The notes under the pieces: model-generated
What the model saw: the letters and a program-made list of their open reading frames with translations, nothing else
Told to the model about the DNA's origin: nothing
Database searches by the model: none
Assembly: GCA_950097015.1 (NCBI GenBank)
Contig: CATNEN010000038.1
Coordinates: forward strand, 33,666,001-33,730,000
From: Macrostomum hystrix
Lineage: Eukaryota; Animalia; Platyhelminthes
Reading direction: 5' to 3'
Length of the DNA: 64,000 bases
Program-made: the position numbers and the translations under genes
Part shown: piece after piece, positions 1 to 64,000 of the stretch
Numbering within the stretch: the stretch's first letter is position 1
How the letters are laid out: the number at the start of each line of letters is the position of its first letter

Positions 1-25
1 AAATCGAAGTGCTATTACTGCTTTC

Positions 26-1750
26 TTGACTGAGAAGAGTGATAAATTTGCTGATGCATGCAAGCCATATGTTGCGGCATTAGTTCGTCTGGGCGAGTAT
101 TTAAAGACGAAGTTCAATAAACTAATTACTGAATTGGAACTGACTGCCGAATTGGACTCTTTTAAAATAGCTAGCGCTTGCTATGGAAAGTCTCGTAACC
201 AAGACAAAAAGCGTGCAGAAATAGCTCGACGGCTCAAATTAGATCGATTCATACTTCATTCAGATGAACTCCAGGCAGTATTTAATGTGATACAAGAGTT
301 TAAAGCCAAAGCTGAGGACGATCTTGACTCTGAAGAGTGTGTAATATTTCTAGGCTTGAATTTTACCATTTCTCCACAAGGCGCAAATCGTCCTGATGTA
401 GTTTCGAAAGCAAAAGTTAGCGAATTTCTGCAGTGGAAGAATGACATTAACATGGATCCTGCCGCATTCTTTGAAGTTCACGAGCACAAGACAGCAGAAG
501 ATGGTCCTGTTTTTATCTATGCTGCTGACATAAAGGATCTTCTACTTTCGTATGGAGAACATAGGCTTGAGTCTGGTGCGAAGCCGAATGAAAATTTTTT
601 TCTGTTTAAGGCAAGGAATCACTCGTTTGCAACCTTCCTGCGAGAAAAGAGACGGAAATTCCCGTCACTTCTTGCACTAAGCCGAATATCTCCGAACATA
701 GTTCGGCATGTCTTCGAAACTAAAAGCCGAGAGGTGAATGACAATGACACGCAACATTTAGTCAACCGTGCTTTGAATCATTCACATGCTACTGCTACAA
801 AGTCGTACATGGCAAGTACCCAAACACATGCCCGAGCAGCTAGTAAAGCTCTTCAGAACACTATCAGTCATTTTCTCAAGCGAGATGCTGCCAGCTCAAG
901 CGAAACTACTGACCAAGATCTGCAGAGCACCAGCAGTCAAGTTCTCCAACGAGGTTCAGCCAGCTCAAAGCGAGATACTGCCGGCTCAAAGCGAGATGCT
1001 GCCAGCTCAAAGCGAGATGCTGCCAGCTCAAAGCGAGATGCTGCCAGCTCAAAGCGAGATGCTGCCAGCTCAAAGCGAGATGCTGCCAGCTCAAGCGAAG
1101 CTACTGACAAAGATCTGCAGAGCACCAGTAGTCAAGTTCTCCAACGAGGTTCATCCGGCTCAAAGCGAGATGCTGCCAGCTCAGGAAAAGCTAACAGAGC
1201 TAGCGCCCCAAAGCCGTCGAAATTGCCACGAAATTTCGGAATTGTTGATCTTGATGACGACTCTGATGCTCTTAGTGCCTTTACTGAAGCTAAAAAGCAT
1301 CCCAGCAAAGAAGACACGCATCCAAACACGAAATTTCATGTTGTCACTTTTAATAAGCCAATGGCGGAAAAAAGACGTGCTTCTGATGATAAAAAAGAAA
1401 GTAATACGAAGAGTCATATAAAAAAAAGCAGGCGACTGCAACACGAAAAGCTGTGCGAGTCGTACGACTGTGGCGACATTGTATGTGCCAAGTACTCTAA
1501 CTATCCGTTCTGGCCTGCAATGATCTGCAACGATCCACGAAGCAACAGTCACTTCCGGCAACAAGAGCTGCATGTGCAGTTCTTTGAAAGTCCACCTACT
1601 CGTATGTGGATCAAGCTTGGAAATGTTAAGCCATTTGATTCATCTGACAGGCCACAGCAGGCTGATTCAGAGCTACTCGCTGCATTCACAACCGCTTACG
1701 AAGCTACACTGTTCCTTCCCGATGAACGACTGAATCGCTATCTTGTTTAG
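26..1750 (+). CDS. Tyrosine recombinase (Crypton-like/phage-integrase fold) fused to a C-terminal PWWP domain; 5' part probably lies outside the window
   Basis: YR catalytic set in the expected order: R in GANRPDVV (codon 389-391), K in HEHKT (485-493), H-x-x-R variant PNIVRH (R 704-706), H in ALNHS (779-781), Y in ATKSY (806-808). PWWP: YDCGDIVCAKYSNYPFWPAMI...LHVQFFESPPTRMWIKLGNVKPF (~1463-1640) followed by a helical tail. The ORF call starts at TTG near the window edge. Confidence 0.8.
   Translation: MTEKSDKFADACKPYVAALVRLGEYLKTKFNKLITELELTAELDSFKIASACYGKSRNQDKKRAEIARRLKLDRFILHSDELQAVFNVIQEFKAKAEDDLDSEECVIFLGLNFTISPQGANRPDVVSKAKVSEFLQWKNDINMDPAAFFEVHEHKTAEDGPVFIYAADIKDLLLSYGEHRLESGAKPNENFFLFKARNHSFATFLREKRRKFPSLLALSRISPNIVRHVFETKSREVNDNDTQHLVNRALNHSHATATKSYMASTQTHARAASKALQNTISHFLKRDAASSSETTDQDLQSTSSQVLQRGSASSKRDTAGSKRDAASSKRDAASSKRDAASSKRDAASSKRDAASSSEATDKDLQSTSSQVLQRGSSGSKRDAASSGKANRASAPKPSKLPRNFGIVDLDDDSDALSAFTEAKKHPSKEDTHPNTKFHVVTFNKPMAEKRRASDDKKESNTKSHIKKSRRLQHEKLCESYDCGDIVCAKYSNYPFWPAMICNDPRSNSHFRQQELHVQFFESPPTRMWIKLGNVKPFDSSDRPQQADSELLAAFTTAYEATLFLPDERLNRYLV
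878..1181 (+). repeat. In-frame 21-bp coding tandem repeat (SSKRDAA) plus a duplicated ~85-bp block in the YR-PWWP linker
   Basis: gctgccagctcaaagcgagat repeated about 6 times at 960-1092; the block SSSE(T/A)TD(Q/K)DLQSTSSQVLQRGS occurs twice. Confidence 0.9.
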
Positions 1751-1789
1751 AACCTCCTGCGCGCAATTTTTCTAAGCTTTCTTAGGAAA

Positions 1790-4640
1790 ACCGGGCATTA
1801 AGATGCGAGTATTTACTTTTTGTCAATAATGAAGCGCTGTAATTCAGCCATATTTGGCGCATTTAATGTTTCGTTCAATGTGTTTTTTTTCAACCATTTT
1901 TATGCGCAACTCGCTTCCTATGCTACAGCTCAATCTTCATCAGTGCCGCATTAAACAGCGACTCAGAGTTGGGTTTTCACTCACTATATTACTTTGCAGT
2001 AGAATGAAAGAAAATTCGCTTCTAAATTGTCACATGAATCTAATTTTCCATAGCCCACATCTGAGGCGTCATTTTTATAAACATGCAGTAGTTTTCCATA
2101 GCCCACATCTGACGCGTCATTTTTCTAAACACACAGTAGTTTTCCATAGCCCACATCTGACGCGTCATTTTTCTGAACATCGTAAGTGAAACCTTGCTCT
2201 GATCGCGGGCATTGAGATACTTATTTTTTGTCAATAATGAAGCGCTGTAATTCAGCCATATTTGGCGCATTTAATTTTTCGTTCATTGTGCTATTTTTCA
2301 ACCATTTTTATGCGCAACTCGCTTCCTACGCTACAGCTCAATCTTCATCAGTGCCGCATTAAACAGCGACTCAGAGTTGGGTTTTCACTCACTATATTAC
2401 TTTCCAGTAGAATGAAAGAAAATTCGCTTCTAAATTGTCACATGAATCTAATTTTCCATAGCCCACATCTGAGGCGTCATTTTTATAAACACGCAGTAGT
2501 TTTCCATAGCCCACATCTGATGCGTCATTTTTCTAAACACACAGTAGTTTTCCATAGCCCACAGCTGACGCGTCATTTTTCTAAACACACAGTAGTTTTC
2601 CATAGCCCACAGCTGACGCGTCATTTTTATAAACACGCAGTAGTTTTCCATAGCCCACAGCTGACGCGTCATTTTTATAAACACGCAGTAGTTTTCCATA
2701 GCCCACATCTGACGCGTCATTTTTCTAAACATCGTAAGTGAAACCTTGCTCTGATCGCGGGCATTGAGATACTTATTTTTTGTCAATAATGAAGCGCTGT
2801 AATTCAGCCATATTTGGCGCATTTAATTTTTCGTTCATTGTGCTATTTTTCAACCATTTTTATGCGCAACTCGCTTCCTATGCTACAGCTCAATCTTCAT
2901 CAGTGCCGCATTAAACAGCGACTCAGAGTTGGGTTTTCACTCACTATATTACTTTGCAGTAGAATGAAAGAAAATTCGCTTCTAAATTGTCACATGAATC
3001 TAATTTTCCATAGCCCACATCTGACGCGTCATTTTTCTAAATATGCAGTAGTTTTCCATAGCCCACATCTGACGCGTCATTTTTCTGAACATCGTAAGTG
3101 AAACCTTGCTCTGATCGCGGGCATTGAGATACTTATTTTTTGTCAATAATGAAGCGCTGTAATTCAGCCATATTTGGCGCATTTAATTTTTCGTTCATTG
3201 TGCTATTTTTCAACCATTTTTATGCGCAACTCGCTTCCTATGCTACAGCTCAATCTTCATCAGTGCCGCATTAAACAGCGACTCAGAGTTGGGTTTTCAC
3301 TCACTATATTACTTTGCAGTAGAATGAAAGAAAATTCGCTTCTAAATTGTCACATGAATCTAATTTTCCATAGCCCACATCTGAGGCGTCATTTTTCTAA
3401 ACACACAGTAGTTTTCCATAGCCCACAGCTGACGCGTCATTTTTATAAACACGCAGTAGTTTTCCATAGCCCACAGCTGACGCGTCATTTTTATAAACAC
3501 GCAGTAGTTTTCCATAGCCCACATCTGACGCGTCATTTTTCTAAATATGCAGTAGTTTTCCATAGCCCACACATTACGCGTCATTTTTCTAAACACACAG
3601 TAGTTTTCCATAGCCCACATCTGACGCGTCATTTTTCTGAACACGCAGTAGTTTTCCATAGCCCACATCTGACGCGTCATTTTTCTAAACATCGTAAGTG
3701 AAACCTTGCTCTGATCGCGGGCATTGAGATACTTATTTTTTGTCAATAATGAAGCGCTGTAATTCAGCCATATTTGGCGCATTTAATGTTTCGTTCAATG
3801 TGTTTTTTTTCAACCATTTTTATGCGCAACTCGCTTCCTATGCTACAGCTCAATCTTCATCAGTGCCGCATTAAACAGCGACTCAGAGTTGGGTTTTCAC
3901 TCACTATATTACTTTCCAGTAGAATGAAAGAAAATTCGCTTCTAAATTGTCACATGAATCTAATTTTCCATAGCCCACATCTGAGGCGTCATTTTTATGA
4001 ACACGCAGTAGTTTTCCATAGCCCACATCTGACGCGTCATTTTTCTAAACACACAGTAGTTTTCCATAGCCCACAGCTGACGCGTCATTTTTCTGAACAT
4101 GCAGTAGTTTTCCATAGCCCACATCTGACGCGTCATTTTTATAAACACACAGTAGTTTTCAATGGCCCACATCTGAGGCGTCATTTTTATAAACATGCAG
4201 TAGTTTTCCATAGCCCACATCTGACGCGTCATTTTTCTAAACACACAGTAGTTTTCCATAGCCCACAGCTGACGCGTCATTTTTATAAACACGCAGTAGT
4301 TTTCCATAGCCCACATCTGACGCGTCATTTTTCTAAACACACAGTAGTTTTCCATAGCCCACAGCTGACAGCTGACAGCTGACACAGTAGTTTTCCATAG
4401 CCCACAGCTGACCCGTCATTTTTCTAAACATCGTAAGTGAAACCTTGCTCTGATCGCGGGCATTGAGATACTTATTTTTTGTCAATAATGAAGCGCTGTA
4501 ATTAAGCCATATTTGGCGCATTTAATTTTTCGTTCATTGTGCTATTTTTCAACCATTTTTATGCGCAACTCGCTTCCTATGCTACAGCTCAATCTTCATC
4601 AGTGCCGCATTAAACAGCGACTCAGAGTTGGGGTTTTCAC
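1790..4640. repeat. Composite (higher-order) tandem array: ~264-bp core plus a variable number of 48-bp subunits containing the palindrome TGACGCGTCA
   Basis: Equivalent positions at 1854, 2262, 2814, 3174, 3774 and 4513 give unit lengths of 408, 552, 360, 600 and 739, i.e. 264 + 3, 6, 2, 7 and ~10 x 48 bp. The 48-mer is gtagttttccatagcccacatctgacgcgtcatttttctaaacacaca. Confidence 0.95.
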
Positions 4641-5562
4641 TCTCTATATATTCTCTTAATTTCGCTTTCAAATAATCAAGCAAATAAAGTTTTCCATGGC
4701 CTACATCTTTTTTTAAAGTTTTTGTTGTTTAAAGTTGAAAGCATATCCAAATCAAGTTCGGCTTTGTGTTTTCAACGAATTTGTCGTCCTATACAACTTC
4801 TGGGTAGTAAACTACTAGCGTACAAGTAGTCGTTAACATGGAATGTGCTGCAAATTTATGAATTTGTTCTAATATTTCTTTTTTATTGACACTCGTAAAA
4901 TTAAAAAGTGCATGAAGAAGATACTGAATTTGCACATTTTTTACTATAGTACTGAATGAGGCAGTGAAGTATGAAGTTGATAAATCTGACGCGTCATTTT
5001 TAGGGGTCTCAGTTTGACATTCATGGAACTGACACAGTAAGTGAAATCTTCTATGGAAATCTAACGCGTCATTCCTTACGCAGTACTAAACTTGAAGTTT
5101 TAATTTAGTAGAAAAATGACGCATCGTTCTTTAGCACGTTAAAGTATTTAGTACTTCGCACTGAAAGTTGAAGTACTGTACATACTCGTAGTACAGTATT
5201 CTATTCTTCCGCACCCACATGTAGTAACTTTCATTTAGTTTCAGTATTAGTATTAGGTAAGTAAATTAGTATTAATATTACTATATTCATAGCATTATCG
5301 ACGTTATCGTACATTTCTCCAAATTGGACATCAGATTAAACTGCTCGGTAGTGCACTGCATATTTTGATTTCTAGCTTCTGTAAGTGATAAATTTTTAAA
5401 TACCGAATCGTGTACCGAAGTTACCCATCATCGTGTGTATATTTCCATTAATATTTATTGTTCAACAGACAGGACTCTGTAGTTCAGAATCTATATACAA
5501 CCAAGTTTCTGTGCATTGGTTTAAGAGTGAAATGCAAGTGCTGACAAACTCTGCTATAAAAT

Positions 5563-5579
5563 GGTTAGGGTTAGGGTTA
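5563..5579 (+). repeat. Short telomere-like (TTAGGG)n tract
   Basis: ggttagggttagggtta, about 130 bp before the inferred end of the YR element. Confidence 0.7.
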
Positions 5580-5706
5580 CGGTTTGCGGAATTTAAAATT
5601 TTGTGTCGCTACCATAAGACTACACTAGCGTCATTTTAGCGTCATTTTTCAGTACTTTCTAAAAATTATCGCTACGTCAGAATTCCACTTCTGCGTCATT
5701 CACCTA

Positions 5707-6125
5707 CCCATATTGGCCCACATATGCTGCCACATATACTGGCCCATATTGGCTCACATATGCTGGCCCATATTGGCCCACATATACTGGCCCATATTGG
5801 CCCACATACGCTGGTTCATATTGGCCCACATATACTGGCCCATATTGGCCCACATATGCTGGCCCATATTGGCCCACATATACTGGCCCATATTGGCCCA
5901 CATACGCTGGTTCATATTGGCCCACATATACTGGCCCATATTGGCCCACATATGCTGGCCCATATTGGCTCACATATACTGGCCCATATTGGCTCACATA
6001 TGCTGGCCCATATTGGCCCACATATACTGACCCATATTGGCCCATATTGGCCCACATATCCCAGCCTATATTGGCCTACATATACTGGCCCATATTGGCC
6101 CACATACGCTGGCCCATATTGGCTG
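5707..6125. repeat. Left subterminal 24-bp tandem repeats of the EnSpm element
   Basis: (ggcccatattggcccacatatact)n, the reverse complement of the 14618-15200 array. Confidence 0.95.
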
Positions 6126-6428
6126 GTCCATATATTATAGCGCATAGGGCCAAAGTAATTACTAATTACTATAAAAAACAAGTACCTATTTCTCTTTAAT
6201 ACGGCTTGCCTCTTAAATATTTACTTGCCATGTAACTAATTGTGAATGGATTGTGAATGAGCAATGCTTGTATTGCGCAAAACTTGCACAGCAACATGTG
6301 TAGGATACAAGTAGGAAACAAATTAATAGAAAGATTGTAACGCATGGATTGATTGGTTGACTGAAAGGTTCAGTCATGTAGGACACATTTGGTTTTCATA
6401 ACCACATACTCTCCGCTGCATCTATAGT

Positions 6429-7286
6429 CTAGGTTTTCTTCTTCGCTTCAGCAGCTGACAGATCCCGCAATGGCCGCTTACGACGAGGCAACGACTTCAT
6501 AGCTTCGATAGGCGCTTCAGGGGGTGTAGGGGGCATCTCGATTGCCCAAAACTGGGCATCGCCAGTTCGAATCTTCGGCTGGTTGCTGCGATGCCTGCCG
6601 GCCACCTGTAGCCTCTTTCTTCGACTCTCAGGCGACAGATCGGCAAACCAGGCCTCGCAGTCCGGACAACAGTGCGCCTGGAGCTCCAGTCTGTCCTCTT
6701 TGCGTCGGCAGACATGCACACAGGCCGGCCCGGAGCTTCTCTCTGGAAGCCGATTGTAATCCGCTCGAATTTCAGCCGCCGTCTTTCCTTCGAATATGCC
6801 GCCTAAGGCGTGCCGACGAACCCCGTCTCTGGGGCCTGCGGCCTCAGACCCATCATCGCCGCACTCGCCGGGGCCCTGGGTCTCAGACCCATCATCGTCG
6901 CCGCACTCGCCGGGGCCCTGGGTCTCAGACCCATCATCGTCGCCGCACTCGCCGGGGCCCTGGGTCTCAGACCCATCATCGTCGCCGCACTCGCCGGGGC
7001 CCTGGGTCTCAGACCCGCCAACGCCAGGGTCCTCTGTGGACGCAGCCATGGGACGCAGTGGTGTGTGCATAGTAACAGAAGGCCAAGTCAGCGACATGAC
7101 TTGCGTGGGCGGCAGCTCGTCACAGTTCACAATTGCGCGGCACTGACGCACATGCGCGCTTGTGTTGAATGTAGGAGACGTCGGTCGAGGGTCACGCAGC
7201 CGGCGAACCTCCGCACGCAAGACCCCGTTTTCTTCCTGGATTGCCGCACACACAGCGCACGTTGCCGCGTGGGTCCAGTGATCCAT
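6429..7286 (-). CDS. Compact CtIP/Sae2 (RBBP8/Ctp1/COM1-family) homologue carried inside the transposon, 285 aa
   Basis: The C-terminal VCRRKEDRLELQAHCCPDCEAWFADLSPESRRKRLQVAGRHRSNQPKIRTGDAQFWAIEMPPT is colinear with the SAE2 domain of CtIP as recalled ([42 protein letters not shown]...TPENFWEVGFPST): CxxC at 6657-6668, RHR at 6588-6596, FW at 6546-6551. N-terminal CAVC plus a coiled coil; basic C-terminal tail. Intact ORF. Confidence 0.85.
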   Translation of the reverse strand: MDHWTHAATCAVCAAIQEENGVLRAEVRRLRDPRPTSPTFNTSAHVRQCRAIVNCDELPPTQVMSLTWPSVTMHTPLRPMAASTEDPGVGGSETQGPGECGDDDGSETQGPGECGDDDGSETQGPGECGDDDGSETQGPGECGDDGSEAAGPRDGVRRHALGGIFEGKTAAEIRADYNRLPERSSGPACVHVCRRKEDRLELQAHCCPDCEAWFADLSPESRRKRLQVAGRHRSNQPKIRTGDAQFWAIEMPPTPPEAPIEAMKSLPRRKRPLRDLSAAEAKKKT

Positions 7287-8289
7287 CAGTAAGCTGTGAC
7301 TAGCTGTAAACGAAAGGGATCTTGAAGCGTTACTCTGACCACCTGATGAACATCCGGAAATATATATTAAAACGAAGCCCTATACGTACATACAATTTAC
7401 AAAAATTCTATCGCCATAAAAGCTGTATATTTATTACAGACTAATATATAATCCAGTACGGAACGACTCAAATATGACCCACAGTAGCATAAGAGTAGCC
7501 CTTTGGTGTTGGCAACCGGGATATGAACTGTAACAATTGCTTTGAATTATATTTATGAAATTATTTTGAAGGTATGAAACTTAAGGTAGAGGACAAAAAA
7601 TTATAAAAGACGCAAACTGCCAATACGTCAAGCTGCGGTGTCTGAAGAGTGTATACATACTTGCATTGACAGCACATACAGACAGCTGACTTGACAGCCG
7701 ATAACGTACCGTATTAAAGCGTATTAAAGGAGAGTGTATTAACTTTGTTCAACGGGAAGAGCAGGAACGTGGAACCACTTTCATTAACACGGCCAGCAAC
7801 GTGGCCACCAAATGCGGCATTTACCCTGTACGTTATTTGGGTAAGTATAGTACACGATATGTACTATCGTGTACTAAATATGTACTAAAATATGTACTAA
7901 AATATGTACTAAAAGAAGCATATGTAAAAAAATTCTACGGGATAACGGCGCAGTGTATACAAGGTGATACAAGTGCATACAAAAATGGCCGAAAAAGATC
8001 CTTTGTGTAGAAAGAGGACATGGCAATCGAGAATGGTGAATAAAGGAATTGCCAACGCCTGGAGCTGACAAAAATGCTGCTTCAGAGCAGCTAAATATCT
8101 TTATATCGCGAGTTTATATCGCCTCAATGACTCCTCTGCACCTATCTCAAATTATTTTCGAATACCCTTTCCCCCTGGGCTGAGCACTATGCTCCGTGTA
8201 CTCGTGCTTCTTTTTTCTATATAGTTTAGACTGCCTCAGCTTGCCCATTTGTATGCATCCACACTGCGAGCAGCGTGTCTCTGTATATA

Positions 8290-8482
8290 CAGACATGCAC
8301 ACAGGCCGGCCCGGAGCTTCTCTCTGGAAGCCGATTGTAATCCGCTCTAATTTCCACCACCGTCTTTCCTTCGAATATGCCGCCTAAGGCGTGCCGACGA
8401 ACCCCGTCTCTGGGGCCTGCGGCCTCAGACCCATCATCGCCGCACTCGCCGGGGCCCTGGGTCTCAGACCCATCATCGCCGC
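8290..8482 (-). repeat. Partial near-identical duplicate of the CtIP-like ORF (copy of ~6709-6899)
   Basis: cagacatgcacacaggccggcccggagcttctctctggaagccgattg...gtctcagacccatcatcg occurs at both positions. Confidence 0.9.
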
Positions 8483-8636
8483 ATCATCATCATATATATT
8501 CTCGGGATCGGGATCGGGATTGGGATATATATATATACTCGGGATCGAGTACCTTCAACCCTTAATCGATACTTTATCACTTTGAAACCTTCAAGACGAA
8601 CAAATCAGTTACAAAATCACTGCGGGGAACAATCGC

Positions 8637-10827
8637 TTAAGGATCGATATCGGCGGCATCGTTTTCGCCGGCTCCGGCGGCAACAGTGGCAGTAGCTGCG
8701 GCGCCAGCGTTGTCGCCGACAACGGAGGCACCAGCTGCCGCGGCAGTCGGGACATCGGCGGCGGTAACGGTCTGCAGTCCCCTCTGCGTACGGGCCGTGC
8801 GCCTGAAAACGCTGCCCAGTAGAGTATCCGGCAAGCGTTTGGTCTGTGTGAGAACGAAGAAAGTGAAGTAATGAAAAACTAATATTCTAACAGTTTATAT
8901 ACAATGTATTCCGATGCTGTAGACATGACGCTGCACTAAATCGCCCAAAATAGTAGTACAACTAGTGTAGAACAGCAATGCACATAATATTATGTACTAA
9001 AGAAAAGAAAAAGAAAAAGAAACAGTTAGTGTACAGCTTACGTCCAATTTTTTCTCTAGTAGATAAGCTCGGATGGCCCGCTTTTTCGTCTCGTCCAATC
9101 CCGGCCTGTTTGGCTTGTTTGATTTTTTGCTCTGGCGCCCTTCCCAGGAAGAGCCACTGAAGTCGGCAACAGTCAGGACGCCTCGGAAAAGTGTGCGGAG
9201 CATCGTGCCGCGCAGCTTTTGGCTGGTATCCGCCGCCTTGTATGCGCTGACGGCGGCCTCAATTTTGTTTAGCTTAGTGGTGGAAACCGTCACAGTAGGG
9301 ATGCTGCTTACTAAGGGCACAAGGACATCGGCATCCGCGATGGCATGAGCGGCTGTCCGCTGAGCAGCTGACGATCGCGATAGTCCCATTGAATCTATTG
9401 CCGCTGAGATGCCCAGCTGGCACACAAATGAAGATCTGCCGGCATCGTCGGTGCTGGAGTCGATGCTAGACGGCAAAACTGTAGCGTCGTGGGTATCTGA
9501 CGGAAGTACATCAGAACCAACACAGTTGCTATCTGCAGACACAGCAGGCCCTCCGGTTGAATGCGCCATTATACTGTTGGGTAGTGCTTCCCATGTGGCG
9601 TTTAACTGCCTCAATAGTTCGTGGCCATATTGCAACGCCTGCTTGCCTGAGTCGACCATAAGTCGGGCAACTCTGTCGGCCTGCAGTGTACTGCGGCCCA
9701 GGGTGCGTATAGCGTTCGTCAAACGCTCGTTGAAATCAACGGCAGTCTGTAGGCGAGTGTCGTAGTCAGCCAGTAAGTCGTGATTCTGGGTTATTACGGC
9801 GTCTCTATCTTTGAGATCTTGAATCAGAGTCTCGTTCAGATTTTTGAGAGCCTCAAGCTCATCATTTAGGCGCCTGTTTGTTTCAATTTCTGCGTCTGTT
9901 CGCTTCTGGGCATCCTGAACGCCGCTGCGGAGCTTGTGACACTCAACTTCCAGATTTCTGCAGCGTACGCAGTCACCGTCTGGCACATTAATTGTCGTCG
10001 TGCTAAGGACGCTTCGATTACTCGAATTAGGGCGGCCTGTTGACGACGAAGCGGCGGTGGAAGCCTGGTGCACGATGCGGCCCATGGCAGACGTTGCATC
10101 CTTTCGTATTCGAAAGGGGCCTGCGGTAATAAAAGCGCGATGCTTTTTGGCGCCAATGCTGCGTCCCGTGACGACATCAACCGCCGCGCCGATAGCTCGT
10201 TGGGCAGGTACGGCCGGCGAGACAATGTTTTTTGCGCTCACAACCTGAGAATGTAGATCAGTGGCATTCAAGTGGGATCGTGGAATCCGATCATGATATC
10301 GACATGTCGGTATACTGCACACGTACATCTGCATCTGCATGTAGGGATGCTAAAATTTCAGATTCGCTCACCTGCAGAGAATTTGAAGAGCAGTAAGTGA
10401 CTACCCAGAAGCTGTCACTCTGGATAGCAGGCGCAGCGATGGCAACTGGACTAGCGGAAGCATCAGCAGGCGGAATCTTCCGCTGCTGTAGCGGAAACCG
10501 TTTAGCTTTTCGGTTCTGTTGACCATCCTCGTCAGTTACGTCTGCAGCAGCTGATGCGCTCGGCGGCAGTGGGTCTTCCGTGCACCGGACCCGCTTGGAT
10601 TCAGCGCTGCACTCATCAATTGCAGCTGCAGACCTCTTCAGCTGGTCTGTGTGGTCTGCGTGGCCGAAGTTGCTGTTGGCGTCCAAGTCGACATTCTTGC
10701 GTACAGCGGGTTTCCTTGGCTTGGCCGTCTGAGCCGCTTTTTCGGAGGCCTTCTGCTGCTTAGCCGTGGCCTTGGCTGCCTGAGCCTGCGCTGCGGTACC
10801 ATCACCATCCGCTGCAATGGCAGACAT
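8637..10827 (-). CDS. Transposon accessory protein with coiled coil and C-terminal BEN domain; 3 exons (10827-10372, 10244-9042, 8843-8637), ~621 aa
   Basis: Phase-0 GT-AG introns 10371-10245 (cag|gtgag...tctcag|gtt) and 9041-8844 (gac|gtaagc...acacag|acc) join three ORF-track ORFs without a stop. BEN-like segment: MLRTLFRGVLTVADFSGSSWEGRQSKK...RPGLDETKKRAIRAYLLEK. CxxC plus coiled coil in the middle. Confidence 0.75.
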
Positions 10828-11282
10828 GTCGTAGCTGTTCGTAGGGTTTTCTCTGTTTCAGCTGTAAGGCTTTCTTCTCTGGTGACGCACGACACTGCTG
10901 GACAGGACAGCAGATAAGTACGAAACTGTATAGACATAATGAGGCACCATTTTTATTAGGTTTACATTTTTGACTTCGGTTTTGCAAAACAGAAAGACAA
11001 AGCTACTCTCGTGAATTATATAAATTATTTGTGCATTTAGCATAATAAATGTATTTATATATACTCCTTTATATTATACTAAAATATGGCATTAGTATAG
11101 CTGGGACTAAAGTGGCCTATATAGTGGACTACATGAAACTGAATTGGATATTTTAAATGTACATATAGCATCTTAGAAGTAGCCAAAACAACATACTTCA
11201 ATTACAAACTTAGAAATTAGAAATTTAGAAATTAGTAGAGAATTCTCTTCTATGCCAACCGTCCAATGTGTGCGACAAGTTG

Positions 11283-14133
11283 TCAGGACGCAAAGGAGAA
11301 CTGGACATGGGGCAGAAAAGCCACATGGGTGTCGCTCACGCAGCACGTCGCCAAAACGTCGTTGGCTTCCATGTCGAAGAAATACGGTGAAATGTCGCCA
11401 AAGGGATCTCCTTGGAGCCGACGTACGTGTGCAGCCGAGCAGCCGCCGTGCGCAGCATTCTGCGTCAGCCGAAACATCGGATGTTCCTCTGCATCCGGGG
11501 GAATTGTCGGCAGGCGCTTGAGACAGAATCGCCCGTCCAGAGTCGGCGGATGCTCTAATAGTCTGGATGCGGGCGAACTCGAACTCAGCGACAGGAGCCC
11601 TCTGTCTCCAAAAAGCGACGAAACATGACGCAGACCGCTGTTTCTGTAAGCTGGGCGTGTGAATCTCCAGCTCAATGCCAGATTTCAGGATAGCCTTGTT
11701 GTATTGCTGCACTGCGCCAGGTGCAACACGAATCGGCTTCTGCAACCGCGTACCATCTTGTAGACGGACTTCGCCTGTCGGCGGTCTATCACTGAAAGGA
11801 TTGTGCAAACCGAGCTGCGCCATGAACGTGCGCCGCGCCAGTTGCCGCCGTAACACACCAGCAATTTCCGTGTCAGTTCGGCGAGAGCCGTGAATAAGAC
11901 CACGCAATTTGGCGTGCGCAGACTCGAAGAGTCCAGCGGACATACGCCACATGGGACCAAACAACGTGACGTACGCCACAAAGTGGTAGCACACCTGATG
12001 GGCATTATACGTGAGAGCCATCTCGGAGTACAATACAGCCAGCTGTCGGTAAAATTGTCGGAGGACCCTTTGCGCCCTAATGACCTCCATAAGGGGAGCG
12101 CCGTCAAGGAGGAGCCAAAACATGGCGATCGACAGGAGCATAAAATGGCTGAAATATTGCTCCGGTAGGACGCATTCAAAGACCATTGGCCCGTAGACGA
12201 TGAGCATCGCTTAAAACTCGTGACCCCGAAACATGCCAAGCTCGTGCAATGTTCGCGGCAGTCGCTGATGTGACCAAGGCACGTAAATCCGGCTCATCGC
12301 GGCGTCAGCCTCTGCTCTTCGCGGCGCCATGTTGGGATTGTGTGCCTGGTACATGTCTGGCTTGTTGGTCGGATGAAAAAGTTGCTTCAGGATCCAGTTG
12401 ACTAATCCCTGATAGCACTGGTGCAGAAGACAGGGCGAGCAGCTGTGGGTGTAGTCGAAGCCATCCAAACGGTCAAGCAGCGAAATCGACATGACTCCAA
12501 GCAGACTGTCTCGCCCTGGAGGAATATTCAGCGCCAGTAATCGCGTGTCTCGACGGCTCCGTGCGTTCGGATTAAGGCAGCCAACGTGTCTCGCGGTCTC
12601 TGCACCTAATGTGTCGTCAAAAGGATAGCGAGCGGACCGCCTAGCCTGCACCGTTTGGACATAACATTTGTCGCAGCCATGAACAGCGTTGTGTCGTTTA
12701 AGGCCCATCACTTCTGCTCGCTGCGGCGCATCCATGACGAATAAAAGCGGATGTAAGCGTAGCACACCTGCGTCTTGGCCCAGTGGTCCTCCACCTTTTG
12801 AAAACGTAACACCGTCGGATCGAAGACGGTTCAGTTCGGTCACAAGCCATGGCAAAAAGACTGCTGCCTTAACCTTCGTCCTCGAAGCCCATAAGCCGCA
12901 GGTGACAACATAGCGCGACTTCATCGGTTCGTTAACTTCGTTAACACTGAGATAGACAGGGCACATTTCTACAAGTGAGTCGGCGAACATTGGAAAGCCA
13001 TCGATGTTGCAGGTCCAGCTGACGTCTTGGCATTCACGCAGAGGAATGCACCGCTTAAATTGGCGATACTCATCGCAGTTGGACATAGAAACGACTTGCG
13101 TATCGTCAGACGGCCGATCAATCGGAAACGTTATGTGCTGTAGCAGCCCACAGTGCTCAATCAGTTGGCGAATCTGCAACTGCATATTCAGCCGGTAAAA
13201 TTTAGAAACTTTTGACTTCACGAGCTGTACACCGCATTTCTCACAGGCCAGTTCACTTGTGACGCGAAGGGCTGAAGCTTCTGCACTGCACGTGTTGCAA
13301 AAGTACATGGGTGGTAGAATGGCGCCGTCGGCATATTGTTCAACCGTTTTGCGAAGCTGGTGGAATGAGGGCAGCACGCTGTCATTGGGCAGAACGGAAT
13401 GGAACAGTGTCAGAAGCTCGCGCGTCCCCCTCCGAGTCAACGACTGCCGTTCGCAGAACAGGTACACATAGGCAGCAAATTCGTCAAACGTTATCGGACT
13501 GCCATTGTACACGGGAGTGTCATTTCTTACGGGCGGTGCACCTGTCGCATTGGCAGTTGCGATAGCAATGATGTTATGGACTGCTTCCATATCAGGCGCG
13601 TCGTCATCGATGTCAGCATCTTCGAACTCTTGGGCGGCAAGTTCAGCCTCAGGGATTTGTGGCTCCTCGGCATCGTTCACGGAGTCATTTTCCGATATGA
13701 CGCTGCTGTCGTCTGCTGCAATCGCGTTGTCATCGACAACGTCAGCTGATAGATCAGCAAGCCCATCATGATGCAGATGTTCAGGTGCCGGTTGATGCAG
13801 CTGTTCAGGTGCCGGTTGTTGCAGGTGTTCAGGTGCCGGTTGTTGCAGGTGTTCAGGTGCCGGTTGTTGCAGCTGTTCAGGTGCCGGTTGTTGCAGCTGT
13901 TCCGGTGCCGGTTGATGCAGCTGTTCAGGTGCCGGTTGATGCAGCTGTTCAAGTGCCGCTTGTTGCACTTCCGCAGTTAATGCTATAGGCTGCATTTCCA
14001 GCTGTACTGCATGCTCTGCATTTGCATGCGCATTTCCGCCTCTGCGACCGGTAATGCGGACCCAAATTTGACGATATTGGCGACCTGTTTTGCTCAGCTG
14101 CTTGTTCAGTGCCTCGAGCCGTTCGCGCGACAT
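11283..14133 (-). pseudogene. CMC/EnSpm (Transposase_21-like) transposase with one in-frame stop (12211-12213) and a probable late frameshift (~11520)
   Basis: Motifs: CNTC...CEKC, WTCNIDGFPMF, MDAPQRAEVMGLKRHNAVHGCDKC, CLLHQCYQG, GHEF*AMLIVYGP, YNAHQVCYH...FGPMWRMSAGLFES. ORFs 14133-12211 and 12207-11173 share one frame across a single TAA. N-terminal 24-bp QPAPEQLQ repeat. Confidence 0.9.
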
Positions 14134-14617
14134 AGTCGGGAGCCGGATAGAGCTGCAATGTACATAATGTGCACAATGTACTTCTGGCAGGTACTAAGTA
14201 GTAAAAATGTGTATATTTTTGTGTTCATGGCGCTATTTCTACCCAACAAGGTGATATCGGACCATGTAAATATGTATAAACGTGTAAACAGTTTGACGGG
14301 TCATCATACAGATATACGTGTTCTGTGAATGGGCAGCACATACAGGGACAATATGAGTTAGCTGACCAGTTCGCTATATGCTGCCTACCTTTCTAGTGTT
14401 TTACCAGGTTTAAAGAAAATAATTATAAGAACAATAAACACGGCAAAATGAATGGACAGGTTATATTTCATTGTGATATTAAACAAAGTTACATCATTTG
14501 CGCTGTGCAACTTGGACTTTAAAGTCATAAAAAACGTATTCGAATGCTAGTGAAAAAACAATCCATTTATCTAGCCATTGACAAGCATACGCATTGGCTA
14601 TTTAAATCCTTTTGCAT

Positions 14618-15200
14618 GAGCCAATATGGGCCAGTATATGTGGGCCAATATGGGCCAGCATATGTGAGCCAATATGGGCCAGTATATGTGGGCCAATATG
14701 GGCCAGCATATGTGAGCCAATATGGGCCAGTATATGTGGGCCAATATGGGCCAGCGTATGTGGGCCAATATGGGCCAGTATATGTGGGCCAATATGGGCC
14801 AGTATATGTGGGCCAATATGGGCCAGTATATGTGGGCCAATATGGGCCAGCGCATGTGGGCCAATATGGGCCAGCATATGTGAGCCAATATGGGCCAGTA
14901 TATGTGGGCCAATATGGGCCAGTATATGTGGCAGTATATGTGGGCCAATATGGGCCAGTATATGTGGGCCAATATGGGCCAGTATATGTGGCAGTATATG
15001 TGGGCCAATATGGGCCAGTATATGGGCCAGTATATGTGGGCCAATATGGGCCAGTATATGTGGCAGTATATGTGGGCCAATATGGGCCAGTATATGTGGC
15101 AGTATATGTGGGCCAATATGGGCCAGTATATGTGAGCCAATCTGGGTCAGCATATGTGGGCCAATATGGGCCAGCGCATGTGGGCCAATATGGGCCAGCA
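14618..15200. repeat. Right subterminal 24-bp tandem repeats of the EnSpm element
   Basis: (ccaatatgggccagtatatgtggg)n, inverted relative to 5707-6125. Confidence 0.95.
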
Positions 15201-15593
15201 TTCTTGGGTCACAATAGTGGGCCGAAAGTGGGCTGAATTGGACATTCGGCTCGTTATATGGGCCAATTATTAATGGGCTCTTAATGGGCCTATGTGGGCC
15301 ACTTGTTGGCCCATCTATATGTGGGCCGAAACTGGGCAAAAAGCCCGCAAATTGGGCTAAAAGGCACTGGCCCACTGTTGGCCCACTGAAAAGCCCATAC
15401 TTGCATGAAAAAAGCCCTTTGGTTTGGCAACCGGGTTATCTACGGAATTTTCCAGTGTTTTATAAATTAAATTTTCCGCTTTTTAGAAAAAAAATTTTCA
15501 CTGCTTTGCATTACAATTTTCAATTCGACATTTTGTCATTGACCTCAATTGACCTTCCCCTAATAATTTCTCACCCTTCCAATTGACTCCCAG

Positions 15594-16169
15594 CTCTGGC
15601 GCAGTCAAAGCGGCGACTCGTCCGCCCGTCTAATCGACACGCTTAGCCAGGCCAGTCCGGCGGCCACATTCTCCATAATCTCGGATTCCATCGCTAAGGG
15701 AGTGTTCTGGAATGGCGCGACGCCGGTGGCCGCTGCCGCCGCTCCGATGCCACCACCGCCAGCCATCGTCCTGAGCGACCCCGCCAAGCCTAAGCCAGAT
15801 CAGTCCGCACCGGCTATTGTTGCCCCCGCCGCTGGGTCTGCTGCTACTAGTAGCAATGCCAGCAACAGAATAGCAAGATCGTCTTCTACAGCTTCGGCTA
15901 CGGCCAGTAAGAATCCGTTTGAATCCGCCATCGGGCAGCCGCAGCATCAGCAGAAGCAGCAGCAGCAGCCGAACCTTCGACACGCCGCATCTGCTGCCAT
16001 CGGCATCGGGCCGGGCATTCCTCGTGTAGCGTCCAGTTCGTCTGGAATGCCGGCCTCTCTACAGGCTTCAGGCGCAGCCGCCGGCCTTCACCAGTTGTCT
16101 TCGTCTGTTGGCGCCGGTGCCAATCAACCGGCCTATCCAGATCGTCTGAATCCGTTCGGCATGTCTTAG
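15594..16169 (+). CDS. Terminal coding exon of an unidentified host gene; low-complexity tail with two NPF motifs
   Basis: Acceptor ccaattgactcccag| at 15593; open frame LWRSQSGDSSARLIDTLSQASPAATFSIISDSIAKGVFWNG...SKNPFES...RLNPFGMS*; GC-rich, coding-like composition. Confidence 0.6.
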   Translation, partial: LWRSQSGDSSARLIDTLSQASPAATFSIISDSIAKGVFWNGATPVAAAAAPMPPPPAIVLSDPAKPKPDQSAPAIVAPAAGSAATSSNASNRIARSSSTASATASKNPFESAIGQPQHQQKQQQQPNLRHAASAAIGIGPGIPRVASSSSGMPASLQASGAAAGLHQLSSSVGAGANQPAYPDRLNPFGMS

Positions 16170-16235
16170 TATGAATAGTCTGTAGTTTCGAGGAAAACTG
16201 TAACAACTATTTGATTGCTTCTTATTTAATTTGGT

Positions 16236-17450
16236 GAAGCCGTAGCTAGAATCGTATTTGAAATCGCAGCAGAAGCCGTAGACAGAATCGTATTTGGAAT
16301 CGCAGCAAAAGCCGTAGCCAGAATCATATTTGGAATCGCAGCAGGAGACGTTGCCAGAATCTTCTTTGGAATCGCAGCAGGAGACGTAGTCAGAATCGTA
16401 TTTGGAATCGCAGCAGGAGACGTTGCCAGAATCTTCTTTGGAATCGCAGCAGGAGACGTAGCCAGAATCGTATTTGGAATCGCAGCATAAGCCGTAGACA
16501 GAATCGTATTTGGAATCGCAGCAAAAGCCGTAGCCAGAATCATAATTGGAATCGCAGCAGGAGACGTTGCCAGAATCTTCTTTGGAATCGCAGCAAAAGC
16601 GGTAGACAGAATCGTATTTGGAATCGCAGCAGGAGACGTAGCCAGAATCGTATTTGGAATCGCAGCAAAAGCGGTAGACAGAATCGTATTTGGAATCGCA
16701 GCAGGAGACGTTGCCAGAATCGTATTTGGAATCGCAGCAAAAGCGGTAGACAGAATCTTCTTTGGAATCGCAGCAGGAGACGTAGCCAGAATCGTATTTG
16801 GAATCGCAGCAAAAGCGGTAGACAGAATCGTATTTGGAATCGCAGCAGGAGACGTAGCCAGAATCGTATTTGGAATCGCAGCAGAAGCCGTAGCCAGAAT
16901 CGTATTTGGAATCGCAGCAGGAGACGTAGCCAGAATCGCAGCAGGAGACGTAGCCAGAATCGTATTTGGAATCGCAGCAGGAGACGTAGCCAGAATCGTA
17001 TTTGGAATCGCAGCAGGAGACGTAGACAGAATCGTATTTGGAATCGCAGCAGGAGACGTAGCCAGTATCGTATTTGGAATCGCAGCCGGAGACGTAGCCA
17101 GAATCGTATTTGGAATCGCAGCAGGAGACGTAGCCAGAATCGTATTTGGAATTGCAGCAAAAACCGTAGCCAGAATCGTATTTGGAATCGCAGCCGGAGA
17201 CGTAGCCAGAATCGTATTTGGAATCGCAGCAGGAGACGTAGCCAGTATCGTATTTGGAATCGCAGCAGGAGACGTAGCCAGTATCGTATTTGGAATCGCA
17301 GCAGGAGACGTAGCCAGAATCGTATTTGGAATCGCAGCAGAAGCCGTAGACAGTATCGTATTTGGAATCGCAGCAGGAGACGTAGCCAGAATCGTATTTG
17401 GAATCGCAGCAGGAGACGTAGCCAGAATCGTATTTGGAATCGCAGCAGCA
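16236..17450. repeat. 36-bp minisatellite (GAATCGCAGC family)
   Basis: (gaatcgcagcaggagacgtagccagaatcgtatttg)n. Confidence 0.95.
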
Positions 17451-18156
17451 GATGTAATTTATTTACGATCGTAGGATTAACCGTAGCCAGGATTTGCAGT
17501 TTTTGGCGCCAAATTAGATTGGAAAACTCAATTGCCCCAAACATTAGGCAAAAATGATGCTTTAATCTTAGCTATAAAAATTCTTGCACAGTCGCTTCTG
17601 ATTAAACGTGTTATTTTTAGTACTTAAAAATGTTACATAAAGTTTTTCTGCAGATTTTGTCATCTTGATGAAACTTTGATGCTAAGTAAATTTCAATTCA
17701 AGTTCCTTGATTTTTGTTGTTGTTATAGCTCGTAACAAAGCACTTATTAACCCATCGATACAAGAACTATTAATTTCCTCACTTTAACACTACAGTATTG
17801 CTTCTGTATGCTAAATTATCATGCCAATAATATGCTATGAACTAGACGATTCACTTGATTTCATACGATTGTGATTTGGTGTATATACTAATCATTTATA
17901 AACTGGTATAATGAGATTAATGAGATTAAAATATTTCTTAAATGTGCATGCGTGATTGATTCTAATTCAATGTCATTTTGATCAAGCTGTGTTGAATCGT
18001 TTAGTTAAATTTTTTTCTTAGATGAAAATTTATATATATCTACAACAGCACTGCATAATATAAGTTTCATTGTTTATTTGCGTATAACTACTAACTGTCT
18101 ATTCATTTTATAAGGCTTATTCTCAAAGCGTTATATTTGAATCTTAGTGGATCTTT

Positions 18157-19487
18157 GAATCGCAGCAGCAGTTGTAGCTAGAATCGCAGCACCAGTTGTA
18201 GCTAGAATCGCAGCAGCAGTTGTAGCTAGAATCGCAGCAGCAGTTGTAGCTAGAATCGCAGCACCAGTTGTAGCTAGAATCGCAGCAGCAGTTGTAGCTA
18301 GAATCGCAGCAGCTGTTGTAGCTAGAATCGCAGCAGCAGTTGTAGCTAGAATCGCAGCAGCTGTTGTAGCTAGAATCGCAGCAACAGTTGTAGCTAGAAT
18401 CGCAGCAACAGTTGTAGCTAGAATCGCAGCACCAGTTGTAGCTAGAATCGCAGCAACAGTTGTAGCTAGAATCGCAGCAACAGTTGTAGCTAGAATCGCA
18501 GCAACAGTTGTAGCTAGAATCGCAGCAACAGTTGTAGCTAGAATCGCAGCAACAGTTGTAGCTAGAATCGCAGCAGCAGTTGTAGCTAGAATCGCAGCAG
18601 CAGTTGTAGCTAGAATCGCAGCAACAGTTGTAGCTAGAATCGCAGCACCAGTTGTAGCTAGAATCGCAGCAGCAGTTGTAGCTAGAATCGCAGCAGCAGT
18701 TGTAGCTAGAATCGCAGCAGCAGTTGTAGCTAGAATCGCAGCAGCAGTTGTAGCTAGAATCGCAGCAGCAGTTGTAGCTAGAATCGCAGCAGCAGTTGTA
18801 GCTAGAATCGCGGCAGCAGTTGTAGCTAGAATCGCAGCAACATTTGTAGCTAGAATCGCAGCACCAGTTGTAGCTAGAATCGCAGCACCAGTTGTAGCTA
18901 GAATCGCAGCAGCAGTTGTAGCTAGAATCGCAGCAGCAGTTGTAGCTAGAATCGCAGCAGCAGTTGTAGCTAGAATCGCAGCACCAGTTGTAGCTAGAAT
19001 CGCAGCAGCAGTTGTAGCTAGAATCGCAGCACCAGTTGTAGCTAGAATCGCAGCAGCAGTTGTAGCTAGAATCGCAGCAGCAGTTGTAGCTAGAATCGCA
19101 GCAGCTGTTGTAGCTAGAATCGCAGCAGCAGTTGTAGCTAGAATCGCAGCAGCAGTTGTAGCTAGAATCGCAGCAGCAGTTGTAGCTAGAATCGCAGCAG
19201 CAGTTGTAGCTAGAATCGCAGCACCAGTTGTAGCTAGAATCGCAGCAACATTTGTAGCTAGAATCACAGCAGCATTTGTCGCTAGAATCGCAGCACCAGT
19301 TGTAGCTAGAATCGCAGCAGCAGTTGTAGCTAGAATCGCAGCAGCAGTTGTAGCTAGAATCGCAGCACCAGTTGTAGCTAGAATCACAGCACCAGTTGTA
19401 GCTAGAATCGCAGCAGCAGTTGTAGCTAGAATCGCAGCAGCATTTGTCGCTAGAATCGCAGCAGCAGTTGCAGCTAGAATCGCAGCA
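18157..19487. repeat. 24-bp minisatellite (GAATCGCAGC family)
   Basis: (gaatcgcagcagcagttgtagcta)n, about 55 copies. Confidence 0.95.
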
Positions 19488-19579
19488 TAGTTGGCACACT
19501 TAATTAGGTTAACAAACCTTTATAGGTTGACAAACTTAATTCATTTTACGAATCCGTACTTCCATAGCTCATCGCCCAG

Positions 19580-20689
19580 ATGATGTCGCAACCACGCCGA
19601 TCAAAAAGTCAGCCTCTGCCAGCTGAGAAGCAACTAAACGCCGAGTTTCAGTTAGCAGCCAGCAGTAGTTTCAGCGATGACCCTGACGGTCGGGTTGCTG
19701 CGGCGGCGCTCGCGGGTAGAAAACGTGGCTGGCAACCGCCGTCCCTGCAGCGGAGCCTTGATTCCATATCTAACGATCTGCATCGCCTACTATCGCGTCA
19801 TAGTCGACTGCGTCCAATCATGGACCGGTTGAACTGTGCTGATTCCGGCTCCCTGAACTGCTGGCTGCGTAATCGTCTCGCTAGTGTCTGGCCGACTGAG
19901 TCGGATTCCGGCGCTGAAGGACCAACCGCCGCCAAGATTCGCCGAACTGACATTCAAATAGGAGGGCCTGGCCCAGTTAATGATGAATTTGTTCCCGTCA
20001 ACACAGGCTGCGATGATGATAGCAGTCAGGCTGTTCAGGAGGATGACAATTGTGACTTCGACCCGGCTTTCGCAGCTGCTTCAGTGAGGCCTAGAAGAAT
20101 ACGTTACGATTTTAACGCTTCGTTGCTAGAATTCGAGGACAGTTTAAGCCAGCCGATCGAATCTGGCACCAAAGATAATTATAATGAAGGCAGAAGCATT
20201 CTCAGCTGCTTTAGTGACGAAGAGGATGAACAAAATGACGATGCAGATTGCCCTTCGGAGTCAATTAAAGCTGAGCGACCGCCAGTGCCCACCTTGACTG
20301 GGAGTGGAGTCAGTAGTGACCGGAGGATTCTAGCCAATATTGTCTTTAGTCATCGCGTGGCATCTTATTATAAACCAAATCTGCCAGCTATTGTTGAATG
20401 CGACGAAGAACAACTAGCGGCTTCGGGTCCGTTACCGTCAGCGGCGGACGCTGCCAAAATAGAACAGCCGGAGGAAGCCGCTGAAGACGACTCGGAGAGT
20501 CGACGAAGTACACCGTCGCCAAGGACGCTTCGCCGAGAGAGCGACTGGTCCAGCATGCTGCCGCCTCTGAGTCCGGAGTCTGAGATGCGCCAATTGAAGG
20601 CTGAGTTCTTCTTACTATTAGCCAATAGTGAGGCCTATGAAAGGCTGTTAGAAATCAACAGTCATTGGCGACTGCGCTGGGAGCCTTAA
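19580..20689 (+). CDS. Uncharacterised intronless, largely disordered protein (369 aa)
   Basis: Non-repetitive 1.1-kb ORF with coding-like GC, followed by AATAAA at ~20740 and ~20966. No domain recognised. Confidence 0.65.
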   Translation: MMSQPRRSKSQPLPAEKQLNAEFQLAASSSFSDDPDGRVAAAALAGRKRGWQPPSLQRSLDSISNDLHRLLSRHSRLRPIMDRLNCADSGSLNCWLRNRLASVWPTESDSGAEGPTAAKIRRTDIQIGGPGPVNDEFVPVNTGCDDDSSQAVQEDDNCDFDPAFAAASVRPRRIRYDFNASLLEFEDSLSQPIESGTKDNYNEGRSILSCFSDEEDEQNDDADCPSESIKAERPPVPTLTGSGVSSDRRILANIVFSHRVASYYKPNLPAIVECDEEQLAASGPLPSAADAAKIEQPEEAAEDDSESRRSTPSPRTLRRESDWSSMLPPLSPESEMRQLKAEFFLLLANSEAYERLLEINSHWRLRWEP

Positions 20690-21141
20690 CTCCGACTGAT
20701 CTACCGATGAAAATCAATTCTGCAGCCGTCAGTTTAATCAATAAAATCAGCACATTTTTGTTGCGAGGAGGAGGGTCTCAATTGCAATTGAAACAATCGA
20801 GCTAATGTAAAGTACATCTAATCTAGCCAGTTCTTCCAGTTTGTTTTTTTTTTGCTTTTTTCATGGCTGCTAATCGGCCTTTTACTTTTTCTGTACTCAT
20901 TGTATCTCTTTTTTATCTCGCCTTTTTTAAGACAGCAAGTCACGATGCCCAATCAGTTATAAAGAAATAAAAGTTGTTTGAATTAAAATGAAAATGCTAT
21001 TTTGAATAGATATATCGGCTTTCTTTCGATTGTTTTGTGACTTATTCTGTTCTCACCGTTTAGAAAGTTTATAATTTCTAAAAAAATCCCCCCTACCACG
21101 TGGGTATCTTAAATTTTTACGATCAACTCTTTTTTCAAAGC

Positions 21142-21390
21142 CGTCAAGATATTCAGTGATTCTAGTCGGAGGCCCCGGTGACAAGGACAGCTAACATTGC
21201 TCTGTGTAAAGCTCGATGATGAATCCATATTGGTTCAAAAATGATAAGATTAGCTATTTAATCAATCAAAATAGTGAGCATTAATACCCGACATGGTTCC
21301 ATGATGGAATTTTGTGAGCAGAAAATTTTGTTTGTATTGGTGCTTTTTGTCACCAGAAAACACTGCCGAGAATCGTTGAATATCTGGACG
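21142..21390. mobile_element. Possible MITE with imperfect terminal inverted repeats
   Basis: cgtcaagatattcagtgattct (21142) matches the reverse complement of agaatcgttgaatatctggacg (ending 21390) at 19/22; a related motif occurs at ~22368. Confidence 0.45.
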
Positions 21391-22014
21391 ATGTCGATGT
21401 TATGTGATTCTGGAAGTTGTATAATCGGATAAAGCGGAAAATGTTAGCCCAATGTTTTCAGGCTCAGTTTTTGTTTATTTAGCAGTTCTCTCAGAATTTC
21501 AAATCTCAAATAAATCGACAAGAAAATCAATTTAACTTTTGCTGGTTTTCTGTTTGTTTTTATTTTTAGTCAGTTTTTTTTCCCGATCGAAAGGCCAGCA
21601 TTTCACTGTTTTGCGTTTTTAACAAACATTTGGGCACCGTGTTTAAAAAGTGTTGATTTGTTTATTTCTCCATTGATTTCAACATTGATTTGATTTGATT
21701 GGCGACAAATGCTTGGCAAATCTAGTTTTCAAATCGATTATCGATTTAATTCACCTGATATAATTCTACCGCTAAATTCTGTGCGTACATAATATCGAAA
21801 ATCGATCAGCAAATATCAATTAATTATTGATTATATCCAGCGTCAGAAGCAACTATCACATGCTAGCATAAAACAAGTTTAAGAGGCTGGGTTTTTTCTG
21901 GTGTCATAAACGGTGATCGTTTTTTCTTGGAAACAGATCCAGAACTCTTGTTTGGTATTTGTAGCGTACGTCGTAGCATGTTGCTCCAACGAATATTGGA
22001 GTTGTAGCTATGTG

Positions 22015-22323
22015 GACTGTGGCAATGGCACACCATTTGGTGACACTAGACCCGCAGCCAGCGAGGCAATTCTGCTCATTTCGCTGACTCCTGAGCACAC
22101 ATGCACACAGGTTTGTACATCTGCCCTGACTTTCTCATCGTCAGGCAGTGTACACTCTCACTGTGCCTTGGATGTTGGCCCTCAAGGGCGTAAATTACAC
22201 GACAAGCCCCCCAAGCCTTCTCTCCGCGGCTGCGCATGAATGTGGCCTCGCTGCGGAATCGATCTCAGGGACCTTGGTGCGAGAGTCAAATGCATTAACC
22301 GCTCTGCCACTCAACCCCTGCCC
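22015..22323 (-). mobile_element. tRNA-derived SINE, family A (copy 1)
   Basis: Reverse-complement match to 28918-29295, including the tRNA-like head. Confidence 0.85.
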
Positions 22324-22800
22324 TTTAAGATGAACCAACTTTCACGTCAGCCGTCCGACGTCAGCATCGTCAAGATATTCATCGATTTTTGTCCTTGTTG
22401 TTGACGGATAAACCTGTGATTTTCATTGCGCTTGCTTAAATATATTAAGAGATATAGAAAAAAGGAACTTTGAGTATTTGAAATACCCCTGTGCTCTTTC
22501 TACTGCTCAAAGTGCCTAAAACAAGCAGCCAATGAACCACTATCAGCAGACGGCAATGTCGACAGTTTAATTTTTTGCGCATCAAATCAGGTGCTTTGAA
22601 AGCAGTTTGACAATTGATAATAATATTTTTGGTTATTTCTGATTTGAGCTAGATTTTTTTATAATTTATAGAATCCTTTTAAATCAGCAAAACGATTTCG
22701 CAAACGCCTTTTAGGGGGTCTAGTTGTGTAAATTAGTATAAAATTCCCACTACTCTACTTATAGTAGATAACTAACGAGTTTTTCGCCCCAAATCTGCAG

Positions 22801-25800
22801 GAAGTAGAAAATCTGGAGTTGGCTAATTCATCAACGGCGGATCAATCCACTGGTGTCGCCGCTGTTGAAGAAGTGAAAATTAACATGCCTCGGGCTGATT
22901 CCGCTGAAGTCCCAGACGGTCCAGCGCGTCGATCAGATGAGCACTCGATGCTGCTGGCTGCTGTGCTGCTAGCCGACAGTGTCATCGGGCGTAACATGCC
23001 GTTTAAAACCGACCTGAAGTCGCTAAGGTTAGAAAAGGGAAAACTCTAGGCATTTCTATCCCATCAGTTATTTTAACTAATTTATATTTAATCCTCACAA
23101 TAACAAACCTCAGGTCCTATCAACTGTACTGTCACTGGATAATGACCGCCATTTTCTACATTTTCATTATTGTTGACCTGTTCGTCATCGTTATGGAACG
23201 ACCGAGCATTCCAGCCATGGCCGATGTGCCAGTCTGGGTTAGTCTATCGCCTCACCTGACAGGCTGATGCCTCACCTGACAGACTGATACCTCACCTGAC
23301 AGACTGATGCCTCACCTGACAGACTGATGCCTCACCTGACAGACTGATGCCTCACCTGACAGACTGATACCTCACCTGATAGACTGATACCTCACCTGAC
23401 AGACTGATGCCTCACCTGACAGACTGATGCCTCACCTGACAGACTGATGCCTCACCTGACAGACTGATGCCTCACCTGACAGACTGATACCTCACCTGAC
23501 AGACTGATGCCTCACCTGACAGACTGATGCCTCACCTGACAGACTGATGCCTCACCTGACAGACTGATGCCTCACCTGACAGACTGATACCTCACCTGAC
23601 AGACTGATGCCTCACCTGACAGACTGATACCTCACCTGACAGACTGATACCTCACCTGACAGACTGATACCTCACCTGACAGACTGATGCCTCACCTGAC
23701 AAACTGATACCTCACCTGACAGACTGATACCTCACCTGACAGACTGATGCCTCACCTGACAGACTGATACCTCACCTGACAGACTGATAACTCACCTGAT
23801 ACCTCACCTGACAGACTGATACCTCACCTGACAGACTGATAGCTCATCTGATACCTCACCTGACAGACTGATAGCTCACCTGATACCTCACCTGACAGAC
23901 TGATAGCTCACCTGATACCTCACCTGACAGACTGATAGCTCACCTGATACCTCACCTGACAGACTGATGCCTCACCTGATACCTCACCTGACAGACTGAT
24001 GCCTCACCTGATACCTCACCTGACAGACTGATGCCTCACCTGATACCTCACCTGACAGACTGATGCCTCACCTGATACCTCACCTGACAGACTGATGCCT
24101 CACCTGATACCTCACCTGACAGACTGATGCCTCACCTGATACCTCACCTGACAGACCTGACATGACACCCCAACCTGGCAGACTGACACGCCTAATTGAC
24201 ACACGAACTCCCAAAATTCGTTTAGATCCCGCTGGTTATTGAGTGCAGCTGTATCGGGTTCTTTGCCTTCCGCATCTGGTGGTATTTTTCAATTACGGAG
24301 GTTTCGCAATTTTTCCGCGATATAAAAAATATTGTAGTCCTAGTTTGCATTGCGGTGAGTGTGTTCTATTGTTATAACGGTTTTAAAGATTAGTTTATAA
24401 GATTATGCAATAACTTTTTAACTTTTCTCAGCTAAACATAGTCGACATTCTCTGCTTCTTAATCTGGTTGGCAATTTCTGGCAGCCCCGACGCGCCAGTG
24501 AGATTTTTTCGAATCTTGCGACCGCTTTACATGATCAACTTTCCCGAGGGCAAACAGGTGAGTGATGTGTAATTAAGCATCTAACTGCATATTTGCCTTT
24601 CCTGCCTCTCTATTTGTCTACCTTTCTACCTACCTGTCCGTCTAACTTTCTACCTACCAGTCTGTCTAACTTTCTACCTACTAGTCTACCTTTCTACCTA
24701 CTAGTCTACCTTTCTACCTACTAGTCTACCTTTCTACCTACCAGTCTGTCTAACTTTCTATTTACCTACTAGTCTACCTTTCTACCTACCTGTCTGTCTA
24801 ACTTTCTACCTACTAGTCTACCTTTCTACCTACCTGTCTGTCTAACTTTCTACCTACTAGTCTACCTTTCTACCTACCTGTCTGTCTAACTTTCTACCTA
24901 CTAGTCTACCTTTCTACCTACCTGTCTGTCTAACTTTCTACCTACCAAGTCTACCTTTCTACCTACCTGTCTGTCTAACTTTCTACCTACCAAGTCTACC
25001 TTTCTACCTACCTGTCTGTCTAACTTTCTACCTACTAGTCTACCTTTCTACCTACCTGTCTGTCTAACTTTCTACCTACCTATCTGTCTAACTTTCTATT
25101 TACCTATCTGTCTAACTTTCTACTTTTTGTCTACCGTTTTCCTATTTATCTACTTACAGTTTACCTCTGTACCTGCCTATGTATTTATCTTGTCTGTCAA
25201 GTGTGCCCAGTCTGCCAATTAATCTTCGCCTATGTTTTATTTTCAGATTCGGCGGGCGTTCAGAAATACGCGCAAGACGCTGGTGAAAATTGCCACAGTG
25301 TTTGTTCTGCTCGGCTTCTTGGTGGCCGTGTTCGCCCTGCTAGCTATGAAACTGTTCTCAGCTAGGTGCGAGTCTGCCTGCTTGAGTAGCTCTTGGAATA
25401 GATAGATTATAATGGAATGGAATTTGACAGAATGGAATAGAAGCAAATCTAGGACTTTTCATATGAATAGAACAAAATGGAATATTGCTCTAAATACATA
25501 ATATAAAATGGAAAATAATAGAATGGAATAGAACATAATGGAATAGAACCGAATGGAATAGAACAGAATGGAATAGAACAGAATGGAATAGAACAGAATG
25601 GAATAGAACAGAATGGAATAGAACCGAATGGAATAGAACCGAATGGAATAGAACCGAATGGAATAGAACCGAATGGAATAGAACCGAATGGAATAGAACC
25701 GAATGGAATAGAACAGAATGGAATAGTACAGATGAAATAGTACATAATGGAATAGTACAGAATGGAATAGAAGTGATTGAAAGAAAACGGAATAGAAGTA

Positions 25801-28800
25801 AACGAAGTTTTATGCTAGCTTCAATTATCAAATACGAGTACATTTAGTTACATAAGAATAGATTTGATAATCGCTGATTGCCATTTATCATGCACCTGTA
25901 CTATTAATTGCGTCTGTACTTTTACTTCTACAAGCAATTTCTGCCAGTGAAAATAGTCGCTAGTGGATGGCCCTGCAATTTTGTTTCTGTCCCTCTCAGA
26001 AATCAGTGTCATTTAATTTTCTGTCGTCTTTGCAAACAGCGAAAAACTGGAAAACTTCTGCTTAAAATTTTTGCACCTGATCACACTATTTCACACCATT
26101 TCAATTTTAACAGCAGCAGAAAATTGAGATCCACGTTTCCCGTAGTAAACTCTAGCGTCTCATTTTTCCTATCAGGGTGTCTCGAACGTTGCGCTATCCG
26201 AATGGCGCGCCCTACTTTGAGAACTACATCGACTCCGTCTGGGATCTGTATGTGCTCATCACTACCGCCAACAGCCCGGATGTGATGTGAGCTGACCCGC
26301 CTGCGACCCGGACAATACTGGGACATTGTGAATGCGGGGGATAGTTTTAAACTACCTGAGCTGCTATGTTCTCCTTTCACTCCATATCCTCTCGTCTCCT
26401 CTCCTCTCCTCCCCTCTCCACTCCTCTCCTCTCCTCCTTCTCCTCTCCTCTCCTCCCCTCTCCTCTCCTCTCCACTCCTCCCCTCTCCTCTCCTCCCCTC
26501 TCCTCTCCTCCCCTCTCCTCTCCTCTCCACTCCTCCCCTCTCCTCCCTTTCCTCTCCTCTCCTCTCCTCTCCTCCCCTCTCCTCTCCTCTCCTCCCTCTC
26601 CTCTCCTCTCCTCCCCTCCCCTCTCCTCTCCTCCCCTCTCCTCACCTCTCCACTCCTCTCCTCTCCTCCCTCTCCTCTCCTCTCCTCCCCTCCACTCTCC
26701 TCTCCTCCCCTCTCCTCACCTCTCCTCCCCTCTCCTCTCCTCCCCTCTCCTCTCCCCTTCTATCCTATCCTTTACTCTCCTGTTCTATCCTCTCCTATCT
26801 TCTATTCTCCTGTCCTATCCTATCCTCTACTCTCCTGTCCTCTCCTCTCCTGTCCTCTTCTTTCCTCTCCTGTCCTCTCCTCTCATATCTTCCCCTCTCC
26901 TGTCCTCTCTGATAGTCTTCAGTCTCTAGTTTAGTCTTCTGTATTGAACAGGCTGCTCGCGCACACTAGCTGACAGCTGACAACAAAGCGAAAAGAATAA
27001 TCTCGACTACTTTCAGGATGCCTTCCTATGACGCCAACGGTTTCTACATTATTTTCTTCTTCGCTTTTGTGGTTGTCTGCAACTACATATTCATGAGCAT
27101 CTTTCTGGCCGTGATCTACAATAACTACAAAAAGTATCTAAAGGTTAGTACATTATTGTACCTTATGCTACGGACCACCTCAGTTCCTGAAGGTCAGACC
27201 GCCTCAGTTCCTGAATGTCAGACCGCCTCAGTTCCTGAAGGTCAAACCGCCTCAGTTGCTGAAGGTCAGACCGACTCAGTTCCTGAAGGTCAGACCGACT
27301 CAGTTCCTGAAGGTCAGACCGCCTCAGTTCCTGAAGGTCAGACCGACTCAGTTCCTGAAGGTCAGACCGCCTCAGTTCCTGAAGGTCAGACCGCCTCAGC
27401 TCCTGAAGGTCAGACTGTCTCAGTTCCTGAAGTCAGACCGCCTCAGTTCCTGAAGTCAGACCGCCTCAGTTCCTGAAGGTCAGACCGCCTCAGTTCCTGA
27501 AGGTCAGACCGCCTCAGTTCCTGAAGGTCAGACTGTCTCAATTCCTGAATGTCAAATCAATACTCTCGTTGCACTTTTCAGAACGAGGTGCGGGTCAGTG
27601 TTCACACTAAACGTCAATTAATCGGCAAAGCGTTTGACTGCCTGAAGGTTGTCGTTCCGGACCATGGCGAGGTGGTAACCAAGGACTCCTGGTTCTGGCT
27701 CTTCAAAACCGTTTATCCCAACAAGAGCAAGGATTTAGCACTGCTGTTTCTCAATGTGCTCAATGGTGGAACTAACGAGTTTCTTAGTGAGAGCTCGACG
27801 TTTGCCTGAAATTTGGATTCTCAAAATTCCCAATCTGAAATTTAGGATTCACAAGCTGAAATTAGGATTCATATTCTTAAATTTAGAATTCACAATAAAA
27901 AATTTGGATTCGCAATCCGAAATTTGTATCATGATCTGAAATTGGGATTCACAATCCTAAATGCAGGATTCACAATGTTAAATTTGGATTCCCAATCCTA
28001 AATGCAGGATTCACAATCTTAAATTAGGATTCACAATCTAAAACTAGAATTCACAATCTTAAATTGGGATTTACAATCTAAATTAGGATTCAAAATCTTA
28101 AATTAGGATTCACAATCTTAAATTAGGATTCACGATCTTAAATTAGGATTCATAATCTTAAACTAGGATTCATAATCTAAAATTAGGATTTACAATCTAA
28201 AATTAGGATTCACAATCTTAAATTAGGATTCTCAATCTTAAATTAGGATTCACGATCTTAAATTAGGATTCATAATCTTAAACTAGGATTCATAATCTAA
28301 AATTAGGATTTACAATCTAAAATTAGGATTCACAATCTTAAATTAGGATTCGCAATCTTAAATTAGGATTCACGATCTTAAATTAGGATTCATAATCTTA
28401 AACTAGGATTCATAATCTAAAATTAGGATTTACAATCTAAAATTAGGATTAAGCATATTTCATCGGTTTTAACTCGCATTTTAGCTCGTGGGTAGGATTA
28501 AAAATATCAAAATCAGGATCTAAAATTTGCTGTTATCATTGGATTTACTGTTCAACTTTGTGTTTTTCTTCTGTTCTTATTATTCGTTATTCACAATGGA
28601 ATACAAAATTTCAATTAATTTATTCCTAAATCAAAACTCCTTAGCCAAGTCGCAGTTCACACGTTTGCCGGATCTGCTGAACGTGGGCGTCTCTGAGCTG
28701 AAGGACCGCACCCTCCTGTTGGAGTCCTGGCTGCCGACAATTTACAATTCGCCTCCTAGTAAAATAATTATGCTTGTCGTCACGCACAGGTATGGCATAC

Positions 28801-31800
28801 ATTTTTGTTTGTACATTTATGAAGTTTAAGTATTGTAAAGCTGAAGTATAGCTGTTTCTGCGTAGTCAACCGATATGTATCGAAAAAATATATAATTATA
28901 TTTAGTCTAGTATGTCGGGCAGGGAGTCGGTGGCAGAGCGGTTAACGCGTTTGCCTGTCGCACCAAGGTCCCTAAGTTCGATTCCACGGCGAGGACACAT
29001 TCATTTGGGGCGCAGCCGCGGAGAGAAGGCTTGAGGGCTTGTCGTGCAATTTACGCCCTGTGCCTTACGCCAACCTCCAAGGCACAGTGAAGTGTACACT
29101 GCCTGACGATGAGAAAGTCAGGGCAGATGTACACACCTGTGTGAGCGTATGCCTGCGTACGGTATCTGTGTGCGTGTGTGCTCAGGAGTCAGCGAAATGG
29201 TAGAATTGCCTCCTCGCTGGTTGCGGGTCTAGTGTCACTAAATGATGTGTCATTGCCCGCAGCCCTCCTGCAATTATTATTATTATTATTATCATTATGT
29301 CGCGCTAGCCGATATGTATCGAAAAAATCGCTTTACTGATAACAGTGTCGAAACCCATTTAGAAACTACTTGTAGTTAAGTATGTAATCAGACGAAAACT
29401 ATTTAATTCGTTTAAAATACTATGATGCCATTTTAGATTTTTCAAATACTTTTTCGATCTGCTCATTGTGGTTAACGCCTTCCTGATAGCCTTCAGTGTT
29501 AATTTTACCGAGTGGTACTTTCTTGGCGCATTTGTTCTGGAGATTCTACTAAAATTATACGTCATGGGACCAAAGGCCTTCTTTCGTCGAGCGTGGAACA
29601 TGCAAGTGCTTAATGGGGTTGCCTTGATACAATGAGATTAAGGCGCCCTATTCTTGAAAACAAAGATCCCGGGTTCGAATTCGCAGCGGGAGAGCTTGTG
29701 AAAATTGGTTATCGAACTCGATTGAAAAAGTTAAATGAGATACTAACCCTGTACTGCTTCAGTGTTAAATGAGTACCGAGATTAGCTGGGGTAATTGAGG
29801 GTGATGGTGTGTCCCTTAAGTCCATGGACTGAACAGCCGTACACAGAATTCAGATGCGCCGCGCAATAGCTGCGGCTGTGCTGTCAGCTGCACATCTGGC
29901 CCAATTGGGGCAGGTTTATTTAGTTATTTTTCTTTTTCCTTCATGCATAATCTGAAGCTAAAATGTCTAATATTTTAGATTCGATTTTATTGTCATATTT
30001 TCGGCCCTGATAATTACATTCTTGGAGGAGGTGTCTAGTGAAAGTAAGTTTAAGAAAAAATGGACAAATGTTTAGCAGCTTTAAAAATAAAACTATGTCG
30101 CTAAAATTAATTGTTTATAGGGCGGCTTGAAGAGGGCACGTTGGACATCATTCTGGTGCTGCGAGTTATCAGACTGCTTCGCATCTTTGGACGTATTCAG
30201 AGGTAAAAAACGATATACATGAAAGGATACAGTAGGTGCTTTTTCAGGAATATCAGCCGGTACTAATAAAGATCATCTTCTTTATTGAGACTTGCAGAGA
30301 TTATTTACTGACTAAGATTTAACTAAATTAATAGTTAAACTTATATTGAATTTTTGTCTGGGCATAAGGGGGTTCAGATTGGCTAGTCTAGATATACTAA
30401 ACTTTATACTAAATAAAGTTTATAGCATTTTGCAGTCTAGTTTGGACAGCGGGCTTTTAAATTGGACGCAGGCCGCGGTCAGCTGGCCATCAAGCGCCCG
30501 CGAAATGGTAGAAATGTCAACGGTTGCGAGATCGCCATGAAATTCAGCCAGCAAGCGCGCACGCATTTGGTCCAAGGTCAGGAAGGGATTATCCTGAACA
30601 ATGGACACCAGGAAATCCCTCATCGGGGCAGTGAGCTTCCGCTGCTTTGCTCCACCTCTTGGCAAGGCGTATCGCCTGCCACCATTACGAAATGTGTTCC
30701 TTATGTTGTACGCTGTGCTTCGCTTTACTCCCAACATTCGGACAATGTCCTCAGGATTCTCACCACGTTGCCAGGCCTGGATCACGAGATCTCGCTTCTC
30801 TCTGGTGATCGTAGCGTAGTGTCCACGCTGCAAGCTAGCGCCTCGCTGTGTCCAAAATTTTTATTTTCTCGTCAGGGACACTGTAGTTTGTTGTTGTTTT
30901 TGTTGCTGTGTCCAAATTGCTGCCCGCTGTCCAATTTGAAATCCCGCGCCTGCGTGTCAGGTTGGGCTATAGACTGCAGTCAGGCTGCTGCGGCTGACTG
31001 CGGCCTGCGTCCAATTTAAAAGCCCGCTGTCCAAACTAGACTGCAAAATGCTATAGTATAAACTAAATAAAATATACTAAACACCGTAGACTTTCCCACA
31101 GGCGGCTAAAGCCACAGACGATACACGAGCTAGTCAGTAGGGTTTCGATATAGAAGTGTAAAATTCGACCGAGTGCCAATCAAATACCTCGGTGTGGGGT
31201 TAGGGTCGGCATGGGGGCTGAGATTTTAACACCCGGCGTAGGGTTAGACTGGTCCAATCAGAATGCGACAATGTGTAGTGAGCGTCCGACCTATGACTGA
31301 ATGCTTAAAATTGGCACAAATTTTACATGAATAAATTTACTAGTTAATAATAATTATCATAATTAATTACCTTTGTAGATTTCGAGTAATTTTGACAACA
31401 ATAGCTAACATTCGATCGCCGCTGTCAATTTATGCCGCCATCATTTGGGTGAGTCTAAAAGAAAAATGTTACATTAAGTTTTTGTAACAATAGCTCTTCT
31501 TAGCGTACCCTTAATCGCATCTCTATCGCTACTCGCATCGCTATTTTTGTCACTAATAATTATATACTCCTTAGATTCTCAGGAATTAAACTACAGTTCC
31601 CCTGACATTCTCAGGTATAAAACTACAGTTCTCCTCAGATTCTCAGGTGTCAAACTACAGCTCCCCTCAGATCCTCGGGAATTAAACTACAGTTCCCCTC
31701 AGATTCTCAGGTATAAAACTACAGTTCCCCTCAGATTCTCAGGTATAAAACTACAGTTCCCCTCAGATTCTCAGGTATAAAACTACAGTTCACCTCAGAT

Positions 31801-34800
31801 TCTCAGGTGTCAAACTACAGTTCCAATCCGATTCTCAGGTGTCAAACTACAGTTCCAATCCGATTCTCAGGTGTCAAACCACAGTATTACTCGGATCCTC
31901 AGCATATTATCCCCTTCAAATCATATCATTCCAAAAACTCGCAGGTACTGTACTACATGTACGGCGTGCTCGGCATGGAACTGTTCTCTGGGAAGATCAA
32001 ATCCGAAGTCTACAATCCCAACACCCCACAGTACTGCTTCAACAGGCAGCTGAATAACTCGGAGTTCTACAGGATGCGCTACTGTTCCAACAACTTCAAC
32101 GACCCAATGAGGGCTTGGGTGACACTGTTCCAGCTAACCATTGTCAACCAGTGGCACGGTGCGACTATTCACGGCCTGCAGGGATCATATCTCTCACGAT
32201 CTCCACCCCATTCCCCTCGCTCTCTTCCCCATACTTACTCTCTCTTCCCCATTCTTCTCTCTCTTCCCCATTCCTCCCTCCTTCCCCATTCCTCTCTCTC
32301 TCTTCCCCATTCCTCTCTCTCTTCCCCATTCCTCTCTCCTTCCCCATTCCTCCCTCCTTCCCCATTCCTCTCTCTCTCTTCCCCATTCCTCTCTCTCTTC
32401 CCCATTCCTCTCTCCTTCCCCATTCCTCCCTCCTTCCCCATTCCTCTCTCTCTCTTCCCCATTCCTCTCTCTCTTCCCCATTCCTCCCTCCTTCCCCATT
32501 CCTCTCTCTCTCTCTTCCCCATTCCTCCCTCCTTCCCCATTCCTCTCTCTCTCTCTTCCCCATTCCTCCCTCCTTCCCCATTCCTCTCTCTCTCTTCCCC
32601 ATTCCTCTCTCTCTCTTCCCCATTCCTCCCTCCTTCCCCATTCCTCCCTCCTTCCCCATTCCTCTCTCTCTCTTCCCCATTCCTCTCTCTCTCTTCCCCA
32701 TTCCTCTCTCTCTTCCCCATTCCTCCCTCCTTCCCCATTCCTCCCTCCTTCCCCATTCCTCTCTCTTCCCCTTTCCTCTCTCTCTCTTCCCCATTCCTCT
32801 CTCTTTTCCCCATTTCTCTCTCTCTCTTCCCCGTTCCTCTCGCTCTCTTCCCTATCCCTTTGTTTACCCATAGCTTGATTTGATTCGTGTATTTCAACAT
32901 TTTTTCAGTTTTTGGGGATTATATTTTCATCTCAACCTTTTACGCAATCGCTAGTCTAAGGTTATCGCAGATAAGAGTTGTTTATCAAATTAATAAGTCA
33001 GTTCTGTAGCTGCATTTCCAATTAAATTGTTGTCCCGCGCACACAGGCGGCGCAGCGTTTAGTTTTGCGTCTGCCGTGGGCTCATTTCGATTGGCCAATT
33101 TTCGCTGCTAATCGCCGCCGACGCCTTGTTTTAGTTTGAGCAGCTGCAGCTGTTCTCAGCTTTTATGGCAGAGCAATTTGCATCGCGCATCTGAAATCAA
33201 ATGCGCAACGCAAATTGTTCTGCTTTTTTATCGGCTGCCCCGAAGCCTGTTGAAAATGAATTGCTTAATTTTTCAATTCCATCTGCTTTTATCTGTGAGA
33301 TTCTTAGGCATGTAAGTTTTTCTTTTGATTTCAGTTTATTTCTGTGCTCATGTACTTCTGTGCCTTTGACCCATTTTTTATTCTGGTACTAATATATGGT
33401 TCTGTTCTCATATTCATTCCGCTGACTCCTGAGCACACACGCACACAGGTGTGTACATCTGCCCTGAATTTCTCATTGTCAGGCTGTGTACACTCTCACT
33501 GGCCCTCGAGAGCGCAAATTGCACGACAACCCCCCTGCGCCCCAAATGAATGTGGCCTCGCCGTGGAATCGAACTCAGGGACCTTGGTGCTTTATGCTTG
33601 ATGCTTGGACCTTTACAATTCTGTATTCTCTGTACTTCAGTATTTTCTCTATTGCAGTAATATTTGTATTTTAGATATTTTATTTAACTAGTTTGTCTAA
33701 TTCCGTACTGCAATATGTCCAGATCCATTAAATGTGTGTTTCAAAACCACAGAACAACCTAACCTCTTTGTAGTGATTACCGAGGGCTTTGTTCTGGTGA
33801 CTAACAAGGTGTCTAGACTGTATTTCATGAGCTTCCATCTCATCTGCGTGATTCTAGTGATTAAGTGAGTTTCTTTTTAGAAGCATGCAGTTTTACTACA
33901 AACACACTTAGCTAATATCTAACACCTTATATAACATAAAACACTATTGTGTAACATATATAGTAGTTCTCTAGCTCATCAGAATGTTTTAACACGCAAT
34001 GGTCACTGTCCAACACACTATGTAACTGTCTAACACACAATGGTACTGTCTAACACACAATGATACTTTCTAGCACACAATGGTACTGTCTAACACACAA
34101 TGGTACTGTCCAACACACAATGATACTTTCTAGCACACAATGGTACTGTCTAACACACAATGGTACTGTCCAACACACAATGATACTTTCTAGCACACAA
34201 TGGTACTGTCTAACACACCATGGTACTGTCTAGCACACAATGGTACTGTCTAACACACAATGGTACTGTCTAACACACAATGGTACTGTCTAACACACAA
34301 TGGTACTGTCCAACACACAATGATACTTTCTAGCACACAATGGTACTGTCTAACACACCATGGTACTGTCTAGCACACAATGGTACTGTCTAACACACAA
34401 TGGTACTGTCTAACACACAATGGTACTGTCTAACACACAATGGTACTGTCCAACACACAATGATACTTTCTAGCACACAATGGTACTGTCTAACACACCA
34501 TGGTACTGTCTAGCACACAATGGTACTGTCTAACACACAATGGTACTGTCTAACACACCATGGTACTGTCTAACACACCATGGTACTGTCTAACACACAA
34601 TCGTACTGTCTAACACACCATGGTACTGTCTAACACACAATCGTACTGTCTAACACACAATCGTAGTGTCTAACACACAATGGTACTGTCTAACACACCA
34701 TGGTACTGTCTAACACACAATGGTACTGTCTAACACACAATGGTACTGTCTAACACACAATGGTACTGTCTAACACACAATGGTACTGTCTAACACACAA

Positions 34801-37800
34801 TGGTACTGTCTAACACACAATGGTACTGTCTAACACACAATGGTACTGTCTAACACACAATGTAACTGTCTAACACACAATGGTACTGTCTAACACACCA
34901 TGGTACTGTCTAACACACAATGGTACTGTCCAACACACAATGATACTTTCTAGCACACAATGGTACTGTCTAACACACCATGGTACTGTCTAGCACACAA
35001 TGGTACTGTCTAACACACAATGGTACTGTCTAACACACCATGGTACTGTCTAACACACCATGGTACTGTCTAACACACAATGGTACTGTCTAACACACAA
35101 TGGTACTGTCTAACACACAATGGTACTGTCTAGCACACCATGGTACTGTCTAACACACAATCGTACTGTCTAACACACCATGGTACTGTCTAACACACAA
35201 TCGTACTGTCTAACACACAATCGTAGTGTCTAACACACAATGGTACTGTCTAACACACCATGGTACTGTCTAACACACAATGGTACTGTCTAACACACAA
35301 TGGTACTGTCTAACACACAATGGTACTGTCTAACACACAATGGTACTGTCTAACACACAATGGTACTGTCTAACACACAATGGTACTGTCTAACACACAA
35401 TGGTACTGTCTAACACACAATGTAACTGTCTAACACACAATGGTACTGTCTAACACACCATGGTACTGTCTAACACACAATGGTACTGTCTAACACACCA
35501 TGGTACTGTCTAACACACCATGGTACTGTCTAACACACAATCGTACTGTCTAACACACCATGGTACTGTCTAACACACAATCGTACTGTCTAACACACAA
35601 TCGTAGTGTCTAACACACAATGGTACTGTCTAACACACCATGGTACTGTCTAACACACAATGGTACTGTCTAACACACAATGGTACTGTCTAACACACAA
35701 TGGTACTGTCTAGCACACAATGGTACTGTCTAACACACAATGGTACTGTCTAACACACAATGGTACTGTCTAACACACAATGGTACTGTCTAACACACAA
35801 TGGTACTGTCTAGCACACAATGGTACTGTCTAACACACAATGGTACTGTCTAACACACAATGGTACTGTCTAACACACAATGGTACTGTCTAGCACACAA
35901 TGGTACTGTCTAACACACAATGGTAATGTCTAACACACAATGGTAATGTCTAACACACAATGGTACTGTCTAACACACAATGGTACTGTCTAACACACAA
36001 TGTAACTGTCTAACACACAATGGTACTGTATAACACACAATGGTACTGTCTAACACACAATGGTACTGTATAACACACAATGGTACTGTCTAACACACAA
36101 TGGTACTGTATAACACACAATGGTACTGTCTAACACACAATGGTACTGTATAACACACAATGGTACTGTCTAACACACAATGGTACTGTATAACACACAA
36201 TGGTACAGTTAATCGATATAAGCATTATGTATGAAACATTTTCAGCATTTTCATAGCATTCATTCTCGAAGCGTTTCTACTCGAATACAATTTGTCAGCT
36301 AGCAAATTCGAAAGCGACATCGAACAGATGATCAAGGAGATGGGATTCTCAGCTGTTCAGAGGTGAGAAGCCGCTTTACTGGATTGGGAAAACTTTGTTT
36401 GTCCAGAATCGTAACTAAAATAACCGGAATCTTAGCTAAATTAAACAGAATCGCAGCTGGATTAACACAATGTTAAGTATATTATTATGTATAATCGTAT
36501 CCATATTAAACTCAATCGCAGCTGCAAATTCTGAATTGTAGCTGGTTTAATGACAATCCTAGCTATATTAGCTACGATTATATTAGCAGCGGGAACAAAC
36601 AGTACCACAGTTAGAAAAGGCTGGAATCGCAGCTGGAACAAAAGGAATCGCAGCTAGAACGAAAAAATCACAGTTAGAAAACGTTGGAATCGCAGCTAGA
36701 ACAAAAGGAATCGCAGCTAGAACAAAAAGAACCACAGTTAGAAAACGTTGGAATCGCAGCTGGAACAAAAGGAATCGCAGCTAGAACAAAAAGAACCACA
36801 GTTAGAAAAGGTTTGGAATCGCAGCTGGAACAAAAGGAATCGCAGCTAGAACAAAAAGAACCACTGTTAAAAATGTTGGAATCGCAGCTAGAACGGTTGA
36901 AATCACAGCTAGAACGGTTGAAATCGCAGCTGGAACAACAGGAATCGCAGCTAGAAATCACAACTAGAACAAAAGGTTATAAGGTTGGAATCGCAGCTAA
37001 GAATTGTAGCTAGAATATTACCAGTTCCATCCAACACTCTTCGCCTTTCAGCGTCATCGAAGACGACGACGTAGAAGAAGAGCTGGCAATGTCAGCTGCT
37101 CAGCCTGAAGCCTCTAAAAGCAGCGACATCCGGTTTCACATCAAGAAGCGAGGTTTCAGTGATTTTGCAATTTTTAAGTTATATCTATTCAAGAATTTCG
37201 CCTAAATGTTCTACTGAGAGTCCGTTTAGTCGCTTCGGCAATAAAATTAATTTTCTTAGAAAAAAATTGTAATGTCGAGTTCGATTTAAAAACGAAAGGT
37301 CCGAGGTTCGATTCCAGACTAAAATGTGTGTCATTTGGATACTTAACTGCGACTTGAGGGTGGTTTTTCCGTCCACCATCCATGGACTTAAAAGCCGTAC
37401 GCAGCATCAGATGCGCCGCGCAATAGCAGCAACTGTGCTGTCTATCGGCTGCACATCTAACCCAATTACGGCAGGTGTAATCAATTATTACAATCAATTA
37501 ATTATAAAAATGATCATAATTGTTATCACTATTGCCTAACGACGACATAAGTATTCAAAAAAATAAAAGACAAAAAAATGGTCCAGGCTGCTAGACTGGG
37601 AACCTAGCCTTCAATCTTGAGTCTTGCACATTGACAAAATTTGTGTGAATTATTAATGAGAATCGAACTTTGGGCCTCCCGACACCCGGTCCAAAGTCTG
37701 GAGCTGTAACTTGTGGTCCAGAGTAATTTAATTTAATATGTAATTTTAAATATTAAATATAAAAATACTTAAAAAAGCAATGAACTATAGTAAGAAAGTA

Positions 37801-38027
37801 AGAAACTATATAGTTACTCAAACAGTCCTTTTGACTAATTGTTGATCATTTAATAAGTGGCAACTGTGCTCAATTTATACTCATTTTAAGCAAAAAAATC
37901 GGTGGAGACTCTGCTTCAGCAAATGTTTGAGAAGGAGCTTATCGAAGAGGAGCAACAGGCCGGCTCTCCAACGACTTCGAACGCACGATCTCAGCGGAGT
38001 TTGACCTTCTCGGAGGTGTTTAACTAA
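22801..38027 (+). CDS. TPCN3: Two-pore channel, TPC3-like. 18 exons: 22801-23027, 23114-23237, 24226-24354, 24432-24557, 25247-25365, 26176-26286, 27017-27143, 27582-27786, 28645-28789, 29437-29601, 29979-30043, 30121-30202, 31379-31448, 31945-32158, 33774-33864, 36246-36362, 37052-37152, 37891-38027. Start uncertain (in-frame ATG at 22885 or an upstream exon).
   Basis: Splice phases are compatible throughout. Two 6-TM repeats: IS4 VRFFRILRPLYMINFPEGKQIRRAFRN, pore 1 LYVLITTANSPDVMMPSY, IIS4 LVLRVIRLLRIF, pore 2 LFQLTIVNQWHV, IIS6 NIFIAFILEAF. TTANSPDVM and VNQWH fit the TPC3 subfamily as recalled. Confidence 0.9.
23250..24160. repeat. Intronic minisatellite, 20-bp unit changing to a 31-bp unit
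   Basis: (cctcacctgacagactgatg/a)n; from ~23790 an extra cctcacctgat is inserted per unit. Confidence 0.95.
24615..25125. repeat. Intronic CTAC-rich minisatellite
   Basis: Alternating ctacctactagtctacctttc and ctacctacctgtctgtctaactttc units. Confidence 0.9.
25505..25795. repeat. Intronic 15-bp minisatellite
   Basis: (gaatggaatagaacc/a)n. Confidence 0.9.
26388..26910. repeat. Intronic polypyrimidine (CCTCT)-type low-complexity tract
   Basis: Almost pure C/T on the + strand. Confidence 0.9.
27173..27548. repeat. Intronic 24-bp minisatellite
   Basis: (gaccgcctcagttcctgaaggtca)n. Confidence 0.95.
27806..28450. repeat. Intronic 20-bp minisatellite
   Basis: (aaattaggattcacaatctt)n with a 120-bp higher-order repeat near its end. 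Confidence 0.9.
28918..29295 (+). mobile_element. tRNA-derived SINE, family A (full-length copy)
   Basis: A-box tggcagagcgg at 28931-28941, B-box gttcgattcc at 28976-28985, (tta)n tail, candidate TSD tatgtcg (28911-28917 and 29296-29302); two further copies in the window. Confidence 0.9.
29625..29915 (+). mobile_element. Degenerate tRNA-derived SINE, family B (copy 1)
   Basis: B-box ggttcgaat at ~29672; the 3' part ccatggact...cagatgcgccgcgcaatagc...gcacatct...cccaatt is shared with 37275-37500. Confidence 0.65.
30421..31055 (-). mobile_element. Internally deleted Tc1/IS630-type transposon retaining only the DNA-binding HTH region
   Basis: ~62-bp near-perfect TIRs (tatagcattttgcagtctagtttggacagcgggcttttaaattggacgcaggccgc), TA at both ends. 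The ORF KRDLVIQAWQRGENPEDIVRMLGVKRSTAYNI...PRGG...NPFLTLDQM...ISTISRAL runs straight into the TIR, with no DDE domain. Confidence 0.9.
31570..31885. repeat. Intronic 32-bp minisatellite containing sense-strand ttctcAG|GT
   Basis: (attctcaggtataaaactacagttcccctcag)n. Confidence 0.9.
32200..32860. repeat. Intronic polypyrimidine minisatellite
   Basis: (ttccccattcctctctctc / ttccccattcctccctcc)n. Confidence 0.9.
33415..33605 (-). mobile_element. tRNA-derived SINE, family A (partial copy 3)
   Basis: gctgactcctgagcacac...ggaatcgaactcagggaccttggtgc matches copies 1 and 2. Confidence 0.8.
33990..36207. repeat. Intronic 20-bp minisatellite, ~110 copies
   Basis: (taacacacaatggtactgtc)n with variant blocks that are themselves duplicated. 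Confidence 0.97.
36590..37015. repeat. Intronic GAATCGCAGC-family minisatellite
   Basis: ggaatcgcagctagaacaaaa units (~21 bp) with interspersed accacagttagaaaa. Confidence 0.85.
37275..37500 (+). mobile_element. Degenerate tRNA-derived SINE, family B (copy 2)
   Basis: ggttcgattcc B-box at ~37305; 3' region shared with 29625-29915; (att)n-like tail. Confidence 0.6.
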
Positions 38028-39939
38028 ACGTAAATAAGCGACGGGACCAGCTAATTAGTTGATTTCAAGCCAATGATTATTATATGTTTTCTTTTTTATC
38101 TTTATTTTTTTTCAAAACTAAACGTAGATGATGCGACTGAATTAATGTACGAGAAATGTGGAAAAATATATATTTAAGATCTAATAAAGTACACGTACAT
38201 AAACAAGCAAAAAGTATATTATAAAAGCAAGGTGCTCTTTTCACTTTCAAATCTCTCTGCAATACGATTTACACAATTGATATTGTTTTGCATTGAATTA
38301 ATTGTTCTTAATTGTTCTTATACTAAATTTTTGTAAGAGCAACGTGAAAACGTGAAATTTGTTTTTTGAATTTATTTTTTTCAGCGAGCTGTGATTCTTC
38401 TTTGAATTTTTTTATGCTGTATTTGATTTGGCCACAAAAATATTTTTAATGAAACTTTACACTTATCTACTACACGTATTAATCGTCTCGCGCACTTCGT
38501 TTAGTATTTAAATTCGTGCGAAAATGTTTTTTACTATTTTTCACTGTGTGTTTTCACTAATTTCTAAAGCGCACCACAGTTCTGCTAAGTTTGTTTAAGT
38601 CCAGTGTTCCATATCCTTTGTTACTTTCTCAGAATTAAAAAGATATTTTTCACAGTTTTTTAATACTGCAATGATTCAAAATGATCGATAAAAATAATAA
38701 AACTAACTATAGCTAACCCGATAGTGATTAAAATTTAGTTTTTTTTAATCTGCAAGCATATATACAAACAAATGCAATTATAAATGAAATCAACACAAGT
38801 AAAGTAACTATATTATCTAGGCTTTCGAGACTAGACAAAAATACGCTCGTATAATAACAACGATTTTACGTGGAAATCTGCAACATTCCTCGCCTATCTA
38901 GAAAGGAATTGTCTTCAAGCTTTAATTTTTCACTAGAAATGACGTCTTGAAGTGAAAATTAGGAAGGATTTTAATTAAGCTAACTTAGTAATATAACGGT
39001 TTCCAGCTTAGTCTAAACGCAAATGCGATTATATTATATGTTAAGAAGCTGCATCGTATTGCAGAAAAATTGTTCTTGACTGTAAATTTATGTTTAGCAA
39101 AAATCTCGTAGAACAACAAACTCTACAATTATTTTAAAAAATTATAACTGTAGCTTATAAGTTATGCTGCCAATTCAGTTTACGGACTAAAACTATTTAT
39201 AAAAATCGGCAGGGAAATCAACAACATGCACTTTTACATATTGTGGCAAGAATGCTGTAGTCATTTTTTCTAGCTAATCTTTGTTTACTAACACTAGCAA
39301 GCCATATATAAAAAGGGAAGTTATTAAGTGTTTGTTAATTCTTTTTTAGGGGTCTTATCAAGATTAAGCTATTTTAGTGCAGAATAATGCACTTTCGATC
39401 GAGAATTGTGCACTTTTAGTCGGGATGAAAGCACCCCTTAAAATAAATAAAACTTAAACTTCGACAAAAAACTGTTTTCGCGAAAAACAACCTCATCACT
39501 GGTACTTAGCCTACTAAAAGTAGTATACAAAACTTTAAAGCCGTTCTTTGAGTGCACGACAATTACATATTTTCAAGATATCTTGCGCTTCTATGACGAT
39601 TCGAAAATAATGAGCTGAAGAATTTGTCCTTTTTTGTTTAAAAAAGCGAAGAATTTTTTTAAAACAAGTATAATCAAGCTACCATTGACCTTACAGTGCG
39701 AAGTGTCGATATTTCGACTCCTTAAGCAGCCTCAGTCCGTCTGTCGGCGTCGCCGAGTTCGGCGGTCCTGGCTGCCGATTTGCCATGCAGTCCAGGCGGC
39801 CAGTCGCCGAGACTCGGCAGCCGCAGCCAATGGGCGGCACCCATGAGGTGTCTACAAATATCAGCCCAGCAGCTGCCGTGGCCGCTTCACTGAGACCGTC
39901 AACCAGAGACTGCTCAAACAGCTGATTTTGAGAAACGAC

Positions 39940-40722
39940 ATGCCACCCTCCACTGCAACCGCGTTCTCCGAACCGCTGCTGTTGCTGCTGCTGCTGCTTG
40001 ATGTAGGGTTCGCCGCTGTTGCCTCTCCTCAGGAGCAGCGTGAGCTCGAGCTGTCCGCCCAGATTCAGATTGACGGCAGGCCGCGGTTCAGCCTGAACAG
40101 ACTGCTCAGAGGCGGCCCTCCGGCGGCTGCTGGAACCGACGACATCCGGGATACCGTCCGAGCTGACGTCACTTTAAGTATCCGACTGAGCCAGCCGGGC
40201 GAAGATAATGCTGGCGGGAGCTCGAGGGACACCGCATCAGCTCTGACAATGCCGGAGGAGTCGGCCAAGGCTTCATCAAGGCCTCAGGGGTCGGCAAAGT
40301 CTCTGTCAATGCCGCAGGAGTCGGCGAAGGCTCCGTCAAGGCCTCAGGGGTCGGCGAAGTCTCCGCTAATGCCGATAGAGTCGGCGAAGGCTTCGTCAGC
40401 ATTTCTCTCCGACCTGGCGTCGATGGCTGAGGAGCGGATGGCGAAGGATTCGTTGTCCTTGCCGCCGATCCACGCCAGTCCCAGCTGCAAGGGGAACGTC
40501 TGCTACAACGGCGGTTCCTGCACATTTCAGGTCCTGGACGCAAATAAAGCTCCGTTCTGCAGGTAAGTAGGCAACTTTGTTGGTTGATTGAGTTCAGAGA
40601 ATCATTCCATGCCACACCCGTCAGTGACATCGGCGATTTCAACTCATTGATGTTTCAGCTGCCGAGCGGGCTTCAAGGGCAACTTCTGCGAGCTAATCGA
40701 CATCGAGTCTCATCCTGAGTAG
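39940..40722 (+). CDS. Small secreted protein with one C-terminal EGF-like domain; exons 39940-40562 and 40659-40722
   Basis: Signal peptide MPPSTATAFSEPLLLLLLLLDVGFAAVA. Spliced EGF module CKGNVCYNGGSCTFQVLDANKAPFC|SCRAGFKGNFCE via GT-AG intron 40563-40658. No transmembrane segment. Confidence 0.85.
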
Positions 40723-41679
40723 CCCGGTCGACTGGGCGGTCGAGTACTTGGGACTTCATAGAGTTGGACTCAACGAGACAACGTATCACAAGCTGCACAT
40801 TAAGATTTGTCTTTAGTCGTTGTCTTTAAGCTTGTCGGGACCTGGTGTGGCTTGGGTGCACTTTAGTGGTGACGCAAACCATGAGTTGTTAGCCATAAAA
40901 AAAATTACAAATTCTGATGACTTTTTTATTTTTAAGCTGATAACTTTCGATCTTTTTCTGCCAATCAAAGAAATTATATAATTTCAATGTTTTTGTGTCA
41001 TCCGTAACGTCTAGCGGTGTAGGGCCTAATCGAGTAACGAGCCCTGTAGGAGCTTTCCAAGTTCATCAAGCCGTGAAATAAATACACTGAGCAACTCCTT
41101 GAATATCTCTTGATATGTCTCTGCAAAAAGCATAAATGTATGCACACTTTAAGGCTATAATGCTTTCTCAATCTATGTGCGAAGGCTGCGTAATCAAAAT
41201 TAGTGATGGCGAGATCGATAAGTACGATCTGTACAGTCCTATCTGTACGCATTTTTTGCTACTTAGTTACATTTACAAGTGATTATTACAGGAAAGACCT
41301 GTGAAAGATCGCCATGCTGTTATTATTGAATGAGACTGAGACTTATACGGAAGCAAAAAATAACAGGATTTTTTTTCTGGAAATGCCGCAAAATCTGAAG
41401 CTCTATGAGTACTTTCAGCCACAGTTTTGTGGCTCGATAAATATTGATATCTCCTAAGTAATAAGAAAGTTACAAGTATTTATAAAATACTGACTTCATG
41501 TAAGATTTGTTATGAATTCCATTAGTTCTTAATAGAAATTTGTTTAATCAAAGTTGACTCGGCTAAAATGCGAGTAGCTTTCGCTGAAAGTTCGATTTTT
41601 TAAAATGTTTTTGTACTGATTAAAGGGCTAATTTTATTTGACAAACTGTCCAACTTATTCTCTCTACTCAAGTTAACAG

Positions 41680-41863
41680 CGGCAATGGAGGCGATTCACA
41701 GCATCCCGGATGAAGCGTTCCAGGGCTTCATGGACAAATGGCTCGGGCGAGCGCACTAGTGTCTGCAATTCCGGGGAGAATACTTTGAAGGACTATGATG
41801 TGAAAATTTAGAATAATCAACTAAAAATAGTCGAATTGCAAAACTTTTGGAGTATCCCTCGTA
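41680..41863 (+). mobile_element. mariner transposon 3' fragment (transposase C-terminus plus TIR)
   Basis: SIPDEAFQGFMDKWLGRAH*CLQFRGEYFEGL*, followed by ttgcaaaacttttggagtatccctcgta (mariner-type TIR ending in TA). Confidence 0.85.
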
Positions 41864-42210
41864 TTGCAATACAGGCAGTTCCTTGGTCAAATTCATCCGG
41901 GAACCCCGGACGACAGACGCCTCAAAAGGGACATCAGACTTTCCCCCACCAATGTCTTCCTGCTCACCTCCAGGGACGTCACGTCGGCCATCAAAAGCTC
42001 TTCGCCGTCCAAAGCCACCGGACCGGATGGCCTTTCCCCCATCGTCCTGAAGCATCTTGGACCAAGGGGAATTGCCTTCCTCTGCTGCCTATTCAATCTG
42101 AGCCTTACCACCAGCATCTTTTTTAACACCTGGACCTATGCCAAGGTAGTGCCTCTTCTCAAAGCGGACAAAGATGCTACCTGCAGCTCCTCCTACAGGC
42201 CTACAAGCAG
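41864..42210 (+). mobile_element. Non-LTR retrotransposon RT fragment (Jockey/I-like)
   Basis: VTSAIKSSSPSKATGPDGLSPIVLKHLG...LFNLSL...WTYAKVVPLLKADKD...SSYRP. Confidence 0.85.
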
Positions 42211-42849
42211 CCACCACTGTATAAAAAACGATAGAAAATGCAACTGCTCTTGAAGTAATATATACACGCAGATCGACACTACGGACAATATGACATGACT
42301 TAATAATGACAACGTCAAGAAAACAGCCGACTGTTGTGTCAGTACTCACAAACCAACTTTGTATCCAGCAGTCTATTAATAATGAAAATGGCCTTTAGGG
42401 TAAGTCTTATTGATCGGTTCTGATCACCTATCTTCCGATTGCATTACTGATTTTGGAGGTGTGTTCCCACAAACTATAAATGGTGTTGTCTCCTTCAGAC
42501 TGTCACCAAAGACATGAATCATGTTGAATCATAAAATACGAGTTTGTGGCTTTGTCTCCTTTGATAGCAGTTAAAAGGTGCGTAAATGGAATCTAATTGA
42601 GCAATTAAAACCTGCGCTTCCATCGATAATTTTTTGTAGAACCGAATGTACCAAAAATGTACGTATTTGGGGACTTTGGTTTAGCTCTTACTACAATTAA
42701 AAAATCCTAACTTTAGTTATTAAAGTGCAGACGAAAATAATTCAGACTTTCAGAGCTCATGATAATCTTCAATTCCTGCTGTAGTGACCTTGAAACAATA
42801 AGAAGGGTCGCAGTAAAAGTTGTAGCTTCGTGACAGCTGCAATCCGCAA

Positions 42850-43340
42850 CAGCAGTGGTGCACAAACAGGACGCCTGTAGGTGATTCCAGCACCTACATG
42901 TGCTGGAATCTCAGCATCTCAGGCATGCCTGAGATGTCTGAGATTTTTTGGACTCAAGCTGTGTGGCATAAACGTCGATTTCTGCAGTTTTAACGATGAA
43001 CAGTTGCATCTTCAGCTTCTCACCCGAGTTAGCAGCCTTGATAGCTGCCTCCAGTGAATCAACGTTACTTTTAGCTGCAACAACATCGTCGCATCGCCGC
43101 TTCAATGCTGCACCAACAACATCAGCGGCACTCTTGCCATGACCGGCTTTAGAGAAAATTCAACGCCACTGGTGGATCCCACGCCTCCTTAACAAATGCC
43201 TGGGGTTCCTTGCCAGACAGGTAGGCAATACCTTGGTGGATTACGATGTCTAAATTTCCACCACAGTAAGCCGACTGAACGTTGGTGTGTATCTGAGAAG
43301 CATAATCTTCGGAGTAATCTACAGAATATAAGATCGATAT
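42850..43340 (-). pseudogene. Degenerate DNA-transposase fragments, Sola2-like
   Basis: VDYSEDYASQIHTNVQSAY (DFSENY...QS-type motif) and AGHGKSAADVVGAALKRRCD (GHGKxxxDGxGxxxKR-type motif). The family label is from memory. Confidence 0.55.
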
Positions 43341-43372
43341 AAGACCTAAGGAACCCGGACACGCGATCAGCC

Positions 43373-44400
43373 TTGACTTACTTGACTTAGCTGCAGGGGG
43401 CATCCTTCGGATGCAGCGGGAAGGCGTTTCCGCCCATTCCGCTAGCCTCTGGCGACCACGGGCAACTAAAGCTGCGGTGTCGCGCAGGGGGATCCGGTGA
43501 TGCCGGCGTCCGCAGCGCGATCCTCCTCCAGGAGGTGGAGAGTTGCTCGCCCGGTGGCCCTTAGGTAACGGATGAGCTGGCAGATGTTCTCATGCCTGAA
43601 AACGTCGGGAAGATCCGGATTTGGGCCGAGATAGGTGAGCCTGTCCTGAGTGAAGGCGGGGCAGTCGCAAATAAAATGCTCTGCATCCTCAATATAGGAG
43701 AGGCAGAAGGGGCATTCCTCACTGCGGGTTTTGCCTTGCAGGAAGCGGTGCCTGGCGAAACAGCCGTGGCCAGGGAGGGCCATGGTTACTGCCCTGATGT
43801 CCCTGCGGTTAAGTCCAAGCAAGGCTTTGCGAAGGGCAGTGGAGGGACAAGGGACAGCAGCGCGAGACTGCCGACAATCGGCGGTATTGATCCATCTGTC
43901 CTTGTGCTTTGAGGCCACCCACTGGTTAATCCGAGTGTTGACGACGGGGGTAGGGGTGGAGACCGCAGGCACGGGACCAAAAAGCGAACCCGTCGAACCG
44001 GCCTTGGCGAGGCTGTCGGCCAATTCGTTACCAGGGTGGCCAGAGTGCCCTGGAATCCACCTTAGGGACACCTTGTTGTGGGTCCCTAAGCGGTTGAGTT
44101 GCGCGAGGACTGTGCGCGAGCAGGTGTGCGTGCGTCCAAGGGCATGGATCGCCGCCTGGCTGTCCGAGTGGAGGAAGATTTCTGCTCCGTGGACATTTTG
44201 GTTGATCAGCTCCAGGGCGCAGGAGCTGATGGCGAGAACTTCGTTCTGTAAAACGGTAGAGTTTATGCCAGTGTGCCGGGAGAAGGTCGCCACAGTTTTC
44301 CCTCCGGACATAATGCAAGGTGCAAAGTCACCAGGCAAAAGTCGCTAGCGCCTTCGTCCAGGAGCCATTCCAAACTTAGAATGGAAAATGGAGCCTCCGG
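43373..44400 (-). mobile_element. 3' part of a LOA-like LINE: RNase H, CCHC zinc knuckle and short repeat tail
   Basis: [57 protein letters not shown]; tail (taagtcaag)2 on the minus strand at 43373-43390. Confidence 0.9.
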
Positions 44401-47400
44401 TCCTCCACCCATACAACCAGGAGCCGGAGATGCCCAATTTGCACCACTATTCATTGGATCCAACGTATGAGGAGCTGATGGAGCTGAGGAGCAAATTAGC
44501 AACGCAGATTGAGTTGAAAAAGAGGAAGAAGCAGCAGCTAAAGGTGAATCGCGTACGGAAATGCACACTCAGTAGAAAGCTTGTAAATCGAGCAAAGAAA
44601 TATGCTGCAACTCTGAAGTGCAAGAGAAGAGCTCTGTCAGTTAGTGTTAAGCTCCAAATCGTTAGCAACCGACTAGCTGCTCTACATGAGACATCCTATG
44701 AATCGCGAATGGGGATAGCTAAATGCCAGCAACTGTTGACTGAGAAAGGCAAGAAACTGCTTGAAACGTCCCTAAAAGACCGTTCGGGAGCATATAATGA
44801 AGCTATTCGCCAATTCGCCAGCCAGGTTTACTATTGTTCACCAAAGGCATACTCCCATCTGCGCCGTTTGATCTTCCATCTGCCAGCTGCCTCTACTATT
44901 CGCGACTGGAACCGCTTTGAATGCAGACCCGGCATTACTCGATTTTCGATCGACAAAGTGGCTGAACTGTCCGCCGATCATCGTGACTGAGTGCTGCTCA
45001 TCGATGCGATGCACATCCGAAGTGGGGTGTGCTGGAGCGCAAGCTTAAAGCGAATGATCGGATTTGCAGATGTTGGCGATGGTTGCGAAGATGGCAATGA
45101 GTTAAAGTTGGCGAAAGAGGCAGTGGTGATTCTGGCGGTGGGAATGTGCAGCTCCTGGAAGATTCCCGTGGCATACATTTTACCTGCTGGCGTTACTCCA
45201 TGGCATCAGTCACAGCTAATCGCTGACGTTATCAAGGAATTCAATCAATCTGGTGCAACTGTTCGAGCTGTAGCAAGTGACTGTGCCTCCGTGAACTTAT
45301 CTACGTTTAAACTGCTCGGAGCGAAAATCCCCGAGCAGCCTAAGTTCTTCCTTCAATGTCAAACCGATGCAGTGCATGTTTTCCTTGACAACTGCCATCT
45401 AATAATGCAATGTTCAGCAACAGAAATTAAAAAAATGTGAGCACTTGCAACTAACCAACTTTTCGCACAAATAGCTAGGTCAAGTGCAAAGCAGTCTATC
45501 AGAACGCCTTGGCATTTGACAATTTTAATTTTTTAGACACTTTATGATGAATATGTCGCATTGAGTGTTATTGTCGCTTGATTTGGCTAATAGCTATTTT
45601 CATTTTTGACCAAAACATATAAACTGAGTTAAAAACAAAGCAAATTCGCTAAGTTTCTTACTGTAAAACAATTAGTATATGCACATTCAAAGGTCCCATA
45701 TGAAAGTATATTGTTCCACTCCAAATTCCCTGCACCAGGTCGACTTGTGCGCACGGCTGGAAGGGTGCTATCTGGAATTCACCTGCGAGTTTGCAATGCA
45801 CTTTTGAGTTCCTTGACCGCACGTGCATCTACGAGCTACATTGATGGACTAAAAACTGCCGATTCTCTGCCTGTCAATGCAGTCTGCTCGAAAAATGTGG
45901 GCGGTTGGTTACTGCTCAAACACAACAGCGCTGCGTGCCCTGACTGCTGACTTATTTCTACTGAGCCATTTCAAGTTTCTTTTGACGTACAAGGTCTGCC
46001 AAGATCCACTGGAGCATTTCTTCGGTGAGATCCGCCAGCGCGGAGGATTCAATAACAATCCTGACGTCGAACAGTCGAACGGTAAGTATTGCTAATGCTG
46101 ACAGCAGACTTGATTTTATAGCTAGGCATTTATTTTTGGGGTTGATGTAGTTGGGTACGGGGGGTCTGCTAGTGCCCACTGATGGGTACGAAAGCAAAAA
46201 ATACGGCTCAGGTGCTACCTCTACATTTCAGATTTTTACTATTTTATGAAGGCAAGACTTTTTAACGACGGAACCAGTAGTATAGATTAGTAGTTAAAGA
46301 ACTTAAAACGAGTTAAAAGCTTTTTTAAGTTGTTGTGAGCGAAGCGAGCTGGAAGCTTTTAAGCAGCTGCAAGCAAGCAAGCAAGAAAATTTTGAGCAGC
46401 TGCGAGCGAAGCGAGTTGAAAGCTCTTGGATTTTTGTTTTATAATTTCCTAAAATTTAAGTTGTTTGAAAGCAAAGAAAAAACATTCAAAACTATGAAAA
46501 TATGTCAGAAAATGTTATTCTCAGATTTTTCTCGAATAAAAAGTTTCTGAGCTTTGGGAATATATCCCCTTATCCCCCACTTTAGCTACGCCACTGAGAT
46601 TGCATATACTGAATTACTTAGCTGTATCCATGGCTGTTTTATGTTTTCAGTGCCGCGTACCGGGCTCTAGTGCGGCATCGAACTGCAACCCTTGGCTGCC
46701 GCATGCTTCTGCCCCAGGTTATGCTACCAGCGGAAGGGCTGCCGACTTCTGCGTCTGCCAATTGCGAGCCCGAGATGCCCGAGGCTCCCTGTCCGATTCC
46801 ATCTATTGCGACATTGTCTGTAATCGGTCACAAAATTGCTGGCTACATTGGCCGGCAAATGGTGACGAAGCTGCAGTGCATGTCGTGCAAGGAAGCTCTG
46901 GTTGCTGAGACGCAAACCATGCGGCTCGCCCAAATCAAGGATCGTGGTGGTCTGTTCGCACCCTCAGCTGACCTTTGCAAGTGTGTGCAGACCTGCGAGC
47001 AGCAACGCAGGAGCATTTCGCTGGCGACATTCAGCAGCGTGACAATTGACAAGTTGATCAATGCTTCTGTGAGTGCCGCAGTTTTTAAAGGTGTATTCAC
47101 AAGCTTGGCCTGCATTGAGGCAGCTGATGAGAACCACAGGTACCATCTGATTCGCATGATTGTCCAGAAGTACGTTTTTATTCGCTTGTCTCACGCGGCT
47201 CTCAGTCTCAATATTGCTACGAAACGGTCTGTGCGCCATTCTCTAACCAAGAAAATTATTTTTCTTGGCCAGTAGCAGTCCCTTCTGTCTTTTGCATAAG
47301 GCTCTATAAGGCATAAGGCTCTATCGGGTAGTTTTTTGCTACATTTTTTGCTTCCCCAGACATGTAATTTCACTTTATTCTGTGCGTCGAACACTGGTTC

Positions 47401-47830
47401 TCTAAATACAACGTGTGGATTGTTAAAAGCAAAGTTATTTTTCAATGCTTCGGTATTTAAGTTTTTATACTGCCCGTGCTTCTTTGAACGTTATTTTGTA
47501 TCAATGTATTCCTATATCAATGTATCAAATAAAATATAAAAGTGTCTTAATTTTTTTATTCAATAGCCCAATTTTATGTTTTTAAAAGAACGGCGCTAGC
47601 GCTCTAAATTATTTTTTTTCACTGTTTTCCTGCTAATTTTACGCAACTTCAATTGGAAAATAGAGGAGCAGCCTAGAAGCTTCTAAGCATGTACATTGAA
47701 TGAGAGGTCAGAGCTTCGCTAATGCACATTCGCGCCAGCCAATAGGAGAGAGGTGAGACTTCCGCGCGTCAGATTTTCGACAATTTGGGGTGTGGGGTTT
47801 GGCAATCTAGTTCTCTATAAATAATCTTTG
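44400..47830 (+). mobile_element. P-element/THAP9-type transposon (5'-truncated, disrupted) inserted in the LINE
   Basis: YCSPKAYSHLRRLIFHLPAASTIRDW, LLIDAMHIR, SDCASVN, LDNCHLI, LTYKVCQDPLEHFFGEIRQRGGFNNNP, IAGYIG...CMSC...GGLFAPS. In-frame TGA at 44988; intron 46082-46650. The right terminus (reverse complement caaagattatttatagagaactagattgc) at 47830 abuts LINE codons GATWGLT. Confidence 0.9.
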
Positions 47831-50800
47831 GGTGAGGCCCCAGGTAGCACCGAAGGCTCTGCGGATCTGCGCGAGCGTCGCAAGAGCTTTGCGAGTTTTG
47901 AATTTGACGTGAGGTGTCCAGATCAACCTGTGGTCGAGGATTACACCTAAGCATCTAGTTTGCTTCTCCATGGCGATGGGTTTGTCATAGAGAAGAAGAG
48001 GCACAATCCTCCAGTTTCGTTTGCTGGTGAACATAATGGCGACGGTCTTGGACTCAGAGAGTTTGAGGCCGCAGCTATGAGCCCAGCGCTCGGCACGGTG
48101 GATGAAAGCTTGCAAAATGTCTCTAAGGACCGGGGGAGACGGTCCGGCCACGGTGGCGGTGACGTCGTCAGCATAGCCGATTTTTTGGACCGAGTCCGGG
48201 TCAGGGCTGCAGAGCAGCTCGTCCATGACAAGGTTCCAAAGGATCGGACTGAGAACGCCACCCTGCGGGCCTCCCTTCTGGACTTTCACAGAACGGGAGT
48301 GGCCAAGCAGGTGCGAGGTGGCAGTTCGGTGAGAGATCATATACATGATCCAGCGGGTGAGGTGCTCGTGCGCAGCCCGGCGTTCCAGGGCTCGCCTAAA
48401 GGCTCCGAAGAGCACATTGTCGAAGGCACCATCAATGTTGAGGAAAAGCGAGAGAGCAAAACCGGTGCCAAGCACGGCGCGCTCCAGCTTGTTGACAATG
48501 GTATGCAGAGCACTTTCGATGGAGCGTCCGGATCGAAAGGCGTGCTTGTTGGAGAGCGGGGAGTTCCTCAGCTCAACGTGAAGGAGGCGCCAAAGTACTA
48601 GCCTTTCAAGCAGCTTAAGAAAGAAAGATGTTAAGCTGATGGGGCGGAAGGCTTTGGCGGAATGGTAAGTCTCCCTTCCCAGGCTTGGGGATGAAGACGA
48701 TGGTGGCTTCCTGCCCAGAACTGGGTACGTACCCGAGGGTGATACAGGCCTTGAACAGGTTGCAGAGGAGGCCGAGGAACCTGTCATTTTTTACCGCTTC
48801 AAGGCGGGGTAAATGTTGTCAGGACTTAAAAGGTGAGAAGGAATTAGCAGCTCGAGCTGTCCGTTCTCTAGTGATAATGCTGGTCGCAAGGATGTGTCCA
48901 CCCGGAGTGTGGTCCGGCGGGTCCTGAAGCGGCGCGGTCCGGGGGGAAAGCGCTGGCGAGCATGATGTCCAGCGATTCGCCAGGATTCTCAGCAAGCCGG
49001 CCGTCCGGTCTTTCGATCACTGAGAGCTGATCGACATTTTGTCAAGAGTGAGCGCTTTTACAACGCGAAAGGTTGGGCGGGCGCCCTCCAGCTCGGCGCA
49101 GTATTGGCACCACTTTTCGGAATTCGCTTTCCTGGTGTCACGCTTAAAGTCGCGAATCGCATTCTGGTAGGCGGTCAGGTCAGCTGGGTCCTTGCTTTTT
49201 CGCGCAATCCGCTGGAGTGATTTGGCCTTGCGCCGGAGGGTTCCAAGCGCTGGGTTCCACCAGGGAGCGGATTCTTGCCTTTGTAGGCTTTAAGGGGGCA
49301 AGAGGGTTCATGAGCTATCAGGATGGTCGTAGTGAGTAGATCAGCTAGATCGTCCACTTCTTGATAGGTGGCAGGAACAACGGATTCTAACTAGTTGGTT
49401 CACTTCACAGATTCCGCAAAGGCCGTTCAGTCAGTATTCCGGGCGTTCCTTTTCCACAGAATACCAGGCTTGGAGTAGGAGCTTTGCAACCGGAAGCGAA
49501 TGAAGCGATGGTCAGAGAGAGACTCCTCTTCGTCCCACACCTGCCAGTCCCTGATCAGAGGAATCAGGCCCTGAGAGGCGAGGGTGGCGTCAAGGACCTC
49601 CGTCCATCGCCCATTGTCAAAGGTGGGTGTGCCACCCGAGTTGCAGAACTCAATATTGGTGGTGCAAATGTAGGCAAGGAGATCCTCGCCTCTGCAGTTT
49701 GAAGTAACACTTCCCCAGTGGGTGTGGTGGGCGTTAATGTCGCCTGCCACCAGCAGCTCAAAGTCGCGGTCTGAGCAGTAGTCCACGAGGGAAGTGAGAC
49801 TGGGCGGAACCATAGGACCGTCACCAGGAATTTAGATAGAGGCGATGATAACGGTGCGGTTCGGGAGAATGTGGTTGGTTTGGATGACACAGAGATCTTT
49901 GTCAGAGAGGTCTGGTCTATGCCAAGCTTTGAGATCGGTAGTCGCGAACACAGCAGCCCTGGGGTTTTGGGGCATGAAAAAACAGTCAAAACCTGCAGGA
50001 ATGTTCGGAATCTTACCTTTCTTCATCCAGGGCTCCTGGAGGAGGATGATGCCCGGTTTTACGAAGTCCACCACACGCGCCAGGTTCGTCGAGGCCGCGA
50101 TGGTGTTGCGGGCGGGTGGATGGTGTTGCGGGCGGGTTTCGGGCCCTTACCACGTCAGCCTGTCGCTGCGGCTCTCGCGGCTTTGCCCCTGATAGGATCC
50201 GCATCCTCGGAGTGGTCGTGACGGTCAGGAGTCTGTGTTCCAGGTCGCATGGGCCCGGCAGAGCTCTGAATCATCCGTTTCCGCTTTTCCGGGGGCGGCG
50301 GGCGAGTGGCGTCGGACTCGAAGCTGAAGATCTGCATTCGAGTGAGACCTGCACTGATGTAGGACATGTCTGGGCAGCAGAGCATCCAGCTGTCCGACAG
50401 TCCTAGAATGGCCGTGAAACCATCTCCACCAGGTCTGGTGACGGTTTCATGAACCACGACACCGTTTGCTGGCAGATCCGGGTGGATTGCCAACAGCAGG
50501 CGGCGCAGTTCTCCGGCGTTGGTGATGGCGCTGCGAGCTGGGATCCAAACACGATGACGGTGTGTCTGGGGGCGCTCGTCCTCCCTGTAGATACACAGGT
50601 TGCCCATTTCCGTGCCCCAGTCGAAGGTTTTCAGCATCTCGAGGAGTTGCTGTCCGGACTGGTTGTCGGCAGGCTGGACAATGAGGGCTTGGTCCTGGAT
50701 GTCGGTCTTCAGGACGTGCAGCACAGTGCCGCTCAGTGCCAGTTTGACCAGATGGGAGTCCAATCTGCGCCAAATCTGGTCGAGTTGCGCTGTCGAGATG

Positions 50801-51643
50801 GGCGTCTCCTGGCCTCGGATAACCAAGGCCGGCTGCCTCTTTGCCATAGCAGCGTAAGTAAGCTTTGGCTTTGTGGTTTGGCCGGCGCCTGCCGCAACGG
50901 CCCCCCAGCAGTCGGAGTTTCCGGATGACTGTGAGAGGTTCGCCACAAAAGGAACCGGACGCCCCAGAGGCCTGGGCGGCACTTTTCCGCGCTTCTGGGT
51001 TTCCCGGACGACGCGAGGAGTCCGCCTCCTTGTTGGGTGCCGGTTCCTCCGCGATGTTCGCAGAGTTGCCGGCCCCGTCCTCGGAGGCGGTGGTTGGCGC
51101 GGATTTCGCAGCCAACCGTGCTTCCTGTTTGCGCCGCCGGAATTCCTGGAAGCGGGCGAAGCTGCGGGCCTGCGTGGCAGGGGAGCGTTTGCTCTTAGAT
51201 CCAGCCGCTCTGGTGTTTTCCTGAGTGGCGGAGGAGCAGGATGAGTTTTGGGCGCCGGTGGAACCGGTGTCGCCCTGGAGCTGGTCCTGAGGATCTGCGT
51301 CGCCGGCCGGGGTCAGCGTTTCAGCAGGGTCCTGGGACGTGCTGGAGCTAAAGTTGGACTCCATAGGTCGCTGGAATGACAGAAATTTTTTAATGAAAAA
51401 TAAAAACCTGTAACGGCCGGATATACTCCCCGGAACTTTCAGCCCGTCAGCGCGGTGAGACCTTAGGCATATGAGGGCACCTAGAGCAGTGCCAGGCCCG
51501 CAGACTGGCTGCGTACCCTGTTGAGGTCGAAGGGTGACACCTGTCCCTCAGAGACGTAGCCAGAGGTACCTGATCACGCACAGGTGCACGAAGGCGGCGG
51601 ACTGGCCGCATACCCTGTTGAGGTCAAAGGGTGACACCTTTCC
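47831..51643 (-). mobile_element. 5' part of a LOA-like LINE: 5'UTR, ORF1 (~51364-50155, frameshifted) and ORF2 APE + RT (frameshifted)
   Basis: APE motifs IILLQEPW, GDINAHH...WGS, SDHRFI; RT motifs AKAFRPISLTSFFLKLLERLV, QGGVLSPILWNLV, GYADD, LGVILD. Confidence 0.92.
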
Positions 51644-54600
51644 AATTGTGTTTACAGCTTTACAGTTGTTCTGTTAGTATTTTTAAAATTATAGTCGAAA
51701 GAAAAAATACGGTAAAATCATGCATGTGTTTTTATCCATGGCGAAATGTTGCATATGAAAGTCAAGACGGATAAATCATGCAATGCGAGCTTGCACTTAT
51801 TGAAATTGGTAAAATTTCAAACAGAGTCAAACAGATAAGCAGAGTCAATAAAAATTCGCATTATTTAGAATGGTTACAATAGTACTGTTAACAGCAATAA
51901 TGAAGTACCAGCAAACATATTTACAAAGCCAAACATTTGTTTTAATTAAAATGCATGAAAGACAACTTTTCAAAAATGAAATGTTGTGTTAGTAGGACGT
52001 AGCCAGGGACGACTAAATACTATTAGTAGTAGCACAAAGATGGTGTTACTGACCTTTAGCACGATTTCAACAACAATTTTTGCATTGCTTATTATGAATT
52101 AAAAAACATTAGAATATTAACATATTAAACTATATTATACTAGTCTAGGATTCTAGTATTTTATTAAGAATGTAACTGTATTTGCAAAGTATATCCAAAT
52201 AGTACAAAAATATCTAAAAAGCTATATCAAATGCAAAAAATATGTTATCACCATACTAGAGTTTATGACTTTAGGGGCCTTTTAATTTATATACAATAGG
52301 CCCTTATAATTGTCTTGAAAACCATACTTATATTGAAGAAGGAATCCTTATACTTTGTACTAAAAAGAACCCTATTTATAATATTGAAATATAGTATCAA
52401 GATAGAAATTACAACATTATTGAGAGCATACCTTAATCTCAGGGCCTAAGCACTAACAAGGGCTATATCACTCCATTTAGACTTTGAGTAAAAATATTTC
52501 AAGTAGAATGGAACCTAATATCATATAATGGTTTACACTCAATGGTTTAGACATAATGCCAATGCCAATGGTTTCTATTTTAGTCAGGTTCTGTAGGCCA
52601 GATCTGGCCTACCCCTGTATTGATTAAAAGTTATGTTGAAATAACCGAGCTTTAATAGTGAAAGCATTATCAATCTATGTATTTTGTGTTTTTTTTCTCT
52701 GTCTAAAAACTCAAATCTGTAAGAATTCTGAAACAACCTATTTAAACTTGAGATTAATTTGATCAGAAATTACCCATATGCATTTCTTTGGAGTTTAAGA
52801 GGCCTGTAAGGGGGTGCAACTGTGCTAGTACCCTTCTATTGCAAATTGGGCCTCATCTAACTAGCTTTGTTTTATTAGTTTTCACCTTCTCGTCATATTG
52901 TTTTGTCCTTCATATACTTTCCCTATACTATATAGGGTAAAGCTTCATCAACCAAACAAGAATGTAGTGCTTTTGAAAACTTAACTAGCAATAACTTTTT
53001 TTTATCTTACTAGCTGTAAAATTCAAACTTTTTAAAAGTTCTGTAAAACAATTTTTTCTTTCAGAAAAACATAAAACCCATATTTTCAAGCAAATACAAC
53101 TCGAAAAAATACATTTTAGTGCTCGATCCGAACGAAGATTCTGTGGGATCTTCAAACCGAACGAGGGATTTGACTTCCGAACGGCACGTTTCTACTGGTA
53201 TTACAAGCAGCAGGGGTGAACATTTGCGCAAATCTTTATTACATCATGTTCAGGTACTCTAAATGCATCAGTTAAGTGTAGATTTATTTACTTTTGGCGT
53301 CTGAGTTTTGCAATTCTCAACTTCTTTTTCAGGCGTCCATTTTGCTTATCAAATTTAATAAATGAAGCATTTATGCGTTAGACAGCATTTCTTTGTGCTA
53401 CAGTTCCAAACTTCTTTGCCAAATAGTTTGTGCTGCATGTGAATACTTCAATGCAAGGCTAAAATATCATTTATGCGTTGATTGATGCGCCTACTAAACA
53501 ATAAAGCGCCATAAACTTTATTTACCAAAAATTCCGAACGCCAGAATTTGACATCCGAACAGAAGATTTTCAGTTCAAATTCATTTTTTTCCTTCGATAA
53601 ACTATACAGGTCATCGTGTAATTGTGTTATCTTGGTACTTGTATTCTCTTGGCGCAAGATTCAGCTTTAAAATCACTAATCACTGCGAATTTCCGTTTGC
53701 CACTTATTAAGATTCACTCAAAATACAAAAACAATTCTGTAAAAATATTTCTTAAAAAAGAAACAGATGATCGTTCAAGCTTACTTAAAGTAGGGCATCT
53801 AGCATCGTTCCAAACTCAAATTTAGTTTGTAAAAAATGATTAAAATAAACAAAACGAAAGGAGTCGAAACTAGAGGGATGAGAGATCACGGTAAGTTTGC
53901 GAGCTGGCCGGCCATTCCCCAGCAGCCAACGAGAGAGCAACACTGGCACTTGGGACTGGGGCGAGAGGAGACGAGAAAAACTGTCGCAAATTAAGACTGG
54001 CTTCTGGAGGCAGTGAATTGCGCAATCATGCGGCTTTCGCTAGCCCTAACGATTTTATGCATGTCAAACTGAGCACACTTGAGAAACAATGGATGTGTGA
54101 AATAACTGAGGGGTGGGTGGCTCTGGCGGCTCCGCCCTATAAGCTTCATATACACATAAGCTTAATATGCCTTAGCAACTGCATGCAAAGCCCTGATCCA
54201 TGACATATAAGTCACCCTTCCGCTGGCCTATATTAAGAAGAAAACAAATAAACAATTGAATTCTTGGTTAGGCTCATGAATGCTCATTTTCACACATTTT
54301 CCAAAACCAGAGCACATTTTTTAAAACTGTTCCCCTTGGCTTTGCTCAAGCATCCCCCATTCTCATTCCCCCCACCGCTCATCACAATCACAATCTCGTT
54401 GGTGTTATTATTTATGACGCCATGATTGCGCAAACTGAAAATGCAAACAAAAAACTACTGAAATCATATTGGCTAAATTGCACAGTGGACACGAGTTCAG
54501 CATCAACGGGGGGTCGGATGTCCCTGCGCGGTATAGGCCTATAGGCTGTCTAAAATATCCGTCGAAATCGGCACATTTTAGAGAGTTGAAAATTGGAACA

Positions 54601-56286
54601 TTGCAAAGCTACTGGTGTAATTTTCATTTTCTCACCTGTAGGTAATATTGATTTTCAATGAGATAAAGTGAATGAATCTTAGGAAAAATGTTGAATATTA
54701 GGGTTTGTTAGTTTAAATATTGTCACACATAAGTGATGCAGATAGGGCCAAATTCAAGAAACCAATAAGTTCTTTTGTGCTAAAGATCTTGGCTCAATAC
54801 TCGTAGTTTTCATGATGAAAATCAAAGCGATCAAAGTCCAACAACACTGTTCGAAAAGAATAAACAATTAAGCAAATATGAGTCTTCGGTGCCTTTATAA
54901 GGGCTACGGATAGTAAATTAAATTATAAGCCCTCGGTCTGGTAATTGTGTTCCCTTCTGTGTCAATGCCTTTGTGTCAGGGGCCCGCAAGTAGGCCTAAG
55001 CCTAACTCAATTTGCGTTTTTACTGCCATATTTTTTAACGACTCGACTCAGAGTCCATGCAAAGTCTTGCATATGTGTAGGATTAGGATACGTTGCTTTA
55101 TACGCTTGGTATTCAACGGAAGCTGCAAAAATCTGCCTTCTGATAATAATTCGTCATTAAAAAAAATGATCAATGGTCCAGCTTTAGGGGCCTAAGTGAC
55201 CGCAGGATGATCGCTTCGCAGCATGCAATATGCTGCAGCAACCTGCCTTTTCAGTAGATTCAGTAGCGCTAAAGCAAAATTTGGGTCAGTAGGTCAATAT
55301 GCAGCGTAATACTGGATACAAGATAAACTGGCATTGACTGTTTATTTAAATAATTATTGATGGATTTTATTTTATTTTATTGATTTTATTGATGGATATT
55401 TTTACTGGTTATTTTTGGGCAGCTGCAGATTAGTGATTTTCTTTCCTTCTCTGCTTACAAGCATGTCTAAGCCTACTATACCTATAATATATTTTTATTA
55501 GCGGCAATTACTTTATTAGCGACAAAGTAATTGGAATTTCGGAATTTTGAACATCGGTTATTCAGGTCAGCATGGGTCTTGCCAATATTTTACATTGCGC
55601 ATCGTTCAGTGCTTGTTAAAGGACTAGATGCGCAAAATTTAATAATTCGACTATATCTACGCACTAACTGCACTTCATATTAAACAGGCTCATTAGCAAT
55701 CTTGTTGAATGAACTAAAAAACTAAAAAATTAGTTTCTAAAGCAAATGTATAGATGAGTGCAACAAAAAACTAGGCACAGCAAAATTCTAAAATAAAAAA
55801 TGGGCTAAACTAAAATAAACAAAAAACTTTTTTGAACGGCCTGCTTGCGGCAGGAAGCAGGCAAGGCGGCAGCAAATAGGAGACGGCGGCCCATGGCGAC
55901 CAATAGAAATCGTCTGCTGGGTCGAAGAAGGAACGGGGAGGAATCATGCCATTGGTCAAACGGATGGGGTACAGTAAAGTCTATGGCCGAAGTAAAAAGC
56001 GGTTCATATTTAATCAGCTGGAAATAAAAAATCAAAATTTACCCACAAAACTCTTGAAAGCTCTCGGTAAATCTCTGCTTTGTCTGCTTACAACTATCAG
56101 CTGCTTGTTTCGTACTCAATCGAGTCGATTCATTTGATCAATTACATTTTTCATATTTATTCTTTAAATTCGATCCCCCGCTCCCTCTATCCTTACTTTT
56201 ATATTTAATTCTTAGGCCAAGGCCTATTTAAATTAGGGCCTATTGTGAAGATAATTAAGCCTATACATACTATATTTACTTAATTA

Positions 56287-58008
56287 CACACTGCGTAGCA
56301 CCTAATTCAGTTTATTTGCACACTGCGTAGCACCTAATTCAGTTTATTTGCACACTGCGTAGCACCTAATTCAGTTTATTTGCACACTGCGTAGCACCTA
56401 ATTCAGTTTATTTGCACACTGCGTAGCACCTAATTCAGTTTATTTGCACACTGCGTAGCACCTAATTCAGTTTATTTGCACACTGCGTAGCACCTAATTC
56501 AGTTTATTTGCACACTGCGTAGCACCTAATTCAGTTTATTTGCACACTGCGTAGCACCTAATTCAGTTTATTTGCACACTGCGTAGCACCTAATTCAGTT
56601 TATTTGCACACTGCGTAGCACCTAATTCAGTTTATTTGCACACTGCGTAGCACCTAATTCAGTTTATTTGCACACTGCGTAGCACCTAATTCAGTTTATT
56701 TGCACACTGCGTAGCACCTAATTCAGTTTATTTGCACACTGCGTAGCACCTAATTCAGTTTATTTGCACACTGCGTAGCACCTAATTCAGTTTATTTGCA
56801 CACTGCGTAGCACCTAATTCAGTTTATTTGCACACTGCGTAGCACCTAATTCAGTTTATTTGCACACTGCGTAGCACCTAATTCAGTTTATTTGCACACT
56901 GCGTAGCACCTAATTCAGTTTATTTGCACACTGCGTAGCACCTAATTCAGTTTATTTGCACACTGCGTAGCACCTAATTCAGTTTATTTGCACACTGCGT
57001 AGCACCTAATTCAGTTTATTTGCACACTGCGTAGCACCTAATTCAGTTTATTTGCACACTGCGTAGCACCTCATTCAGTTTATTTGCACACTGCGTAGCA
57101 CCTAATTCAGTTTATTTGCACACTGCGTAGCACCTAATTCAGTTTATTTGCACACTGCGTAGCACCTAATTCAGTTTATTTGCACACTGCGTAGCACCTA
57201 ATTCAGTTTATTTGCACACTGCGTAGCACCTAATTCAGTTTATTTGCACACTGCGTAGCACCTAATTCAGTTTATTTGCACACTGCGTAGCACCTAATTC
57301 AGTTTATTTGCACACTGCGTAGCACCTCATTCAGTTTATTTGCACACTGCGTAGCACCTAATTCAGTTTATTTGCACACTGCGTAGCACCTAATTCAGTT
57401 TATTTGCACACTGCGTAGCACCTAATTCAGTTTATTTGCACACTGCGTAGCACCTAATTCAGTTTATTTGCACACTGCGTAGCACCTAATTCAGTTTATT
57501 TGCACACTGCGTAGCACCTAATTCAGTTTATTTGCACACTGCGTAGCACCTAATTCAGTTTATTTGCACACTGCGTAGCACCTAATTCAGTTTATTTGCA
57601 CACTGCGTAGCACCTAATTCAGTTTATTTGCACACTGCGTAGCACCTAATTCAGTTTATTTGCACACTGCGTAGCACCTAATTCAGTTTATTTGCACACT
57701 GCGTAGCACCTAATTCAGTTTATTTGCACACTGCGTAGCACCTAATTCAGTTTATTTGCACACTGCGTAGCACCTAATTCAGTTTATTTGCACACTGCGT
57801 AGCACCTAATTCAGTTTATTTGCACACTGCGTAGCACCTAATTCAGTTTATTTGCACACTGCGTAGCACCTAATTCAGTTTATTTGCACACTGCGTAGCA
57901 CCTAATTCAGTTTATTTGCACACTGCGTAGCACCTAATTCAGTTTGTTTGCACACTGCGTAACACCTAATTTAGTTAATTTGCCGACTGCGTAACACCTA
58001 ATTAAGTT
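56287..58008. repeat. Nearly homogeneous 32-bp tandem array, ~54 copies
   Basis: (cacactgcgtagcacctaattcagtttatttg)n with only rare substitutions (cctcatt at ~57070 and ~57327). Confidence 0.97.
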
Positions 58009-58065
58009 TACTGACTTCATTTTATTTATTATTTATTGGCTCGTATTTAATTCATCTGCCAAACA

Positions 58066-58461
58066 ATGAAGACTAATTTTAAGGCCAGGCAACTCGTTAA
58101 GAAGCTTAAGCAGGAAAGCTTTAATGCAGCTATTGATGAGGTCGTGCACCGAATTCAAAGCAGGCAGAGTGTTGACTATAGGCGCATCGCAGCTTCCCAT
58201 GGAGTGTCAACAACCACACTCTACGACAAGGTGCGCAAGCTGCGAGATGGCCAGGAACTCGTGGAGCGCAACACCAACAAGCGTTACTTTACCGACGCTG
58301 AGGAGGCGACTTTCGTGGGCGCCATTGTGCAAGCCGCCAAGCAGCAGATTCCGGTAACACGGAAGCAGCTGCTTGAGATGGCTTCCAAGACCCTCGTCAA
58401 TTGTGCTGCGGATGATCGAACAGGTCTGCGCATCATCAAGGAGGTAAGAAGTGGCTTTTAG
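58066..58461 (+). CDS. HTH_psq plus CENP-B/Tc5-type HTH DNA-binding protein (pogo-like N-terminus, no DDE domain); probably spliced at 58443
   Basis: FNAAIDEV...VDYRRIAASHGVSTTTLYDKV and YFTDAEEATFVGAIVQAAKQQIPVTRKQLLEMASKTL; donor gag|gtaaga; AATAAA at 58801. Confidence 0.7.
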   Translation: MKTNFKARQLVKKLKQESFNAAIDEVVHRIQSRQSVDYRRIAASHGVSTTTLYDKVRKLRDGQELVERNTNKRYFTDAEEATFVGAIVQAAKQQIPVTRKQLLEMASKTLVNCAADDRTGLRIIKEVRSGF

Positions 58462-59247
58462 CTTTGAAAATGCATAAATTTCAAACTGACCTCTAGTGTA
58501 ACCATGCATATCCCCCTCATCCTTCCGCATCTCTCCTAGGCCTAATCATCCCACAACTCCCCTAATCATCCCGCATTTCAGTGCGTTCCTCGGGACTTAC
58601 TAGTGAGGATATGCGACCATTATGTGTGGATTCAACAGAGGCAATTAAAAAAATGACAACTGCCGCCAAGTCTTGCTTGCTCGGCTTGGATCCCCCAATA
58701 TCAGCACCAAAGAAATTCCGACTCCTTTCACGTGTTTAATGTACTTTTGTGTGTTGCCTAAGAGATAATATTCAGTGGTGTTAAGTTTTGTCTAAGGTAT
58801 AATAAATGAATGTATATTTGCAGTAGACTTAGACTATACAAACTTTGTTTCTTTGTAGTGTCAACATAACAATGGCAGTTACTAATAGGGCTGCTCATCT
58901 ATACTTCGCTGGTTAGATATGAGAAATATCAAGGGATGCACTTGATCATAACTGCAGAGTCAGCATGGATAAGATAACTGATAAGTGTAGTTATGTGCAA
59001 ATTATTTTGGGCCTTTGCACATAAATGTCTGTGATTAAAATCCTTTACTTAAGTACATAGAGTTTATAGTAAGGAAACAATTTTTTCTTCAGTGTCACAT
59101 GGTGTGCAAGTATAAGGACACATAAGTGTAGGCCATTATATAGCTACTGCAATGACACTGTATAAAAGATGGCAATGACATGTAATCTAAATCGCCTGCA
59201 TTGTATATTGAGAGCAAGTGTTGACTGAAAGTAGTGATGGGTGTTAA

Positions 59248-61703
59248 ATGAATAGTAAATGTATGTACAAATGCTACTTTTCTTACTCCGCAGCAGCCAC
59301 CATGCAGCACATCCAGAAGACATCGGCGACAGGATCGGCCAGTGCCTCTGTGTCATCGGCGAGAGGATCGGCCAGTGCCTCTGTGTCATCGGCGACAGGA
59401 TCGGCCAGTGCCTCTGTGTCATCGGCGACAGGATCCGCCAGTGCCACTGTGTCATCAGCGACAGGATCGGCCAGTGCCTCTGTGTCATCGGCGACAGGAT
59501 CGGCCAGTGCCTCTGTGTCATCGGCGACAGTATCGGCCAGTGCCTCTGTGTCATCGGCGACAGGATCGGCCAGTGCCTCTGTGTCATCGGCGACAGGATC
59601 GGCCAGTGCCTCTGTGTTATCGGCGACAGGATCGGCCAGCACATCGTCGGTGTCAGCCCAAGGAGCAGCGGAGCCACTCCTGCCACTCTCTGTTTTTCAA
59701 GAGAGGCATCTCATTCTGCAGCATTCACTTGAAGACGAGTGCACCTTTGCTTCTCTTTTGCGGCTGTGGCAGCTTAACGAGAACTGTAGCGATGCTGCTA
59801 TGAATCGTATACGCCTCCTCCTAAGCCACATTCCGGATAGAAATTTGCCAGAGTCTGCAAAGCAAATGAAAACGCGAGTGAAAAATTTCTTCAGTCATTC
59901 ATTTACCTCTGCTCGTCTGTGTCTGGTTTGTGAGAAGACTGGCTGCCGTGAACATGAAGACTTGGCCACTACCGTCGTGATTACGAATGTACAAGGCCAG
60001 ATCGAGAACATCTTGGACTCACAGTTGGAGGTGCTTTGGAGTACGAGCGCGAGATGAGGAGTGGCATGTACACTGATGTCCTCAACTCCGATGTAGCAGA
60101 ACACCTCGAGCGAAGCTCTCGTACTAACCTACACATGTACTTTTTGCTTAATGCAGATGGAGCTTCATTTTGGGAAATTCTGACGTGCAGATTTGGCCTC
60201 TGAAAGCAATCCTTCTGAATCTTCCTCCTGGCAAGAGGAAATTGTTTCGCAACATCATTTTGCTTGCAATGGTTTCCGCTAAACAGAAGCCCAACTTTCG
60301 CCAATGTCTGCCTGCAATTCTCAACAAGCTGCCTGCACTGGTTGAATATGGCATATTTTCAGTGCACCTGCATTTCTCTTTCATTGTAAGTGATCTCCCA
60401 GCTCTCGACTGTTCTGCATAAAGCAGTTCAATGGAGAATTCTCCTGTCCTAAGTGCCTAAACCCTGGCAAAAGTCTGCGAACTGGGCTCTGGGTGTTTGC
60501 CCCAAATTCCCAGTGTCCGCTCCGAACAACTGCATTTCATCTCGAATGTGTGCGCTTCCTTGAACAGTCGGGCCTAAAGAGCATTTTTGGCGTAACTGGA
60601 GTGTCACCGCTGTGTAAGTGTAACAGTTTCCCAGCAAACTTCATAATTGACGGAATGCATGCATTTTTCGAGGGCCAGGTCAAGCTTCTGCTAACAATGT
60701 CAACTGACGGCAAGAACCGCCACGAGGAGTTTTTCATCGGTCGTTCCGTTCGCGAAGCTGTTGATTCATTGCTTGAAAATCTGAAGTTTCCACACGGAAT
60801 TCATCGGCCGCCTACCCTTGCAACATTGAGTCTCTGGAAGGCGAAGGATTTTAAGTTGTTTTCCCTGTTCTTGTGGATTCCTTTGCTGCTGGCTGGTTTG
60901 GTTTACACCAGAATGGTTTACACCGGGAGCTCATTTTCTGCCTAATCACAGGCTATCATTTCATGTACAGCAATGCCGGATTTGAGCAGGTTCAGTTGCT
61001 CACCACTGCTTTCATGGAGAGTGCAGCTGAAGTCTTTTCAGAGGAGGTACATCGACAGAACTTCCATCTGTTGGAGCACATGGGGAATCAGTGCCGCGAG
61101 TTTGGACCAATATCTTCTTACTCAATGTTTCCATTCGAAGGTGCGATGCTGCATTTCAAGCACATGTTTTCTGGTACTCGCTATCAAGCCGAGCAGATTG
61201 CCGAGCGTTTTTTTGGTACAGTTCATTGGTTAATTCCTTTCAACACTCTGAATTCACCGCTTACGAGGCATTTACATCTGCAATCGCTGATACATCGCTA
61301 CCAAGGGACTGCATAGTGGTAAATGGACAAGCAGTCTTCGCACATGGGCACGAGACCAACTTCAAGACATGCTCCTCGTTCGTCTACCTGAAGGATGGTC
61401 GCTTTTCTCTGATCAGGGAAGTCTGTCCAGGCGGTCAGAGTTTTCTAGGATCAATACTAGACTCAGTGGGAACGCTTCAAAGTGTCCTCTTCCCGCTGTT
61501 TACTCGGCCAGTTCTAGCAGCAGCTCGTTCCAAGCCGTCGCTGAGCTACGAAATGTTCAACAGAAATGCCCGCAATGATGGGATTGAATGGTTTCCGTCT
61601 TCAATGATTCAGTCGCGCTGCACAAAGATTGATCTCAATCATCTGCGTGGTGTAGGGAGTTTTTTTCTCTGTTACCTATGTTGGAAGAGAGCGAGCATGA
61701 CTA
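59248..61703 (+). pseudogene. Second CMC/EnSpm transposase with several frameshifts and an N-terminal 30-bp repeat
   Basis: CLVC, LNADGASF, IWPLKAILLNLPP..RKLFRNIILLAM, SDLPA, KQFNGEFSCPKC, IDGMHAFFEG, WKAKDFKLF, NFHLLEH...FGPISSYSMFPFEG; SATGSASASV repeat at ~59320-59650. Confidence 0.88.
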
Positions 61704-63245
61704 GGTGGTGCATTGACGACTGTTTCTCTATTTCTCCGGTCCTATTTTTCTGCATTCGCTCACAATACTCAATTTCTCAAATATCTCAATTATCAATTGA
61801 AGTCCGTGTGTCTGTTCTGCGATCATCTCGTACTCTAAAAAGGCTATTTTTATATATTGCTAATCGTGCAATTTAGTTATGTGCTTTCTTTTCACGTGCA
61901 TTTTTCTGTATATTCAGAGAAAAAACTGTGTCGATACTCAAAATCCTACAATGCGTTCATGTGCAACTTTCTTTGTCCTTTTTATGCATTTTGTTTCAGC
62001 GCTGAAATATTCCTTTCTGCTGTTTTTCTTACTTGCTTAATTCTGCAAGCGTATTCTTTCATTCTTAACTGCTTCGTGCAATCAGGCTGCATTGAATTTT
62101 CGCGTGTAGTTCTTTTAAGTTAATTTTTTCGTTGGTTCTTTTTTGCTATAGCAGGAATCATAGAAAAAATATTTTAAATTGCCTGTTTACTTTAGTAAAG
62201 GAAATGTTGTGTTAGATGTTCTATGAATTCTCTTAATTTCCTCAAATTTCTATATATTGAAACCATGCAATGTACAATCGTTGTAAACTAACTTTGTCTA
62301 AGCTGCTTACACTAGCAATTTAGCATCTGTGACTGTGCATTTTCACTTTATGCTAATGTGACTCTTGGCAGCAATAATTACTGAAGTAATCAGGTTTTCC
62401 CATGCAAACGCTAGTTGCTTTAATGTGTATATTCATTTGGATTGAACTTTTTTTAGATTTTCTCTTCAATGATAATCAAATTAATGTAATTATATAATAA
62501 CATTAATATTATTATATACAATTATACATGAATAAGTGCCAACATACATATCACTGTTAATTACTGATTCTGTGTCCTCCAGCATCATAGTCTGCTGAAC
62601 TAAACATGTATAGATGGAAGTAGAATGCTCCGGTTCTTTTTCACATGTTTTATATTAGTTAGAAGTGAATGTCTAGTCATAAATATCTGAATTTTAATAT
62701 CTAGTGTAATGCGTTGACATCGGATTTACATAACTGACAAGCTGAGTACAATTATTAGCAAAGACCGTTAGAAACTTGCCATATGTATTTTGGCATGTAC
62801 TTGACACTAGACCCTAAATATATTATTATGTATTATTAATACATTATAATGCATTATTAATACGATAATAATGTAATTTTATTACATTAAAATGCATTAT
62901 TCATGCATTTCTAAATGCATTATTTTGCATTATTGGCGCCTAGGGAAAGCTTTAAGCAGTAAATTTAATTATTTATTTTAGTATTTAAATTTAAATACGG
63001 CTCGAATCTATCACAAAATTTCAAAATACTTTGTTACGTGCAGATTTAAATTGCAAGAATATATGATTCCCACGGTAGGAAATGTTAATAAGATTTGATA
63101 TGTGGAGAGGCCTTAAGTTCTTTTCAATTGACGTACGAGGTTTTTCTTACCATCATGGCGCTATGTTATTATTATAAAAAAGAGCATGACGTATATATTA
63201 GAAACAGCAAGGTGGATAATTTTCTCATCGACCATGCTATTCCAT

Positions 63246-64000
63246 CACAGACAAAGAAATATAACTAGACTGCGCATCCCGCATTTCTTGCTTGGGCTTG
63301 TTTTTGACCAAATGACAGTGGAAAAAATGGTCCCTCTCTACCTACTTGAAAACGATCGATAATTGTGCTTGGGCAAGAAGTTAGGGTACAGGCCTGCTTT
63401 TCTTTCCGCCTGCGTTGATATGTAGCTATATATTAAAGTGGTCTGGGGACAAAAATATAAACTTATAAAACACATACTTGAAATACAAAGCAAGCTGCTT
63501 CAGTCTAATCTAAATCAATCCTCACCAAATCGAACTGCCATGGAAGAATCTAATTCTTCAAAACGGCCTAGCAGAAAAAGTCACGGCAGCTTTTGCTGCG
63601 CTATTAATAGATTTGAGCCTAGAGGCTGCTCGAACAACTCGTCAATGTCTCCGGCAGTGTCCTTCCATTTTTTTCCAAAGGACACTGAAATGAAGAGAAA
63701 GTGGCTGGTTGCGTTCCGACGCAAGGAGTTCAAACCATCGGCGACCACCCAAGTCTGCTCGGTCCACTTTGCAGAGTCTTGCTTCAAGGAACAACTAGCC
63801 GGCTTTCTGCCCACCACAAGAAGGCGGCTGTATCCAAATGCTGTTCCTTCTATCTTCCCGACGCTCCCTGACCGCCTGCAGCCTGTTGAAAAGAAGCGAA
63901 AAACAGCCACCGCCGCCGCCGCCGCTGCTCAGGAAGTTGACTTTGCTGCATTTTTGAAAGCGCCGGAATGTAGCAAGACGAAGGCTCAGCCAACTGACAC
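63246..64000 (+). mobile_element. Left end of a P-type/THAP transposon
   Basis: Candidate terminus cacagacaaagaaatataactagactgc resembles the terminus at 47830; a THAP ORF follows. Confidence 0.6.
63540..64000 (+). CDS. THAP zinc-finger domain protein/transposase N-terminus (runs off the window; absent from the ORF track)
   Basis: MEESNSS...FCCAINRFEPRGCSNN...SFHFFPKD...KWLVAFRR...QVCSVHF...RLYPNAVPSIFP: the C2CH THAP signature with W, FP and the AVP box. Confidence 0.9.
   Translation, partial: MEESNSSKRPSRKSHGSFCCAINRFEPRGCSNNSSMSPAVSFHFFPKDTEMKRKWLVAFRRKEFKPSATTQVCSVHFAESCFKEQLAGFLPTTRRRLYPNAVPSIFPTLPDRLQPVEKKRKTATAAAAAAQEVDFAAFLKAPECSKTKAQPTD

Follow-up and report, generated by a model that had tools for sequence, protein, structure and literature searches.

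A PWWP domain joined to a tyrosine recombinase of an unnamed lineage in the flatworm Macrostomum hystrix

Introduction

In the genome of the flatworm Macrostomum hystrix, a single open reading frame carries a tyrosine recombinase (YR) followed by a PWWP domain. The domain fusion is real, and it sits on a YR lineage that is unnamed and missed by Pfam. Our preferred reading, to which we give slightly less than an even chance, is an ageing copy of a Crypton-like YR DNA transposon, whose captured host PWWP domain of the NSD/MSH6 type would dock the recombinase on H3K36-methylated nucleosomes. A YR-PWWP fusion is apparently unreported: we found none in the literature, including any Crypton with a PWWP domain; the table of 823 fusions in 10.1101/2021.11.30.470311 may contain PWWP cases. 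The gene lies at the 5' edge of a stretch of 64,000 nucleotides (GenBank assembly GCA_950097015.1, contig CATNEN010000038.1, positions 33,666,001 to 33,730,000, forward strand), which is called the window in the following; all coordinates are counted from its first letter.

The capture of chromatin readers is recurrent in transposons and mostly concerns Chromo and PHD domains, and the available text of the same source describes fusions with Bromo readers of active marks as rare and validated ones as lacking (10.1101/2021.11.30.470311). The Chromo-bearing gypsy integrases such as MAGGY and the other Chromo and PHD fusions resemble our case in that a reader is fused in cis to an integrating enzyme. 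However, according to this source they are mostly found on DDE integrases and transposases, whereas here a PWWP domain (H3K36me, active chromatin) is attached to a tyrosine recombinase. SET domains are likewise known as transposon cargo, as far as described in PMC12730594.

The fused reading frame

The + strand frame at 2-1750 (582 aa plus stop) is not interrupted by stops and carries both YR and PWWP, in line with the preliminary description of this DNA, which had proposed one open frame for both domains. The same description had placed the start of the frame at position 26; instead, the frame is open at its 5' end, continues past this point and is cut by the edge of the window. Since the first in-frame ATG (nt 452) is located 3' of the codon for the catalytic R130, the gene starts upstream of the window. 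Relatives have 150-580 extra residues N-terminal to the visible frame, including zinc fingers, and the contigs of the sequencing runs X1-X3 and X9 reach approximately 1.1 kb 5' of the window start.

Along the + strand, the visible frame comprises the C-terminal part of a helical core-binding domain (2-247, aa 1-82), assigned from modelled helices and structural alignments, the YR catalytic domain (248-874), a basic low-complexity linker (878-1459, with 40 K/R and 28 D/E) and a PWWP domain of the NSD-PWWP1/MSH6 type (1472-1747), assigned by Pfam and by alignment to solved PWWPs. The linker includes 6.7 copies of a 21-bp tandem repeat (959-1098), and basic repeat tails similar to it are present in relatives.

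The linker bears on whether both domains are translated together. Its 93 non-repetitive codons (1181-1459) were stop-free in 11 out of 5000 base shuffles (P about 0.002), and the other forward frames across the linker contain 18 stops (+1) and one stop (+3). The preliminary description had also considered that transcripts might splice the PWWP part to another gene. This alternative gained no support, because positions 1-1800 contain no GT-RAG donor and one acceptor, a weak one, was found before the PWWP. Hence, the PWWP as a separately spliced exon was rejected. Given the open linker and the absent or weak splice sites, a translated fusion is more likely than two domains that are neighbours by chance or sit on separate exons. 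RNA runs containing the stretch were not listed; run X10, which is RNA by guess only, holds one identical piece of 246 bases that is not taken as expression.

The stop-free join also argues against an accidental chimera, in which a PWWP-coding fragment would have ended up downstream of the YR in the correct frame in this one copy, without any mobile element ever having made use of it. We regard such an accident as unlikely, and the PWWP itself points in the same direction, being intronless, complete through its last helix and terminated by the stop of the frame.

Fold and catalytic residues of the recombinase

The YR part was modelled with AlphaFold2 from a 12-row alignment (pLDDT 80, pTM 0.62), while folding from the single sequence reached a pLDDT of only 33. 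The model, a check that the preliminary description had suggested, takes a YR fold. In a Foldseek search with this model, the ten best rows were all XerA or lambda Int chains (best XerA, E 7e-4), and the search of a viral structure library returned integrases. By VIA-align, topoisomerase IB had the highest Z (11.2; rmsd 3.3 over 156 aligned residues). However, this match is confined to the catalytic domain (residues 85-263) and the Foldseek ranks favour XerA/lambda Int, so that an identity as topoisomerase IB was dropped. XerA was aligned with Z 9.8 and XerH with Z 9.5 (rmsd 7.3, 224 aligned residues), the latter across both YR domains, which are likewise covered by the structural alignments with XerA, Cre and the integron integrase. 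The alignments with XerH, Cre and the integron integrase begin at residue 1, the one with XerA at residue 23. Judged by the model, the N-terminal half is a tyrosine recombinase with the core-binding plus catalytic fold. Pfam gave zero matches to the YR region, and sequence searches of the PDB with the YR, both single and profile, gave none.

The catalytic residues were assigned from motif order and conservation, without side-chain superposition. R130 (389-391) is conserved in 12 of 12 alignment rows, and K163 (488-490), R235 (704-706), H260 (779-781) and Y269 (806-808) are conserved in all eight rows long enough to include them. Together they would provide the Arg, Lys, Arg, His/Trp and nucleophilic Tyr of tyrosine recombinases. 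The His of the HxxR motif is replaced by Asn232 (695-697) here, by Arg in one relative and by Thr in six, with His in none of the eight rows; the catalytic set described earlier as full is thus reduced to five of its six residues. However, Asn232 need not mean a dead enzyme, because the Cre variant H289A retains recombination according to the available text of PMC4381057.

Relatives and classification

A HMMER scan with aa 1-292 against 1.84 billion representatives resulted in 12 matches at E up to 0.001. Among the ten matches examined, the top one is a Macrostomum lignano protein (PAA84835.1/PAA66829.1, 41%), the eighth is again from M. lignano (PAA91811.1/PAA87763.1, 26%), and the other eight are unnamed ENA/Logan proteins. 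The presence in M. lignano of two divergent YR lineages other than that of the query counts as transposon-like behaviour. In full-length relatives, zinc fingers precede the YR and the C-terminal tail either consists of basic repeats or is short and helical; the layout of the family is zinc fingers, YR, basic tail. With hhalign, a wider unnamed animal YR group (P0012, P0027) was reached at 99.4% probability, and in the ESM Atlas unnamed eukaryotic clusters scored 0.97 and Phage_integrase 0.93. The M. lignano, P0012 and P0027 YRs share with the query the YR signature, the catalytic set without the HxxR His, and low-complexity or helical tails, but they have no PWWP; in the case of M. lignano, the gene models are marked as partial and may miss a downstream part. 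The animal proteins of the P0027/P0012 cluster end in short helical tails at the C-terminus and are not matched by Pfam; this YR group is apparently unnamed or named in Repbase alone.

Other searches added little. A word-indexed protein search with the YR part gave 0 of 3277 candidates, and an alignment against longer proteins, a weak search that missed P0002, gave one match among 7997 scored. None of four viral contigs had a related YR, and none was found in phage records. Two metagenome loci (L001 and L002, from 184 pattern matches) were rejected, as both 59-residue matches were driven by the seed peptide.

Regarding known YR elements, the closest comparison is with the animal CryptonA/I elements, which have no C-terminal domain in the available text of Kojima and Jurka (2011, PMC3212892). 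As far as described there, they share with the query the YR as apparent transposase, the animal host, the catalytic R/R/H/Y and the existence of decayed copies. In contrast, the query carries a C-terminal PWWP, belongs to a family with N-terminal zinc fingers and does not match DUF3504 (PF12012), for which none of the 12 alignment members gave a match at E up to 1. It is therefore not a CryptonA in the sense of a DUF3504-type YR without a C-terminal domain, nor is there a Pfam match to the DUF3435-type captain YR of Starships. CryptonV is defined by YR clade membership and microsatellite targeting, as far as given in PMC5753468 and PMC8869645. In the window, which begins inside the gene, the catalytic core of the YR is free of other long overlapping frames, and no RT/RNase H frame, the hallmark of DIRS, Ngaro and VIPER, overlaps the YR or lies downstream of it. 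Of the earlier proposal of a Crypton-like element, we keep the likely transposon origin, outside CryptonA/DUF3504.

The PWWP domain and its origin

Pfam PF00855 matches aa 491-567 with E 1.2e-13 (51.8 bits versus a cut-off of 25.6), and the PWWP motifs named earlier are found at nt 1502-1525, 1574-1585 and 1601-1615. The closest solved PWWPs are PWWP1 of NSD2/NSD3 and that of MSH6, with E about 1e-11 (comparison structures PDB 5vc8, 6xcg, 6g24, 2gfu and 6oqm); in total, 22 sequences matched with an E of 0.001 or lower. HDGF-type PWWPs match worse, at E 5e-5. The Y-W-F cage, the QFF-acidic loop, the R-x-W motif and the terminal helix are shared with the NSD2, NSD3 and MSH6 domains; the conserved Trp ahead of their cage motif is, however, Cys496 in the query. 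The aromatic cage, on which the preliminary description had built, is intact in the alignment with NSD2: Y501 (1502), W504 (1511) and F527 (1580) align to Y233, W236 and F266, which bind H3K36me2/3 nucleosomes according to the available text of 10.1101/2021.03.05.433782. That the cage is kept despite the far divergence from the solved NSD/MSH6 domains is a further argument against an accidental joining. A basic DNA-binding surface is not clearly evident in the PWWP core, with 6 K/R versus 5 D/E; the adjacent linker has 12 versus 6, and the alignment stopped short of NSD2 K304/K309/K312. Cys496 and the composition of this core count as weak points.

None of 26 relatives contains a PWWP, as judged by phmmer for the whole set (best 4.6 bits) and by Pfam for 16 of them. 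Several of the 26 are fragments, with at least four ending before the catalytic Tyr, eleven fall into a single distant cluster, and M. lignano is represented by partial models. Because of this distribution, the reader looks like a lineage-specific capture and the fusion stands without an independent replicate; the same count would also be expected if the PWWP had fallen behind the YR by accident. A weak word-indexed search with the PWWP alone (0 of 19 candidates) did not find a donor. Based on the sequence similarity, the PWWP probably derives from an NSD or MSH6 gene of the host and was added C-terminal to the basic tail of the family.

Alleles and copies in the sequencing runs

Eight of the ten listed runs were compared, all as contigs; X6 and X7 were left out. 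Run X9 covers 1-324 only. A run of eight A in the linker (A8; 1420-1427, + strand) is covered by four runs. The only intact run is X1, from which the window itself may derive; it has A8 at a depth of 122. The runs X2, X3 and X4 from two studies (depths 4.6, 8.9 and 11.9) have nine A instead (A9), a +1 frameshift that leads to a stop at codon 500, by which the PWWP is lost and the YR is spared. The fused frame thus varies among the samples, and three of the four covering runs have the additional A. Moreover, A9 is linked to 1165T (four of five covering runs), a base that departs from the consensus of the 21-bp repeat. Because A9 travels with this off-consensus base, the fused frame is likely ancestral. 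A frameshift this common would suit a PWWP that arrived by accident and never found a use, but its derived appearance speaks against this explanation.

Both A8 and A9 are real alleles and leave the YR intact, which would also fit a switchable reader, with the A run as a slippage site giving YR-only and YR-PWWP products. We hold such a switch to be extremely unlikely, since homopolymer runs mutate often and there is no sign of selection for the A run. In addition, slippage on A9 would require a +1 shift, whereas the usual shift is -1.

A second copy, approximately 88% identical, was found in X1, X2 and X3. It carries R130C and several frameshifts, and the 34 changes listed comprise 10 synonymous and 24 non-synonymous ones, with 8.2 +/- 2.5 synonymous changes expected if neutral. 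This copy is dead and has decayed neutrally; it diverges from the alignment at 976 and is uninformative on the PWWP. The contig depth ratios of the dead copy to the locus studied here are 74:126 in X1, 10:6 in X2 and 46:14 in X3, depths that are not read as copy numbers. Furthermore, the segment 1527-1812 (+ strand) also exists in a separate place, where it starts at 1527 behind foreign sequence in the runs X1 and X5 from two studies. Since the depth in X1 steps from 122 to 212 at 1527 without a corresponding loose end further 5', this third piece fits a 5'-truncated duplicate. A 3' fragment of the PWWP without a YR in front of it is what an accidental chimera could have started from, and counts in favour of that alternative.

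One complete YR-PWWP locus was seen, and element ends, a target site or an empty site did not appear in the contigs of the covering runs. The dead and the truncated copies are signs of a duplicating and decaying element, but fall short of proof of transposition. The preliminary description had named a single-copy locus without sign of mobility as speaking against it; this applies in part, as only one full YR-PWWP locus was seen. Taken together, the intronless visible frame, the family-wide catalytic residues, the neutrally decayed copy and the segregating damaging allele make a transposon origin likely.

The opposite fate, a domesticated host gene acting as a single-locus chromatin factor in the manner of the DUF3504 genes, would fit the flat depth over the ORF in X1 and the near-identical sequence in eight runs, which are compatible with one locus. 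Crypton domestication is, moreover, well known, as far as described in PMC3212892. We nevertheless consider domestication very unlikely here. The catalytic residues lost in the domesticated DUF3504 genes are intact in the query, which in this respect and by its common reader-removing frameshift differs from ZMYM, KCTD1 and QRICH1, the visible frame has no introns, and a close orthologue was not found among the 1.84 billion representatives.

Surroundings of the gene

The gene is followed by a compound tandem array (1792-4650, + strand), which is possibly the subterminal region of the element. It is built of six longer units, and a 48-bp subunit containing the palindrome TGACGCGTCA is matched 27 times in it. 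For the core GCGTCATTTT, the window has 30 occurrences (0.22 expected), and because all of them fall within 2066-5648, the element may extend to a position near 5.7 kb. A hairpin end sought at 4940-5200 was unconvincing (z -1.9, equalled by 7 of 200 shuffles). Two telomere-type TTAGGG units lie at 5566-5580, in unique DNA that separates the array from the neighbouring element.

The neighbouring element of approximately 9.5 kb (about 5707-15223) is bounded by inverted 24-bp subterminal arrays at 5707-6133 and 14617-15233. Its transposase-like region (11173-14193, - strand) is spread over shifted frames without a Pfam match, and from its motifs we take the transposase to be EnSpm/Plavaka-like. 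The element also contains a coiled-coil/BEN-like frame (8997-10349, - strand; BEN E 0.01) and a frame at 6429-7379 (- strand) with a CtIP/Sae2 C-terminal motif within 6432-6767. Pfam SAE2 scored 20.7 bits (cut-off 19.8, E 9e-4) with the C-terminal part of the latter frame alone and 16.9 bits with the whole frame, of which a partial duplicate lies at 8290-8482. By sequence, it is possibly a captured Mre11 nuclease activator carried as transposon cargo.

This neighbourhood raises the question of whether the YR-PWWP gene is itself cargo of a larger element, such as a giant EnSpm/Plavaka-type transposon or a virus-like insert, and acts on the element's own DNA or chromatin, e.g. in circle resolution or anti-silencing, instead of insertion-site choice. 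YR genes of Amoebidium sit in Plavaka-flanked clusters, as far as described in PMC11244446. Here the EnSpm/Plavaka-like element is found 4 kb downstream of the YR gene, and GCGTCATTTT of the 3' array recurs to 5648, just short of the left end of this neighbour. However, this neighbour has inverted arrays of its own at both ends and the YR gene lies outside of them, and we find a role as cargo quite unlikely.

The preliminary description had further placed the gene possibly inside an intron of a host gene. A candidate terminal exon on the strand of the YR gene (15594-16169, + strand; 191 codons, no Pfam match) has a good acceptor with 72% pyrimidine and two NPF motifs, presumably endocytic adaptor-like. 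An upstream partner exon was not found among the + strand frames of at least 70 codons in 4651-15600. An intronic position of the YR-PWWP gene is plausible, but a single site of this kind does not amount to evidence of targeting.

Several other features were recorded in the window. A motif ending in GGCAACCGGG occurs in the same orientation at 7497-7521 and 15411-15434, and these are likely the ends of another element family nested in the window. A frame of 373 codons (19568-20689, + strand) is another likely host gene without a Pfam match. A broken P-element-like transposase with a TNP-like RNase H (E 1e-29) is located at 44349-47272 (+ strand), a THAP-domain frame (E 1.5e-16) at 63426-63998 (+ strand), and fragments at 41.8-51.5 kb are, judging from their motifs, presumably LINE-like.

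Possible mechanism and significance

If the locus is an ageing YR transposon copy with a captured reader, the recombinase would, like other YRs, excise the element as a circle and recombine this circle into a new site. The basic linker together with the PWWP, once gained from the host gene, could bind nucleosomal DNA plus H3K36me2/3, and such a tethering would bias the landing toward transcribed gene bodies and introns. Alternatively, it may hold the element within chromatin regions that are spared from silencing. After insertion the copy would have decayed, such that most sampled individuals carry the frameshift that removes the reader. Excision, H3K36me2/3 binding and the target bias are inferred, the targeting by a histone mark from PWWP homology. 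The more far-reaching claim, that a flatworm YR transposon family uses a working H3K36me2/3 reader to place its copies inside transcribed genes and thus encodes its own LEDGF-like tether, appears doubtful to us.

The PWWP domain of LEDGF/p75 has a role in tethering HIV-1 integrase to transcribed chromatin. If our reading holds, both systems share a PWWP-type tether that brings an integrating enzyme to transcribed chromatin. However, LEDGF is a host cofactor (PMC13582839) that acts in trans on a DDE integrase, whereas the reader found here is encoded by the element itself and is of the NSD/MSH6 type, not the HDGF type.

If the fusion is a one-off, the locus is an ordinary decaying transposon copy. 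If the reader works, the fusion would be a natural single-chain integrating enzyme that reads a histone mark of active genes, and the natural reader-less allele would serve as a built-in control beside the comparison of a cage mutant with the wild type. Chromatin-guided target choice would then extend from the chromodomains of retrotransposons and the host cofactors of retroviruses to the poorly understood YR transposons of eukaryotes.
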